From Eledone cirrhosa (Eukaryota): a stretch of 64,000 bases of DNA. The stretch spans positions 363,630,001-363,694,000 of the forward strand of contig OZ024742.1 of NCBI GenBank assembly GCA_964016885.1, given 5' to 3'. Positions within the stretch are counted from its first letter, which is position 1. The number at the start of each line of letters is the position of its first letter. Shown here in pieces: positions 1 to 64,000 of the stretch. A program made the position numbers and the translations under genes. The notes beneath the pieces were generated by a model. It saw only the letters and a list, made by a program, of their open reading frames with translations. It did not search any database and was not told where the DNA came from.

Positions 1-3000
1 GTGTGTGTATGTGGTTGAGAGCCGTAGTGTGTGGTGTGGGGGGAGTGTGTGTATGTGGTTGAGAGCCGTAGTGTGTGTGTGGGAGGGAGTGTGTGTATGT
101 GGTTGAGAGCCTTAGTGTGTGGTGTGGGAGGGAGTGTGTGTATGTGGTTGAGAGCCGTAGTGTGTGGTGTGGGAGGGAGTGTGTGTATGTGGTTGAGAGC
201 CTTAGTGTGTGGTGTGGGAGGGAGTGTGTGTATGTGGTTGAGAGCCGTAGTGTGTGGTGTGGGAGGGAGTGTGTGTATGTGGTTGAGAGCCTTAGTGTGT
301 GGTGTGGGGGGAGTGTGTGTATGTGGTTGAGAGCCGTAGTGTGTGGTGTGGGAGGGAGTGTGTGTATGTGGTTGAGAGCCTTAGTGTGTGGTGTGGGAGG
401 GAGTGTGTGTATGTGGTTGAGAGCCGTAGTGTGTGGTGTGGGAGGGAGTGTGTGTATGTGGTTGAGAGCCGTAGTGTGGTGTGTGGGAGGGAGAGTGTGT
501 ATGTGGTTGAGAGCCTTAGTGTGTGGTGTGGGAGGGAGTGTGTGTATGTGGTTGAGAGCCGTAGTGTGTGGTGTGGGAGGGAGTGTGTGTATGTGGTTGA
601 GAGCCGTAGTGTGGTGTGTGGGAGGGAGAGTGTGTATGTGGTTGAGAGCCTTAGTGTGTGGTGTGGGAGGGAGTGTATGTATGTGGTTGAGAGCCGTAGT
701 GTGTGGTGTGGGAGGGAGTGTGTGTATGTGGTTGAGAGCCGTAGTGTGTGGTGTGGGGGGAGTGTGTGTATGTGGTTGAGAGCCTTAGTGTGTGGTGTGG
801 GAGAGAGTGTGTGTATGTGGTTGAGAGCCTTAGTGTGTGGTGTGGGAGGGAGTGTGTGTATGTGGTTGAGAGCCGTAGTGTGTGGTGTGGGAGGGAGTGT
901 GTGTATGTGGTTGAGAGCCGTAGTGTGTGGTGTGGGAGGGAGTGTGTGTATGTGGTTGAGAGCCGTAGTGTGTGGTGTGGGGGGAGTGTGTGTATGTGGT
1001 TGAGAGCCTTAGTGTGTCGTGTGGGAGGGAGTGTGTGTATGTGGTTGAGAGCCTTAGTGTGTGGTGTGGGAGGGAGTGTGTGTATGTGGTTGAGAGCCGT
1101 AGTGTGTGGTGTGGGGGGAGTGTGTGTATGTGGTTGAGAGCCTTATTGTGTGGTGTGGGAGGGAGTGTGTGTATGTGGTTGAGAGCCGTAGTGTGAAGTG
1201 TGTGTTGGGGGGGGGGTGTATGTGGTTGAGAGCCTTAGTGTGTGGTGTGGGAGGGAGTGTGTGTATGTGGTTGAGAGCCGTAGTGTGTGTATGTGGTTGA
1301 GAGCCTTAGTGTGTGGTGTGGGAGGGAGTGTGTGTATGTGGTTGAGAGCCGTAGTGTGTGTATGTGGTTGAGAGCCTTAGTGTGTGGTGTGGGAGGGAGT
1401 GTGTGTATGTGGTTGAGAGCCGTAGTGTGAAGTGTGTGTTGGGGGGGGGTGTATGTGGTTGAGAGCCTTAGTGTGTGGTGTGGGAGGGAGTGTGTGTATG
1501 TGGTTGAGAGCCGTAGTGTGTGGTGTGGGAGGGAGTGTGTGTATGTGGTTGAGAGCCTTAGTGTGTGGTGTGGGAGGGAGTGTGTGTATGTGGTTGAGAG
1601 CCGTAGTGTGTGGTGTGGGGGGAGTGTGTGTATGTGGTTGAGAGCCTTATTGTGTGGTGTGGGAGGGAGTGTGTGTATGTGGTTGAGAGCCGTAGTGTGT
1701 GGTGTGGGAGGGAGTGTGTGTATGTGGTTGAGAGCCTTAGTGTGTGGTGTGGGAGGGAGTGTGTGTATGTGGTTGAGAGCCGTAGTGTGTGTATGTGGTT
1801 GAGAGCCTTAGTGTGTGGTGTGGGAGGGAGTGTGTGTATGTGGTTGAGAGCCGTAGTGTGAAGTGTGTGTGTGGGGGGGGGGGGTGTATGTGGTTGAGAG
1901 CCTTAGTGTGTGGTGTGGGAGGGAGTGTGTGTATGTGGTTGAGAGCCGTAGTGTGTGGTGTGGGAGGGAGTGTGTGTATGTGGTTGAGAGCCTTAGTGTG
2001 TGGTGTGGGAGGGAGTGTGTGTATGTGGTTGAGAGCCGTAGTGTGTGGTGTGGGAGGGAGTGTGTGTATGTGGTTGAGAGCCTTAGTGTGTGGTGTGGGA
2101 GGGAGTGTGTGTATGTGGTTGAGAGCCGTAGTGTGTGGTGTGGGGGGAGTGTGTGTATGTGGTTGAGAGCCTTATTGTGTGGTGTGGGAGGGAGTGTGTG
2201 TATGTGGTTGAGAGCCGTAGTGTGTGGTGTGGGAGGGAGTGTGTGTATGTGGTTGAGAGCCTTAGTGTGTGGTGTGGGAGGGAGTGTGTGTATGTGGTTG
2301 AGAGCCGTAGTGTGAAGTGTGTGTGGGGGGGGGGGTGTATGTGGTTGAGAGCCTTAGTGTGTGGTGTGGGAGGGAGTGTGTGTATGTGGTTGAGAGCCGT
2401 AGTGTGTGGTGTGGGAGGGAGTGTGTGTATGTGGTTGAGAGCCTTAGTGTGTGGTGTGGGAGGGAGTGTGTGTATGTGGTTGAGAGCCGTAGTGTGTGGT
2501 GTGGGGGGAGTGTGTGTATGTGGTTGAGAGCCTTATTGTGTGGTGTGGGAGGGAGTGTGTGTATGTGGTTGAGAGCCGTAGTGTGTGGTGTGGGAGGGAG
2601 TGTGTGTATGTGGTTGAGAGCCTTAGTGTGTGGTGTGGGAGGGAGTGTGTGTATGTGGTTGAGAGCCGTAGTGTGTGTATGTGGTTGAGAGCCTTAGTGT
2701 GTGGTGTGGAAGGGAGTGTGTGTATGTGGTTGAGAGCCGTAGTGTGTGGTGTGGGGGGGAGTGTGTGTATGTGGTTGAGAGCCGTAGTGTGTGGTGTGGG
2801 AGGCAGTGTGTGTATGTAGTTGAGAGGCGTAGTGTGTGGTGTGGGAGGGAGTGTGTGTATGTGGTTGAGAGGCGTAGTGTGTGGTGTGGGAGGGAGTGTG
2901 TGTATGTGGTTGAGAGGCGTAGTGTGTGGTGTGGGAGAGAGTGTGTGTATGTGGTTGAGAGCCTTAGTGTGTGGTGTGGGAGGGAGTGTGTGGTGTGGGA

Positions 3001-6000
3001 GGGAGTGTGTGTATGTGGTTGAGAGCCGTAGTGTGTGGTGTGGGGGGGAGTGTGTGTATGTGGTTGAGAGGCTTAGTGTGTGGTGTGGGAGGCAGTGTGT
3101 GTATGTGGTTGAGAGCCGTAGTGTGTGGTGTGGGAGGGAGTGTGTGTATGTGGTTGAGAGCCGTAGTGTGTGGTGTGGGAGGCAGTGTGTCTATGTGGTT
3201 GAGAGCCGTAGTGTGTGGTGTGGGAGAGAGTGTGTGTATGTTGCTGAGAGCCTTAGTGTGTAGTGTGGGAGGGAGTGTGTGTATGTGGTTGAGAGCCGCG
3301 GTGTGTGGTGTGGGAGTGAGTGTGTGTATGTGGTTGAGAGCCGTAGTGTGTGGTGTGGGAGGGACTGTGTGTATGTGGTTGAGAACCTTAGTGTGTGGTG
3401 TGGTAGAGAGTGTGTGTATTTGGTTGAGAGACGTAGTGTGGTGTGTGGGAGGGAGTGTGTGTATGTGGTTGAGAGCCTTAGTGTGTGGAGTGGGGGGGAG
3501 TGTGTGTATGTGGTTGAGAGCCTTAGTGTGTGGTGTGGGAGGGACTGTGTGTATGTGGTTGAGCGCCGTAGTGTGTCGTGTGTGGGGGGGGGGGGGGTAT
3601 GTTGCTGAGAGCCTTAGTGTGTAGTGTGGGAGGGAGTGTGTGTATGTGGTTGAGAGCCGCGGTGTGTGGTGTGGGAGTGAGTGTGTGTATGTGGTTGAGA
3701 GCCGTAGTGTGTGGTGTGGGAGGGAGTGTGTGTATGTGGTTGAGAACCTTAGTGTGTGGTGTGGTAGAGAGTGTGTGTATTTGGTTGAGAGACGTAGTGT
3801 GGTGTGTGGGAGGGAGTGTGTGTATGTGGTTGAGAGCCTTAGTGTGTGGAGTGGGGGGGAGTGTGTGTATGTGGTTGAGAGCCTTAGTGTGTGGTGTGGG
3901 AGGGAGTGTGTGTATGTGGTTGAGAGCCTTAGTGTGTGGTGTGGGAGGCACTGTGTGTATGTGGTTGAGAGCCGTAGTGTGTGGTGTGGGAGGCAGTGTG
4001 TGTATGTGGTTGAGAGCCTTAGTGTGTGGTGTGGGAGGGAGTGTGTGTATGTGGTTGAGAGCCGTAGTGTGTGTATGTGGGAGGGAGTGTGTGTATGTGG
4101 TTGAGAACCTTAGTGTGTAGTGTGGGAGGGAGTGTGTGTATGTGGTTGAGAGCCTTAGAGTGTGGTGTGGGAGGGAGTGTGTGTATGTGGTTGAGAGCCG
4201 TAGTGTGTGGTGTGGGGGGAGTGTGTGTATGTGGTTGAGAGCCTTAGTGTGTGGTGTGGGAGGGAGTGTGTGTATGTGGTTGAGAGCCTTAGTGTGTGGT
4301 GTGGGAGGGAGTGTGTGTATGTGGTTGAGAGCCTTAGAGTGTGGTGTGGGAGGGAGTGTGTGTATGTGGTTGAGAGCCGTAGTGTGTGGTGTGGGAGGGA
4401 GTGTGTGTATGTGGTTGAGAGCCTTAGTGTGTGGTGTGGGGGGAGTGTGTGAATGTGGTTGAGAGCCGTAGTGTGTGGTGTGGGGGGAGTGTGTGTATGT
4501 GGTTGAGAGCCTTAGTGTGTGGTGTGGGAGGGAGTGTGTGTATGTGGTTGAGAGCCGTAGTGTGTGGTGTGGGGGGAGTGTGTGTATGTGGTTGAGAGCC
4601 TTAGAGTGTGGTGTGGGAGGGAGTGTGTGTATGTGGTTGAGAGCCTTAGTGTGTGGTGTGGGGGGAGTGTGTGAATGTGGTTGAGAGCCTTAGAGTGTGG
4701 TGTGGGAGGGAGTGTGTGTATGTGGTTGAGAGCCGTAGTGTGTGGTGTGGGGGGAGTGTGTGTATGTGGTTGAGAGCCGTAGTGTGTGGTGTGGGGGGAG
4801 TGTGTGTATGTGGTTGAGAGCCGTAGTGTGTGGTGTGGGAGGGAGTGTGTGTATGTGGTTGAGAGGCGTAGTGTGTGGTGTGGGAGGGAGTGTGTGTATG
4901 TGGTTGAGAGCCGTAGTGTGTGTGTGGGGGGAGTGTGTGTATGTGGTTGAGAGCCTTAGAGTGTGGTGTGGGAGGGAGTGTGTGTATGTGGTTGAGAGGC
5001 GTAGTGTGTGGTGTGGGAGGGTGTGTGTGAATGTGGTTGAGAGCCGTAGTGTGTGGTGTGGGAGGGAGTGTGTGAATGTGGTTGAGAGGCGTAGTGTGTG
5101 GTGTGGGAGGGTGTGTGTGAATGTGGTTGAGAGCCGTAGTGTGTGGTGTGGGAGGGAGTGTGTGTATGTGGTTGAGAGCCGTAGTGTGTCGTGTGGAGGG
5201 AGTGTGTGTATGTGGTTGAGAGCCGTAGTGTGTGGTGTGGGAGGGAGTGTGTGTATGTGGTTGACAGCCGTAGTGTGTCGTGTGGGAGGGAGTGTGTGTA
5301 TGTGGTTGAGAGCCGTAGTGTGTGGTGTGGGAGGGAGTGTGTGTATGTGGTTGAGAGCCTTATTGTGTGGTGTGGGAGGGAGTGTGTGTATGTGGTTGAG
5401 AGCCGTAGTGTGTCGTGTGGGAGGGAGTGTGTGTATGTGGTTGAGAGCCTTATTGTGTGGTGTGGGAGGGAGTGTGTGTATGTGGTTGAGAGCCATAGTG
5501 TGTGGTGTGGGAGGGAGTGTGTGTATGTGGTTGAGAGCCGTAGTGTGTGGTGTGGGGGGAGTGTGTGTATGTGGTTGAGAGCCTTAGTGTGTGGTGTGGG
5601 AGGGAGTGTGTGTATGTGGTTGAGAGCCTTAGTGTGTGTTGTGGGAGGGAGTGTGTGTATGTGGTTGAGAGCCGTAGTGTGTGGTGTGGGAGGGAGTGTG
5701 TGTATGTGGTTGAGAGCCATAGTGTGTGGTGTGGGAGGGAGTGAGTGTATGTGGTTGAGAGCCTTAGTGTGTGGTGTGGGAGGGAGTGTGTGTATGTGGT
5801 TGAGAGCCGTAGTGTGTGGTGTGGGGGGAGTGTGTGTATGTGGTTGAGAGCCGTAGTGTGTGGTGTGAGAGGGAGTGTGTGTATGTGGTTGAGAGCCTTA
5901 GTGTGTGGTGTGGTGGGAGTGTGTGTATGTGGTTGAGAGCCTTAGTGTGTGGTGTGGGAGGGAGTGTGTGTATGTGGTTGAGAGCCGTAGTGTGTGGTGT

Positions 6001-9000
6001 GGGAGGGAGTGTGTGTATGTGGTTGAGAGCCGTAGTGTGTGGTGTGAGAGGGAGTGTGTGTATGTGGTTGAGAGCCGTAGTGTGTGGTGTGGTGGGAGTG
6101 TGTGTATGTGGTTGAGAGACTTAGTGTGTGGTGTGGGGGGGGGAGTGTGTGTATGTGGTTGAGAGCCGTAGTGTGTGGTGTGGGGGGCGTGTGTGTATGT
6201 GGTTGAGAGACTTAGTGTGTGGTGTGGGGGGGGAGTGTGTGTATGTGGTTGAGAGCCTTAGTGTGTGGTGTGGGAGGGAGTGTGTGTATGTGGTTGAGAG
6301 CCTTAGTGTGTGGTGTGGGAGGGAGTGTGTGTATGTGGTTGAGAGCCTTAGTGTGTGGTGTGGTGGGAGTGTGTGTATGTGGTTGAGAGCCTTAGTGTGT
6401 GGTGTGGGAGGGAGTGTGTGTATGTGGTTGAGAGCCGTAGTGTGTGGTGTGAGAGGGAGTGTGTGTATGTGGTTGAGAGCCGTAGTGTGTGGTGTGAGAG
6501 GGAGTGTGTGTATGTGGTTGAGAGACTTAGTGTGTGGTGTGGGGGGGGGAGTGTGTGTATGTGGTTGAGAGCCGTAGTGTGTGGTGTGGGGGGCGTGTGT
6601 GTATGTGGTTGAGAGACTTAGTGTGTGGTGTGGGGGGGGAGTGTGTGTATGTGGTTGAGAGCCTTAGTGTGTGGTGTGGGGGGAGTGTGTGTATGTGGTT
6701 GAGAGCCGTAGTGTGTGGTGTGGGAGGGAGTGTGTGTATGTGGTTGAGAGCCTTAGTGTGTGGTGTGGGAGGGAGTGTGTGTATGTAGTTGAGAGCCGTA
6801 GTGTGTGGTGTGAGAGGGAGTGTGTGTATGTGGTTGAGAGCCGTAGTGTGTGGTGTGAGAGGGAGTGTGTGTATGTGGTTGAGAGCCGTAGTGTGTGGTG
6901 TGAGAGGGAGTGTGTGTATGTGGTTGAGAGCCGTAGTGTGTGGTGTGGGAGGGAGTGTGTGTATGTGGTTGAGAGCCGTAGTGTGTGGTGTGGGAGGGAG
7001 TGTGTGTATGTGGTTGAGAGCCGTAGTGTGTGGTGTGGGAGGGAGTGTGTGTATGTGGTTGAGAGCCGTAGTGTGTGGTGTGGGAGGGAGTGTGTGTATG
7101 TGGTTGAGAGCCGTAGTGTGTGGTGTGGGAGGGAGTGTGTGTATGTGGTTGAGAGCCGTAGTGTGGTGTGTGGGAGGGAGTGTGTGTATGTGGTTGAGAG
7201 CCGTAGTGTGTGGTGTGAGAGGGAGTGTGTGTATGTGGTTGAGAGCCGTAGTGTGTGGTGTGGGAGGGAGTGTGTGTATGTGGTTGAGAGCCGTAGTGTG
7301 TGGTGTGGGAGGGAGTGTGTGTATGTGGTTGAGAGCCGTAGTGTGTGGTGTGGGAGGGAGTGTGTGTATGTGGTTGAGAGCCGTAGTGTGTGGTGTGGGA
7401 GGGAGTGTGTGTATGTGGTTGAGAGCCGTAGTGTGTGGTGTGGGAGGGAGTGTGTGTATGTGGTTGAGAGCCGTAGTGTGGTGTGTGGGAGGGAGTGTGT
7501 GTATGTGGTTTAGAGCCTTAGTGTGAAGTGTGTGGGGGGGGGGAGTGTGTGTATGTGGTTGAGAGCCGTAGTGTGTGGCGTGGGAGGGAGTGTGTGTATG
7601 TGGTTGAGAGCCTTAGTGTGTGGTGTGGGAGGGAGTGTGTGTATGTGGTTGAGAGCCTTAGTGTGTGTATGTGGGAGGGAGTGTGTGTATGTGGTTGAGA
7701 GCCTTAGTGTGTGGTGTGGGAGGGAGTGTGTGTATGTGGTTGAGAGACGTAGTGTGTGGTGTGGGAGGGAGTGTGTGTATGTGGTTGAGAGCCGTAGTGT
7801 GTGGTGTGGGAGGGAGTGTGTGTATGTGGTTGAGAGCCGTAGTGTGTGGTGTGGGAGGGAGTGTGTGTATGTGGTTGAGAGCCGTAGTGTGTGGTGTGGG
7901 GGGAGTGTGTGTATATGGTTGAGAGCCTTAGTGTGTGGTGTGGGAGGGAGTGAGTGTATGTGGTTGAGAGCCGTAGTGTGTGGTGTGGGGGGAGTGTGTG
8001 TATATGGTTGAGAGCCTTAGTGTGTGGTGTGGGAGGGAGTGAGTGTATATGGTTGAGAGCCGTAGTGTGTGTATGTGGGGGGAGTGTGTGTATTTGGTTG
8101 AGAGCCTTAGTGTGTGGTGTGGGAGGGAGTGAGTGTATGTGGTTGAGAGCCGTAGTGTGTGGTGTGGGGGGAGTGTGTGTATGTGGTTGAGAGCCTTAGT
8201 GTGTGGTGTGGGAGGAAGTGTGTGTATGTGGTTGAGAGCCGTAGTCTGTGGTGTGGGAGGGAGTGTGTGTATGTGGTTGAGAGCCGTAGTGTGTGGTGTG
8301 GGAGGGAGTGTGTGTATGTGGTTGGAAGCCGTAGTGTGTGGTGTGGGAGGGAGTGTGTGTATGTGGTTGAGAGCCGTAGTGTGTGGTGTGGGAGAGTGTG
8401 TGTGTATGTGGTTGAGAGCCGTAGTGTAGTGTGTGGGAGGGAGTGTGTGTATGTGGTTGAGAGCCTTAGTGTGAAGTGTGGGGGGGGGGAGTGTGTGTAT
8501 GTGGTTGAGAGCCTTAGTGTGTGGTGTGGGAGGGAGTGTATGTATGTGGTTGAGCGCCGTAGTGTGGTGTGTGGGAGGGAGTGTGTGTATGTGGTTGAGA
8601 GCCGTAGTGTGTGGTGTGGGAGGGAGTGTATGTATGTGGTTGAGAGCCTTAGTGTGAAGTGTGGGGGGGGGGGAGTGTGTGTATGTGGTTGAGAGCCGTA
8701 GTGTGTGGTGTGGGAGGGAGTGTGTGTATGTGGTTGAGAGCCGTAGTGTGGTGTGTGGGAGGGAGTGTGTGTATGTGGTTGAGAGCCTTAGTGTGTGGTG
8801 TGGGAGGGAGTGTATGTATGTGGTTGAGAGCCGTAGTGTGGTGTGTGGGAGGGAGTGTGTGTATGTGGTTGAGAGCCGTAGTGTGTGGTGTGGGAGGGAG
8901 TGTATGTATGTGGTTGAGAGCCTTAGTGTTAAGTGTGGGGGGGGGGGAGTGTGTGTATGTGGTTGAGAGCCGTAGTGTGTGGTGTGGGAGGGAGTGTGTG

Positions 9001-12000
9001 TATGTGGTTGAGAGCCGTAGTGTGGTGTGTGGGAGGGAGTGTGTGTATGTGGTTGAGAGCCGTAGTGTGTGGTGTGGGAGGGAGTGTGTGTATGTGGTTG
9101 AGAGCCTTAGTGTGAAGTGTGGGGGGGGGGGGGGAGTGTGTGTATGTGGTTGAGAGCCGTAGTGTGTGGTGTGGGAGGGAGTGTGTGTATGTGGTTGAGA
9201 GCCGTAGTGTGGTGTGTGGGAGGGAGTGTGTGTATGTGGTTGAGAGCCGTAGTGTGTGGTGTGGGAGGGAGTGTATGTATGTGGTTGAGAGCCGTAGTGT
9301 GTGGTGTGGGAGGGAGTGTGTGTATGTGGTTGAGAGCCGTAGTGTGGTGTGTGGGAGGGAGTGTGTGTATGTTGTTGAGAGCCGTAGTGTGGTGTGTGGG
9401 AGGGAGTGTGTGTATGTGGTTGAGAGCCGTAGTGTGTGGTGTGGGAGGGAGTGTGTGTATGTGGTTGAGAGCCTTAGTGTGTGGTGTGGGAGGGAGTGTG
9501 TGTATGTGGTTGAGAGCCGTAGTGTGGTGTGTGGGAGGGAGTGTGTGTATGTGGTTGAGAGCCGTAGTGTGTGGTGTGGGAGGGAGTGTGTGTATGTGGT
9601 TGGGAGCCTTAGTGTGTGGTGTGGGAGGGAGTGTGTGTATGTGGTTGAGAGCCGTAGTGTGGTGTGTGGGAGGGAGTGTGTGTATGTGGTTGAGAGCCGT
9701 AGTGTGGTGTGTGGGAGGGAGTGTGTGTATGTGGTTGAGAGCCGTAGTGTGTGGTGTGGGAGGGAGTGTGTGTATGTGGTTGAGAGCCTTAGTGTGTGGT
9801 GTGGGAGGGAGTGTGTGTATGTGGTTGAGAGCCGTAGTGTGTGGTGTGGGAGGAGTGTGTGTATGTGGTTGAGAGCCTTAGTGTGTGGTGTGGGGGGAGT
9901 GTGTGTATGTGGTTGAGAGCCGTAGTGTGTGGTGTGGGAGGGAGTGTGTGTATGTGGTTGAGAGCCTTAGTGTGTGGTGTGGGAGGGAGTGTGTGTATGT
10001 GGTTGAGAGCCGTAGTGTGGTGTGTGGGAGGGAGTGTGTGTATGTGGTTGAGAGCCGTAGTGTGGTGTGTGGGAGGGAGTGTGTGTATGTGGATGTGGTT
10101 GAGAGCCGTAGTGTGTGGTGTGGGAGGGAGTGTGTGTATGTGGTTGAGAGCCTTAGTGTGTGGTGTGGGAGGGAGTGTGTGTATGTGGTTGAGAGCCGTA
10201 GTGTGGTGTGTGGGAGGGAGTGTGTGTATGTGGTTGAGAGCCGTAGTGTGGTGTGTGGGAGGGAGTGTGTGTATGTGGTTGAGAGCCGTAGTGTGTGGTG
10301 TGGGAGGGAGTGTGTGTATGTGGTTGAGAGCCTTAGTGTGTGGTGTGGGAGGGAGTGTGTGTATGTGGTTGAGAGCCGTAGTGTGGTGTGTGGGAGGGAG
10401 TGTGTGTATGTGGTTGAGAGCCGTAGTGTGTGGTGTGGGAGGGAGTGTGTGTATGTGGTTGAGAGCCGTAGTGTGTGGTGTGGGAGGGAGTGTGTGTATG
10501 TGGTTGAGAGCCGTAGTGTGTGGTGTGGGAGGAGTGTGTGTATGTGGTTGAGAGCCTTAGTGTGTGGTGTGGGAGGGAGTGTGTGTATGTGGTTGAGAGC
10601 CGTAGTGTGTGGTGTGGGAGGAGTGTGTGTATGTGGTTGAGAGCCTTAGTGTGTGGTGTGGGAGGGAGTGTGTGTATGTGGTTGAGAGCCGTAGTGTGTG
10701 GTGTGGGAGGGAGTGTGTGTATGTGGTTGAGAGCCGTAGTGTGTGGTGTGGGAGGGAGTGTGTGTATGTGGTTGAGAGCCGTAGTGTGGTGGTGTGGGAG
10801 GGAGTGTGTGTATGTGGTTGAGAGCCGTAGTGTGGTGTGTGGGAGGGAGTGTGTGTATGTGGTTGAGAGCCGTAGTGTGGTGTGTGGGAGGGAGTGTGTG
10901 TATGTGGTTGAGAGCCGTAGTGTGGTGTGTGGGAGGGAGTGTGTGTATGTGGTTGAGAGCCGTAGTGTGTGGTGTGGGAGGAGTGTGTGTATGTGGTTGA
11001 GAGCCTTAGTGTGTGGTGTGGGAGGGAGTGTGTGTATGTGGTTGAGAGCCGTAGTGTGGTGTGTGGGAGGGAGTGTGTGTATGTGGTTGAGAGCCGTAGT
11101 GTGGTGTGTGGGAGGGAGTGTGTGTATGTGGTTGAGAGCCGTAGTGTGTGGTGTGGGAGGGAGTGTGTGTATGTGGTTGAGAGCCGTAGTGTGTGGTGTG
11201 GGAGGGAGTGTGTGTATGTGGTTGAGAGCCTTAGTGTGTGGTGTGGGAGGGAGTGTGTGTATGTGGTTGAGAGCCGTAGTGTGTGGTGTGGGAGGAGTGT
11301 GTGTATGTGGTTGAGAGCCTTAGTGTGTGGTGTGGGGGGAGTGTGTGTATGTGGTTGAGAGCCGTAGTGTGTGGTGTGGGAGGAGTGTGTGTATGTGGTT
11401 GAGAGCCTTAGTGTGTGGTGTGGGAGAGAGTTTGTGTATGTGGTTGAGAGCCTTAGTGTGTGGTGTGGGAGAGAGTGTGTGTATGTGGTTGAGAGCCGTA
11501 GTGTGAAGTGTGTGGGGGGGGGAGTGTGTGTATGTGGTTGAGAGCCTTAGTGTGTGGTGTGGGAGGGAGTGTGTGTATGTGGTTGAGAGCCGTAGTGTGG
11601 TGTGTGGGAGGGAGTGTGTGTATGTGGTTGAGAGCCGTAGTGTGTGGTGTGGGAGGGAGTGTGTGTATGTGGTTGAGAGCCTTAGTGTGTGGTGTGGGAG
11701 GGAGTGTGTGTATGTGGTTGAGAGCCGTAGTGTGTGGTGTGGGAGGAGTGTGTGTATGTGGTTGAGAGCCTTAGTGTGTGGTGTGGGAGGGAGTGTGTGT
11801 ATGTGGTTGAGAGCGTAGTGTGTGGTGTGGGAGGGAGTGTGTGTATGTGGTTGAGAGCCGTAGTGTGTGGTGTGGGAGGGAGTGTGTGTATGTGGTTGAG
11901 AGCCGTAGTGTGTGGTGTGGAGGGAGTGTGTGTATGTGGTTGAGAGCCGTAGTGTGTGGTGTGGGAGGGAGTGTGTGTATGTGGTTGAGAGCCGTAGTGT

Positions 12001-15000
12001 GTGTGTGGGAGGGAGTGTGTGTATGTGGTTGAGAGCCGTAGTGTGTGGTGTGGGAGGGAGTGTGTGTATGTGGTTGAGAGCCTTAGTGTGTGGTGTGGGA
12101 GGGAGTGTGTGTATGTGGTTGAGAGCCGTAGTGTGTCGTGTGGGAGGGAGTGTGTGTATGTGGTTGAGAGCCGTAGTGTGTGGTGTGGGAGGGAGTGTGT
12201 GTATGTGGTTGAGAGCCGATAGTGTGTGGTGTGGGAGGGAGTGTGTGTATGTGGTTGAGAGCCGTAGTGTGTGGTGTGGGAGGGAGTGTGTGTATGTGGT
12301 TGAGAGCCTTAGTGTGTGGTGTGGGAGGGAGTGTGTGTATGTGGTTGAGAGCCTTAGTGTGTGTGTGGGAGGGAGTGTGTGTATGTGGTTGAGAGCCGTA
12401 GTGTGTGGTGTGGGAGGGAGTGTGTGTATGTGGTTGAGAGCCATAGTGTGTGGTGTGGGAGGGAGTGATCGTGCTATGTGGTTGAGAGCCGTAGTGTGTC
12501 GTGTGGGGGAGTGTGTGTATGTGGTTGAGAGCCTTATTGTGTGGTGTGGGAGGAGTGTGTGTATGTGGTTGAGAGCCATAGTGTGTGGTGTGGGAGGGAG
12601 TGTGTGTATGTGGTTGAGAGCCGTAGTGTGTGGTGTGGGAGGGAGTGAGTGTATGTGGTTGAGAGCCTTAGTGTGTGGTGTGGGAGGGAGTGTGTGTATG
12701 TGGTTGAGAGCCTTAGTGTAGTGGTGTGGGAGGGAGTGAATCGTGTGATGGGTGGAGCCGTAGTTTGTGTGGTGTTGGGAGGAGTGATTAGTCCGTGCTG
12801 ATATGTGAGTTGATAGCCATAGTGTGTGTGTGGAGGAGTGATGTGTGGTGTGGGAGGGAGTGTGTGTATGTGGTTGAGAGCCGTAGTGTGTGGTGTGGGG
12901 GGAGTGTGTGTATGTGGTTGAGAGCCGTAGTGTGTGGTGTGAGAGGGAGTGTGTGTATGTGGTTGAGAGACTTAGTGTGTGGTGTGGGGGAGGAGTGTGT
13001 GTATGTGGTTGAGAGCCGTAGTGTGTGGTGTGGGGGGCGTGTGTGTATGTGGTTGAGAGACTTAGTGTGTGGTGTGAGAGGGAGTGTGTGTATGTGGTTG
13101 AGAGCCGTAGTGTGTGGTGTGGGAGGGAGTGTGTGTATGTGGTTGAGAGACTTAGTGTGTGGTGTGGTGGGAGTGTGTGTATGTGGTTGAGAGCCTTAGT
13201 GTGTGGTGTGGGAGGGAGTGTGTGTATGTGGTTGAGAGCCGTAGTGTGTGGTGTGGGAGGGAGTGTGTGTATGTGGTTGAGAGCCGTAGTGTGTGGTGTG
13301 AGAGGGAGTGTGTGTATGTGGTTGAGAGCCGTAGTGTGTGGTGTGGTGGGAGTGTGTGTATGTGGTTGAGAGACTTAGTGTGTGGTGTGGGGGGGGGAGT
13401 GTGTGTATGTGGTTGAGAGCCGTAGTGTGTGGTGTGGGGGGCGTGTGTGTATGTGGTTGAGAGACTTAGTGTGTGGTGTGGGGGGGGAGTGTGTGTATGT
13501 GGTTGAGAGCCTTAGTGTGTGGTGTGGGAGGGAGTGTGTGTATGTGGTTGAGAGCCTTAGTGTGTGGTGTGGGAGGGAGTGTGTGTATGTGGTTGAGAGC
13601 CTTAGTGTGTGGTGTGGTGGGAGTGTGTGTATGTGGTTGAGAGCCTTAGTGTGTGGTGTGGGAGGGAGTGTGTGTATGTGGTTGAGAGCCGTAGTGTGTG
13701 GTGTGGGAGGGAGTGTGTGTATGTGGTTGAGAGCCGTAGTGTGTGGTGTGAGAGGGAGTGTGTGTATGTGGTTGAGAGCCGTAGTGTGTGGTGTGAGAGG
13801 GAGTGTGTGTATGTGGTTGAGAGCCGTAGTGTGTGGTGTGAGAGGGAGTGTGTGTATGTGGTTGAGAGCCGTAGTGTGTGGTGTGGGAGGGAGTGTGTGT
13901 ATGTGGTTGAGAGCCGTAGTGTGTGGTGTGGGAGGGAGTGTGTGTATGTGGTTGAGAGCCGTAGTGTGTGGTGTGGGAGGGAGTGTGTGTATGTGGTTGA
14001 GAGCCGTAGTGTGTGGTGTGGGAGGGAGTGTGTGTATGTGGTTGAGAGCCGTAGTGTGTGGTGTGGGAGGGAGTGTGTGTATGTGGTTGAGAGCCGTAGT
14101 GTGGTGTGTGGAGGGAGTGTGTGTATGTGGTTGAGAGCCGTAGTGTGTGGTGTGAGAGGGAGTGTGTGTATGTGGTTGAGAGCCGTAGTGTGTGGTGTGG
14201 GAGGGAGTGTGTGTATGTGGTTGAGAGCCGTAGTGTGTGGTGTGGGAGGGAGTGTGTGTATGTGGTTGAGAGCCGTAGTGTGTGGTGTGGGAGGGAGTGT
14301 GTGTATGTGGTTGAGAGCCGTAGTGTGTGGTGTGGGAGGGAGTGTGTGTATGTGGTTGAGAGCCGTAGTGTGTGGTGTGGGAGGGAGTGTGTGTATGTGG
14401 TTGAGAGCCGTAGTGTGGTGTGTGGGAGGGAGTGTGTGTATGTGGTTTAGAGCCTTAGTGTGAAGTGTGTGGGGGGGGGGGGGAGTGTGTGTATGTGGTT
14501 GAGAGCCGTAGTGTGTGGCGTGGGAGGGGAGTGTGTGTATGTGGTTTGAGAGCGTTAGTGTGTGGTGTGGGAGGGAGTGTGTGTATGTGGTTGAGAGCCT
14601 TAGTGTGTGTATGTGGGAGGGAGTGTGTGTATGTGGTTGAGAGCCTTAGTGTGTGGTGTGGGAGGGAGTGTGTGTATGTGGTTGAGAGACGTAGTGTGTG
14701 GTGTGGGAGGGAGTGTGTGTATGTGGTTGAGAGCCGTAGTGTGTGGTGTGGGAGGGAGTGTGTGTATGTGGTTGAGAGCCGTAGTGTGTGGGTGTGGGAG
14801 GGAGTGTGTGTATGTGGTTGAGAGCCGTAGTGTGTGGTGTGGGGGGAGTGTGTGTATATGGTTGAGAGCCTTAGTGTGTGGTGTGGGAGGAAGTGAGTGT
14901 ATGTGGTTGAGAGCCGTAGTGTGTGGTGTGGGGGGAGTGTGTGTATATGGTTGAGAGCCTTAGTGTGTGGTGTGGGAGGGAGTGAGTGTATATGGTTGAG

Positions 15001-18000
15001 AGCCGTAGTGTGTGTATGTGGGGGGAGTGTGTGTATTTGGTTGAGAGCCTTAGTGTGTGGTGTGGGAGGGAGTGAGTGTATGTGGTTGAGAGCCGTAGTG
15101 TGTGGTGTGGGGGGAGTGTGTGTATGTGGTTGAGAGCCTTAGTGTGTGGTGTGGGAGGAAGTGTGTGTATGTGGTTGAGAGCCGTAGTCTGTGGTGTGGG
15201 AGGGAGTGTGTGTATGTGGTTGAGAGCCGTAGTGTGTGGTGTGGGAGGGAGTGTGTGTATGTGGTTGGAAGCCGTAGTGTGTGGTGTGGGAGGGAGTGTG
15301 TGTATGTGGTTGAGAGCCGTAGTGTGTGGTGTGGGAGAGTGTGTGTGTATGTGGTTGAGAGCCGTAGTGTAGAGTGTGAGAGGTAGTGTGTGTGTGGAGA
15401 GTGTGTGTATGTGGTTGAGAGCGTAGTGTAGTGTGTGGGAGGGAGTGTGTGTATGTGGTTGAGAGCCTTAGTGTGAAGTGTGGGGGGGGGAGTGTGTGTA
15501 TGTGGTTGAGAGCCTTAGTGTGTGGTGTGGGAGGGAGTGTATGTATGTGGTTGAGAGCCGTAGTGTGGTGTGTGGGAGGGAGTGTGTGTATGTGGTTGAG
15601 AGCCGTAGTGTGTGGTGTGGGAGGGAGTGTATGTATGTGGTTGAGAGCCTTAGTGTGAAGTGTGGGGGGGGGGAGTGTGTGTATGTGGTTGAGAGCCGTA
15701 GTGTGTGGTGTGGGAGGGAGTGTGTGTATGTGGTTGAGAGCCTTATTGTGTGGTGTGGGAGGGAGTGTGTGTATGTGGTTGAGAGCCTTAGTGTGTGGTG
15801 TGGGAGGGAGTGTATGTATGTGGTTGAGAGCCGTAGTGTGGTGTGTGGGAGGGAGTGTGTGTATGTGGTTGAGAGCCGTAGTGTGTGGTGTGGGAGGGAG
15901 TGTATGTATGTGGTTGAGAGCCTTAGTGTGAAGTGTGGGGGGGGGGGGAGTGTGTGTATGTGGTTGAGAGCCGTAGTGTGTGGTGTGGGAGGGAGTGTGT
16001 GTATGTGGTTGAGAGCCGTAGTGTGGTGTGTGGGAGGGAGTGTGTGTATGTGGTTGAGAGCCGTAGTGTGTGGTGTGGGAGGGAGTGTGTGTATGTGGTT
16101 GAGAGCCTTAGTGTGAAGTGTGGGGGGGGGGGGAGTGTGTGTATGTGGTTGAGAGCCGTAGTGTGTGGTGTGGGAGGGAGTGTGTGTATGTGGTTGAGAG
16201 CCGTAGTGTGGTGTGTGGGAGGGAGTGTGTGTATGTGGTTGAGAGCCGTAGTGTGTGGTGTGGGAGGGAGTGTATGTATGTGGTTGAGAGCCGTAGTGTG
16301 TGGTGTGGGAGGGAGTGTGTGTATGTGGTTGAGAGCCGTAGTGTGGTGTGTGGGAGGGAGTGTGTGTATGTTGTTGAGAGCCGTAGTGTGGTGTGTGGGA
16401 GGGAGTGTGTGTATGTGGTTGAGAGCCGTAGTGTGTGGTGTGGGAGGGAGTGTGTGTATGTGGTTGAGAGCCTTAGTGTGTGGTGTGGGAGGGAGTGTGT
16501 GTATGTGGTTGAGAGCCGTAGTGTGGTGTGTGGGAGGGAGTGTGTGTATGTGGTTGAGAGCCGTAGTGTGTGGTGTGGGAGGGAGTGTGTGTATGTGGTT
16601 GAGAGCCTTAGTGTGTGGTGTGGGAGGGAGTGTGTGTATGTGGTTGAGAGCCGTAGTGTGGTGTGTGGGAGGGAGTGTGTGTATGTGGTTGAGAGCCGTA
16701 GTGTGGTGTGTGGGAGGGAGTGTGTGTATGTGGTTGAGAGCCGTAGTGTGTGGTGTGGGAGGGAGTGTGTGTATGTGGTTGAGAGCCTTAGTGTGTGGTG
16801 TGGGAGGGAGTGTGTGTATGTGGTTGAGAGCCGTAGTGTGTGGTGTGGGAGGAGTGTGTGTATGTGGTTGAGAGCCTTAGTGTGTGGTGTGGGGGGAGTG
16901 TGTGTATGTGGTTGAGAGCCGTAGTGTGTGGTGTGGGAGGGAGTGTGTGTATGTGGTTGAGAGCCTTAGTGTGTGGTGTGGGAGGGAGTGTGTGTATGTG
17001 GTTGAGAGCCGTAGTGTGGTGTGTGGGAGGGAGTGTGTGTATGTGGTTGAGAGCCGTAGTGTGGTGTGTGGGAGGGAGTGTGTGTATGTGGTTGAGAGCC
17101 GTAGTGTGTGGTGTGGGAGGGAGTGTGTGTATGTGGTTGAGAGCCTTAGTGTGTGGTGTGGGAGGGAGTGTGTGTATGTGGTTGAGAGCCGTAGTGTGGT
17201 GTGTGGGAGGGAGTGTGTGTATGTGGTTGAGAGCCGTAGTGTGGTGTGTGGGAGGGAGTGTGTGTATGTGGTTGAGAGCCGTAGTGTGTGGTGTGGGAGG
17301 GAGTGTGTGTATGTGGTTGAGAGCCTTAGTGTGTGGTGTGGGAGGGAGTGTGTGTATGTGGTTGAGAGCCGTAGTGTGGTGTGTGGGAGGGAGTGTGTGT
17401 ATGTGGTTGAGAGCCGTAGTGTGGTGTGTGGGAGGGAGTGTGTGTATGTGGTTGAGAGCCGTAGTGTGTGGTGTGGGAGGGTGTGTGTGTATGTGGTTGA
17501 GAGCCTTAGTGTGTGGTGTGGGAGGGAGTGTGTGTATGTGGTTGAGAGCCGTAGTGTGTGGTGTGGGAGGAGTGTGTGTATGTGGTTGAGAGCCTTAGTG
17601 TGTGGTGTGGGGGGAGTGTGTGTATGTGGTTGAGAGCCGTAGTGTGTGGTGTGGGAGGGAGTGTGTGTATGTGGTTGAGAGCCTTAGTGTGTGGTGTGGG
17701 AGAGAGTTTGTGTATGTGGTTGAGAGCCTTAGTGTGGTGTGTGGGAGGGAGTGTGTGTATGTGGTTGAGAGCCGTAGTGTGTGGTGTGGGAGGGAGTGTG
17801 TGTATGTGGTTGAGAGCCTTAGTGTGTGGTGTGGGAGGGAGTGTGTGTATGTGGTTGAGAGCCGTAGTGTGTGGTGTGGGAGGAGTGTGTGTATGTGGTT
17901 GAGAGCCTTAGTGTGTGGTGTGGGGGGAGTGTGTGTATGTGGTTGAGAGCCGTAGTGTGTGGTGTGGGAGGGAGTGTGTGTATGTGGTTGAGAGCCTTAG

Positions 18001-21000
18001 TGTGTGGTGTGGGAGAGAGTGTGTGTATGTGGTTGAGAGCCGTAGTGTGAAGTGTGTGGGGGGGGGGAGTGTGTGTATGTGGTTGAGAGCCTTAGTGTGT
18101 GGTGTGGGAGGGAGTGTGTGTATGTGGTTGAGAGCCGTAGTGTGTGGTGTGGGAGGGAGTGTGTGTATGTGGTTGAGAGCCTTAGTGTGTGGTGTGGGAG
18201 GCAGTGTGTGTATGTGGTTGAGAGCCGTAGTGTGTGGTGTGGGAGGCAGTGTGTGTATGTGGTTGAGAGCCTTAGTGTGTGGTGTGGGGGGGAGTGTGTG
18301 TATGTGGTTGAGAGCCGTAGTGTGTGGTGTGGGAGGGAGTGTGTGTATGTGGTTGAGAGCCGTAGTGTGTGGTGTGGGGGGAGTGTGTGTATGTGGTTGA
18401 GAGCCTTATTGTGTGGTGTGGGAGGGAGTGTGTGTATGTGGTTGAGAGCCGTAGTGTGTGGTGTGGGAGGGAGTGTGTGTATGTGGTTGAGAGCCTTAGT
18501 GTGTGGTGTGGGAGGGAGTGTGTGTATGTGGTTGAGAGCCTTAGTGTGTGGTGTGGGAGGGAGTGTGTGTATGTGGTTGAGAGCCGTAGTGTGTGGTGTG
18601 GGAGGGAGTGTGTGTATGTGGTTGAGAGCCGTAGTGTGTGGTGTGGGAGGCAGTGTGTGTATGTGGTTGAGAGCCTTAGTGTGTGGTGTGGGGGGGAGTG
18701 TGTGTATGTGGTTGAGAGCCGTAGTGTGTGGTGTGGGAGGGAGTGTGTGTATGTGGTTGAGAGCCGTAGTGTGTGGTGTGGGGGGAGTGTGTGTATGTGG
18801 TTGAGAGCCTTATTGTGTGGTGTGGGAGGGAGTGTGTGTATGTGGTTGAGAGCCGTAGTGTGTGGTGTGGGAGGGAGTGTGTGTATGTGGTTGAGAGCCT
18901 TAGTGTGTGGTGTGGGAGGGAGTGTGTGTATGTGGTTGAGAGCCGTAGTGTGTGGTGTGGGGGGGAGTGTGTGTATGTGGTTGAGAGGCTTAGTGTGTGG
19001 TGTGGGAGGCAGTGTGTGTATGTGGTTGAGAGCCGTAGTGTGTGGTGTGGGAGGGAGTGTGTGTATGTGGTTGAGAGCCGTAGTGTGTGGTGTGGGAGGC
19101 AGTGTGTGTATGTGGTTGAGAGACGTAGTGTGTTGTGTGGGGGGAGTGTGTGTATGTGGTTGAGAGCCGTAGTGTGTGGTGTGGGAGGGAGTGTGTGTAT
19201 GTTGCTGAGAGCCTTAGTGTGTAGTGTGGGAGGGAGTGTGTGTATGTGGTTGAGAGCCGTAGTGTGGTGTGTGGGAGGGAGTGTGTGTATGTGGTTGAGA
19301 GCCTTAGTGTGTGGTGTGGGAGGGAGTGTGTGTATGTGGTTGAGAGCCGTAGTGTGGTGTGTGGGAGGGAGTGTGTGTATGTGGTTGAGAGCCTTATTGT
19401 GTGGTGTGGGAGGGAGTGTGTGTATGTGGTTGAGAGCCGTAGTGTGTGGTGTGGGAGGGAGTGTGTGTATGTGGTTGAGCGCCGTAGTGTGTCGTGTGGG
19501 GGGGAGTGTGTGTACGTGGTTGAGAGCCGTAGTGTGTGGTGTCGGAGGGAGTGTGTGTATGTGGTTGAGAGCCGTAGTGTGTGGTGTGGGGGGGGGGTGT
19601 ATGTGGTTGAGAGCCTTAGTGTGTGGTGTGGGAGGGAGTGTGTGTATTTGGTTGAGAGACGTAGTGTGGTGTGGGAGGCAGTGTGTGTATGTGGTTGAGA
19701 GCCTTAGTGTGTGGTGTGGGAGGGAGTGTGTGTATGTGGTTGAGAGCCGTAGTGTGTGGTGTGGGAGGGAGTCTGTGTATGTGGTTGAGAGCCTTAGTGT
19801 GTGGTGTGGGAGGGAGTGTGTGTATGTGGTTGAGAGCCTTAGTGTGTGGTGTGGGAGGGAGTGTGTGTATGTGGTTGAGAGCCTTAGTGTGTGGTGTGGG
19901 AGGCAGTGTGTGTATGTGGTTGAGAGCCGTAGTGTGTGGTGTGGGAGGCAGTGAGTGTATGTGGTTGAGAGCCTTAGTGTGTGGTGTGGGAGGGAGTGTG
20001 TGTATGTGGTTGAGAGCCGTAGTGTGTGTATGTGGGAGGGAGTGTGTGTATGTGGTTGAGAACCTTAGTGTGTAGTGTGGGAGGGAGTGTGTGTATGTTG
20101 TTGAGAGCCGTAGTGTGTGGGGTGGGAGGGAGTGTGTGTATGTGGTTGAGAACCTTAGTGTGTGGTGTGGTAGAGAGTGTGTGTATTTGGTTGAGAGACG
20201 TAGTGTGGTGTGTGGGAGGGAGTGTGTGTATGTGGTTGAGAGCCTTAGTGTGTGGAGTGGGGGGGAGTGTGTGTATGTGGTTGAGAGCCTTAGTGTGTGG
20301 TGTGGGAGGGAGTGTGTGTATGTGGTTGAGAGCCTTAGTGTGTGGTGTGGGAGGGACTGTGTGTATGTGGTTGAGAGCCGTAGTGTGTGGTGTGGGAGGG
20401 AGTGTGTGTACGTGGTTGAGAGCCTTCGTGTGTGGTGTCGGAGGGAGTGTGTGTATGTGGTTGAGAGCCGTAGTGTGTGGTGTGGGGGGGGGGGGGGGGT
20501 GTATGTGGTTGAGAGCCGTAGGGTGTGGTGTGGGACGGAGTGTGTGTATGTGGTTGAGAGCCGTAGGGTGTGGTGTGGGACGGAGTGTGTGTATGTGGTT
20601 GAGAACCTTAGTGTGTGGTGTGGGAGGCAGTGTGTGTATGTGATTGAGAGCCGTAGGGTGTGGTGTGGGACGGAGTGTGTGTATGTGGTTGAGACCCTTA
20701 GTGTGTGGAGTGGGGGGGAGTGTGTGTATGTGGTTGAGAGCCGTAGTGTGTGGGGTGGGAGGGAATGTGTGTATGTGGTTGAGAGCCGTAGTGTGTGGTG
20801 TGGGAGGGAGTGTGTGTATGTGGTTGAGAGCCTTAGTGTCTGGGGTGGGAGGGAATGTGTGTATGTGGTTGAGAGCCGTAGTGTGTGGTGTGGGAGGGAG
20901 TGAGTGTATGTGGTTGAGAGCCTTAGTGTGTGGAGTGGGAGAGAGTGTGTGTATGTGGTTGAGAGCCATAGAGTGTGGTGTGGGAGGGACTGTGTGTATG

Positions 21001-21492
21001 TGGTTGAGAGCCTTAGTGTGTGGTGTGGGAGAGAGTGTGTGTATGTGGTTGAGAGCCGTAGTGTGTGGGTGTGGTGGAGTGTGTGTATGTGGTTGAGAGC
21101 CGTAGTGTGTGTATGTGGGAGGGAGTGTGAGTATGTGGTTGGGGGCCGTAGTGTATGGTGTGGGGGAGTGTGTGTATGTGGTTGAGAGCCTTAGTGTGTA
21201 GTGTGGGTGGGAAGTGTGTGTATATGGTTGAGTGCCGTAGTGTGTGTATGTGGGAGGGAGTGTGTGTATGTGGTTGGGAGCCGTAGTGTATGATGTGGGG
21301 GGAGTGTGTGTACGTGGTTGAGAGCCGTAGTGTGTGGTGGGAGGGGGAGTAGTGTCTGTATGTGGTTGAGAGACGTAGTGTGTGATGTGGGAGAGAGTGT
21401 GTGTATATGGTTGAGAACCTTAGCGTGTGGTGTGGGAGGGAGTGTGTGTATGTGGTTGAGAGACATAGTGAGTGGTGTGGGGCGGAGTGTGT
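1..21492. repeat. 45-bp GT/G-rich minisatellite array (runs off the left edge)
   Basis: Unit GTGTGTGTATGTGGTTGAGAGCC(G/T)TAGTGTGTGGTGTGGGAGGGA repeated head to tail. 44-bp and other indel variants occur, CCGTAG/CCTTAG variants often alternate, and divergence rises after about 20400. Confidence 0.98.
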
Positions 21493-24400
21493 GTCAATGT
21501 GTCTGACTGTGTTCCTGTGTGTGTCAAAGTGTTCGACTGTGTAATGCGTGTGTCAATGTGTCTGAATGTGTAATTATCTGTGTCAATGTGTCTGACTGTG
21601 TTCTTGTGTGTGTCAATGTTTCTGACTGTATAATTGTGTGTGTCAATGTGTCTGACTGTGTTCTTGTCTGTGTCAATGTGTCTGACTATGTACCTGTGTG
21701 TGTCAATGTGTCTGACAGTGTACCTCTGTGTGTCAATGTGTCTGACTGTGTAACTGTGTATGTCAATGTGTCTGACTGTGTACCTCTGTGTGTGAATGTG
21801 TCTGACCGTGTAACTGTGTGTCAATGTGTCCGACTGTGTACCTGTGTGTTTCAATGTGTGTGACTGTGTAACTCTGTGTGTCAATGTGTCTGACTGTGTA
21901 CCTGTGTTTGTCAAAATGTCTGATTGTGTAAGTGTGCGTGTCAATGTGTCTGACAGTGTAAATGTGTGTGTCAATGTGTCTGACTGTGGAGCTGTGTGTG
22001 TCAATGTGTCTGACTATGAAGCTGTGTTTTTCAACGTGTCTGAATGTGTAACTGTGTGAGTCAATGTGTCTTACTGTTTACCTGTGTGTGTCAATGTGTC
22101 TGCCTGTGTAACTGTGTGTCAATGTGACTGACTACCTGTGTGTTTCAATGTGTGTGACTGTGTAACTGTGTGTGTCAATGTGTCTGACTGTGGAGCTGTG
22201 TGTGTCAATATGTCTGAATATGAAGCTGTGTGTGTCAATGTGTCTTACTGTGTACCTGTGTGTGTCAATGTGTCTGCCTGTGTAACTGTGTATCAATGTG
22301 TCTGACTGTACCTGTATGTGTCAATTTGTCTGAGTGTGTAACTGTGTGTGTCAATGTGTCTGACTGTGTAACTGCGTGTGTTAATGTGTCTGACTATGAA
22401 CCTGTGTTTGTCAATGTCTCTGACTGTGTAACTGTGTGTCAATGTGTCTGAGTGTACCTGTGTGTTTCAATATGTCTGACTGTGGAACTGTCTGTGTCAA
22501 TGTGTCTGACTATGAACTTGTGTGTGTCAAAGTGTCTGATTGTGTAATTGTGTGTCAATGTGTCTGACTGTGCAACTGTGTGTGTCAATGTGTCTGACTA
22601 TGAAGCTGTGTGTGTCAATGTGTCTTACTGTGTAGCTGTGTGTGTCAATGTGTCTGCCTGTGTAACTGTCTGTGTCAATGTGTCTGACTGTACCTGTGTG
22701 TTTCAATGAGTGTGACTGTGTAACTGTGTGTGTCACTGTGTCTGACTATGAAGCTGTGTGTGTCAATGTGTCTGAGTGTGTAACTGTTTGTCAATGTGTC
22801 TGACTGTGTACCTGTGTTTGTCAAAATGTCTGATATTGTAAGTGTCTGTGTCAATGTGTCTGACTGTGTAAATGTGTGTGTCAATGTGTCTGACTGTGGA
22901 GCTGTGTGTGTCAATGTGTCTGCCTGTGTAACTGTGTATCAACGTGTCTGACTGTACCTGTGTGTGTCAATTTGTCTGAGTGTGTAACTGTGTGTGTCAA
23001 TGTGTCTGACAATGAACCTGTGTGTGTCAATGTCTCTGACTGTGTAACTGTGTGTCAATGTGTCTGAGTGGACCTGTGTGTTTCAATGTGTCTGATTGTG
23101 TAACTGTGTGTGTCAATGTCTCTGAATGTGTACATGTGTGTGTCAATGTGTCTGACTGTGTAACTGTCTGTGTCAATGTGTCTGACTCTGACGCTGTGTG
23201 TGTCAATGTGTCTTACTGTGTAGCTGTGTGTGTCAATGTGTCTGCCTGTGTAACTGTGTGTCAATGTGTCTGACTGTACCTGTATGTTTCAATTAGTGTG
23301 TCTGTGTAACTGTGTGTGTCAATGTGTCTGACTGTGTAACTGTGTGTGTCAATATGTCTGACTCTGTAAATATGTGTGTCTATGTGTCTGACTCTTTAAC
23401 TGTCTGTGTCAATGTGTCTGACTATTAACCTGTGTGTGTCAATGTTTCTGATTGTGTACCTGTGTGTGTGTCAATGTGTCTGACTATGTACCTGTGTGTG
23501 TCAATGTTTCTGACTGTGTACCTCTGTCTGTCAATGTGTCTGACTGTGTAACTGTGTATGTCAATGTGTCTGTCTCTGTAACTGTGTTTGTCAATGTGTC
23601 TGACTGGGTAACTGTGTGTGTCAATGCGTCTGCCGGTGTAACTGTCTGTTAATGTGTCTGACTGTGTAACTGTCTGCGTCAATGCGTCTGAATGTGTTCC
23701 TGTGTTTGTCAATGTGTCGGACTGTGTACCTGTGCGTGTCAAAGTGTCTGATTGTGTAACTGTGTGTGTCAATGTGTCTGACTGTGTTCCTGTGTGTGTC
23801 AATGTGTCTGACTGTACCTGTGTGTTTCAATGTGTGTGGCTGTGGAGTTGTGAGTGTCAATATGTCTGAATATGAAGCTGTGTGTGTCAATGTGTCTGCC
23901 TGTGTAACTGTGTATCAATGTGTCTGACTGTACCTGTGTGTGTCAATTTGTCTGAGTGTGTAACTGTGTGTGTCAATGTCTCTGACTGTGGAACTGTCTG
24001 TGTCAATGTGTCTGACTATGAACTTGTGCGTTTGTATGTGTCTGACTGTAACTGTGTGTGTCAATGTGTCTGACTCTGTACCTGTGTGTGTCAATGTGTC
24101 TGACTGTGGAACTGTCTGTGTCAATGTGTCTGACTATGAACTTGTGTGTGTCAAAGTGTCTGATTGTGTAATTGTGTGTGTCAATGTGTCTGACTGTGTA
24201 ACAGTGTGTGTCAATGTGTCTGACTATGAAGCTGTGTGTGTCAATGTGTCTTACTGTGTAGCTGTGTGTGTCAATGTGTCTGCCTGTGTAACTGTCTGTG
24301 TCAATGTGTCTGACTGTACCTGTGTGTTTCAATGAGAGTGACTGTGTAACTGTGTGTGTCAATGTGTCTGGCTGTGTAACTGTGTGTGTCAATATGTCTG

Positions 24401-27400
24401 ACTGTGTAGCTGTCTGTGTCTATGTGTCTGACTCTTTAACAGTCTGTGTCAATGTATCTGACTATTAACCTGTGTGTGTCAACGTGTCTGACTGTGTAAC
24501 TGTGTGTGTCAATGTGTCTGACTTTGTACCTGTGTTTTACCATGTGTCTGACTGTGTATGTGTGTGTCAATTTGTCTGGCTGTGTATTTGTGTGTGTCAA
24601 TGTGTCTGACTGTTTACCTGTGTGTGTGTCAATGTGTCTGACTATGAACCTGTGTGTGTCAATAGTGTCTGACTGTGTACCTATATCTGTCATTGTGTCT
24701 GACTATGTACCTGTGTGTGTCAATGTGTCTGACTGTGTATCTCTGTCTGTCAATGTATCTGACCGTGTAACTGTGTGTCAATGTGTCCGACTGTGTACCT
24801 GTGTGTTTCAATGTGTGTGACTGTGTAACTGTGTGTGTCAATGTGTCTGACTGTGTAACTATGTGTCAATGTGTCTCTCTGTGTACCTGTGTGTGTGAAA
24901 GTGTCTGATTGTGTAATTGCTTGTGTCAATGTGTCTGACTGTGTAACTGTGTGTGTCAATGTGTCTGGCTATGTGACTGTGTGTGTCAATGTGTCTTACT
25001 ATGTGATTGTGTGTGTCAATGTGTCTGACTATGTAACTATGTGTGTCAATGTGTCTGACTGTGTAACTGTGTGTGTAAATGTGTCTGACTATGAACTTTT
25101 GCGTTTCTATGTGTCTGACTGTAACTGTGTGTGTCAATGAGTTTGACTGTGTACCTGTGTGTGTCAATGTGTCTGACTGTGTAAATATGTGTGTCAATGA
25201 ACTGACTGTGTAACTGTGTGTGTCAATGTGTCTGACTGTGTACTTGTGTGTTTCATTGTGTCTGAGTGTGTAACTGTGTGTGTCAATGTGTCTGACTATG
25301 AACCTGTGTGTGTCAATGTGTCTGAATGTTTAACTGTGTGTCAATGTGTCTGAATATTTAACTGTGTGTCAATGTGTCTGACTGTACCTGTGTGTTTCAA
25401 TGTGTCTGACTGTGTACCTGTGTGTGTCAATGTGTCTGACTGTGTAACTGTGTGTGTCAATGTGTCTGATTGTGTAACTGTGTGTGTTAATGTGTCTGAC
25501 TGTGTAATTGTGTGTGTCAATGTGTCTGATTGTGTAATTATGTGTGTCAATGTGTCTGACTGTGTAACTGTCTGTGTCAATGTGTCTGACAATGAACCTG
25601 TGTGTGTCAATGTGTGTGAGTGTGTAACTCTGTGCGTCAATGTGTCTGACTTTGTAATTGTGTGTGTCAATGTGTCTGACTGTGTACCTGCGTGTGTGTC
25701 AATGTTTCTGACTATGTACCTGTGTGTGTCTATGTGTCTGACTGTGTACCTATGTCTGTCAATGTGTCTGACTGTGTAACTGTGTATGTCAATGTGTATG
25801 ACTGTGTAACTGTGTGTGTCAATGTGTCTGACTGTGTATATGTGTGTCTCAATGTGTCTGATTGATTAATTCTGTGTCAATGTATCTGACTGTGCACCTG
25901 TTTTTGTCAATGTGTCTGCCGGTGTAACTGTGTATCAATGTGTCTGACTGTGTACCTCTGTGTGTCAATGTGTTTGACTGTGTACCTGTGTGTCTCAATG
26001 TGTCTGATTGATTAATTCTGTGTCAATGTGTCTGACTGTGCACCTGTTTTTGTCAATGTGTCTGCCGGTGTAACTGTGTATCAATGTGTCTGACTGTGTA
26101 CCTCTGTGTGTCAATGTGTCTGACTGTGTACCTGTGTGTCTCAATGTGTCTGACTGATTAATTCTGTGTCAATGTGTCTGACTGTGTTCCTGTGTGTTTC
26201 AATGTGTCTGACTGTGTAACTTTGTGTGTCAATGTATCTGAATGTGTACCTGTGTGTGTCAATATGGGTGACTGTGTACCTATGTGTGTCAAAGTGTCTG
26301 ACTGTGTAACTGTGTGTGTCAATGTGTCTGACTGTGTAACTGTGTGTGTCAATGTGTCTGACTGTGTAACTGTGTGTGTCAATGTGTGTGACTGTGTAAC
26401 TGTGTGTGTCAATGTGTCTGACTGTGTTCCTGTGTGTTTCAATGTGTCTGACTGTGTAACTTTGTGTGTCAATGTATCTGAATGTGTACCTGTGTGTGTC
26501 AATATGGGTAACTGTGTACCTATGTGTGTCAAGATGTCTGACTGTGTAAATGTGTGTGTCAATGTGTCTTACTGTGTAACGGTGTGTGTCAATGTGTCTG
26601 ACTGTGTAACTATGTGTGTCAATGTTTCTCACTGTATAACCGTGTGTATCAATGTGTCTAACTGTGTAACTATGTGTCAATGTGTCTGACTGTGTACATG
26701 TGTATTTCAATGTGTCTGACTGTTTAACTGTGTGTGTCAATGTGTCTGACTGTGCACCTGTGTGAGTAAATTTGTCTGCTTGTGTACCTGTATGTGTCAA
26801 TGTGTCTAACTGTGTAACTGTGTGTGTCAATGTGTCTGACTGTGTAATTGTGTGTGTCAATGTGTCTGACTTTGTATCTGTGTGTGTCAATGTGTCTCAC
26901 TGTATAATTGTGTGTGTCAATGTGTCTGACTGTGTTCGTGTGTGTGTTAATGTGTCTGACTATGTACCTGTGTGTGTCAATGTGTCTGACTGTGTATCTC
27001 TGTCTGTCAATGTCTCTGACCGTGTAACTGTATGTCAATGTGTCCGACTGTGTAACTGTGTGTTTCAATGTTTGTGACTGTGTAACTGTGTGTGTCAATG
27101 TGTCTGACTGTGTAACTGTGTGTGTCAATGTGTCTGACTATCAAGCTGTGTGTGTCAAAGTGTCTTACTGTGTAACTGTGTGGGTCAATGTGTCTGACTA
27201 CGTAACTATGTGTGTCAACGTGACTGACTGTGTAACTGTGTGTGTCAATGTGTCTGACTATGAACTTGTGCGATTCTATGTGTCTGACTGTAACTGTGTG
27301 TGTCAATGTGTTTGACTGTGTAAGTATGTGTGTCAATGTATCTGACTGTCTAACTGTGTACCTGTGTGTCTCATTGTGTCTGAGTGTGTAACTGTGTGTG

Positions 27401-28065
27401 TCAATGTGTCTGACTGTTTAACTGTGTGCGTCAATGTGTCTGACTATGAACCTGTGTGTGTGAATGTGTGTGAATGTGTAAATGTGTGTCAATGTGTCTG
27501 ACTGTACCTGTGTGTTTCAATGTGTCTGACTGTGTACATGTGTGTTTCAATGTGTCTGACTGTGTAACTGTGTGTGTCAATGTGTCTGATTGTGTAACCG
27601 TGTGTGTTAACGTGTCTGACTGTGTAACTGTGTGTGTCAATGTGTCTTACTGTGTAACCGTGTGTGTCAATGTGTCTGACTGTGTAACTATGTGTCAATG
27701 TGTCTGTCTGTGTACCCTGTGTGGGAAAGTGTCTGACTGTGTAACTGTGTGTGTCAATGTATCTGACTGTTTAACTGTGTGCGTCAATGTATCTGACTAT
27801 CAACCTGTGTGTGTCAATGTGTCTGAATGTGTAAATGTGTGTCAATGTGTCTGACTGTACCTGTGTGTTTCAATGTGTCTGACTGTGTACCTGTGTGTGT
27901 CAATGTGTTTGACTGTGTAACTGTGTGTGTCAATGTGTCTGATTGTGTAACTGTGTGTGTTAATGTGTCTTACTTTGTAACTGTGTGTGTCAATGTGTCT
28001 GACTGTGTAATAATGTGTGTATATGTGTCTGACTGTGTAACTGTCTATGTCAATGTGTCTAACTA
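21493..28065. repeat. 30-bp minisatellite array built from 10-bp subunits
   Basis: Unit TGTCAATGTGTCTGACTGTGTAACTGTGTG (clean at 26290-26460), with frequent 28-bp variants. More diverged than the 45-mer. Ends abruptly at the PLE junction at 28066. Confidence 0.97.
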
Positions 28066-29305
28066 TGGTTCTGGCTCCTCTATACACTCTGATTTTATCT
28101 CTCTGATTGTAGCCAGAGAACTGCATACGGTGGATGAAGTGTTGTACGTGTCTCTCTAGTTCTTCGGGGTTTCACATGCCGGACACGTTTCTCATCACCC
28201 GTACCAAATCCGCAATCAGTATGTTGATTTAGGTATGGTCCGAAACGGCCGAGTTTCGGTGGATCAGATGTTTGGAAGTCATGGGTTTGGCAAAATGGGA
28301 ATGGAGGATTTGTTTTTTGTTGTTAATGGTGTCTAACTAGAGCTCTGTGTCTAGTACAGGTAATCGATGGTTGTGGTGTTTACTTGGGTAGTCTATAGTA
28401 AATCTAATGCTCTGGTGGATGGAGTTAGCTATTTGCTGGATGCTTTCCATTGTGCTTTTCTCTAGTTCCTGACTGTTCTCTAGAGGGGGTGTCTTAACTA
28501 CGATGTTTATATCATCAACGTAGCGGGAGTACATTATCAGGGTTAAGGGGGCTTCTAATTGTTCTTTAAGTTTAAGTTTAAGTCTACTGTCCCACTATAC
28601 CATGAATAAGTTAGCTATGTCGCCTGCAATCCTAACACCAATGGCTGCTCCTTCCTCTTGGGCATATGTTTTTCCATTAAATTTGAACATATGTTCCTTA
28701 AGGGTTAGTTTTATGCTGGCCCCTACCGCATTTGCATTAATTTTCTTCAGTTCATCGTGGTTTTCGGGCGTCCGTATGGCTCTGGTCCACCCGTTCCATC
28801 TATCTGTGTGGGTTTTCTTGGCCATTGAGGTAATGGTAGGTGGTCTGCCTCTTGCTGGTCTTGTAGGGCACAGGTTGCTAAGGTCATATGTGTCTAGGTA
28901 ATTATTACTATAGGTAAGTTTAAGTAGGAGTCCCAGCTCACTGGTATCAATCCCACGGAACTCAACATTGCTCTCACTGATCATTTCTACGCATTTCTCC
29001 ACAGCAAAATCCACGTCAATAGATGGATACAGGGACACAACATCCATACTACCTATTATGCAGTTTGTTAGGTCCCTAGATCGGTTACTCACGCCGATTC
29101 TGCTGGGGAGGTTCTCCGTGCTGTCACATACATCTGGGGACATTTCAATGATGGGGCGTATGATCAGGGAGAGGAAGTAGGACAGTCTGTAGTTACTAGC
29201 AATGTTAGCTCCACAGACTGGCCCTGTTGGTGGTCCCGTGACAGGATCACTGCCCGTTTTATGGTCTTTTCGAAGCCCATACAACGTCGGCACGTCATTG
29301 TTACA
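28066..29305 (-). pseudogene. Inverted duplicated arm of the PLE-A RT region
   Basis: Minus-strand translation gives YGLRKDHK, GSMDVVSLYPSI, GAAIG, RYVDD and RMQFSGY with in-frame stops; it mirrors 29498-30737. Confidence 0.92.
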
Positions 29306-31412
29306 ACAGACAAGTCTGGCAGAATGTCGGTTGACAGCCTGCCAAACTACATCCAGGCAATGCAACCCAACATCACAAACACAAGAGAGGTAACACCACA
29401 GGAGCATGAGGATAGAGAAAAAGCCCTCAATGCCCATATGGTGATGTGGACGAATATAATGCAGCCCAACAAAAGGACTGCCAGCAACTTCCAGGCCTGG
29501 AACAATGACGTGCCGGCGTTGTATGGGCTTTAAAAAGACCATAAAACGGGCAGTGACCCTGTCACGGGACCACCAACACGGCCAGTCTGTGGAGCTAACA
29601 TTGCTAGTAACTACAGACTGTCCTACTTCCTCTCCCTGATCATACGCCCCATCATTGAAATGTCCCCAGATGTATGTGACAGCACGGAGGACCTCCTCAG
29701 CAGAATCGGCGTGAGTAACCGATCTAGGGACCTAACAAACTGCATAATAGGTAGTATGGATGTTGTGTCCCTGTATCCATCTATTGACGTGGATTTTGCT
29801 GTGGAGAAATGCGTAGAAATGATCAGTGAGAGCAATGTTGAGTTCCGTGGGATTGATACCAGTGAGCTGGGACTCCTACTTAAACTTACCTATAGTAATA
29901 ATTACCTAGACACATATGAACTTAGCAACCTGTGCCCTACAAGACCAGCAAGAGGCAGACCACCTACCATTACCTCAATGGCCAAGAAAACCCACACAGA
30001 TAGATGGAACGCGTGGACCAGAGCCATACGGACACCCGAAAACCACGATGAACTGAAGAAAATTATTGCACATGCGGTAGGGGCCAGCATAAAACTAACT
30101 CTTAAGGAACATATGTTCAAATTTAATGGAAAAACATATGCCCAAGAGGAAGGAGCAGCCATTGGTGTTAGCATTGCAGGCGACATAGCTAATTTATTCA
30201 TGGTATGGTGGGACAGTAGACTTAAACTTAAACTTAAAGAACAATTAGAAGACCCCTTAACCCTGATAATGTACTCCCGCTACGTTGATGATATAAACAT
30301 CGTAGTTAAGACACCGCCACTAGAGAACAGTCAGGAACTAGAGAAAAACACAATGGAAAGCATCCAGCAAATAGCAAACTCCATCCACCAGAGCATTAGA
30401 GTTACTATAGACTACCCAAGCAAACACCCCAACCATCGATTACCTGTACTAGACACAGAGCTCTGGTTAGATACCATTAACAACAAAAAACAAATCCTCC
30501 ATTCCCATTATGCCAAACCCATGACTTCCAAACATCTGATCTACCGAAACTCGGCCGTTTCGGACCATACCAAAATCAACATACTGATTGCGGATTTGGT
30601 ACGGGTGATGAGAAACGTGTCCCGCATGTGCAACCCCGAAGAACTAGAGAGACACGTACAACACTTCATCCACCGTATGCAGTTCTCTGGCTACAATCAG
30701 AGAGATAAAATCAGAGTGTATAGAGGAGCCAGAACCAAATGGGAAAAAATGGTAAATAATGACATAAATGGGACCTGCCCTTTGTACAGGAGAAAATTTT
30801 GGAATAGAATAGAAAGAACTAGGAACAAGGCTAATAGAATAAACTCATGGTATGAGAGCAATAAATACCAGAGTGTAATGTTCATCGATACAACCCCTAG
30901 AGGGGAATTAGCTTACAAATTTAGAAGGGCCCTAAACAAACATAAACTCAATATTAAGATAGTAGAACGACCAGGTACATCCGTAAAAACACTTATTAGC
31001 AAGACATACCCTTTTCAAAGACCCTCATGTATAGATAAGAAATGTATAACCCGTAAAATAAGCCCCCATATTAACTGCAAAACTAGAAATGTAGTGCAAT
31101 AGCATAAGATGTACTGAAGGACAATGTAGAGACAAAAATATAGTGTACATAGGTGAGACAGCTCGTAGTGTAGGAGAACGGATAAATGAACACTAGCGAG
31201 ACCTTCAAGATAGTAAAGAATCATCTGTACTCTACCAACATGCTAAAATAGAACACAAGGGTAAATTAGAGAACATAGAAATAAAAATAGAATCTACACA
31301 CAGAAAAGACGCAATGTTTAGACAAATTACAGAAGCAATAAACATAAAAGAATTACAACCAAAATTAAATAGAAAATATGAGTGGAACAGCAACATCACA
31401 ACTTACAATTAA
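29301..31412 (+). pseudogene. PLE-A reverse transcriptase + GIY-YIG endonuclease, disrupted
   Basis: TDKSG, YGL*KDHK (TAA at 29531), RPVCGA, DVVSLYPSI, RYVDD, LPVLD, Cys-rich linker. After a +1 shift at 31097 it reads SIRCTEGQC..IVYIGETARSVGERINEH*..EAINI..QPKLN, ending at TAA 31412. Confidence 0.9.
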
Positions 31413-31506
31413 GGACAAAATGAAAACACACACACACAGAACAAACAACCAACCAGTAACATGTAAATAAACAAATAAATAAATGAACATAAACACACAC
31501 AGACAC

Positions 31507-31564
31507 CCGGATGTGGCGCATGCGCAGACTGAGCACACAACACACACACAGAAACAAAATGGCG
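31507..31564 (+). promoter_or_regulatory. Putative pLTR promoter: ETS (CCGGATGT), NRF1 (GCGCATGCGCA) and YY1 (CAAAATGGCG) motifs
   Basis: Three consensus matches within 60 bp, about 50 bp upstream of the HHR. Largely retained in copy 2 (about 39490-39550, minus). Confidence 0.5.
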
Positions 31565-31611
31565 TAGGACAGAACAAAGGAGAGGCACAGAAACAAAGAA
31601 AGGAATCCCCA

Positions 31612-31654
31612 GTCACTGAAGAGGTCACAGAGTGTGTGACGAAAGAACTACGAC
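31612..31654 (+). ncRNA. Minimal type I hammerhead ribozyme, PLE-A pLTR
   Basis: gtca-CTGAAGA-g-gtcaca(gagtg)tgtgac-GAAA-gaac-TA-cgac. One stem I mismatch here; stem I is perfect (gtca/tgac) in copy 2. Confidence 0.8.
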
Positions 31655-32085
31655 AGTATATAAACAACTATCTGGTTGTGGAACCAACCAACCAGAAATT
31701 TATAAATTTATAAATTTATTATAAATTTATCATAATAAAATGAAGTGAAAGCAACTGGTGCGTGTGTTTATTATTGGCAACATGACTCTCCCAAAGTATA
31801 ACAATATTGGTTTCAACACACGATTTCAGATAAAGAATCTTGCTAAACAAATGCAGAAACGAAATATATATATATATATATATATATGCACATACACATA
31901 TATACACATACACACATACAAATACATACACATATACACATATACACATACACGCACTCGTTCACACACATATATATATATATATGTATCTATATACATT
32001 GGGAATAAGTAGTGGGACAAATTATAAACTGAGCCTGATAAAAGTTTAAAATATTTATTATCACTACTAAATTATTAATATTATC

Positions 32086-32415
32086 AAACAATCTAACCAA
32101 ACAACACTCGCCGCCCACATCTGGCACCTTAAAAGGAACTCCATCCCCTTCAAGACCCAATGGAGACTACTCCAGAGAGCGAGATCTTACACGGGAGTCC
32201 ATACTTGCTGTGACCTCTGTATCTCCGAGAGCTATGAGATTCTATTCGCCAAAGGCCCTCTCCTCAAAAAGATCTCGGAACACTCCCCTAATTGCATGCA
32301 CAAGAACTATGCAAATAAAAAAACTACAGACCCCCCGGCCCCCCCGATTGACCCCCCCCCCAATATCACCACCCCACCCTCGTCCCCCATCCCGCTTCCG
32401 TCCCTCCATCTCTAA
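32086..32415 (+). pseudogene. C-terminal fragment of a Naiad-type GIY-YIG endonuclease (absent from the ORF track)
   Basis: Frame from 32101 reads TTLAAHIWHLKRNSIPFKTQWRLLQRARSYTGVHTCCDLCISESYEILFAKGPLLKKISEHSPNCMHK. This aligns by eye with STALSGVLWQLK..TAWNIV..CDFCAEE..CKH of the 737-aa ORF. Confidence 0.85.
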
Positions 32416-32596
32416 TTATTACCATCTTTCCTCCCCTCCATCTCTCATTATTACCTTCTTTCCTCCCCTCCAGGTCGTTATATTGTGTTGTATGCCTCTG
32501 AGTAAGGTTCCGTGGCCGCACACACACATTCACGTATATATCTGTTCATGCTTGCATTCATGCAGTTATGAACTGCTGCACGCACACGTTCGAGAT

Positions 32597-32631
<35 letters not shown>

Positions 32632-32927
32632 TTCATTTATTTATTTATTTATTTGTTTATTTATTTATTTATTTGTTTATTTGTTTATCTGTTTGTTTGT
32701 TTGTTTGTTAGTTAATTCATTTATTTATTATTTAATAAGTGAATGATTAAATAATGAATAGATAAAAGATAAAAGATAGGTAATAAATAGTGAATGGTAA
32801 ATAATAAATAATAATTATTTACTTGATGATAATATTAATAATTTAGTAGTGATAATAAATATTTTAATCTTTTATCAGGCTCAGTTTATAATTTGTCCCA
32901 CTACTTTTTCCAAATATATATAGATAC

Positions 32928-32958
<31 letters not shown>

Positions 32959-33099
32959 AACGAGTGCGTGTATGTGTATATGTGTATATGTGTATGTATT
33001 TGTATGTGTGTATGTATGTGTTTGTGTGTGTGTATGTATGTGTATGTATGTGTGTGTATATGTATGTGTATGTATAGAATAGTTTATACCGAGAGACAT

Positions 33100-33155
<56 letters not shown>

Positions 33156-33804
33156 ATGTTTATGTATATATGTGTGTGTATGTGTATGCGTGTGTGTGTA
33201 TATATGTGTGTGTATGTGTTTTTTTGTATGTATATATATATATATGTATTGATATATATATATATGTGTGTGTAAGTGTTTATGTATGTGGTTGTGAGTA
33301 TGTAAATATATTTTATTCTTTTCATTCTACCAAAACACTCTGGCCACCTGTAGCTTGTATGTTAACTTGACCACTCACCTTAGAACAGTGGTCTGTGCCA
33401 TGATTCGGCCTTGTTTATCTTCCAATACCAACCCACCTAAAAAAATTTCCCTACTATATATTTGTTGAATTACTATTCTTGGGGTATTTATTTATTTTTA
33501 TTTATTTATTTATTTATTTATTCATTCATTTATTTATTTATTTATTTATTTACTTATTTATTTATTTATTTACTTTTTTTTCTTTTTCTTTTTCTTTTTC
33601 TTTTTCTTTTTCTTTTTCTTTTTCTTTTTCTTTTTCTTTTTCTTTTCTTTTACAAAAGCACTCCGGCTAATTGACCACTCCCCAAAGAAAAAACGGTCTG
33701 TGCCATGTTATGGTCCTGTGTATCTAAATACCCCCCCCCCCCCAGCCACCACCCTCCCTTATCACTACCTAAATGTATAAATACCAGAACTTAATATGAC
33801 ACCC

Positions 33805-33855
33805 AGCTTCCTGAAGATTTCATATGAATGAAAAAGTTCTAGTCCTGTAGAAGCT
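33805..33855 (+). ncRNA. Type I hammerhead ribozyme, N2 pLTR
   Basis: agcttc-CTGAAGA-t-ttc(atat)gaa-t-GAAA-aag(ttctagtc)ctg-TA-gaagct. 6-bp stem I, GUA site; stem III is damaged relative to the 39048 relative. Confidence 0.8.
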
Positions 33856-33989
33856 CCTTCTATACAATAAATATATTTTACTCTGCCATGTATTGAGTAC
33901 CTTACTTACTGTGGTTATCCCCGACCCAACCCGGGACCTACGTATATATATATATATATATATATTTATTTATTTATTTATTCCTCCTT

Positions 33990-34025
33990 TCTACTGATGA
34001 AAGACTAACGTCCGAAACGTTAAGA
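33990..34025 (+). ncRNA. Minimal hammerhead motif in a solo pLTR fragment (about 33981-34102)
   Basis: tcta-CTGATGA-a-agac(taac)gtcc-GAAA-cg-TT-aaga with palindromic AACGTT stem III and single mismatches in stems I and II. Flanked by (TTTA)n and (TA)n. Confidence 0.65.
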
Positions 34026-34098
34026 CCCTCTTCCTGCTATATCAAGGGTTAACCTAATATATACTGTACCGATTATGTTGTTATTTCTGTTTACCTTT

Positions 34099-34205
<107 letters not shown>

Positions 34206-34694
34206 CACACACACACATATATATATATATGTGTGTGTATGTGTATATATGTATCAGATTGTGCAGTGTGCAGTGGTCTATAGTTTATAACAGTTGTATT
34301 TTCTTTCGCGATTTCCTTAATCTGTCTGCTTGTGTCTGGGCCTAAGTTTATGTGCGTGTCCATGTGTAGTTCACATATGTGTGTATCTGTGTGTGTATGT
34401 ATGTGAGAAAGTATGTGTGGCTGCATATGTGTGTGTGTGTGTGTGTGTACGAATCTGATCACGTACGTGAGTGTGTCCCTGTATGTCTACGTGTGTCTAC
34501 GTGTGTTTCTCCATAAGTGTCACAAGCGGTGAGTTGTTATGAAGCCGGATTAAATAACTCAGGATTTGTTCCGGCTCAGTGCGCTCAGTGGTTAAATCTC
34601 TATTTCACTCTTTCGACGTTCAGGAAGTCAATATAAATCATTCAGGTTTACTCAACCATTTCTTTCAAGTGTTCAACAATATGTGGCGTTCACC

Positions 34695-34984
34695 TGTGTC
34701 CAGGTATGTGTTTATATGTCCAGGTATGTGTTTGTATGTGTTTGTATGTCCAGGTATGCCCAGGTATGTCCAGGTATGTCCAGGTATGTGTTTATATGTC
34801 CAGGTATGTCCAGGTTTGTGTTTATATGTCCAGGTATGTCCAGGTATGTCCAAGTATGTCCAGGTATGTCCAGGTATGTGTTTATATGTCCAAGTATGTC
34901 CATGTATGTGTTTATATGTCCAGGTATGTCCATGTATGTGTTTATATGTCCAGGTATGTCTAGGTATGTCCAAGTATGTCCAGG
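34695..34984. repeat. 10-bp-unit minisatellite (CCAGGTATGT interspersed with GTTTATATGT)
   Basis: Directly visible tandem decamers; they account for the local spurious ORFs. Confidence 0.92.
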
Positions 34985-35089
34985 AAGCTGGTTGTATTGG
35001 GTTACATACTACCAGTAGCAGAAGCTTGACCTAACATAGCTGTGTAAGTATAACTTTGTCGATCGACTTTCGTTAAATGGGACCGAGGA

Positions 35090-35265
35090 AACAATGTTTC
35101 TGTTGGTCTTTCCAATTGCTGATACTATCTATCGGTCGCAACTCCAGGTAGAAGGAGCAATGTGAAATAAAGTGTCTTGCTCAAGGACATAACGCATCAC
35201 CCTGTCCAAGAATCCAATTCACAACCTCACGATTGCGAACCCAGTTCTCTAACCACTCAGCCACA
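35090..35265 (-). mobile_element. tRNA-derived SINE with CORE-like domain
   Basis: Minus strand begins GTGGCTGAGTGGTTAGAG (A box) with a degenerate B box. Plus-strand AAGTGTCTTGCTCAAGGACA resembles the CORE/MIR segment. Confidence 0.65.
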
Positions 35266-36877
35266 GGCCTTCACTTCACTGTGTAAGTATATGTGCCGAT
35301 ATATAGGCATGTATCTATGTGTGACTATGGCTGAGAATTTGTTTGTACGTCGTCTTGAATACCTGGGCATTTGTTCTTCCAATCTCTTTACTCTCGGGTC
35401 CCAAATAATAGGGGTTTGGAATAAGTGGTGCATGTGGTGGAATTAGCGGGGGTGGGTAATTTTTCTAGATTGTCTCCGCTGATTTAAAAACAAACAGAAT
35501 TAGTCGTTTAGTTTACATATTGAGACCCCAACCCATCTTATTTATTTTATAACATATGGGATTTCTTGTAACTTACTTTTTTGTCATGTATAATGTTATT
35601 TTAATGTTAATTAATTGTCGCAGAAATGCTACCACATAAAATGATATTTCACCGGAGCATAAGCCTCTGATTTTGAAGGATTTAGAAACATCCAATAGAC
35701 GAAAATATGATGTTATGGATAGTTGTAAATCTTGTATTCTCAGCTTAAAAAAAAAACATAATTATAACTTATGAAGAAAACATATTTACTACTTTTTAAT
35801 AAAGTAATTAATAGAGAATTTGAAATAAAATCGACGTTGCACATCTGGTTAGGTCCTACATAATCTTGAAATATGGCCTATGTTGCACTTGACATACTAC
35901 CAGTTGAAATAGAGCCTTTATTTCACATTGTAAGTGGGCCTACTACCAATTGATATATGGTATATATATATCATATCTTGTCTGGATATATTATCAATGG
36001 AAAATGCATCATAGAGTTGACTCCGTGTGATCGAATAATTAACATAATAACCCCCGAGATTGATTCAACTGCTTGCCATCTAGAGAATTTATCATTTACC
36101 ATGGATTTGGGTTTACTCAAGCCATGTAAGTGAAGCTGTCTTGACGGAAACTGTTTGGAAGTCTTTCAAATATTTTTTAAGAGTTTAAAGGGTCAGTCCT
36201 ACTCCGCAGTATGGCACACTGAATCTCCCAGAAGACATTGCTTTATCTATTTTGATATTAACCCGACTGAAAGCGCTTCTGGTTCAATGATACAAACCAT
36301 TTCATTTAAAATATTAGTATTTATCTAAAAATATTCCATCATAGTATTTTATAAGGACTCCTGTTACATTATTTTTGAGACATTATTTTAATAATGTGCT
36401 AGTGAATGTTACAAATATGTCAAAGTTGTTTCATAATCATAAACAGTGTTATACTGGAAATATTATAATAAGAGGGTTAAGGGTAGACGTGTTTGTGGAA
36501 GGTTCAGTCACATACATACTAATTTCACGGACACGTTGTTTCTTTGATCGAAACCGACGGAAGTGCATTCCATTCCAAATCATATAACTCCACACTATTG
36601 AAGTGTTAAATAGATTATTTTATGTTGCAAAATCAGAAACACTTTGATCTATTCACTTTACACTTCTTCAACTTTAGTATTCAGAAATTCTTTTCTAGTG
36701 TCTCTTACTACCGATTTCTGACTGTGACATTCAGTCTTATTTGATTTACATCGATTGCTCCGTTACGAAAATACTGATTTCATTTGCTTCGATTACTTTC
36801 TGCATTGCCAAATATCCCCCGACACTCTTTAAGACATTCCAGGTTTCATATTTAATGGAAAACTCTTCTATCCCGTC

Positions 36878-37352
<475 letters not shown>

Positions 37353-37958
37353 TGTATTTGAAAAAAAGGAAAAGAATTACTTCACTTGTAGTGTTCAAAA
37401 GATTTTGATTTAATGTTATAATATGACATTAAATCAACTGGGAGTGGGGTTTGATATGATTTCCCTTTTTAGAGAGTTAATATGCAGGGGGAGGCAATTC
37501 GTGCTGGATGATATTTAATTTATTTAAGAAAAAGGATTAGTTAGGGTGTGAGGGAGGTAACTCTTGTAAATGTTTGATTGTTTGTTCCAGTTTTAGTTTG
37601 GTCCGAAGTTTAGTGCATTAATTAGAGGTTGGAATGTGTTAATGAAATATGTTTCCTTATTGGTACGATAAAGGGAAATCATATCAAGCCCCAGTCCAGC
37701 ATTTGCCTCCATCATGGAATCATGGATCAACTATGCACCCTTGCTATATTAACACATTTTGATCTGCTTAACTTCAAGAACTATGCCTGTAAAAAAACAT
37801 TATTTTTTCTTTCACATTCAGTTTTTATGCTCTACATTACGCCCCGTTTTTTCTTTTTTCTTTTTGCTTTTCACTTCCAAAACCTTGTTTATAAATAACA
37901 TTATTCTTTCTGCACCATTTCTTTAACATGTGTAACACCACCATTCTACACCAATACA

Positions 37959-38008
37959 TGTCACTATCATTTGATAATGCATAAAAATGCTGAAACCGGT
38001 AATAGACA
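37959..38008 (+). ncRNA. Degenerate hammerhead with U3-A8 core (old pLTR remnant)
   Basis: TTGATAA-t-gca(taaaaa)tgc-t-GAAA-ccgg-TA. Stem I is weak; ATTAAA/AATAAA follow. Confidence 0.5.
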
Positions 38009-38206
38009 ATTATTAAATATACAAATAGATAAATAAATGCCATTTTTAATTAATAAATAAATAAATTAATACCTTAACACCTCACACAAAGAGTAAAACA
38101 TTTCGTTTTGATCAATTTCTAATCCAGAAAAAAAGAGAGAAAGAAATAAAAAAAGGGAAAAACATTTTTTTTTCTTCCTAATAATCGTCTCTTTCTCCCT
38201 GTTTTC

Positions 38207-38268
<62 letters not shown>

Positions 38269-38321
38269 TAACTCGTGTGCTTCCTCTCCACATTTTATTA
38301 TTATTATTATATATATATGGA

Positions 38322-38498
38322 TTGGCAGTATCGGTAGAGGGTCGGACGCCATGCTTTCCAGCATAGTTACGTCCCTTTACGATCTGAGTTCAAATCACGC
38401 CTAGGTTGACTTTGCCTTTCATCCTTACGGGGTCGATAAAATAAAGTACCAGTAATGTACTGTGTAATTGCTGGCCTTGTGCCTAAAGTAGAAACAAT
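38322..38498 (+). mobile_element. tRNA-derived SINE of a type I recall as abundant in Octopus genomes
   Basis: TGGCAGTATCGG (A-box-like), GAGTTCAAATC (B box), then GTTGACTTTGCCTTTCATCCTTACGGGGTCGATAAAATAAAGTACCAG. Recognised from memory, not by search. Confidence 0.7.
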
Positions 38499-38689
38499 TA
38501 TTATATATATATATATATGTATATGTACATATGTATGTGTGTATGTACCATTATGTATGTTTGTTGTGTGTGTCCCTGCCTGTGTGTGCGTGCTTGTATG
38601 TCTGTGTACGTGTGTAAGTGGGCCCGTGTGTGAATGCGTTTGTCGACACCTGGAATATATATTAAGAGAAACTTCACCATAAAGGGAAT

Positions 38690-39179
38690 CACCCAACCCT
38701 TGAATCTGTTGATGGAACTCTTTCTGCTTCTGTCACCCTTATTTCAGTCTTAAAGAATTAGCTTCTAAAGAATTTCCCTCTTCTTTAAACTATTGAACCC
38801 CACCTATCCTGTAGACACCTGTCTTACAGGCATTGTTAGTCTAAGTGATAAACAAGGATTGGTATTCCAAACTTAAATTTGTTTACAGTATTCTTTCTGT
38901 CTTTGTTAATATCTTTAAAGAATTAGCTTTTAATGAACTCCCTTTTCTTTAAATCCTTCAACCAATAACCTCCACCCATCCCAATCCCCACCCTCTCCTA
39001 CCACCAGAAAAGAAAAGTTATAAATACCACCACCTTCTTGGAGAGCCAGCTTCCTGCTGATTTCTCACGAATGAAACAGTTCTAGTCCTGTATAAGCTCT
39101 TCTATATTAAAACATTTATACTCTGCTATGTATTGAGTACCTTACTTACTGCGGTTACCTCCGATTCAACCCGGAATAA

Positions 39180-39181
<2 letters not shown>
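38690..39181 (+). mobile_element. Solo pLTR/3' end of an N2-related PLE
   Basis: 39018-39178 is homologous to 33776-33938 (TATAAATACC, HHR, ACTCTGCYATGTATTGAGTACCTTACTTACTG, CAACCCGG) and ends in (TA)n. The left boundary is approximate. Confidence 0.72.
39048..39098 (+). ncRNA. Type I hammerhead ribozyme (A6C core substitution)
   Basis: agcttc-CTGCTGA-t-ttc(tcac)gaa-t-GAAA-cag(ttctagtc)ctg-TA-taagct. The stem II loop differs from the 33805 copy while the stem is kept. Confidence 0.75.
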
Positions 39182-39252
<71 letters not shown>

Positions 39253-39401
39253 ATACTTTTGGAGGGTCATGTTGCCAATAAGAAACACATGCACCAGTTG
39301 CTTTCACTTCAATTTATTATAATAAATTTATAATAAATTTATAAATTTATAAATTTCTGGTTGGTTGGTTGGTTCCACAACCAGATAGTTGTTTATATAT
39401 T

Positions 39402-39444
39402 GTCATAGTTCTTTCGTCACACACTCTGTGACCTCTTCAGTGAC
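39402..39444 (-). ncRNA. Minimal type I hammerhead ribozyme, PLE-A pLTR copy 2
   Basis: Minus strand: gtca-CTGAAGA-g-gtcaca(gagtg)tgtgac-GAAA-gaac-TA-tgac. Confidence 0.85.
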
Positions 39445-39644
39445 TGGGGATTCCTTTCTTTGTTTCTGTGCCTCTCCTTTGTTCTGTCCTACGCCATTTT
39501 GTTTCTGTGTGTGTGTTGTGTGCTCAGTCTGCGCATGCCCACATCCGGGTGTCTGTATGTGTTTATGTTCATTTATTTATTTGTTTATTTACATGTTACT
39601 GGTTGGTTGTTTGTTCTATGTGTGTGTGTGTTTTCATTTTGTCC

Positions 39645-39959
39645 TTAATTGTAAGTTTTGATGTTGCTGTTCAACTCATATTTTCTATTTAATTTTGGTT
39701 GTAATTCTTTTATGTTTATTGCCTCTGTAATTTGTCTAAACATTGCGTCTTTTCTGTGTGTAGATTCTATTTTTATTTCTATGTTCTCTAATTTACCCTT
39801 GTGTTCTATTTTAGCATGTTGGTAGAGTACAGATGATTCTTTACTATCTTGAAGGTCTCGCTAGTGTTCATTTATCCGTTCTCCTACACTACGAGCTGTC
39901 TCACCTATGTACACTATATTTTTGTCTCTACATTGTCCTTCAGTACATCTTATGCTATT
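39645..39959 (-). pseudogene. Out-of-frame GIY-YIG endonuclease segment of PLE-A copy 2
   Basis: +1 frame relative to the RT ORF: SIRCTEGQC..VYIGETARSVGERINEH*RDL.., with TAG at 39861-39863. Confidence 0.85.
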
Positions 39960-42153
39960 GCACTACATTTCTAGTTTTGCAGTTAATATGGGGGCTTAAT
40001 TTACAGGTTATACATTTCTTGTCTATACATGAGGGTCTTTGAAAAGGGTATGTCTTGCTAATAAGTGTTTTTACGGAGGTTCCTGGTCTTTCTACTATCT
40101 TAATATTGAGTTTATGTTTATTTAGGGCCCTTCTAAATTTGTAAGCTAATTCACTTCTAGGGGTTGTATCGATGAACATTACACTCTGGTATTTATTGCT
40201 ATCATACCATGAGTTTATTCTATTAGCCTTGTTCCTAGTTCTTTCTATTCTATTCCAAAATTTGCTCCTATACAAGGGACAGGTCCTATTTATGTCATTA
40301 TTTACCATTTTTTCCCATTTGGTTCTGGCTCCTCTATACACTCTGATTTTATCTCTCTGATTGTAGCCAGAGAACTGCATACGGTGGATGAAGTGTTGTA
40401 TGTGTCTCTCTAGTTCTTCGGGGTTGCACATGCGGGACACGTTTCTCATCACCCGTAGCAAATCCGCAATCAGTATGTTGATTTTTGTATGGTCCGAAAC
40501 GGCTGAGTTTCGGTGGATCAGATGTTTGGAAGTCATGGGTTTGGCAAAATGGGAATGGAGGATTTGTTTTTTGTTATTAATGGTATCTAACCAGGGCTCT
40601 GTGTCTAGTACAGGTAATCGATGGTTGGGGTGTTTACTTGGGTAGTCTATAGTAACTCTAATGCTCTGGTGGATGGAGTTTGCTATTTGCTGGATGCTTT
40701 CCATTGTGCTTTTCTCTAGTTCCTGACTGTTCTCTAGTGGCGGTGTCTTAACTACGATGTTTATATCATCAACGTAGCGGGAGTACATTATCAGGGTTAA
40801 GGGGTCTTCTAATTGTTCTTTAAGTCTAAGTTTAAGTCTACTGTCCCACCATACCATGAATAAGTTAGCTATGTCGCCTGCAATGCTAACACCAATGGCT
40901 GCTCCTTCCTCTTGGGCATATGTTTTTCCATTAAATTTGAACATATGTTCCTTAAGGGTTAGTTTTATGCTGGCCCCTACCGCATGTGCAATCATTTTCT
41001 TCAGTTCATCGTGGTTTTCGGGTGTCCGTATGGCTCTGGTCCACCCGTTCCATCTATCTGTGTGGGTTTTCTTGGCCATTGAGGTAATGGTAAGTGGTCT
41101 GCCTCTTGCTGGTCTTGTAGGGCACAGGTTGCTAAGGTCATATGTGTCTAGGTAATTATTACTATAGGTAAGTTTAAGTAGGAGTCCCAGCTCACTGGTA
41201 TCAATCCCACGGAACTCAACATTGCTCTCACTGATCATTTCTACGCATTTCTCAACAGCAAAATCCACGTCAATAGATGGATACAGGGACACAACATCCA
41301 TACTACCTATTATGCAGTTTGTTAGGTCCCTAGATCGGTTACTCACGCCGATTCTGCTGAGGAGGTTCTCCGTGCTGTCACATACATCTGGGGACATTTC
41401 AATGATGGGGCGTATGATCAGGGAGAGGAAGTAGGACAGTCTGTAGTTACTAGCAATGTTAGCTCCACAGACTGGCCGTGTTGGTGGTCCCGCGACAGGG
41501 TCACTGCCCGTTTTATGGTCTTTTCGAAGCCCATACAACGCCGGCACGTCATTGTTCCAGGCCTGGAAGTTGCTGGCAGTCCTTCTGTTGGGCTGCATTA
41601 TATTCGTCCACATCACCATATGGGCATTGAGGGCTTTTTCTCTATCCTCATGCTCCTGTGGTGTTACCTCTCTTGTGTTAGTGATGTGGGGTTGCATTGC
41701 CTGGATGCAGTTTGGCAGGCTGTCAACCGACATTCTGCCAGACTTGTCTGTTGGAAAGCATGCTATCTCTTCATTTTGCGAGCGCTGCCTGAGCTTACGC
41801 AAGCCATTTGCAGATTTTTCTCCCAGTTGCTGGGCCTCCATTCTATTATGCTTCTTGCTATACTGTTCTATAACATTTCTAAGTTCGCATCTAGCTATAC
41901 TAAATTGTGCTTCTGTTTGTTCATCGACCTGCGACGGCAATTGCGTGCGTTTGCTAAATGGTAAAGTCGTGGCGTGGACTCGTCGCAGGTCGAACGATTT
42001 ATCGGAGGGATTATAAAAAGTAGTGTTCCAGGCTGCTGCTTTATGTGTACTAATGCTATTGTTATTGTTAGTTGTGTTGTTTCTATTTCTATTTCCACCA
42101 ACAGCCTCATGGTTGTTTCTATGTCTCTCATAATTGCTCCTGTCTCTTTCCAC
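39955..42153 (-). CDS. PLE reverse transcriptase (732 aa open) ending at the start of the GIY-YIG domain
   Basis: DKSG, YGLRKDHK, PTRPV, DVVSLYPSI, GAAIG, RYVDD, LPVLD, thumb, CxxxxCxxC..C. The start is a GTG and the frame stays open upstream to the junction near 42249, so the true N-terminus is probably missing. Confidence 0.88.
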   Translation of the reverse strand: MERDRSNYERHRNNHEAVGGNRNRNNTTNNNNSISTHKAAAWNTTFYNPSDKSFDLRRVHATTLPFSKRTQLPSQVDEQTEAQFSIARCELRNVIEQYSKKHNRMEAQQLGEKSANGLRKLRQRSQNEEIACFPTDKSGRMSVDSLPNCIQAMQPHITNTREVTPQEHEDREKALNAHMVMWTNIMQPNRRTASNFQAWNNDVPALYGLRKDHKTGSDPVAGPPTRPVCGANIASNYRLSYFLSLIIRPIIEMSPDVCDSTENLLSRIGVSNRSRDLTNCIIGSMDVVSLYPSIDVDFAVEKCVEMISESNVEFRGIDTSELGLLLKLTYSNNYLDTYDLSNLCPTRPARGRPLTITSMAKKTHTDRWNGWTRAIRTPENHDELKKMIAHAVGASIKLTLKEHMFKFNGKTYAQEEGAAIGVSIAGDIANLFMVWWDSRLKLRLKEQLEDPLTLIMYSRYVDDINIVVKTPPLENSQELEKSTMESIQQIANSIHQSIRVTIDYPSKHPNHRLPVLDTEPWLDTINNKKQILHSHFAKPMTSKHLIHRNSAVSDHTKINILIADLLRVMRNVSRMCNPEELERHIQHFIHRMQFSGYNQRDKIRVYRGARTKWEKMVNNDINRTCPLYRSKFWNRIERTRNKANRINSWYDSNKYQSVMFIDTTPRSELAYKFRRALNKHKLNIKIVERPGTSVKTLISKTYPFQRPSCIDKKCITCKLSPHINCKTRNVVQ

Positions 42154-42249
42154 TGGCTCATTGTTGTTATCTACCCTATTTTGTGTGTCTGTGTGTTCGT
42201 CTTGGTTATTTTCTTTGTCCTTAGTCTCCCTTCTCCTTTTTAATCCTAT

Positions 42250-43176
42250 GCAACTGGAGTCTTATTTTTAAAAAAATATATATATTTATTTGGTTCCTTT
42301 ACCGGTTTCGCAGTTCTTCTGCTTTTCAAAAGTAGAGTTGATATGGAAGTTCTGTGGTTTTTCTCATATCTGGTTGGTCTTTGAATGTTACTTGTTTTAT
42401 ATGGAAAAAACTGGCTCGAAACCCCAGGTTTTTAGAGAAGTAATTTGATTGGTTGTTAAATAAGTATAATACATTTCGCGCCAGTTCGCGTTACAAAGTT
42501 CTTCAAACACGGGGGATGGGACTCAGGTTATTTTTTCATATATGAGTGTTTGAATTTCTTTTTACTTAAAAAGGGGGGAGGGGCTCACGAAGGCTTTTTT
42601 TTTAATAAATGTAATTTGATTGGTTATAAATGAAATTATGCTGTCACGTGAACAAGTTCATTAAATTTCGCGCCCGTATTTGGGAATTTATTTTGTAGCC
42701 TTTTAGAGAATTTTTTGACAAACAAAAAATAATGGTCAAGATAAATGGGATGGGAGAATTGTACTGGTTCAGTGAATATAACAGGTTGTTTTTTCATATA
42801 TGAGTGAAGTTTGGTTGGTTGATGTAGTCACGTGAATAAGTATATCAGCTTTCGCGTAAGTTTGTTTGAATTTCTTTTTACTTTAAAAAAGTGGCTCACG
42901 AAGGCTTTTTTTTAATAAATGTAATTTGATTGGTTATAAATGAAATTATGCTGTCACGTGAACAAGTTCATTAAATTTCGCGCCCGTATTTGGGAATTTA
43001 TTTTGTAGCCTTTTAGAGAATTTTATGACAAGCAAAAGATAATGGTCAAGAGAAATGGGATGGGAGAATTGTTCTGGTTCAGTGAATATGGCTGGTTCGC
43101 TGGGGTGTCCGAATTCAGATTTTCTATTGAAATAAAGAAAGTAGAGATATGTATCTTTATTTCTGTGCTTGTGTGT

Positions 43177-43273
<97 letters not shown>

Positions 43274-43333
43274 GGAATATTATTCTATTAGTAGAAATGA
43301 GGGAGGGAGTTGTGTGTGTGTGTATATGGGTGT

Positions 43334-43371
<38 letters not shown>

Positions 43372-43505
43372 TATGTTAAGCTGGAGAGAATATATATATT
43401 TTGTGTGTGTGTATGTGTGTAGGAAAGTAATTCTATTAGTAGAGATGGGGGAGGGAGTTGTGTGTGTGGTGGGGGGGGGGGTATGTGTGTGTGTTATGTG
43501 TGTGT
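42250..43505 (-). mobile_element. 3' UTR + pLTR fragment of the Neptune-like PLE, with internal tandem duplication
   Basis: Reverse-complement homologue of about 54100-54965. About 42548-42800 duplicates about 42865-43090. HHR at 42296-42333; (GT)n at 43183-43270. Confidence 0.85.
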
Positions 43506-44457
43506 ATATATATATATATATTTGTGTGTATATATATATATACATATTTCCTGCCATGGTATATCACAGTCTTATACATAATTTAGCTTCTGATAAAGAC
43601 CAAATACCAGAAGTAATGAAACTGAAGTAAATCGTTATACTTCAATCACTATTGGTAGGTTTATTCTTCCCGGATGTCGATGAATCCCCTTCTTTCTGTC
43701 ATAATTATTCCCCTCTTTGAATAATTACAAATTGTTACTCTCTAAATTAAAGTGAAACTGGTTGAGTTTACCAGAGCCCTAAGAATCCATTTGTTTTTAA
43801 GAGACATTGTATCTAAATTTACGTTATTATCAAACTGAGATATCCATTAACAGAACAACTGATTCAACGTCTTGCTGGCACGTGAGAGAAGCGATTAAGT
43901 AAGGAACTTTAACGCACTGGCCCTGGATATCCCTCAAACACTATCTTACCTCCACACAGTATACATTTATGTGTGATGTATACATCTTCCTCTTCTAAAC
44001 TAGCAAACACACACAGACACACACATCAGGAAAATACCAACATTGGACCAACAAAGATGTCACCACATACATCAATTTAACATTCATCCCACAAGGGACA
44101 CCAGATACATAAACTGAAGACTTGCCAGATCAGTCAAGCTACCAGAACACTCATCAATGAATATATCAGTGTCATTATATTCTTTCAGAGTTAGTGACAC
44201 GATTGATACCTATAACACCCGTCGCTTATAGAAGCATTGATCAACATACAACCACGTCGCTTATACAAGCATTGATCACCATACAACCACGTGTCAATAA
44301 ACAATCAATGCAAGCATATTGATTTTCATTTATTCCCCCCAAACATCTGATAATGCTTGAGTACAGGAAAGCGTTTGTAATGCAGAGACAAGTAACATGA
44401 AATCACTCAACCTCCACAATACAAAGTGTTAGCTAACTTTCTTCGTTTGAATCCACG

Positions 44458-44520
<63 letters not shown>

Positions 44521-44525
<5 letters not shown>

Positions 44526-44757
44526 AAAAAGTATGACCCCGACGGCAGAGCTCAAGCCATTTCGACGGCTATTTCTGGACTAAATTAGAAATTGTTAGCC
44601 AGGCTAAAAATTTCTAATTTAGTCCAGAAATAACCGTCGAAACGGCTTGAGCTCTGCCGTCGGGGTCATACTTTTTCCTATTTCCCACTCTACTACCCTA
44701 ATTATTGGGTACTCTGGTGCGTTATGGTCCATCTGGTTCATTACCACAATTCCTTTG

Positions 44758-44760
<3 letters not shown>
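44521..44760 (+). mobile_element. Palindromic mini-element P1 (80-bp arms, axis 44601) carrying the 3' half of a hammerhead
   Basis: 44521-44600 mirrors 44602-44681. Contains GAAA-cggc(ttgagctct)gccg-TC-gggg; an unpaired 80-bp tail follows; (TA)n on both sides. Confidence 0.85.
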
Positions 44761-44809
<49 letters not shown>

Positions 44810-44939
44810 GTGAGGTTTTTTTTACAAAATGAAAAATAACCGAGGTGTCCTACACGAGTGGAAGTATAAAGAAAAAGGGATGAAATCGAAAATGCAACTG
44901 AAGTCTTATTTTTTTAAAAATATATATATTTATTTGGTT

Positions 44940-44977
44940 CCTTTACCGGTTTCGCAGTTCTTCTGCTTTTCAAAAGG
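44940..44977 (-). ncRNA. Minimal hammerhead, U3-A8 core
   Basis: Mirror image of 45046-45083. Confidence 0.8.
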
Positions 44978-45045
44978 TGAGTTGAGATGGAGGGTCTGTG
45001 GTTTTTCTCTTGTGAGAAAAACCACAGACCCTCCATCTCAACTCA

Positions 45046-45083
45046 CCTTTTGAAAAGCAGAAGAACTGCGAAACCGGTAAAGG
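45046..45083 (+). ncRNA. Minimal hammerhead, U3-A8 core
   Basis: cctt-TTGAAAA-gcag(aagaa)ctgc-GAAA-ccgg-TA-aagg. Stems I and II perfect, palindromic ACCGGT stem III, GUA cleavage after 45079. Confidence 0.82.
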
Positions 45084-46270
45084 AACCAAATAAATATATA
45101 TATTTAAAAAAAAATAAGACTTCAGTTGCATTTTCGATTTCATCCCTTTTTCTTTATATATATATATATATATATACACATCAATCCCGTTGGTCTATTG
45201 TCGAGTACCTGTACTGTGTTCATTCCTAATATTTTCATTCCAGACTATTTGAGCCCTGGGGAGAACAGTATTGTACTTTAAAGAACCGAAGTTACAATGA
45301 CACCTATTTTACAGATGGGAGAGAAACTACTCCAAGTTCCTCTCTTTCACAAGTTTTCTATTTCTCTGATTTGACTAATGTGTTACTACTTGATACGCAC
45401 ACATGCAACTATATATATATATATATATATATTTGGTGTGGGATGCTTAAAGCGTCCGTATTCAGGTAGGACGTTTGAGCCCTCGATGCTCTTACAGAGC
45501 AGAGTATAATATCACATGGAAACTCTGCTTCGAGAGATTGAGATGTATCTGAAGAACTTGCGATTTCTGAGTCAGGTTGGATCATCGCATCAATCGTGCC
45601 TCGAGCTGATCGCCAGAGAAACGATTATAATATGTCTAATACATTCTAATTCGTCGCACCACTGATTCTCCGTTTCTTATGTGATATATATATAATCTTA
45701 CCCATAATCATATGAGCAAGCTCACTTTTGCCGCATGAAAGCTAACCGGAACAAATGTTTAAACAAATTTATTTGTCAATCAAGATAATCTGTTTAATCC
45801 ATGTCTTAAATTACACATGATATGTTCACCTCATTTGTTACTACATGGTGATAAATCTTTGTGTAAGCTGCTGGAAGATATTATTGTTTTCAAAAAAGTG
45901 ACGAGAGTTTATGGAACAAGGATATAGAATTTTTGAATGAGAAATAAATATACGGTGGCTTCCATCTTGAATTTAAAGTGTCTACGTCAATTCAGCAATG
46001 ATGCTGTCATTATCTGTAGTGACATCCGATATGGAACGTTATATATGATTCTCAAATCAAATAAAAATATAGGAATAAATAAATAAAATTTGTAAAAAAT
46101 GTGAAAGGAAACACAAATAAATATATAAATAATGGAAAGAAGAAATAAGTTTTGGGTTTATGTTTGCTTTTTGGGTTATAATTACTGTTGTTGTTTTATT
46201 TATAAAATTATATTTACGTATATAATAAATTGGAATATAAGAAACGAACGTTCTGAAGATACATATTTAA

Positions 46271-46354
<84 letters not shown>

Positions 46355-46489
46355 TCACACGCACGATCATAAGCACGTAGGCGCACACAGACACACACAT
46401 ACATTTATATATATATATATACACATGTGTGTGCATATATATATATACATATATACATACATATGTACATAGAGAGATAGAGGGAGAGA

Positions 46490-46563
<74 letters not shown>

Positions 46564-46991
46564 TTAAGAGATGGATGAGTTGATCGTCAGTAAAGTTTCG
46601 ATCTTATAGTTATCAACTACAGAATAATGAAAGTCAAGGACTACGGCAAAACCCTCTATCCTCCCTTCTATCTATTGCACCGATTGAATGACCTCCATAT
46701 TGAATATGATACCTTCCACTATTTAAATCTATCACATTATTATATGCGGTCAAATTATATTAATATCGGCTTTCCTTCATTCAGATTTGGACAAAATATG
46801 AATCAGGTGTCCATTGAATAAAGTCAATATTTTATTTAAAGTTTGCGGCGGGATAAGTCATAGGAATGTCGGAGAAAATGTTTCCTGTCACATATTCAGT
46901 TTCTCTCTAAACCCCTGTCGTTCAAATCCCTCCAAGTTTAATTGTCCCCCACCAGGTCTATATGTAAAATACTATACAAAAACTGGTTGAT

Positions 46992-47440
46992 CTTCTTCTT
47001 CTTCTTCTTCTTCTTCTTCTTCTTCTTCTTCTTCTTCTTCTTCTTCTTCTTCTTCTTCTTCTTCTTCTTCTTCTTCTTCTTCTTCTTCTTCTTCTTCTTC
47101 TTCTTCTTCTTCTTCGCCCACATATTCCTGAGAGGGTCTTTCGGAAAGAGTCCACAAACACTCTCTCCAATGGATGTTGTCAGAAGCAACCGTCTCCAAA
47201 TGATCCAACTGGTTTCCCAAGCGAGACCAGCCAAGCTCATGGATGATTCCCAACCATCTTACTCATGGTTCATCTCTGGATCTTCTGCCAGTTGGGTTTC
47301 TTCAGCAATTCCTTCTTGAGACATTCTAACTACATGTGTATAGTATCGAAGCTTTGATATTTCAATTTGAAGAAGTAGCAACTCTACGTTGAGTGACGCT
47401 ACTCCAAAGCCCCTTCATAAAAACCCTATTTCGGCCGCTT
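46992..47440 (-). mobile_element. Degenerate 3' end of an RTE-like LINE with (GAA)n tail
   Basis: Minus-strand KLRYYTHVVRM resembles RLRWxGHVxRM, followed by LETVASDNIHWRECL and then (GAA)n at 46992-47115. Confidence 0.55.
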
Positions 47441-47523
47441 GTATTTGCCATCTTATTCTTTCGGTCATTACATAAGATTCCTGTCCATATGTAAGGTTTG
47501 GCACGAATATATATATACATACA

Positions 47524-47582
<59 letters not shown>

Positions 47583-48058
47583 AGAGAGAAACATAGATAG
47601 ATAGATAAATAGATAGATAGAGAGAAAGCTGAAAGAGAAAGAGCGATTGTACAGCTGTAATACGGAGAGTGTTCTGCCTCCATTCCACAGTAATCCACCC
47701 GAATCTTCTTTACCATCCAATTAACTAACAAAATCAGATATCCACTTTGATATATCCCACCGAAGTCTCACAGAGTATCCAGCTTTATTCGCTGACATCT
47801 CCATGTCGCAATACTTATTGTGCAATTGTGTAAAAAAGAGAAGCAATTAAACAAGATATAAAACCCTCATCTAAACTATACATATGGCAAATGGTGTGTT
47901 TGGCAGCAATAAAATCTCATCACTTATTGCTTATTTCTAATTATTATCTAACTTTCTAGTTGTTATCATATAAATTCATCTCTTTCTCTCTATGTTTTAT
48001 TCGGACTTACTGAACCTTTTGCACGTATATACATATAAAGAAATATATATATATATAT

Positions 48059-48267
48059 ATAACGAAGGAAATGTGGTAAGGAACCAGGTGGACCATAACG
48101 CAACAAAGTACTCAATACTTAGGGTAGTAGAGTGGGTAATAGGAACAAGTAAGACCCCGACGGCTGAGCTCAAGCCGTTTCGACGGCTAATTCTGTACTG
48201 AGTACTAATTGAGTACAGAATTAGCCGTCGAAACGGCTTGAGCTCAGCCGTCGGGATCTTACTTGTT

Positions 48268-48272
<5 letters not shown>
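48059..48272 (-). mobile_element. Palindromic mini-element P3, same family as P1, opposite orientation
   Basis: 48139-48199 mirrors 48212-48272. Contains GAAA-cggct(tgagctc)agccg-TC-ggg; the tail 48059-48138 is homologous to 44682-44760; (TA)n on both sides. Confidence 0.85.
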
Positions 48273-48307
<35 letters not shown>

Positions 48308-48310
<3 letters not shown>

Positions 48311-49795
48311 TACACGCATACACACACACACATATTTATATGTGCGTGGTTTTGTATACCTATGGTAAGTGTTTTGCGGATGATTGTGTATGTACGTATT
48401 TGTTTGCGTGTATGTATTTATTTATTTCTATTACTTCTGTATTGTATTTATTTACTTTGTTCTTAACTCTGTAGCGGAGATTCATTCGGTCTCCTTGTTA
48501 GAATTTTACTCTACGACTTCTGCTATACCATTTACGTGGTTTTGTATTTGCGTGCTTTGTTCTCCACGCTCCACATATGACGTATTATCTTCGTTTTTTT
48601 CGTTCATTGCCAGAGAACGTCTCTAAAAAATCTGAGGCAATTTCGGCTTGTAAACATAAAGTGCACAAAACTTTCCTGTATTACAGCCCCACGTTATACC
48701 CTAACGGATAGTACGATTTATACGTGGATATTTTACGTCTTGATGTGGTAGCTAAGTATATGTTTTCTTTATACCATTACTTATTTGCATAGGGAAGTAT
48801 ATTTTACCCGTATGTTTTGTGAAGGTACGTAATCCTTCTAGTACGTATATTTGATTGTTTATGTTATGGCGTATACTTTTATATATTCTGGTACATATGG
48901 TTTGGCTATGTGTATACGGGAGTTTTGCCTCTGTGTGAGTATGCAGGTTCGTACGTATGTAGGGTGTGTGTATATGTGTACTTCTTGTTTTGGTTGACAT
49001 ACGTCTCCGAACATTCGTGATTTTACATGTAGGTATGTGTGTGCGCTTGTTATATACGTATTTATTTATTTATATACGTTTATATAATTATTTATTTATT
49101 AGTATACACGCATACACACACACATATTTATATGTGCGTGGTTTTGTATCCCTATGGTAAGTGTTTTGCGTATGATTGTGTATGTACGTGTTTGTTTGCG
49201 TGTATGTATTTATTTATTTCTATTACTCCTGTATTGTATTTATTTACTTTGTTCTTAACTCTGTAGCGGAGATTCATTTGGTCTCCTTGTTAGAATTTTA
49301 GTCTACGACTTCTGCTATACCATTTACGTGGTTTTGTCTTTGCGTGCTTTGTTCTCCACGCTCCACATATGACGTATTATCTTCGTTTTTTTCGTTCATT
49401 GCCAGAGAACGTCTCTATGAACCACCTAAGAGAACATTAGTCTACGACCTCTTTTATACCATAAACGTGGTTTTGTCTTTGCGCGTAATTGTTTTTCACC
49501 GCTCCTATTAATGACGTATTATATTCGTTTTTTCCCGTTCTTTGCCAGCGAACGTTTCTACGAACCAAAGTATCGTCTTCCTGTCTTCCTCCAGTTGCAA
49601 CGTTTTTTGAAATATCCACTTCTGCGTTCACAGATTGACTTTGTTAGTTTCAGAAGATCCCGTTAAGGGTGAAAGCAGCGATTCTTTGTTTAAACTTTAA
49701 TCTGTTATTTTAATAAATATTTGCTCTACGGTTCTCTTATATATTTGATATATATTTATCCTTATCGAACCCTCTTTGGATCTTAGTCTTCAAAT
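48308..49795 (+). mobile_element. Heavily 5'-truncated Naiad-like PLE (family N3) with partial tandem duplication
   Basis: 48625-49660 is homologous to 62870-64000; 48308-48624 is a direct repeat of about 49100-49416; HHR at 49630-49705. Confidence 0.85.
49630..49705 (+). ncRNA. Type I hammerhead-like fold with CAGAAGA (U4A) core and extended stem I
   Basis: acagattg..agttt-CAGAAGA-t-ccc(gttaa)ggg-t-GAAA-gca(gcgattctt)tgt-TT-aaact-t-taatctgt, followed by AATAAA. Confidence 0.72.
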
Positions 49796-49832
49796 TTATT
49801 ATTATTATTATTATTATTATTGTTATTGTTAT

Positions 49833-51322
49833 TCCTTGAATCTCAGTCATTGATGTTGGTTAACTGGAAAGTCCGTTGGATTGAATATCAAGCCACTACC
49901 TGCAGCCTCAGATATTCAGGACGTATCGGAGGGTTCTTGCCGTTCCAAGCAAGCATGCCTTTTGAAGCGTTCCAAAAAGCGTGAAGGGGCCGATTTTCTT
50001 TAACCATCCCTGGAAACCTTTGGAGATAGTCCCCAGTGCGCCTATGACAATCGGGATCACTTTGACTTCATGGCAGTTCCAAATCCTTTTCACCTCCCAC
50101 TTTAGGTCCTGGTATCGGTTAATTTTCTCCCTCTCCTTCTCTTGCACTCTCGTGTCGAACGGGCAGGCCACATCCACAATCAGGCACGATCTTTTTTCTT
50201 TGTCCACAACCACCAGGTCAGGTCTATTGTGTTCCAGTTTTTTGTCCGTCTGTATCCTAAAATCCCACAGCACCTTCACCTGACTGTTCTCCATCACCGC
50301 CTCTGGCCTATGCTCATACCATTTCTCAGAATGTGGTAGATTGTTTACTTTGCACAGGTGCCAGTGGATCACCCTGCCCATCACATCGTGTCTCCAGCCC
50401 TTATAGTGGGTCTGGGCTAGGTGTTTACACTCGGACACAATGTGAGCCACAGTCTCCTCTCTCTCTCCACAGATCCTGCACAGTGGGCTAGCCTCCTCCT
50501 TGTAGATATGGTGCTTCAACCACTTCGTTTTGAGGGCCTGCTCCTGCGCAGCCATTAGCATTCCTTCTGTAGCCTTTTTGAGGTCTCCTCTTCTCAACCA
50601 GTTCCATGTCTGTGGATCTCTAAATTCAGTTTTCTCAAAGAAGGTACTATGAAGGGATTTTCCCTTAAGGCTGCTCTTCCTCCTTGATGTTATTTCCTCC
50701 TTGGGTATCCCCTGGCCTACTCTCCCCTCCTTCAGTACAGCTCTGAGCATTGGCTCCTTACTATAGGTCACGTATTTGTATAGGTTGTTTTTCTCCATCT
50801 GAACACAGTCCTCTATGCTGATAAGACCTCTTCCACCCTCAGATCTCCTTAGGTAGAGTCTATCGACATCACTCCTCTTGTGGAACATGTTGTAGATAGT
50901 CAATAGCTTCCTAGTCTTCCTATCCATTTCTTTTTGTTCAGCAACATTCCATCTCAGAATTCCCGCACTGTACCTAATAATAGACACAGCTCGGGAATTT
51001 ACTGCGCTTATGGCATTTCTGCTGTTCAGATGTGACTTCAATACGCTCCTTACTCTCCGAATGTATTCAGTTCTTAACAATTCCTTCATTTTTTTGTTCT
51101 TTATGCCATCAGCCTCCAGAACGCCCAAATACTTGTATCCTTCCTCAGAGTCAATTTCCTTTATCATCTCACCTGTTGGTATCTGGATCCCGTTACTTCT
51201 GCTCAACCTACCCCTCCTCATCACAATGACTCCACATTTACCAATACCAAACTGCATACATATATCACTGCTGAAAATACGGACAGTGTCAACAAGCACA
51301 TCCAACTCCTTCTCACTTTTCC
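49833..51322 (-). mobile_element. 5'-truncated R4/Dong-clade non-LTR retrotransposon in a (TAA)n tract
   Basis: (TTA)n on both flanks (49796-49832, 51342-51396), short 3' UTR, and RT-CCHC-REL coding region. Confidence 0.85.
49908..51305 (-). CDS. C-terminal RT + CCHC zinc knuckle + restriction-like endonuclease (truncated just after the catalytic DD motif)
   Basis: FGIGKC, YKYLG, GGRGL, CRICGEREETVAHIVSEC, RHD, RPDLVVVD..IVDV, KINRYQDL, PIVIGALG. 465 codons uninterrupted; no genuine start codon. Confidence 0.88.
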   Translation of the reverse strand: MDVLVDTVRIFSSDICMQFGIGKCGVIVMRRGRLSRSNGIQIPTGEMIKEIDSEEGYKYLGVLEADGIKNKKMKELLRTEYIRRVRSVLKSHLNSRNAISAVNSRAVSIIRYSAGILRWNVAEQKEMDRKTRKLLTIYNMFHKRSDVDRLYLRRSEGGRGLISIEDCVQMEKNNLYKYVTYSKEPMLRAVLKEGRVGQGIPKEEITSRRKSSLKGKSLHSTFFEKTEFRDPQTWNWLRRGDLKKATEGMLMAAQEQALKTKWLKHHIYKEEASPLCRICGEREETVAHIVSECKHLAQTHYKGWRHDVMGRVIHWHLCKVNNLPHSEKWYEHRPEAVMENSQVKVLWDFRIQTDKKLEHNRPDLVVVDKEKRSCLIVDVACPFDTRVQEKEREKINRYQDLKWEVKRIWNCHEVKVIPIVIGALGTISKGFQGWLKKIGPFTLFGTLQKACLLGTARTLRYVLNI

Positions 51323-51340
51323 CTTTTTTTTTTTTTTTTC

Positions 51341-51455
<115 letters not shown>

Positions 51456-51984
51456 ATATAAGGAAAAAAGATGAAAATTGGAAATGCAACTTGAGTCTTT
51501 TTAAAAATATTATTTGGTTCCTTTACCGGTTTCGTAGTTCTTGTGCTTTTCAAAAGTAGAATTGAGATGGAGGGTTTGTGTTTTTTTCCGCATCTGGTTG
51601 GTGTTCGAATGTTACTTCTGTTTTATATGGAAAAAAGTGGGTCGAAATGCTAGGATTTTAGAAAAGTAATTTGGTTGGATTGATGACAGTCATGTGAATA
51701 AGTATAGTAAATTTCGCACAAGTTCGCGTTACAAAGTTTTTATTATATTTGCAAATAAATATTCTTTTAAAAGACTCCAGTTAAATTTTTGATTTCATCT
51801 TTTTTCCTTATACTTTCACGAGTGTAGGACATCTCGTTTTTTTTCATTTTGTAAAAAAACCTCATTTTCTAATACATACCCATCACACGAAGACTGAAAA
51901 TTCCACCAAAGTCTCTACAAAACGACAACTCACTGAATCAGGACATAGTAAATTTCTCATACCATGAACTACCGCAACCTAAAC

Positions 51985-53929
51985 CCAAACCCAACACGAG
52001 TCGAAGGGAGTGGGAGATTATCCATGAACTAAAAAACAAAACTGACATTGTAATTAAGGAAGCGGATAAAGGGAGGTACTGTCGTCATTATGGATCCTGA
52101 ACAATATAACAATTCTATGTTCTCTCTCTTACAAAACACTAACTACTATGAAAGAGTAAAAAAGTACCAGAAATCAAAAACGATGACCAGATTAAACACA
52201 TTCATTTGTCGATATCAGGAAGACTTAACTAAAAAGGAACGCGTGTATTTACACATTTTGAATACAAAACCATCAACCTTTACGGACTTCCGAAGATCCA
52301 CAAGTGTAAATAATTAATGATGCCTGTAAAGAATCCTCCTCAACCTGCGTGAACACCCAATACCCCACTGACCTTAAATTAAGACCAATTGTAGCGGGCG
52401 CACAATGTGAAACACACAGACTAAGCAACTTTATAGACATACTACTAAAACCAATTATCAAACACATACCAAGCCTTGTAAGAGACGATCTGGATCTCTT
52501 AAACCACCACCCCAAACATGTCAACAACGACACTATTATTGTGTCTTTCGATGTAGTGAATCTCTACACAACGATCCCACACTAATACGGACTTGAAGCA
52601 ATAGGATTCTGGCTAGAGAAATATCCCAATGAGATACCTGACAGAATAGAAAAAAGCTTCATCACCGAGGGATTAACATTTATTTTACAGAACAACTTTT
52701 TTGATTTCGATGGCAGTACTTACAAGCAAATATCGTGGACTACGATGGGTACAAAAGTCGCTCCAACTTATGCCAGCTTTGTCAATTCGTACTTGGAAGT
52801 CCAGATATATGAACACTCCAAATCAAAATACCGATTGAACTTCAACAATTATTTATCAGAGAATTGGAAACGCTACTTGGATGATTGTCTTATTCTTTGG
52901 TCTCACACACTCGACCAACTAAATGATTTCAAACATGTAATTAACGGCATCAATAACCACATCCAATTCACAATGGAATACAGCCAAGATCAACTCCCAT
53001 TTCTGGACATCTTAATCATAAAAAAGACGCAAATATTGAAACTGACATATACTACAAACCAACAGATTCCAAACAATACCTGCTATTCACCTCCAACCAT
53101 CCAAACCACACGAAGACGAACACCCCTTTTAACCCAGCAAGAAGAATTTGCACAATTGTCTCCAATTATGAAACGCGAAATAAAAGACTTCAAGAATTAA
53201 AGGAAATTCTGCTCGAAAGACAGTACCAACCATTACTAATAAATAATGGAATAGAAAGGGCTAAAGCAATAGGCATTGATGAATTACGAAAACAGAAACA
53301 AATTCAAGGTACGTCCAATATTCTATCATATATCTCAACACACAACCCAAGAAATAAGGAAGCTTACAACATTATTCATAAGAACATCCCACTATTGAAA
53401 CAATACCCAAGAATGAAAAAAAGCCCTTGAAACACACAAAATAATCAAAAGCAAAAGACAAAAGAAATCACTGAAAACATTACTCACCAATGCCAAATTA
53501 CCTACCACAAACCCACAACCAGCTGTAAAAAAATGAGATCGCTCTACTTGTGGAATTTGCACTCACCTCATTGAAGGCAAGATGTATACATTTCAATCAG
53601 GACAAAATTTTGTTGTAAAAAATCACTTCACTTGCTCATCAAAAAATTTACTTTATGCCATTAAATGTAAAGGATGCAATGAAGATTATATAGGACAAAC
53701 TAAACTCACACTCAGAAACAGAATGACAATTCGTCGCTAACAATTACGAGACCCTATCACAAGACAGATACAACCCAGTGCACATCTAGACATATGTGCT
53801 AGTGATAAGACACCCAAATTTCAAGTCTTCCCCTTTTATCTTTGCGTTGACAATACAACAGAACAAATACGAATAAATAAGGAAAATATGTTTATTCAAA
53901 AATATAGACCAGCATTAAATATAGTTTAA
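51985..53929 (+). pseudogene. Neptune-type RT + zinc finger + GIY-YIG endonuclease with multiple frameshifts and stops
   Basis: DIVIKEADKG, YGLPKIHK, LRPIV, SFDVVNLYT, MGTKVAPTYA, WKRYLDD, LPFLD, TDIYYKPTD, CGIC, LLYAIKCKGCNEDYIGQT, RPALN. Confidence 0.9.
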
Positions 53930-54485
53930 TATACATTATGTTAACACCATAACATCCTAACCATCCAAACAGACACATACATACACACGCACACACACAC
54001 ATAACACCTATATTCGAAAATAAAAACCAGAACTAAATAAACCTTAACATAACATGCTAACCACACACCCCACACCCACATAACTCCCTACCCAATTTCT
54101 ACTAACGGAATCATTTTCCTACACACACACAAAAAATATATATTCTCTCCATCTTAACATGCCAACCATACTCCCACGCACACATATAACACCCATACGC
54201 ACACACACATATAACACCCACACACACACACATAACTCCCTCCCCCATTTCTACTAATAGAATCATCTTCCTACACACACACACACACACATACACACAC
54301 CAGCACACAATTAAAAATACATATATCTACTTTCTTTATTTCAATAGAAAGTCTGAATTTTGACACCCCAGCACATCAGCCATACTCACTGAACCAGAAG
54401 AATTCTCCCCATCCCTTTTTTCTTGACCATCATCTTTTGTTTGGCACAAATTCTCTAAATGGCTACAAAATAATTCCCAAATACG

Positions 54486-54780
54486 GGCGCGAAATTTAAT
54501 GTACTTGTTCACGTGACAGTCATAATTACAATTATAACCAATCAAATTACATTTATAAAAAAAACCTTCCTGAGCCACTTTTTTTTAAGTAAAAAGAAAT
54601 TCAAACACAAACTGGCGCGAAAGTTGATGTGCTTATTCACGTGACTGCATCAACCAACCAAATTTTACTCCTATATGAAAAAATAATTCTTTTAAAGGCA
54701 AATATAACCAGAACTTTGTAACGCGAACTGAGGCGAAATTTATTATACTTATTCACATGACAGTCATCAACCAACCAAAT
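54486..54780 (+). promoter_or_regulatory. Triplicated E2F-like (GGCGCGAAA) + E-box (CACGTGAC) + CCAAT-like module in the pLTR
   Basis: Modules at 54486-54542, 54614-54662 and about 54732-54780 with similar E2F-to-E-box spacing. Also present in the 42450-43000 and 51670-51730 copies. Confidence 0.5.
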
Positions 54781-54891
54781 TACTTCTCTAAAAACCTAGC
54801 ATTTCGAGCCTCTTTTTTCAATTTAAAACAGAAGTAACTTTCAAACACCAACCAGATGCGAGAAAAACCACAAACCCTCCATCTCAATTCT

Positions 54892-54929
54892 ACTTTTGAA
54901 AAGCAGAAGAACTGTGAAACCGGTAAAGG
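54892..54929 (+). ncRNA. Minimal hammerhead, U3-A8 core, in the Neptune-like 3' pLTR
   Basis: actt-TTGAAAA-gcag(aagaa)ctgt-GAAA-ccgg-TA-aagg, with AATAAA just downstream. A damaged inverted copy lies at 51520-51557. Confidence 0.75.
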
Positions 54930-55059
54930 AACCAAATAAATATATTTAAAAAGACTCCAGTTGCATCTTCGATTTCATCTTTCTTCCTTATACTTTCACT
55001 CGTGTAGGACATCTTTTTTTTTTTTCATTTTCTAAAACAACCTAATTTTCTAATATATA

Positions 55060-55160
<101 letters not shown>

Positions 55161-55302
55161 ATAAAATTAGAAGTTTATTTCTCGACCTAGCACAGCCGGT
55201 ACATAAATGGAAGTATGCACATGTACACACACAGACACACACACACACGTATATATATATATATATATACGCACACAGACACACACAGACACACAGACAG
55301 AC

Positions 55303-55353
<51 letters not shown>

Positions 55354-55481
55354 AAGTTATATTTAAAAGTGTTGGGTTACAACTAGTAAATATTTATAAC
55401 TGATATAAAAGCACTCGACAAATATTTGGAGTATATTTACAATATTAAATAAATGGAAAACTATATTTATAAAACCATATT

Positions 55482-55547
55482 TATTTCATTATATATATTT
55501 CGGGGATATCATATTAACAATATGCTATGCCTTCATCAGACAAAATA
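55482..55547 (-). ncRNA. Type I hammerhead, N1 downstream pLTR
   Basis: Minus strand: tattttgt-CTGATGA-a-gg..catatt(gtt)aatatg..cc-GAAA-tatata-TA-atgaaata. 8-bp stem I with two G-U pairs; palindromic stem III. Confidence 0.8.
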
Positions 55548-56501
55548 CAATATAAACAGTTTTATAGATAAATAGATTCTACATACCGTAATAAACATCG
55601 ACTTCATTTGAAGAGGTTTACGCTAGCAGTGAACATTTTATACAGAGAGACAGAAAGAGAGAAAAAAAAGAAAGAAAGACAAAACGAAGAAAAGGAAGAA
55701 AAAGAAGAAAAAGAAGAGATGCATGTAACAAAATAGAGAGATGGAAAGATAGATAAAGCGAAGAGCTTCATGTAAAGAAACAGAAAGAGATATATATATA
55801 TAGAGAGAGAGGAAATAGAGATAGATACATATATATATAGAAAATTAGGTAGTGGGAGGTCATTTTGAGTAAGTGTATCAATGATACATTTATTTATTTA
55901 TTTATTTATTTAGCTCAAGTATTAATGTAAGGGAGATATATATAGAGAAAAAAATATAGAGAGAGGAAAAAAAAAATAGCGAGAGAAAGAATTTAAAAAT
56001 AGCCAGACATATTCGAGGCGTAAAAAACCCTATGTTTTAATGTATTAGTATTTATAAAACTTACACTATATTGTAAATATCAGTATTCCTGAATGAAACA
56101 AGTATCCATAATGTGTGAAAATTAATTATCTTATGTTTAGTTTTAAAAAATGCATATGTTTATGTGACAGCTACAAACATCCATGCTAATCCAACTGATT
56201 CACTCTGCAAACTCTAGGTTACCGGAAAACATTCTCAATGTGGTATAAAAATTTGAGCGTATTATTATTCCTGTCATTATTCTACAAGATTATCTATCAA
56301 GTAGAAATAGAGAGCAGATTTCAATATACTAATAAAAATATATATTATAAACAAAACTAAAAATATAAAGATAACAATAATAATAATAAGTAAAATATTA
56401 CGAAAGAATATTAATAATAAAAATATTACATATTAAAAATACTACTTATTAAAAAATATTACGTATTAAAAATTTACATATTAAAGATATTAAAAATTTT
56501 T

Positions 56502-56560
56502 AAAATAAAATAAAATAAAAATAAAAATAAAAAATATTATAGAGTACTACAATATTAAAA

Positions 56561-56591
<31 letters not shown>

Positions 56592-56757
56592 TAAAAATAA
56601 AAATAAAAATAAAAATAAAAATAAAAATAAAAATAAAAATAAAAATAAAAATAAAAATAAAAATAAAAATAAAAATAAAAATAAAAATAAAAATAAAAAT
56701 AAAAATAAAAATAAAAATAAAAATAAAAATAAAAATAAAAATAAAAATAAAAATAAA
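56502..56757. repeat. (ATAAAA)n hexamer tract inside the N1 3' UTR
   Basis: Directly visible, with one short interruption near 56535-56557. Confidence 0.95.
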
Positions 56758-57112
56758 CCACAAAGAACAACCCTTCAAAGTTAATTGACAATATATTGCC
56801 AAGTTCATTACAAGACAAAGCCAAAATTATCTATCAAACCACATCTAGCAAAGAACATTTCAAAAAGATTATGATGTCCAATTAGATCTACATATGTTTT
56901 TATATTTAATATAGAAGTTTATCTAGTGTAAGGTTAATTCAAAAAATTTGGAGCATCAGTTTTTAGGGTAGCTTAATTTCTCATGAGGAATGTTTAGATA
57001 AAAATAAAATAAAAATAAACAATAAAAAAAGAGTAAAAAGAGGGAATCAAAGATTTAGGAATCAAAAAATTATCGGCTAGTTCCCATATAAATATAAATC
57101 AAACTAAATATA

Positions 57113-59326
57113 CTACATTTTAAATTTAAATTTATATTTAAACGTTGAGTTTAATCTATGTTTGCAACAACTGAATAAATTTGTCCGTAGGTTAAGGGAA
57201 TTTTTAGATTTTAGTATAAAGAATATCTCCTCTGCGCAGAAGTCACATGTCTCGGAGGATGAATTAAAAGGAATCCCTCTTGAGACTATATTCCAAGCCG
57301 TCGAATATCTAACGTTATCTAGCTTAAGTTGCCAGAGTACGCCTGATAGTGCCGTTGAAGATTTTTTACTTGGATCTGTGAAAGAATTCTTGTGGTTATT
57401 ATAGCGAAGTTTAAATTCCGTCGATGTGGAACCGACGTAGTTAAAATAATTAGAGTCAGTATTAACATTACAATTGTATACTATATTTTTAACTAAGCAG
57501 TTGTTATTTAACGGACATTTAGATCTATCTCTACAGTTACATTTGTTAACTTGTATATTATTTATGCTATTATTAGTAGGTTTTAAGTTCCTATTATTTA
57601 TTCTATTAATATTTTGTGCTAAATTTTTGGTGGATGAGTAGGTTAATTTAATTGTATGCCTATTGAAGATTGAGTGATACCTATGTGTTCTAGGGAAGCG
57701 ATTATCAAGAGCTTTGAAAAATAATTTAGCGATGTGGGTTTTAATGTTTAGTGAGAAAGGGGGGGCAAACCAAATTATGTTCCTAGTTCTATTTCTTTTT
57801 TGTCCTTTGGAATTATTGTAATGCTTTCTATTATAGTTGTTAATGTTGTTGCCGTAATTAAAAAAGTTGTTACTTTGTTTAGTTTGTCTATCATTATCTA
57901 TGTATACAATCTTATCAGCATATCCTGCCCTAGCTAGTGCATCATTATAGTACTGGGCCTTTTCGTCAAAAATCTTTCTATTCGACGAGATCCTAGAGAT
58001 ACGTTTTTGGACTGAGTTTACTATAGTGTTTTTGACAGATCTGGGGTGGTTAGAGTTAAAGTTGACATAGTTTAAGTTTTCATTCAACTTGTGAAAAGGA
58101 TAGTGGAGACATGTGTTGAGATTTAATGTTATATCTAGGAAATTGACTATTCTATGGTTGTTCTCAATTTCTATTTTAAGGTTAAAGTAATTAAAAAATT
58201 TTGTAATTTGTTTACATTTTCTATTTAGTTCAGGGTTATTATTATTAATAAGTAAAAGCATGTCATCCCTATATAAACCTCCGGTAGTACCAGGTATTTT
58301 CCTATGTAGCGAATTGATTAAAAATAAGCCCACAAGGTCAGTTACCTGAGCTGAGTCGGAAGATCCCATAGTTATGTCAAAATTGTTATCTCTATCTGCT
58401 CTGGTCCATAATTTGTCATTAAATTCTATCAAAGTTTTCCTAGCCGATAATATAATATGCATTTCTTTGCTAGTTAGGTCAGTATGTTTGAATGCGTAAT
58501 TTAGTGCCTTATTTAGTAGACTAGGGGTAATAGAAGAATAATAGTTAGCTATATCAAGTTGAATAAACCTATTATTATTGTTATATTTAATTTGCCTAAA
58601 CCACTCAACAACCTCTCCAGTTCCCTTCCACAAGCTCAGGTTAGATACACAGTCCAAGTTCTTAATTTGCTGTATCACCCTGTCAAGAATGTTTTTGCTT
58701 AATTTGCCCAGGTTCGATTTTGAAGGTGCGATCAATCTAACTGGCAGGTCATTTTCAAAATTCCTCTTGTGGTCCTTCATATTGATCTTCGGTTTCCTGG
58801 GCACGAAAGGTTGTGTTCTGTTCTCAATTTCCAACTCGTGCATTATACAAGATGCTTCGACATTCATTTTCTCAAGTTCGGCCTTATCAGCTACCTTGTA
58901 CTTTTTCCTCAGCTCTTTCAGTATGAGGCCCTTATACATGTCTTTCCGCACTCCATAGAGGTTGTTGGTCTTGTCAGATTTCACCAAGATCTTCTCAGTT
59001 TTCTCTAAGCTCTCAATGTTATCCTTAATGCCTTTCAGATATTCCTGGCCTTTAAAGTTTCTCTTGAATTTGACCCCTTGTATGATAGAAATTATATCGT
59101 TTTCAAAGTCAGATAAAAGTTTGTTAGGGGGTGGATTTCTTTTAAATTTGAAAACTTTGTTTAAGTCCGAGATATTTTCGTCTGCATTAGATTTATCAAA
59201 GTGGAATGCACGCCACCTGATTCTCCTTATAAAAGAGTCAGATTTATCTATTAATTGTTTTACAAAGTCTTTGTTTCTAGGTAGAGGTATGTCTTTTAGA
59301 GAGGAAGTAATCTTAAAGAATTCCAT
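57113..59326 (-). CDS. Intact 737-aa PLE polyprotein: RT + GIY-YIG endonuclease (Naiad-like)
   Basis: ATG start; SLKDIP, FIRRIRWRAF, KSDKT, KDHK, VRLIAP, LDIANYYSSI, MGSSDSA, LYRDD, FLDITL, SNHP, CNC..CPL..CL, IVY..YVGST..RYNNH, CDFC, CKH. Confidence 0.95.
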   Translation of the reverse strand: MEFFKITSSLKDIPLPRNKDFVKQLIDKSDSFIRRIRWRAFHFDKSNADENISDLNKVFKFKRNPPPNKLLSDFENDIISIIQGVKFKRNFKGQEYLKGIKDNIESLEKTEKILVKSDKTNNLYGVRKDMYKGLILKELRKKYKVADKAELEKMNVEASCIMHELEIENRTQPFVPRKPKINMKDHKRNFENDLPVRLIAPSKSNLGKLSKNILDRVIQQIKNLDCVSNLSLWKGTGEVVEWFRQIKYNNNNRFIQLDIANYYSSITPSLLNKALNYAFKHTDLTSKEMHIILSARKTLIEFNDKLWTRADRDNNFDITMGSSDSAQVTDLVGLFLINSLHRKIPGTTGGLYRDDMLLLINNNNPELNRKCKQITKFFNYFNLKIEIENNHRIVNFLDITLNLNTCLHYPFHKLNENLNYVNFNSNHPRSVKNTIVNSVQKRISRISSNRKIFDEKAQYYNDALARAGYADKIVYIDNDRQTKQSNNFFNYGNNINNYNRKHYNNSKGQKRNRTRNIIWFAPPFSLNIKTHIAKLFFKALDNRFPRTHRYHSIFNRHTIKLTYSSTKNLAQNINRINNRNLKPTNNSINNIQVNKCNCRDRSKCPLNNNCLVKNIVYNCNVNTDSNYFNYVGSTSTEFKLRYNNHKNSFTDPSKKSSTALSGVLWQLKLDNVRYSTAWNIVSRGIPFNSSSETCDFCAEEIFFILKSKNSLNLRTNLFSCCKHRLNSTFKYKFKFKM

Positions 59327-59506
59327 TTTTCCAGTTATAATATAAAGCGCTCAACAGTATTGGAGCAAGGTACATGTAAAGTTATATTTAAAAGTGTTGG
59401 GTTACAACTAGTAAATATTTATAACTGATATAAAAGCACTCGACAAATATTTGGAGTATATTTACAATATTAAATAAATGGAAAACTATATTTATAAAAC
59501 CATATT

Positions 59507-59572
59507 TATTTCATTATATATATTTCGGGGATATCATATTAACAATATGCTATGCCTTCATCAGACAAAATA
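59507..59572 (-). ncRNA. Type I hammerhead, N1 upstream pLTR
   Basis: Identical to 55482-55547 at an offset of 4025 bp; predicted cut about 190 nt upstream of the ATG. Confidence 0.8.
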
Positions 59573-60096
59573 CAATATAAACAGTTTTATAGATAAATAG
59601 ATTCGACATACCGTAATAAACATCGACTTCATTTGAAGAGGTTTACGCTAGCAGTGAAAATTTTATACAGAGAGACAGAAAGAGAGAAAAAAAAGAAAGA
59701 AAGACAAAACGAAGAAAAGGAAGAAAAAGAAGAAAAAGAAAAAGAAGAGATGCATGTAACAAAATAGAGAGATGGAAAGATAGATAAAGCGAAGAGCTTC
59801 ATGTAAAGAAACAGAAAGAGATATATATATAGAGAGAGAGAGGAAATAGAGATAGATACATATATATATAGAAAATTAGGTAGTGGGAGGTCATTTTGAG
59901 TAAGTGTATCAATGATACATTTATTTATTTATTTATTTATTTAGCTCAAGTATTAATGTAAGGGAGATATATAGAGAGAAAAGGCATAGCATATTGTTAA
60001 TATGAAAAGGCATAGCATATTGTTAATATGATATCCCCGAAATATATATAATGAAATAAATATGGTTTTATAAATATAGTTTTCCATTTATTTAAT

Positions 60097-60127
<31 letters not shown>

Positions 60128-60422
60128 ACTAAAATACTCAAATATATACATGTACATATACACATGTACGTATGGGTTATATCGAGCACTAATAATAATG
60201 TTCGATTCGCTTGTAAACGAACAGCCCGAAGCTGTGGTGCCGGTGACCAGTTATCAGTGAGTCGCTATTTCACCTCCCATCTGGTCATCTACTTCTAGTC
60301 TTCTAGTCATCTGGTCCATCTGTCAACATATCAACTAGACCATTTAGTCTACAAACCCACATGACACCATATCAACCAGCTTTCAATCTGCCACCCCCTC
60401 TGTCTGTATTTCTATTAATCCT

Positions 60423-60702
60423 CTAGTCTACCAGCTCAACAGTCTCTATGACAACCAGACGTCTATTCTACCAGCCCAACTATATCTATGACAACCAGAC
60501 GTCTAGCCTACCACCCCAACAGTCTCTATGACAACCAGACGTTTAGTCTACCAGCTCAGCAGTCTCTATGACAACCAGACACATAGTCTACCAGCCCAAC
60601 AGTCTCTATGACAACCAGACGTCTAGCCTACCAGCTCAACAGTCTCTATGACAACCAGACGTCTAGTCTACCAGTCCAACTATCTCTATGACTAACAGAC
60701 GC
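60423..60702. repeat. 40-bp minisatellite, about 7 copies
   Basis: Unit CTAGTCTACCAGCTCAACAGTCTCTATGACAACCAGACGT. Confidence 0.92.
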
Positions 60703-61216
60703 CAGAATGCCCGCTAGACCTCAATTATACTAGCTCACCTGTCAATATATTAACCAGACTTCTAACCTCTCACTCTATCTCTCTCTAGACTTATAATCCA
60801 CCAGTCAACCTGTTCATATATCAACTAGACATCTCATCCCACATGTTTATATACCCTATGGTCTTCTCATGAAACAGTCCCTTGGCTAGCCGTAAACTAC
60901 TAGTCTACCTTCCAACTTGATTTATATATAAATCTAATGACTGGTGTCAATATATTTAAAGCAAAGAATCAATAAAACAGCGATGAATACAATTTATTGG
61001 CCTGTCCTGTCGTTGAATTCTTTTAAGTCGAATGTCATGAACAAAGCTACTGCCCAGGGATGACACTTTTACTGCTTTACAGGACATGGCAGTTGGTTGT
61101 GAAGTAAATAAAAGGAAACAGCCACGGACCTGTATAAAAGGTGAAAACCGGAGCATTACATATCAATAACGAATCCGAGGCCTTATTAATTTGTTTCAGG
61201 TTTATTTAAAATTGGT

Positions 61217-61247
<31 letters not shown>

Positions 61248-61275
61248 TAAAATATATAAATATATATATATATAT

Positions 61276-64000
61276 ATTTATTAATATAACAGATTAAAGT
61301 TTAAGCAAAGAATCGCTGCTTTCACCCTTGACGGGTTGTTCTGAAACTAAAAAAATTAATCTGTGAACGCAGAAGTAAATATTTCGAAAAACGTTGCAAC
61401 CGAATGAAGACAGGAAGACGATAGTTTGGTTCGTGGAAACGTTCCCTGGCAAAGAACAGAAAAAAACGAAGATAATACGTCATTAATTGGAGCGCCCTCT
61501 TGCACTGTGGAACAATTGTTTCGCGGTGATTGATTGGTTCAACGGCATATGCAACAAGGAACATTGCCGTTTTATCCAATTCGACATCAATAATTACTAC
61601 ACCTCCATCACTTTACCACTTCTCCTTAGAGCTATCAATTTCGCTAAAAACTCACAGTGGTTAAGGATTTCGAAGTTGATTTCATCCTCAATGCCCGTAA
61701 GTCGGTGATTAATTTCGACGACTCTATTTGATTAAAAAATCTAATAGTACCCCATTCGACGTGAGTATGGGCGCCAGCGATTCTGCAGAGGTTACTGATC
61801 TTATCGGCCTTTTCCTTCTTTTCTCTATCAAGGAAGAATTCCCAAACGTGGGCGGTGGTTTGTACCGTGATGACGGTCTTTTAACCATGACAAAGTGCGG
61901 CCCACATGCTTACGACAGGTTCAGAAAAGAACTCACAGCCTTCTTTAAATGCTTCAACCTCTCCATACAGGTTGAGGCCAACCTCTCGGTCGTTAATTAC
62001 CTCGACGTTACCCTCAATATGTCGAATGGCTTGCACTACCCGTATAGAAAGCCGAACGATACGCTTAATTATATAAGTAAGCATTCTAACCATCCTGCCA
62101 GCATAACCGAGAACCTGGTAAGAAACGTTTCTTTGAGGCTTTCCCGTCTATCTACAAACGAGAATATTTTCACCGACCATTCCACATATTACAATGAAGC
62201 TCTTGCTCGGAGTGGATTTGTCGATAAGGTAGCATATACAGAGTATGAGCATAGACCTAGGAAAAATAGATCCCGACGCATTATATGGTATAGTCCACCA
62301 TAAAACATGGAGTTGGCCACACCATTAGCTAAGATCTTTCTCTCCCTTATTATGAAACATTTCCCCCCAGCACATAAAGATAGTAACATTTTTAATAGAA
62401 ATACCATTACCATTTCTTACTCTACGACTCCTAACCTTGCACATAACATTAAAGCTTCATATTTAGCTAAATTACCTAGCCGTAGGAACACATGCAACCC
62501 TGTAGCTAGTACTAACTGTAATTGTAGGAATCGGGTTGACTGCCCCCTATCCGGGAAATGCCTCTCTAGTAACATTGTCTACAAATGTAAGGTTGAAACA
62601 TCCACGTCCCGTAGGGCCTACATAGGGTTAACCGCCAATAGATTCAAGCAGCGTCTTTACATGCATACACATTCTTTTCTTAACCCTTTAAGAATGAATA
62701 TGACGTCACTTTCAGCTTATATCTGGAGTCTAAAAAACAACCACACCCAATATAAGTTACACTGGGAGATCCTAGCTTAGGCTAGATCGTATAACGAAAA
62801 AAAAGACCATGTGACCTCTGCGCCGCTGAAGCCCTGGAAATACTCTACGCCAAAGACCACATCTTAAACAAAAGATCTGAGGCAATTTCGGCTCGTAAAT
62901 ATGAATTGCACAAAACTTTCCTGTATTACAGCCCTATATTATACCCTAACGGATAGTACGAACTATACGCGGGTATTTTACGTCTTGATGTGGTAGCTAA
63001 GTATATGTTACGTTTATACCATTACTTATTTGTATAGGTAAGTATATATTACCTGTATGTTTTGTGAAGGTACGTATACTTTCTCGTACGTATATTTGCT
63101 TGTAAGTGTTATAGGCGTATATATTATATTATATATATATTGGTACATGTGCATATGGTTATGTGTATACGTGAGTTTTGCGTCTGTGTGAGTATGCGGG
63201 TTCGTACGTATGTAGGGTGTGTGTATATGTGTACTTTGTGTTGGTTGACGTACATTTAGCGAACATATGTGTATTTACATGTAGGTATGTGGGTGGGTGC
63301 GTTATATATGTATTTATGTGTGTTTATATACGTTTATATAATTATATGTATACACACACACACATATATATATATTTATATGTATTTGGTATATACGTTC
63401 GTATGTGTGCGGATACAGGCGTTGCGTGGGTTCTCTATGTGCGTGCGTGTGTTTTTTTTTGCGTACGTGCTTGTATTTGCATACCCATGGCGAGTGTTTA
63501 CGCGTATGCATGTGTATGTACATATTTGGTGCATGTATATACTTAATTTTTGTTGATTTCGATTACCTCTGTAATTTATTTACATTATTCTTAACTCTGA
63601 AGCGGAGAATCATTCGATTTCCTAAATAGAATTTTAGTCTACGACTTCAGTTATACCATTTACGTGGATTTGTCTTTGCGTGTAATTTTTTCTCATCGCT
63701 CCACATACTGACGTATTATCTTCGTTGTTTCCGTTCATTACCAGAGAACGTCTCCACAAACCACCTAATAGAATATTAGTCTACGACTTCATTTATACCA
63801 TAAACGTGGTTTTGTCTGTGCGTGTAATTGTTTTCAACGTTCCAAATAATGACGTATTATCTTCGTTTTTTTTCCGTTCTTTGCCAGGGAACGTTTCCAC
63901 TAACCAAAGTATCGTCTTCCTGTCTTCCTTCGGTTGCAAAGTTTTTCGAAATATTTACTTTTGCGTTCACAGATTGATATTTTTAGTTTCAGAAGATCCC
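61276..64000 (+). mobile_element. 5'-truncated Naiad-like PLE (family N3) with inverted pLTR arm; runs off the right edge
   Basis: 61276-61493 is an inverted pLTR end (HHR at 61289-61364, minus). It is followed by the RT/EN remnant, the 3' UTR and a pLTR with an internal tandem repeat of about 125 bp. The window ends inside the HHR (AGTTT-CAGAAGA-TCCC). Confidence 0.9.
61494..62956 (+). pseudogene. Naiad-type RT + GIY-YIG, disrupted
   Basis: FIQFDINNYYTSI, MGASDSAEV, LYRDD, YLDVTL, SNHP, CNC..CPL..CL, IVY..YIG, CDLC. TAA at 62301, TAG at 62778, and frameshifts. Confidence 0.9.

Follow-up and report, generated by a model that had tools for sequence, protein, structure and literature searches.

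P1 and P3, two short palindromes in a 64,000-nt stretch of the Eledone cirrhosa genome (contig OZ024742.1, positions 363,630,001 to 363,694,000; hereafter the window), are head-to-head, 5′-truncated copies of the end of a Hydra-type Penelope-like element (PLE), inserted in (TA)n tracts, and as objects they are ordinary repeats. The parent element, the two outer ends of such stubs, the coupling by which a stub carries one of each, the sharp inner limit at position −41 and the promoter-like motifs were directly established. We consider it probable, at roughly two chances in three, that the stubs represent two cDNAs that began at different internal sites on a single RNA, ran to its 5′ end and were joined.

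Structure of P1 and P3

Element positions are counted from the predicted ribozyme cut, with the outer side positive and the inner side negative. P1 lies between a (TA)n target tract at 44463–44523, the final ATA of which overlaps the end of the short arm, and another (TA)n tract at 44759–44803. Its short arm, which has no tail, occupies 44521–44600 on the minus strand (PLE end −59 to +20), and its tail arm occupies 44599–44758 on the plus strand (PLE end −62 to +97); the arms overlap by 2 nt, the tail arm extends 3 nt further inward than the short arm, and the axis is the A at 44601 in CC-A-GG. The hairpin has arms of 80 nt (44521–44600 and 44602–44681) that are 96% complementary, and the one-sided tail of 77 nt at 44682–44758 (plus strand, +21 to +97) corresponds to the parent 5′ UTR between the two start sites. 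An initiator-like TTTAGTC is located at 44618–44624 on the plus strand, the A at 44621 being −41, which is the family-wide inner limit and the putative transcription start. P1 itself continues past −41, and its axis at −60 is atypical for the family. The 3′ half of a hammerhead-like motif, consisting of the stem II 3′ strand, GAAA, stem III, GUC and the stem I 3′ strand, follows at 44628–44665 on the plus strand, with the predicted ribozyme cut after 44661 within this GUC-bearing half-motif. Both P1 arms contain a private extra T, which was present in none of 28 other arms.

P3, of a sister subfamily, is 89% alike to P1 across 174 nt. Its tail arm occupies 48062–48201 on the minus strand (about −43 to +97), with the A of TCAGTA (−41) at 48199 and an unpaired tail of 77 nt at 48062–48138 on the same strand, and its short arm occupies 48212–48272 on the plus strand (−41 to +20), followed by (TA)n at 48270–48307. 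The hairpin arms, 48139–48199 and 48212–48272, are 61 nt long and 98% complementary. Between the arms is a junction of 12 nt (48200–48211), at which both arms reach −41, with a short duplication and a G beside the −41 of the short arm.

The initial annotation, made from the letters of the window, had described both elements as hairpins with an unpaired tail on one side between (TA)n tracts, in which GAAA, stem III, GUC and GGG are kept and CTGANGA is absent, and in which the short arm ends at CCTAT; all of this holds for P1 and P3, in which GUC is followed by GGGG. The mirrored substitutions that it reported within each element are present as well, and their meaning is that of subfamily markers of two sister parents, one like the copy L329 and the other like L153. 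An Rfam search over the window returned no hammerhead family at E ≤ 1, and only sub-threshold matches to miRNA hairpins. Over P1, the summed depth of read contigs (two runs of one sample) fell from about 221,000 at 44621–44628 to 28,000 at 44613–44620, a drop that agrees with the −41 limit, yet is confounded by the private T and by short contigs.

The parent element and its predicted ribozyme

Two stub loci (L011 and L018) extend upstream, and tracing them led to long copies with an ORF, with which a protein search of the genome gave many open frames of 784 aa. The tail of the stubs is continuous with this ORF and is the 5′ UTR of the parent. The P1 tail arm was 96.9% identical to the parent copy L329, and the P3 tail arm was 97.9% identical to L153. 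The parent copies examined nearest P1 have broken ORFs, and the intact tandem copies belong to a sister subfamily. One such array (L330, G000:C1:437199800-437208500) consists of intact head-to-tail units of 3,531 bp that are 99.97% identical, which makes present or recent activity of the family probable. Another copy (L099) has the layout pLTR-ORF-pLTR.

The L330 ORF encodes 717 aa from the first Met, with the ATG at +191 from the predicted cut. Since Pfam gave no match on the parent ORF, the reverse transcriptase (RT) and C-terminal GIY-YIG-type domains were read from motifs (YRDD and YIGLT); a motif scan also detected RWR, DKT, CNCx5C, CNLC and CKH, and neither CCHH nor GxKF/Y. A protein search with the parent ORF gave a single match, P0001, at 38% identity. 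Compared with the Hydra clade as characterized in the accessible text of Craig et al. 2021 (PMC8557442), the parent shares the RWR motif (RWK-like), DKT, a CxCx5C linker, CxxC, CxH, the lack of CCHH and of GxKF/Y, and insertion in (TA)n, whereas its unit is 3.5 kb rather than less than 3 kb and its hammerhead core, UUGANAA or CUGAGAA, is not the canonical one. We therefore assign it, by motifs against the published description, as a Hydra-type PLE and not as a proven member of Hydra. The general features of EN+ PLEs were also found, namely an ORF of the RT/GIY-YIG type and a tandem, pLTR-bearing arrangement in the parent, and an inverted, 5′-truncated copy with a one-sided tail. A non-LTR retrozyme is made up of monomers in direct tandem, every one of them bearing a complete hammerhead (bioRxiv 10.64898/2026.07.22.740005, accessible text), and is a different object from these inverted pairs carrying half the motif.

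The initial annotation had predicted a parent with a full hammerhead. A retroelement parent does exist and its hammerhead-like motif is full, with UUGANAA as the core half rather than the CUGANGA expected. The parent folds into a three-way junction (fold z −2.45) and has a type I hammerhead-like layout, in which three stems surround the core and GAAA and UH are present, so that it is a predicted ribozyme. Among eight copies, 89% of the cells in the hammerhead stems pair, compared with 26–58% when the stems are slid; two-sided covariation was absent among these eight close copies. The N of the core (N7) takes all four bases. The core 3–8 pair is U3-A8 in five of the eight copies and C3 with A8 in three, because of which the ribozyme activity of the parent is uncertain. 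One subfamily (L328, L335 and L336) has C3 opposite A8 and a weaker TATA-like box, and it possibly represents a recently mobile lineage with an inactive ribozyme.

In the accessible text of Cervera and de la Pena 2014 (PMC4209133), PLE hammerheads have the type I layout, the U3-A8 core, known there from Schistosoma PLEs, and a palindromic loop III in common with the parent. Unlike them, the present motif has long stems II and III, C3 with A8 in one subfamily, and its 3′ half only in the stubs. The dual opposite-strand hammerheads 100–700 bp apart in the same source resemble the third PLE family of the window, which is dealt with below.

Outer ends, pairing and junctions of the stubs

An exact arm 36-mer had 4,662 matches in the 3.0-Gb genome and its control had none, indicating at least 4,662 arms. 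To describe the arm ends, we used the first 100 of these matches in chromosome order, which represent 84 distinct loci. The outer ends fell at +17 to +20 in 39 of the 84 loci and at +94 to +97 in 38, the main sites being +20 and +97, each of which is followed by TAT in the parent. A (TA)n tract lay within 30 nt of the outer end in 78 of the 84 loci, and there the ends merge into the tract, where a target-site duplication is unreadable.

The loci comprised 63 pairs of arms and 21 unpaired arms. In this position-ordered set, 60 pairs combined a tail arm with a short arm, 3 consisted of two short arms and none of two tail arms (p = 4e-15). The corresponding value in a pooled set, which was partly chosen for having a tail and in which one locus was counted twice, was 117 of 122 pairs. 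Among the long copies, L095 has the ORF in its tail-less copy, and its tailed inverted copy is short.

The two arms of a pair had 117 non-majority letters in common, compared with 18 (maximum 37) in 1,000 permutations, and paired arms differed at 5.2% of sites. Thus, the arms came from one subfamily and later diverged separately; a few pairs, such as L144 and L228, mix subfamilies. This sharing of letters fits either the same RNA or two RNAs of one source.

The junctions between the arms fell into 51 classes among 64 paired loci, which bears out the earlier suggestion of a repeated, independent origin. The commonest junction, −41 against −35, occurred in 11 of the 64 loci and in both polarities. 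A clonal non-autonomous fold-back or MITE family copied as a unit, which the initial annotation had held out as its alternative, would account for the uniform size and for the recurrence of this junction. Such a family is ruled out for practical purposes, being hardly credible, because the junctions are spread over so many classes. The recurrent junction is also found in either polarity, and the sequence continues into a PLE ORF. Whereas a MITE or fold-back DNA transposon has inverted repeats at both termini and a fixed internal structure, the stubs have a tail beyond the repeat at just one of their sides.

Inner ends of the stubs and promoter-like motifs near −41

The furthest inner end was at −42 to −40 in 50 of the 84 loci, namely 37 as scored and 13 after correction by hand. 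The correction concerned 12 ends with a score of −48 and one partner end with a score of −45, which were recognized as chance junction matches and read as −41 or −40. Only 10 of the 84 loci had inner ends 5′ of −45, 6 of them reaching the core. Genome-wide, 9,644 arms (4,315 + 5,329) matched exactly to −41 and 2,234 to −46, corresponding to a loss of 77% in five bases. The same limit was observed without a mirror arm, as 10 of the 21 unpaired copies ended at −45 to −39.

The A of an initiator-like T(T/C)AGT, which occurs as TTAGTC or TCAGTA, occupies position −41; its AGT is kept in all eight parents while the surrounding loop varies. We take this motif to be a putative initiator by the general initiator consensus, and initiator-like motifs are short and common. 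TATWWAW starts at −29 to −31 from −41 in five of seven parents examined and is absent from the subfamily of L328 and L335. A G adjoined −41 at 12 of 22 unselected ends at which both arms reach −41 (hand count; p = 0.003), and the base beside −41 was G in 52, C in 42 and A in 6 of 100, a modest G signal of which 10 of 21 examined G cases are explicable by the partner arm. Copying of a cap would give such a G.

Two other explanations of the limit were dropped, namely a splice acceptor at TTTAG, since the ends keep AG, and TA-microhomology priming at −42, where 4,315 arms carry a base other than T.

Other PLE families of the window as controls

Two other PLE families of the window served as controls, namely that of P2 and that of the ORF at 57113–59350, referred to as the third family. 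P2 is a palindromic stub at 44865–45158 with the same tail-plus-short design, and related copies are present at 42248–42365, which abuts an RT ORF, and at 51472–51589. The ORF in question, at 39955–42261 on the minus strand, is of PLE type with a weak RVT_1 match. The third family has an open frame of 745 aa at 57113–59350 on the minus strand, a second Hydra-type PLE (36% identity over 287 aa). The repeats on either side of it, at about 55539 and about 59564, both contain canonical CUGAUGA hammerheads, and an inverted copy is located near 59980–60100.

The P2 family had 10,680 exact genomic matches. Of the first 30 arms, 17 (19 by eye) had their inner end at −1 to +10 of CC|AGAT, and 11 ran at least 20 nt further; the sole TATAAAA within 300 nt upstream is at exactly −30 in all four parents. 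The third family had 2,922 genomic matches, and its inner ends lay 0–12 nt downstream of the A of TTC|ACT in 16 of 30 arms, with 4 ending later and 10 running on; no TATA box was present at −30 of this limit. As the limit is 90–92 nt upstream of the CTGATGA core, third-family palindromes keep two whole ribozymes. The pairing of a tail arm with a short arm was found by reading in 7 of 7 pairs of the P2 family and in 11 of 12 of the third family, one further tail-tail pair, with its arms 3.5 kb apart, being set aside. In both control families, the limit is at initiator-like A's and the axis is away from any stem II.

Origin of the stubs and alternative explanations

In the mechanism that we propose, an endonuclease would nick both strands of a (TA)n tract, and the 3′ end of each nick would prime reverse transcription at one of the two sites. 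When the 5′-proximal pair of sites is in use, synthesis of the cDNAs would end by run-off at −41, where the transcript would start. The second polymerase would displace the first cDNA, and the two cDNA 3′ ends would be joined via microhomology of 0–2 nt or a few added bases. P3 would fit such run-off directly, both arms being at about −41, and P1, with its axis at −60, may be one of a minority whose template RNA continued beyond the start, for example by tandem read-through. Two internal RT starts that bracket the tail, with both target strands cut and extended, are described in the accessible text of a 2024 study of a PLE system (PMC11167929), and a Penelope promoter in the pLTR in that of PMC2377424.

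The more general proposition, towards which we lean somewhat, is that PLE palindromes come from twin internal priming on one RNA, that the centres of stubs map the transcription start to the base, and that the promoter of the P1/P3 family is interleaved with the ribozyme. The TATA-like box would then be in stem II and the initiator in the stem II loop. Stubs of this family would lose the UUGANAA half because the start sits inside that loop, and the ribozyme would thus be a bystander to the axis. It would also follow from this interleaving that the copy at the 5′ end of the mRNA cannot self-cleave whereas the 3′ copy can.

The initial annotation had attributed the palindromes to snap-back of the cDNA at the ribozyme stem II hairpin followed by self-primed second-strand synthesis, and its interpretation as a whole was partly supported. 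The axis is located in the loop of stem II in most copies when axis positions are tabulated, as it had claimed, the arms share subfamily letters and, in P1, a private T, and in 18 of 60 pairs (with 4 equal) it is the tail arm that extends further inward, an arrangement that fold-back also allows. Nevertheless, we regard this as very improbable as the general route. The junction that it predicts, with the mirror arm continuing to the start of the loop, had no match with one mismatch allowed, and the 33-nt loop that should be retained is lost in most copies. Moreover, since a fold-back must begin from the tail arm, any 5′ sequence in the short arm has to be present in the tail arm too, yet the short arm reaches further in for 38 of the 60 pairs (37 hand-corrected), and five pairs (L102, L109, L169, L180 and L181) have arms that do not overlap at all. 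The long copies are in line with this, as the short copy of L095 is the tailed one. The unpaired copies with the same limit and the position of the axis in the control families are likewise against it. Local fold-back may be the source of P1 or of a minority of junctions. Self-priming on an antisense transcript, which the accessible text of PMC3846280 puts forward for head-to-head PLE palindromes, would also give head-to-head arms with letters in common. It seems improbable here, since by itself it does not account for non-overlapping arms, for unpaired copies with the same limit or for a limit at a sense-strand initiator-like A.

Somewhat more plausible, although still unlikely, is that two cDNAs were made as proposed and −41 marks a stall of the reverse transcriptase at RNA structure or a bound protein. 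A weak hairpin of 7 bp covers −44 to −38 in the P1 subfamily, the limit of the third family is at the base of a predicted stem, and 23% of the arms that reach −41 also reach −46. However, the hairpin is not kept in P3-type parents, the arms of which also end near −41, the polymerase gets through the stronger stems I–III earlier, and a stall would not predict the TATA box of the P2 family at exactly −30. Joining of two cDNAs that ran to the transcript start is our preferred reading.

Relation to known systems

Twin priming by L1 also involves two primers on one RNA, and the twin-primed parts do not overlap, whereas the arms of the present stubs usually do. Strong-stop DNA of LTR elements is a short cDNA that runs off the 5′ end and is then transferred; the 5′ run-off cDNA of our proposal would be similarly short and would be integrated, not transferred.

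The architecture of the stubs is already in print. EN+ PLE insertions in the accessible text of Craig et al. 2021 (PMC8557442) and Arkhipova et al. 2013 (PMC3846280) share the head-to-head inverted copy, a tail at either end, the tandem pLTR parent, the (TA)n target and an initiator-like motif in the pLTR. Their tails measure 30–40 nt compared with 77 nt here, and unlike them the present insertions are mostly ORF-free stubs with a sharp inner limit. In those sources, the tail is explained by endonuclease resolution and antisense self-priming is given as the origin of the palindromes, and the origin of tandem and inverted PLE repeats is stated as open in PMC8557442. In addition to the two starts around the tail, the PLE system of PMC11167929 is similar in that ribozyme cleavage is dispensable for insertion, as it would be here; its starts are inside the ORF and its priming is not homology-based, whereas the present starts, with TAT after them, are in the 5′ UTR. 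Its accessible text contains no treatment of inverted copies or of 5′ run-off. The start-site reading and the strict coupling of tail and short arms were not found in a literature search that covered subscription journals thinly and, among supplements, only those of PMC11167929, which gave no match.

The stubs follow rules that contradict simple self-priming: each start site supplies one arm, the two arms belong to one subfamily, and in three families the inner ends meet a hard limit at a promoter-like site. Should the limit be the transcription start, DNA alone would suffice to map PLE promoters, and the thousands of stubs per family would amount to a fossil 5′ RACE. Many thousands of short palindromes that resemble MITEs or miRNA hairpins are retroelement stubs.

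Other features of the window

PLE-type RT ORFs in an inverted arrangement occupy 28595–31102 on both strands. A hammerhead-like motif, CTGATGA...CGAAACGT, is located beside a (TA)n tract at 33994–34060 and is probably another PLE end. A fourth (TA)n-associated family, present at 48311–49500 and in L031–L060, contains direct repeats internally and ends on the outer side at either of two alternative points, with 1,263 first-look candidates; L031–L060, obtained with a biased query, do not enter the counts given above. Other retroelement ORF fragments, judged by eye, are at 49908–51500 (minus strand), 52310–53430 (plus strand) and 61713–62780 (plus strand). The first part of the window consists of large satellite arrays with extreme strand skew, with units of 45 bp (477 copies) at 1–21494 and of 30 bp (222 copies) at 21487–28064.

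Follow-up and report, generated by a model that had tools for sequence, protein, structure and literature searches.

The N3 family of Penelope-like elements in Eledone cirrhosa carries a motif with the layout of a type-I hammerhead ribozyme in which the U-turn uridine of the core is replaced by adenine (U4 to A), and this A4 is fixed family-wide. On balance, the A4 motif is probably an impaired or dispensable ribozyme, as predicted here, that is kept inside the terminal repeat of the element's RNA. An earlier sequence-only reading had offered a naturally active variant and an attenuated ribozyme as alternatives. We favor the attenuated or inactive branch because the 5' ends of genomic copies are not enriched at the predicted cleavage site but are frequent at the first base of stem I, and because of published mutagenesis of the U-turn.

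The window analyzed (the whole stretch of 64,000 nucleotides) contains three N3 copies of the motif, and all three have CAGAA instead of CUGAN at the sites where that reading had placed them. Read from its sequence, copy 1 (49630-49705, + strand) has a complete type-I layout: three helices meet at a junction, and the sequence runs from stem I through core, helix II, core, helix III and site back to stem I. The distal 5' strand of stem I (ACAGATT, 49630-49636) pairs with 49699-49705 and is the same in N3 and its sister family N3b. It is followed by the internal loop GACTTTGTT (49637-49645), which varies among subfamilies, and by the proximal strand AGTTT (49646-49650), whose first base (49646, A2.5) would be the capped 5' end of the RNA. 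The 5' core box CAGAAGA (49651-49657) departs from the consensus C3 U4 G5 A6 N7 G8 A9 at position 4 (A4, 49652) and agrees with it at the remaining six positions. Helix II (49658-49670) comprises U10.1 (49658), CCC (49659-49661), the loop GTTAA (49662-49666), GGG (49667-49669) and U11.1 (49670), and leads into the GAA that reads as G12 A13 A14 (49671-49673). Helix III (49674-49690) is made of AGCA (49674-49677), a 9-nt loop (49678-49686) and TGTT (49687-49690), which gives the A15.1-U16.1 pair and three more pairs, one of them G.U. The layout places the predicted cleavage between U17 (49691) and A1.1 (49692), and the 3' strands of stem I (AAACT 49692-49696, TT, and AATCTGT 49699-49705) close the motif. 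G12 A13 A14, the A15.1-U16.1 pair and an H17 that is not G are all present and vary little or not at all among 29 aligned copies. The fold described earlier is complete in copy 1, but the 3' strand of helix III there is TGT, not TGC, which is the state of copy 2 and most genomic copies. In copy 3 the core does start at 63990 as described, but the rest lies beyond the end of the window and its fold is invisible within it.

Upstream of copy 1, positions 48311-49629 (+) belong to the N3 pseudo-LTR or 3' UTR, with direct repeats D8, D10, D11, D12 and D15 matching 62870-64000 and an internal duplication at a spacing of 792 nt; the flank upstream of the motif is common to genomic copies. Downstream there are two alternative 3' ends, 23-27 nt and ~120 nt past the predicted cleavage site. 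About half of the copies read stop against (TA)n at the short end, TTATTTTAAT(AAAT) (49706-49719, +). The 'tail' of ~95 nt (49716-49810, +) runs up to the long end, which makes two classes of ends, and in full-length copies doubles as the beginning of the 5' UTR. The N3 ATG lies 200 nt downstream of C3, and in one locus (L008) the tail ends 42 nt before the ATG. Copy 2 (61289-61364, - strand; inverted repeat I1) is ~90% identical to copy 1 and has the core CAGAACA, combining A4 with a G8 to C change, and A at position 10.1. It adjoins a 5'-truncated N3 ORF (61496-62780, +) that encodes part of the RT, then a Cys cluster and GIY-YIG, and is interrupted by stop codons. The 3' UTR or pseudo-LTR that follows (62781-63968, +; direct repeats D10, D11, D12 and D15) leads to copy 3 (63969-64000, +), which has its C3 at 63990 and ends with the window after CAGAAGATCCC.

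By its sequence signatures N3 is a Hydra-clade Penelope-like element. The earlier label 'Naiad-like' had to be abandoned, since in the single N3 ORF the RT comes first and a GIY-YIG domain bearing Hydra-clade signatures lies at the C-terminus, whereas the accessible part of the Naiad description places the endonuclease at the N-terminus, with a CxC domain joining GIY-YIG to a C-terminal RT, an order not found in N3 (PMC8557442). In the C-terminal region of N3, C-x-C-x5-C (C54, C56, C62), Y...Y-x-G, R and H are invariant, CxxC-E...N...CxH (C152, C155, E158, N170, C179, H181) is near-invariant, and the GIY/YIG/R/H/E/N columns are conserved. SDKT (DKT for DKG) occurs in translations of both families, and RWR, not RWK, is found near the N-terminus. 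Structure modeling gave the C-terminal domain a beta-beta-alpha-alpha-beta-alpha core, and the best PDB matches of the model are GIY-YIG nucleases, with weak scores (E 0.3-1). Pfam and PDB sequence searches with the N3 ORFs gave no match, and a homologue search returned unnamed proteins with PF26215, one of them from a cephalopod record. The GIY-YIG motif is absent from the first 120 residues of a 292-aa open N-terminal frame, and the 12 stretches of 9.9 kb round young copies contain no intact N3 ORF, the longest frame having 403 aa. N3 shares with Hydra-clade hosts the C-terminal GIY-YIG, the CxCX5C linker, DKT and (TA)n targets (PMC8557442); insertion into (TA)n, a pseudo-LTR, a tail and an inverted 5'-truncated partner are all present.

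The hammerheads of this clade resemble the N3 motif in most respects (PMC8557442). They are type I, lie on the sense strand near the 3' end (~100 nt from it), and have a core box followed by U, a helix II that is 3-4 bp long and closed by a loop of 4-5 nt, U-GAA, a 4-bp helix III beginning with A, a site U/A/C and a stem I of 4-7 bp. N3 matches them in position and layout but not in the core: all 26 of the 26 Hydra-clade rows in File S2 of that study read ctga, as against CAGA in N3 and N3b, and 14 of the 26 have U...U flanks of helix II like those of N3. The helix III loop is also longer in N3 (9-10 nt versus 1-3 nt in these rows), so that helix III should be able to close as a monomer, and N3 differs further in the additional distal 7-bp helix of stem I and in a copy number of tens of thousands. 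This likeness, with many clade members having the same U...U flanks, leads us to regard the N3 motif as a true hammerhead descendant.

A further question is how often such a motif would arise by chance, with a conserved piece of the pseudo-LTR (a promoter or RT-binding site) merely resembling a hammerhead. We used our own relaxed hammerhead descriptor, which allows any base at position 4, requires three helices and covers both strands; it gave one match in the real 1.41 kb pseudo-LTR and none in 2000 dinucleotide shuffles. The motif is placed where Hydra-clade hammerheads are, and it matches the published clade layout piecewise, including the U...U flanks and, as in the octopus and sea-cucumber rows, A at N7 and U at the site. 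A chance resemblance would fit the absence of any match to the Rfam hammerhead models at gathering score or at E up to 10, including a 131-nt search, but a natural T4 copy was likewise missed, and so the Rfam result reflects the architecture and not A4. It would also fit a predicted fold that is no more stable than shuffles (z -1.14) and the absence of covariation (17 pairs in 29 sequences, with 95.1% of the cells paired, not above shuffles at 223/500, and one compensatory cell), the helices being invariant between the two families. Taken together, a mere look-alike is extremely improbable. An HDV-like 5'-cleaving fold was also considered and set aside, there being no such family in Rfam; the motif had no HDV-like Rfam match at any threshold, and the N3 pseudo-LTR holds no further CUGANGA...GAAA candidate.

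Across the 3.0 Gb genome the A4 pattern has 26,338 exact matches and the T4 pattern 890. Most of the 'CTGA' matches are head-to-head palindromic junctions centered at position 4: 30 T4 loci that were read comprised 26 palindromic junctions, two other inverted junctions and only two motifs in sense context. Of 186 matches, the first 100 included 49 with T4 in the proper GTTT context, which extrapolates to ~90 copies (~0.4%), and true-context T4 is no commoner than C4 or G4. The proposal that A4 is family-wide was borne out by these genomic pseudo-LTRs, and the opposite outcome, most copies carrying CUGA, was not observed. The T4, C4 and G4 copies look otherwise typical of N3, and one T4 copy (locus L120) is otherwise identical to the A4 motif. 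Two candidates for a canonical relative were dropped, namely the 890 CTGA matches as a sister subfamily, as the loci read are palindromic junctions, and a diverged T4 copy (L059/L094) as an ancestor, as it is a single decayed copy with no family. A scan of metagenome contigs with the exact N3 pattern gave no match.

The older sister family N3b has the core CAGAUGA, with A4 in 13 of 14 readable copies of a sample for which the 3' end was the sole anchor; in a pattern-based sample, 27 of 32 copies read CAGA and 5 of 32 CTGA, the latter being junctions. N3 and N3b are 85-91% identical internally. Their 10 majority differences are all in loops, at N7 or in loop indels, with both the stem-I internal loop and loop 2 affected, and none falls in the 36 stem, 12 core and 2 flanking columns, many of which were fixed by the search patterns (ascertainment). 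In the columns free of this bias there were 5 substitutions in 22 loop positions versus none in 29 stem and core positions (p ~0.01, by our own arithmetic). Twelve of the 13 core positions, H17 and all helices are kept in both families, while N7 and the loops vary; among copies, position 10.1 is variable (U, C, A) and U11.1 constant. Such conservation is the pattern expected of a working hammerhead, and it counts against the reading of a crippled ribozyme.

The same conservation, which includes the A15.1-U16.1 pair, is what suggests a naturally active core variant, with predicted cleavage after U17 that would be aided by contact between the stem-I internal loop and loop 2 or by the element's own protein, and that would process read-through or tandem transcripts. 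We see this as a possible but minority explanation. The 5-bp stem I followed by an internal loop, and the 5-nt loop 2, are like those of fast type-I hammerheads (PMC4209133), such as the Schistosoma motif. The Poseidon hammerhead cleaves only with its protein (PMC11167929), and weak cores can therefore be protein-assisted. The text of a survey of natural core variants likewise describes rare departures from the core that lower activity without abolishing it and that certain contexts can accommodate; among mispairs it finds the U10.1-U11.1 mismatch the best tolerated (Perreault et al. 2011, PMC3088659). The variants named in that text are U3-A8, A6C, insertions after A6 and A13, and U15.1-A16.1, with none at U4, and they are single loci or small groups in contrast to the 26,000-copy lineage of N3. 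We consider it unlikely that the A4 motif works as a ribozyme, probably with help from a protein; such a motif, kept in both families and in tens of thousands of copies, would be the first natural hammerhead lineage to replace the U-turn uridine. In the accessible part of a mutagenesis study, U-turn mutants had low activity in a tertiary-stabilized hammerhead (PMC9901934).

Folding calculations gave the hammerhead structure an energy of -6.8 to -9.2 kcal/mol, or -11.8 to -14.2 kcal/mol with the helices enforced. The predicted minimum-free-energy fold of the N3 motif is a different one, in which UUUCA (2.3 to A4) would pair with U11.1-GAAA(15.1), extend helix II and lock away C3 and G12-A14. 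If this were the conserved fold, the hammerhead would be only its ancestor and A4 would have been selected for pairing with U11.1. Modeling gives the A4-U11.1 pair a probability of 0.39 in N3 copies, as against 0.00 in four T4 copies from the genome, and the variability of 10.1 beside a constant U11.1 agrees with it. However, the pair probability drops to 0.08 in the sister family (one copy folded), the energy gap to the hammerhead fold is just 0.6-3.0 kcal/mol, and U11.1 is already usual in canonical U4 hammerheads of the Hydra clade. The long hairpin moreover leaves out helix III and the 3' strand of stem I, both of them equally conserved, and we regard this explanation as quite improbable. 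A helix between G5-A9 and the 3' half of loop 3 was rejected, as the apparent covariation between N7 and loop 3 vanishes once more sister-family copies are read.

Genomic 5' ends offer a record of RNA ends. The 23-mer from A1.1 occurs 40,409 times and the 23-mer across the predicted cleavage site 39,241 times, and a base other than T precedes A1.1 in 820 of the 40,409 copies (2.0%), that is, without an excess of 5' boundaries at the predicted cleavage site, which speaks against an active variant. Just before A2.5 (49646), a non-templated base (non-T) is found in 2,734 of 20,692 copies (13.2%). This base is G in 56 of the first 100; in 20 of 20 G-type places that were read the sense arm begins exactly at A2.5, and in 5 of the 20 the G could be templated by the adjoining inverted arm. 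From the untemplated G we infer that the boundary at A2.5 in stem I is a capped transcript start. Among 30 sampled copies, none begins at A1.1 and 10 begin within -9..+3 of C3. With a putative start at A2.5, cleavage would strip the cap 46 nt into the RNA, a further point against an active ribozyme. The argument from genomic ends has a loophole in that cleaved RNAs may not serve as templates, and canonical Penelope hammerheads likewise leave no trace at their cleavage sites (PMC11167929). A start site at A4 (TCAG) was dismissed, non-T bases before C3 being at background (550 copies). In 49 of 50 places a single A:T forms the palindrome center, which two cDNA ends annealing at the near-palindrome TTC-N-GAA could explain equally well.

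In the reading of an impaired ribozyme, the N3 hammerhead is likely catalytically crippled, or at best slow, in the whole family and in the older sister family. By analogy with mutagenesis of other hammerheads, U4 to A is predicted to lower activity strongly: in the accessible part of the work cited above, low activity was the outcome of every single or double mutation in the CUGA turn, the C3/G8 swap excepted (PMC9901934), and the text of the variant survey reports that U4 contacts the A6-N7 phosphate (PMC3088659). The motif would owe its retention to the fact that its ~75 nt would double as the terminal repeat of the N3 RNA. By analogy with Poseidon (PMC11167929), the two 3' ends may represent two internal start sites of reverse transcription, the short end (49706-49719) being the putative first of them; together with the putative transcript start in stem I, they would place the motif at both ends of the N3 RNA. 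Were cleavage efficient, the RNA would lose its cap at the 5' copy and its priming region at the 3' copy, and U4 to A may have been tolerated or favored while the fold was conserved. The non-catalytic role of this fold may lie in transcript ends, template recognition or template jumping.

The green anole element Poseidon resembles N3 in having the hammerhead shortly upstream of two internal reverse-transcription starts, the spacing of which makes the 'tail' (Frangieh et al. 2024, PMC11167929). Its catalysis is dispensable for insertion in vitro, which was unaffected in hammerhead knock-out mutants, and no reads ended at the hammerhead cleavage site (PMC11167929). Poseidon differs in its canonical core, which overlaps the start codon, and in a tail of 30-40 nt (PMC11167929), whereas in N3 the second end is ~95 nt past the first and the ATG is well separated from C3. 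The minimal metazoan Penelope-like hammerheads, also found in pseudo-LTRs in thousands of copies per genome, have low intrinsic activity (Cervera and de la Pena 2014, PMC4209133). Unlike N3, they have a canonical core, a long helix II with conserved G10.1-C11.1 and almost no helix III, and act as dimers (PMC4209133). Naiad and Chlamys are, like N3, very successful Penelope-like elements without a canonical hammerhead, and the accessible part of their description gives them pseudo-LTRs, tails, inverted 5'-truncated partners and (TA)n targets, but with an N-terminal endonuclease and CxC and IFD domains, and mostly without a hammerhead-like fold (PMC8557442). In contrast to both, N3 retains the entire fold with one core base changed.

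To our knowledge, hammerheads are universal in canonical Penelope-like clades and are weak and dispensable for insertion in vitro, yet conserved. N3 bears on their role: it belongs to a clade whose described elements all have a canonical core, yet it has reached tens of thousands of copies with an otherwise preserved fold despite substitution of a core base found essential by mutagenesis. If the ribozyme is weak or dead, N3 spreads without efficient self-cleavage, and should catalysis prove dispensable in vivo, the fold would owe its conservation to some other function. If U4 proves replaceable, this would be a new data point for ribozyme chemistry, and a working A4 ribozyme would mean that the 'invariant' U4 is not required given the right tertiary or protein context. 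The question is directly testable, as the genome supplies natural controls (T4, C4 and G4 copies) and a fossil read-out of RNA ends that points to a transcript start inside stem I. The window also contains canonical motifs: a second family, 41% identical to N3, has CUGAUGA...GAAA at the equivalent place, ~200 nt upstream of its ORF, and a minimal Penelope-like motif with a canonical core occurs at 55539 and 59564 (-).

The motif at 49630-49705 (+) contains every part of a hammerhead layout on re-reading of the sequence, in agreement with the sequence-only reading. Distal stem I, a 9-nt internal loop, proximal stem I (AGTTT) and the core CAGAAGA are followed by helix II (T-CCC-GTTAA-GGG-T) and the core GAA, and then by helix III (AGCA / 9-nt loop / TGTT), T17 and AAACT-TT-AATCTGT. 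The gca/tgc helix III proposed for this copy stands as a helix, but its 3′ strand reads TGT rather than TGC, with one G·U pair. The second copy (61364..61289, minus) has the core CAGAACA, which combines A at position 4 (A4) with a G8 to C change, and A at 10.1, while the third (C3 at 63990) is interrupted by the window end. A relaxed hammerhead descriptor of our own, which allowed any base at position 4 and made all three helices compulsory, matched the 1.41 kb pseudo-LTR itself once and none of 2000 dinucleotide shuffles. The Rfam hammerhead models did not match the motif at any threshold, and a natural copy with T at position 4 (T4) was likewise missed, so this failure is due to the architecture and not to A4. 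Upstream of the first copy, the pseudo-LTR of this Penelope-like family (N3) contains a 96% identical direct repeat (48311-48610 and 49103-49402, 792-nt spacing), which may be an internally duplicated stretch or a pair of partial tandem units.

In the 3.0 Gb assembly containing the window, the A4 pattern (CAGANGANCCC-N4-6-GGGNGAAAGC) had 26,338 matches and the CTGA version of the same core pattern 890. Reading of 30 CTGA loci revealed 26 head-to-head palindromes of two 5′-truncated copies joined at position 4, two other inverted junctions and only two cases in sense context. A palindromic joint at position 4 gives T on one strand and A on the other. Exact 21-nt palindromes of this type number 567 in the genome, and their centre was A:T in 49 of 50 places among the matches listed. 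The junctions, one strand of which resembles a canonical CUGA core, have the form GGGATCTTC-A/T-GAAGATCCC and consist of two very short N3 copies, each arm reaching the element 3′ end (for example at loci L032, L036 and L046, near locus position 1500). They may have formed when two converging cDNA ends annealed at the near-palindrome TTC-N-GAA. Filtering of the CTGA matches for a non-T four bases upstream left 186, and the proper GTTT context was present in 49 of the first 100 of these (hand count), which extrapolates to about 90 T4 copies in proper context, or roughly 0.4%. Position 4 was non-A in 1,156 copies, with T in 75, C in 13 and G in 12 of the first 100 listed (hand count). Genuine T4 is no commoner than C4 or G4, and therefore represents mutational background and not a subfamily. 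Thus, the family-wide A4 state claimed from the window is real, and its scale is far beyond what the window alone showed. One T4 locus (L120, contig 2, minus) carries a 76-nt motif that departs from the majority form only in its T4, and could serve directly as a natural control in cleavage assays. The terminal 23 nt of N3 are present 40,409 times in the genome versus 26,338 for the core pattern, indicating that a large share of copies is cut off inside the motif or shortly downstream of it; many are only 70-170 nt long. An exact-pattern scan of metagenome contigs for the N3 motif gave no match.

The sister family N3b differs from N3 in having U at N7, GCTTA or ACTTA as loop 2, a loop 3 starting with GAAATT, one extra T in the 3′ internal loop of stem I, and the 3′ end ACTAATAAT. 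A pattern search for N3b (n = 32) returned 27 CAGATGA and five CTGATGA cores, and the CTGA matches were again junctions, of the type seen in N3. In a second sample anchored on the 3′ end only (119 matches, 30 loci read), 14 copies had position 4 in sense context, with A in 13 and T in one. Mean pairwise identity of the sampled copies was 0.914 for N3 and 0.853 for N3b, so N3b is the older family, and the A4 state predates the N3/N3b split. N3 and N3b have different majority letters at ten motif columns (seven loop, one N7 and two loop indels) but at none of 36 stem, 12 core and two helix-II-flanking columns, many of these columns having been fixed by the search patterns. In the columns free of this ascertainment bias there were five substitutions in 22 loop positions against none in 29 stem or core positions (p about 0.01 by our own arithmetic). 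Covariation across 29 sequences (95.1% of cells paired, not above shuffles, 223 of 500; one compensatory cell) was uninformative because the helices are invariant between the families.

The 5′-truncated N3 ORF (61496-62780) is adjoined at its 5′ end by the inverted pseudo-LTR fragment carrying the second copy, and is followed by a 1.2 kb 3′ UTR and the third copy. A neighbour element, family B, has an open 745-aa frame (57113-59350, minus) flanked by direct repeats (55346-55945 and 59371-59976) that are 92-99% identical. Between family B and the inverted N3 fragment, seven units are arrayed in tandem at a 40-nt period (60342-60741). The N3 and family B proteins share 38-42% identity, and both contain RT motifs, then a Cys cluster and a GIY-YIG domain. 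Their alignment with ten database homologues shows an invariant C-x-C-x5-C, Y75, Y88-x-G90, R99 and H103, and a near-invariant C152-x2-C155, E158, N170 and C179-x-H181. The C-terminal domain was modelled with AlphaFold at a mean pLDDT of 74 (about 90 for the core, which is arranged beta-beta-alpha-alpha-beta-alpha), and the best PDB matches of the model, albeit weak (E 0.3-1), are the GIY-YIG nucleases T4 EndoII, I-TevI, Hpy188I and UvrC. Pfam and PDB sequence searches with the ORFs found nothing, and the Atlas neighbours, animal clusters with HTH_animal, DUF8422, GIY-YIG and RVT_1, serve as a lead only. Both translations contain DKT, and the targets are (TA)n. Section 11 of PMC8557442 describes for the Hydra clade a CxCX5C linker, CxxC and CxH around E and N, DKT, (TA)n targets and a C-terminal endonuclease, whereas the Naiads of the same source, in the part cited, have the endonuclease at the N-terminus. 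The open N-terminal frame of N3 spans 292 aa, and no GIY-YIG motif was seen in its first 120 residues. The element had been called Naiad-like, but with its C-terminal GIY-YIG domain and these signatures N3 belongs to the Hydra clade, and family B is a second Hydra-clade Penelope-like element.

The Hydra-clade hammerhead rows in File S2 of PMC8557442 have a ctga core in 26 of 26 cases, and 14 of the 26 continue with core-T, a 3-5 bp helix II, a 3-8 nt loop (mostly 4) and T-gaa. N3 shares the T...T flanks of helix II with these 14 rows, so the flanks are a clade norm and not a second defect; in section 8 of PMC3088659, U10.1-U11.1 is the best tolerated mispair. Octopus and sea-cucumber rows of PMC8557442 read ctgaaga with T at the cleavage site, like N3 except at position 4, and the consensus elements described there have their motifs about 100 nt from the 3′ ends. 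In contrast to the published rows, N3 has A4, an added distal stem I and a helix III loop of 9-10 nt instead of 1-3 nt (a short loop favours dimers). In family B, about 200 nt upstream of the ORF, a canonical CUGAUGA...GAAA minimal hammerhead with the palindromic UAUAUAUA at helix III starts at 55539 and 59564 (minus), and this relative place matches that in N3. These comparisons identify the N3 motif as a true hammerhead descendant with a core change at position 4 that is absent from the described Hydra-clade rows. No lineage of natural hammerheads carrying A4 is named in the literature covered, which included the text of section 8 of PMC3088659.

N3 has two kinds of 3′ ends, both adjoining (TA)n: a short end 23-27 nt past the predicted cleavage site, and a long end about 95 nt beyond the short one. 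In full-length copies the long version continues into the 5′ UTR, and at locus L008 an ATG lies 200 nt downstream of C3, 42 nt past this tail. In green-anole Poseidon, two neighbouring sites inside the RNA serve as starts of reverse transcription, the interval between them being the "tail" (PMC11167929); by analogy, the two N3 ends would correspond to two reverse-transcription start sites. If cleaved RNAs were copied to their ends, N3 copies should begin at A1.1, the base following the predicted cleavage site. The 23-mer from A1.1 occurs 40,409 times in the genome and that spanning the cleavage site 39,241 times, with no excess of starts at A1.1 and a non-T before it in only 820 copies (2.0%). 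Before C3, a non-T was found in 550 copies, which is background. Before A2.5, the first base of proximal stem I, the base was non-templated in 2,734 versus templated in 17,958 copies (13.2%), and the first 100 non-templated cases listed comprised 56 G, 23 A and 21 C (hand count). Twenty G-type places were fetched and read: 18 consist of an inverted partner arm of variable length, G, and a sense arm beginning exactly at A2.5, and in the remaining two the copy is simply truncated against unrelated or (TA)n sequence. The G possibly came from the partner arm in five of the 20 and was untemplated in the others. In 30 copies anchored on the 3′ end, from a stretch of contig 1 shared with another copy sample and hence not independent of it, 16 of the 5′ boundaries reached at least 44 nt upstream, ten fell within -9..+3 of C3, four at +22..+30 and none at A1.1.

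An untemplated 5′ G is the mark left by reverse transcription of capped RNA, as known from LINE-1 work, and its presence before A2.5 suggests a capped N3 transcript start at this base. With such a start, N3 RNA would carry the motif at both ends, the 5′ copy without the distal stem and the 3′ copy complete and directly before the priming sites. Efficient cleavage would then remove the cap and 46 nt at the 5′ motif, and detach the priming region at the 3′ motif.

The indirect evidence on activity leans toward an impaired A4 motif. Point mutagenesis by Ruffner et al. in 1990 reportedly marked U4 as essential. In the cited part of PMC9901934, single and double mutants of the CUGA turn in a tertiary-stabilised hammerhead all showed low activity except the C3/G8 swap, and a passage of PMC3088659 places U4 in contact with the A6-N7 phosphate. 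On the likeliest interpretation, the ribozyme is crippled or cleaves very slowly, and its fold is retained because the motif belongs to the terminal repeat of the RNA. Insertion by the Poseidon protein in vitro was unaffected by hammerhead knock-outs (PMC11167929), and Naiads, as described in part of PMC8557442, succeed without canonical hammerheads. Alternatively, the A4 motif may be an active variant, perhaps assisted by protein, in favour of which all other core positions are conserved; the missing starts at A1.1 also leave it a loophole, since cleaved RNAs may not serve as templates. Thermodynamic folding does not settle between the impaired and the active motif: the predicted hammerhead fold is 0.6-3.0 kcal/mol less stable than the minimum-energy fold, which in N3 is an extended helix-II hairpin including an A4-U11.1 pair (P = 0.39). 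This pair has P = 0.08 in one folded N3b copy and 0 in natural T4 copies.

Directly downstream of the first copy, a 530-aa open frame (49908-51500, minus) resembles, on visual inspection, the C-terminal portion of a LINE-type (non-LTR) retrotransposon protein. Further CUGA-N-GA...GAAA motifs are present at 31616 (+), 39440 (-) and 33994 (+). Two of the three are near-identical and in opposite orientation (CTGAAGAG-GTCACA...TGTGAC-GAAA), one reads CTGATGA...GTCCGAAACG, and all three are probably hammerheads of other Penelope-like families.
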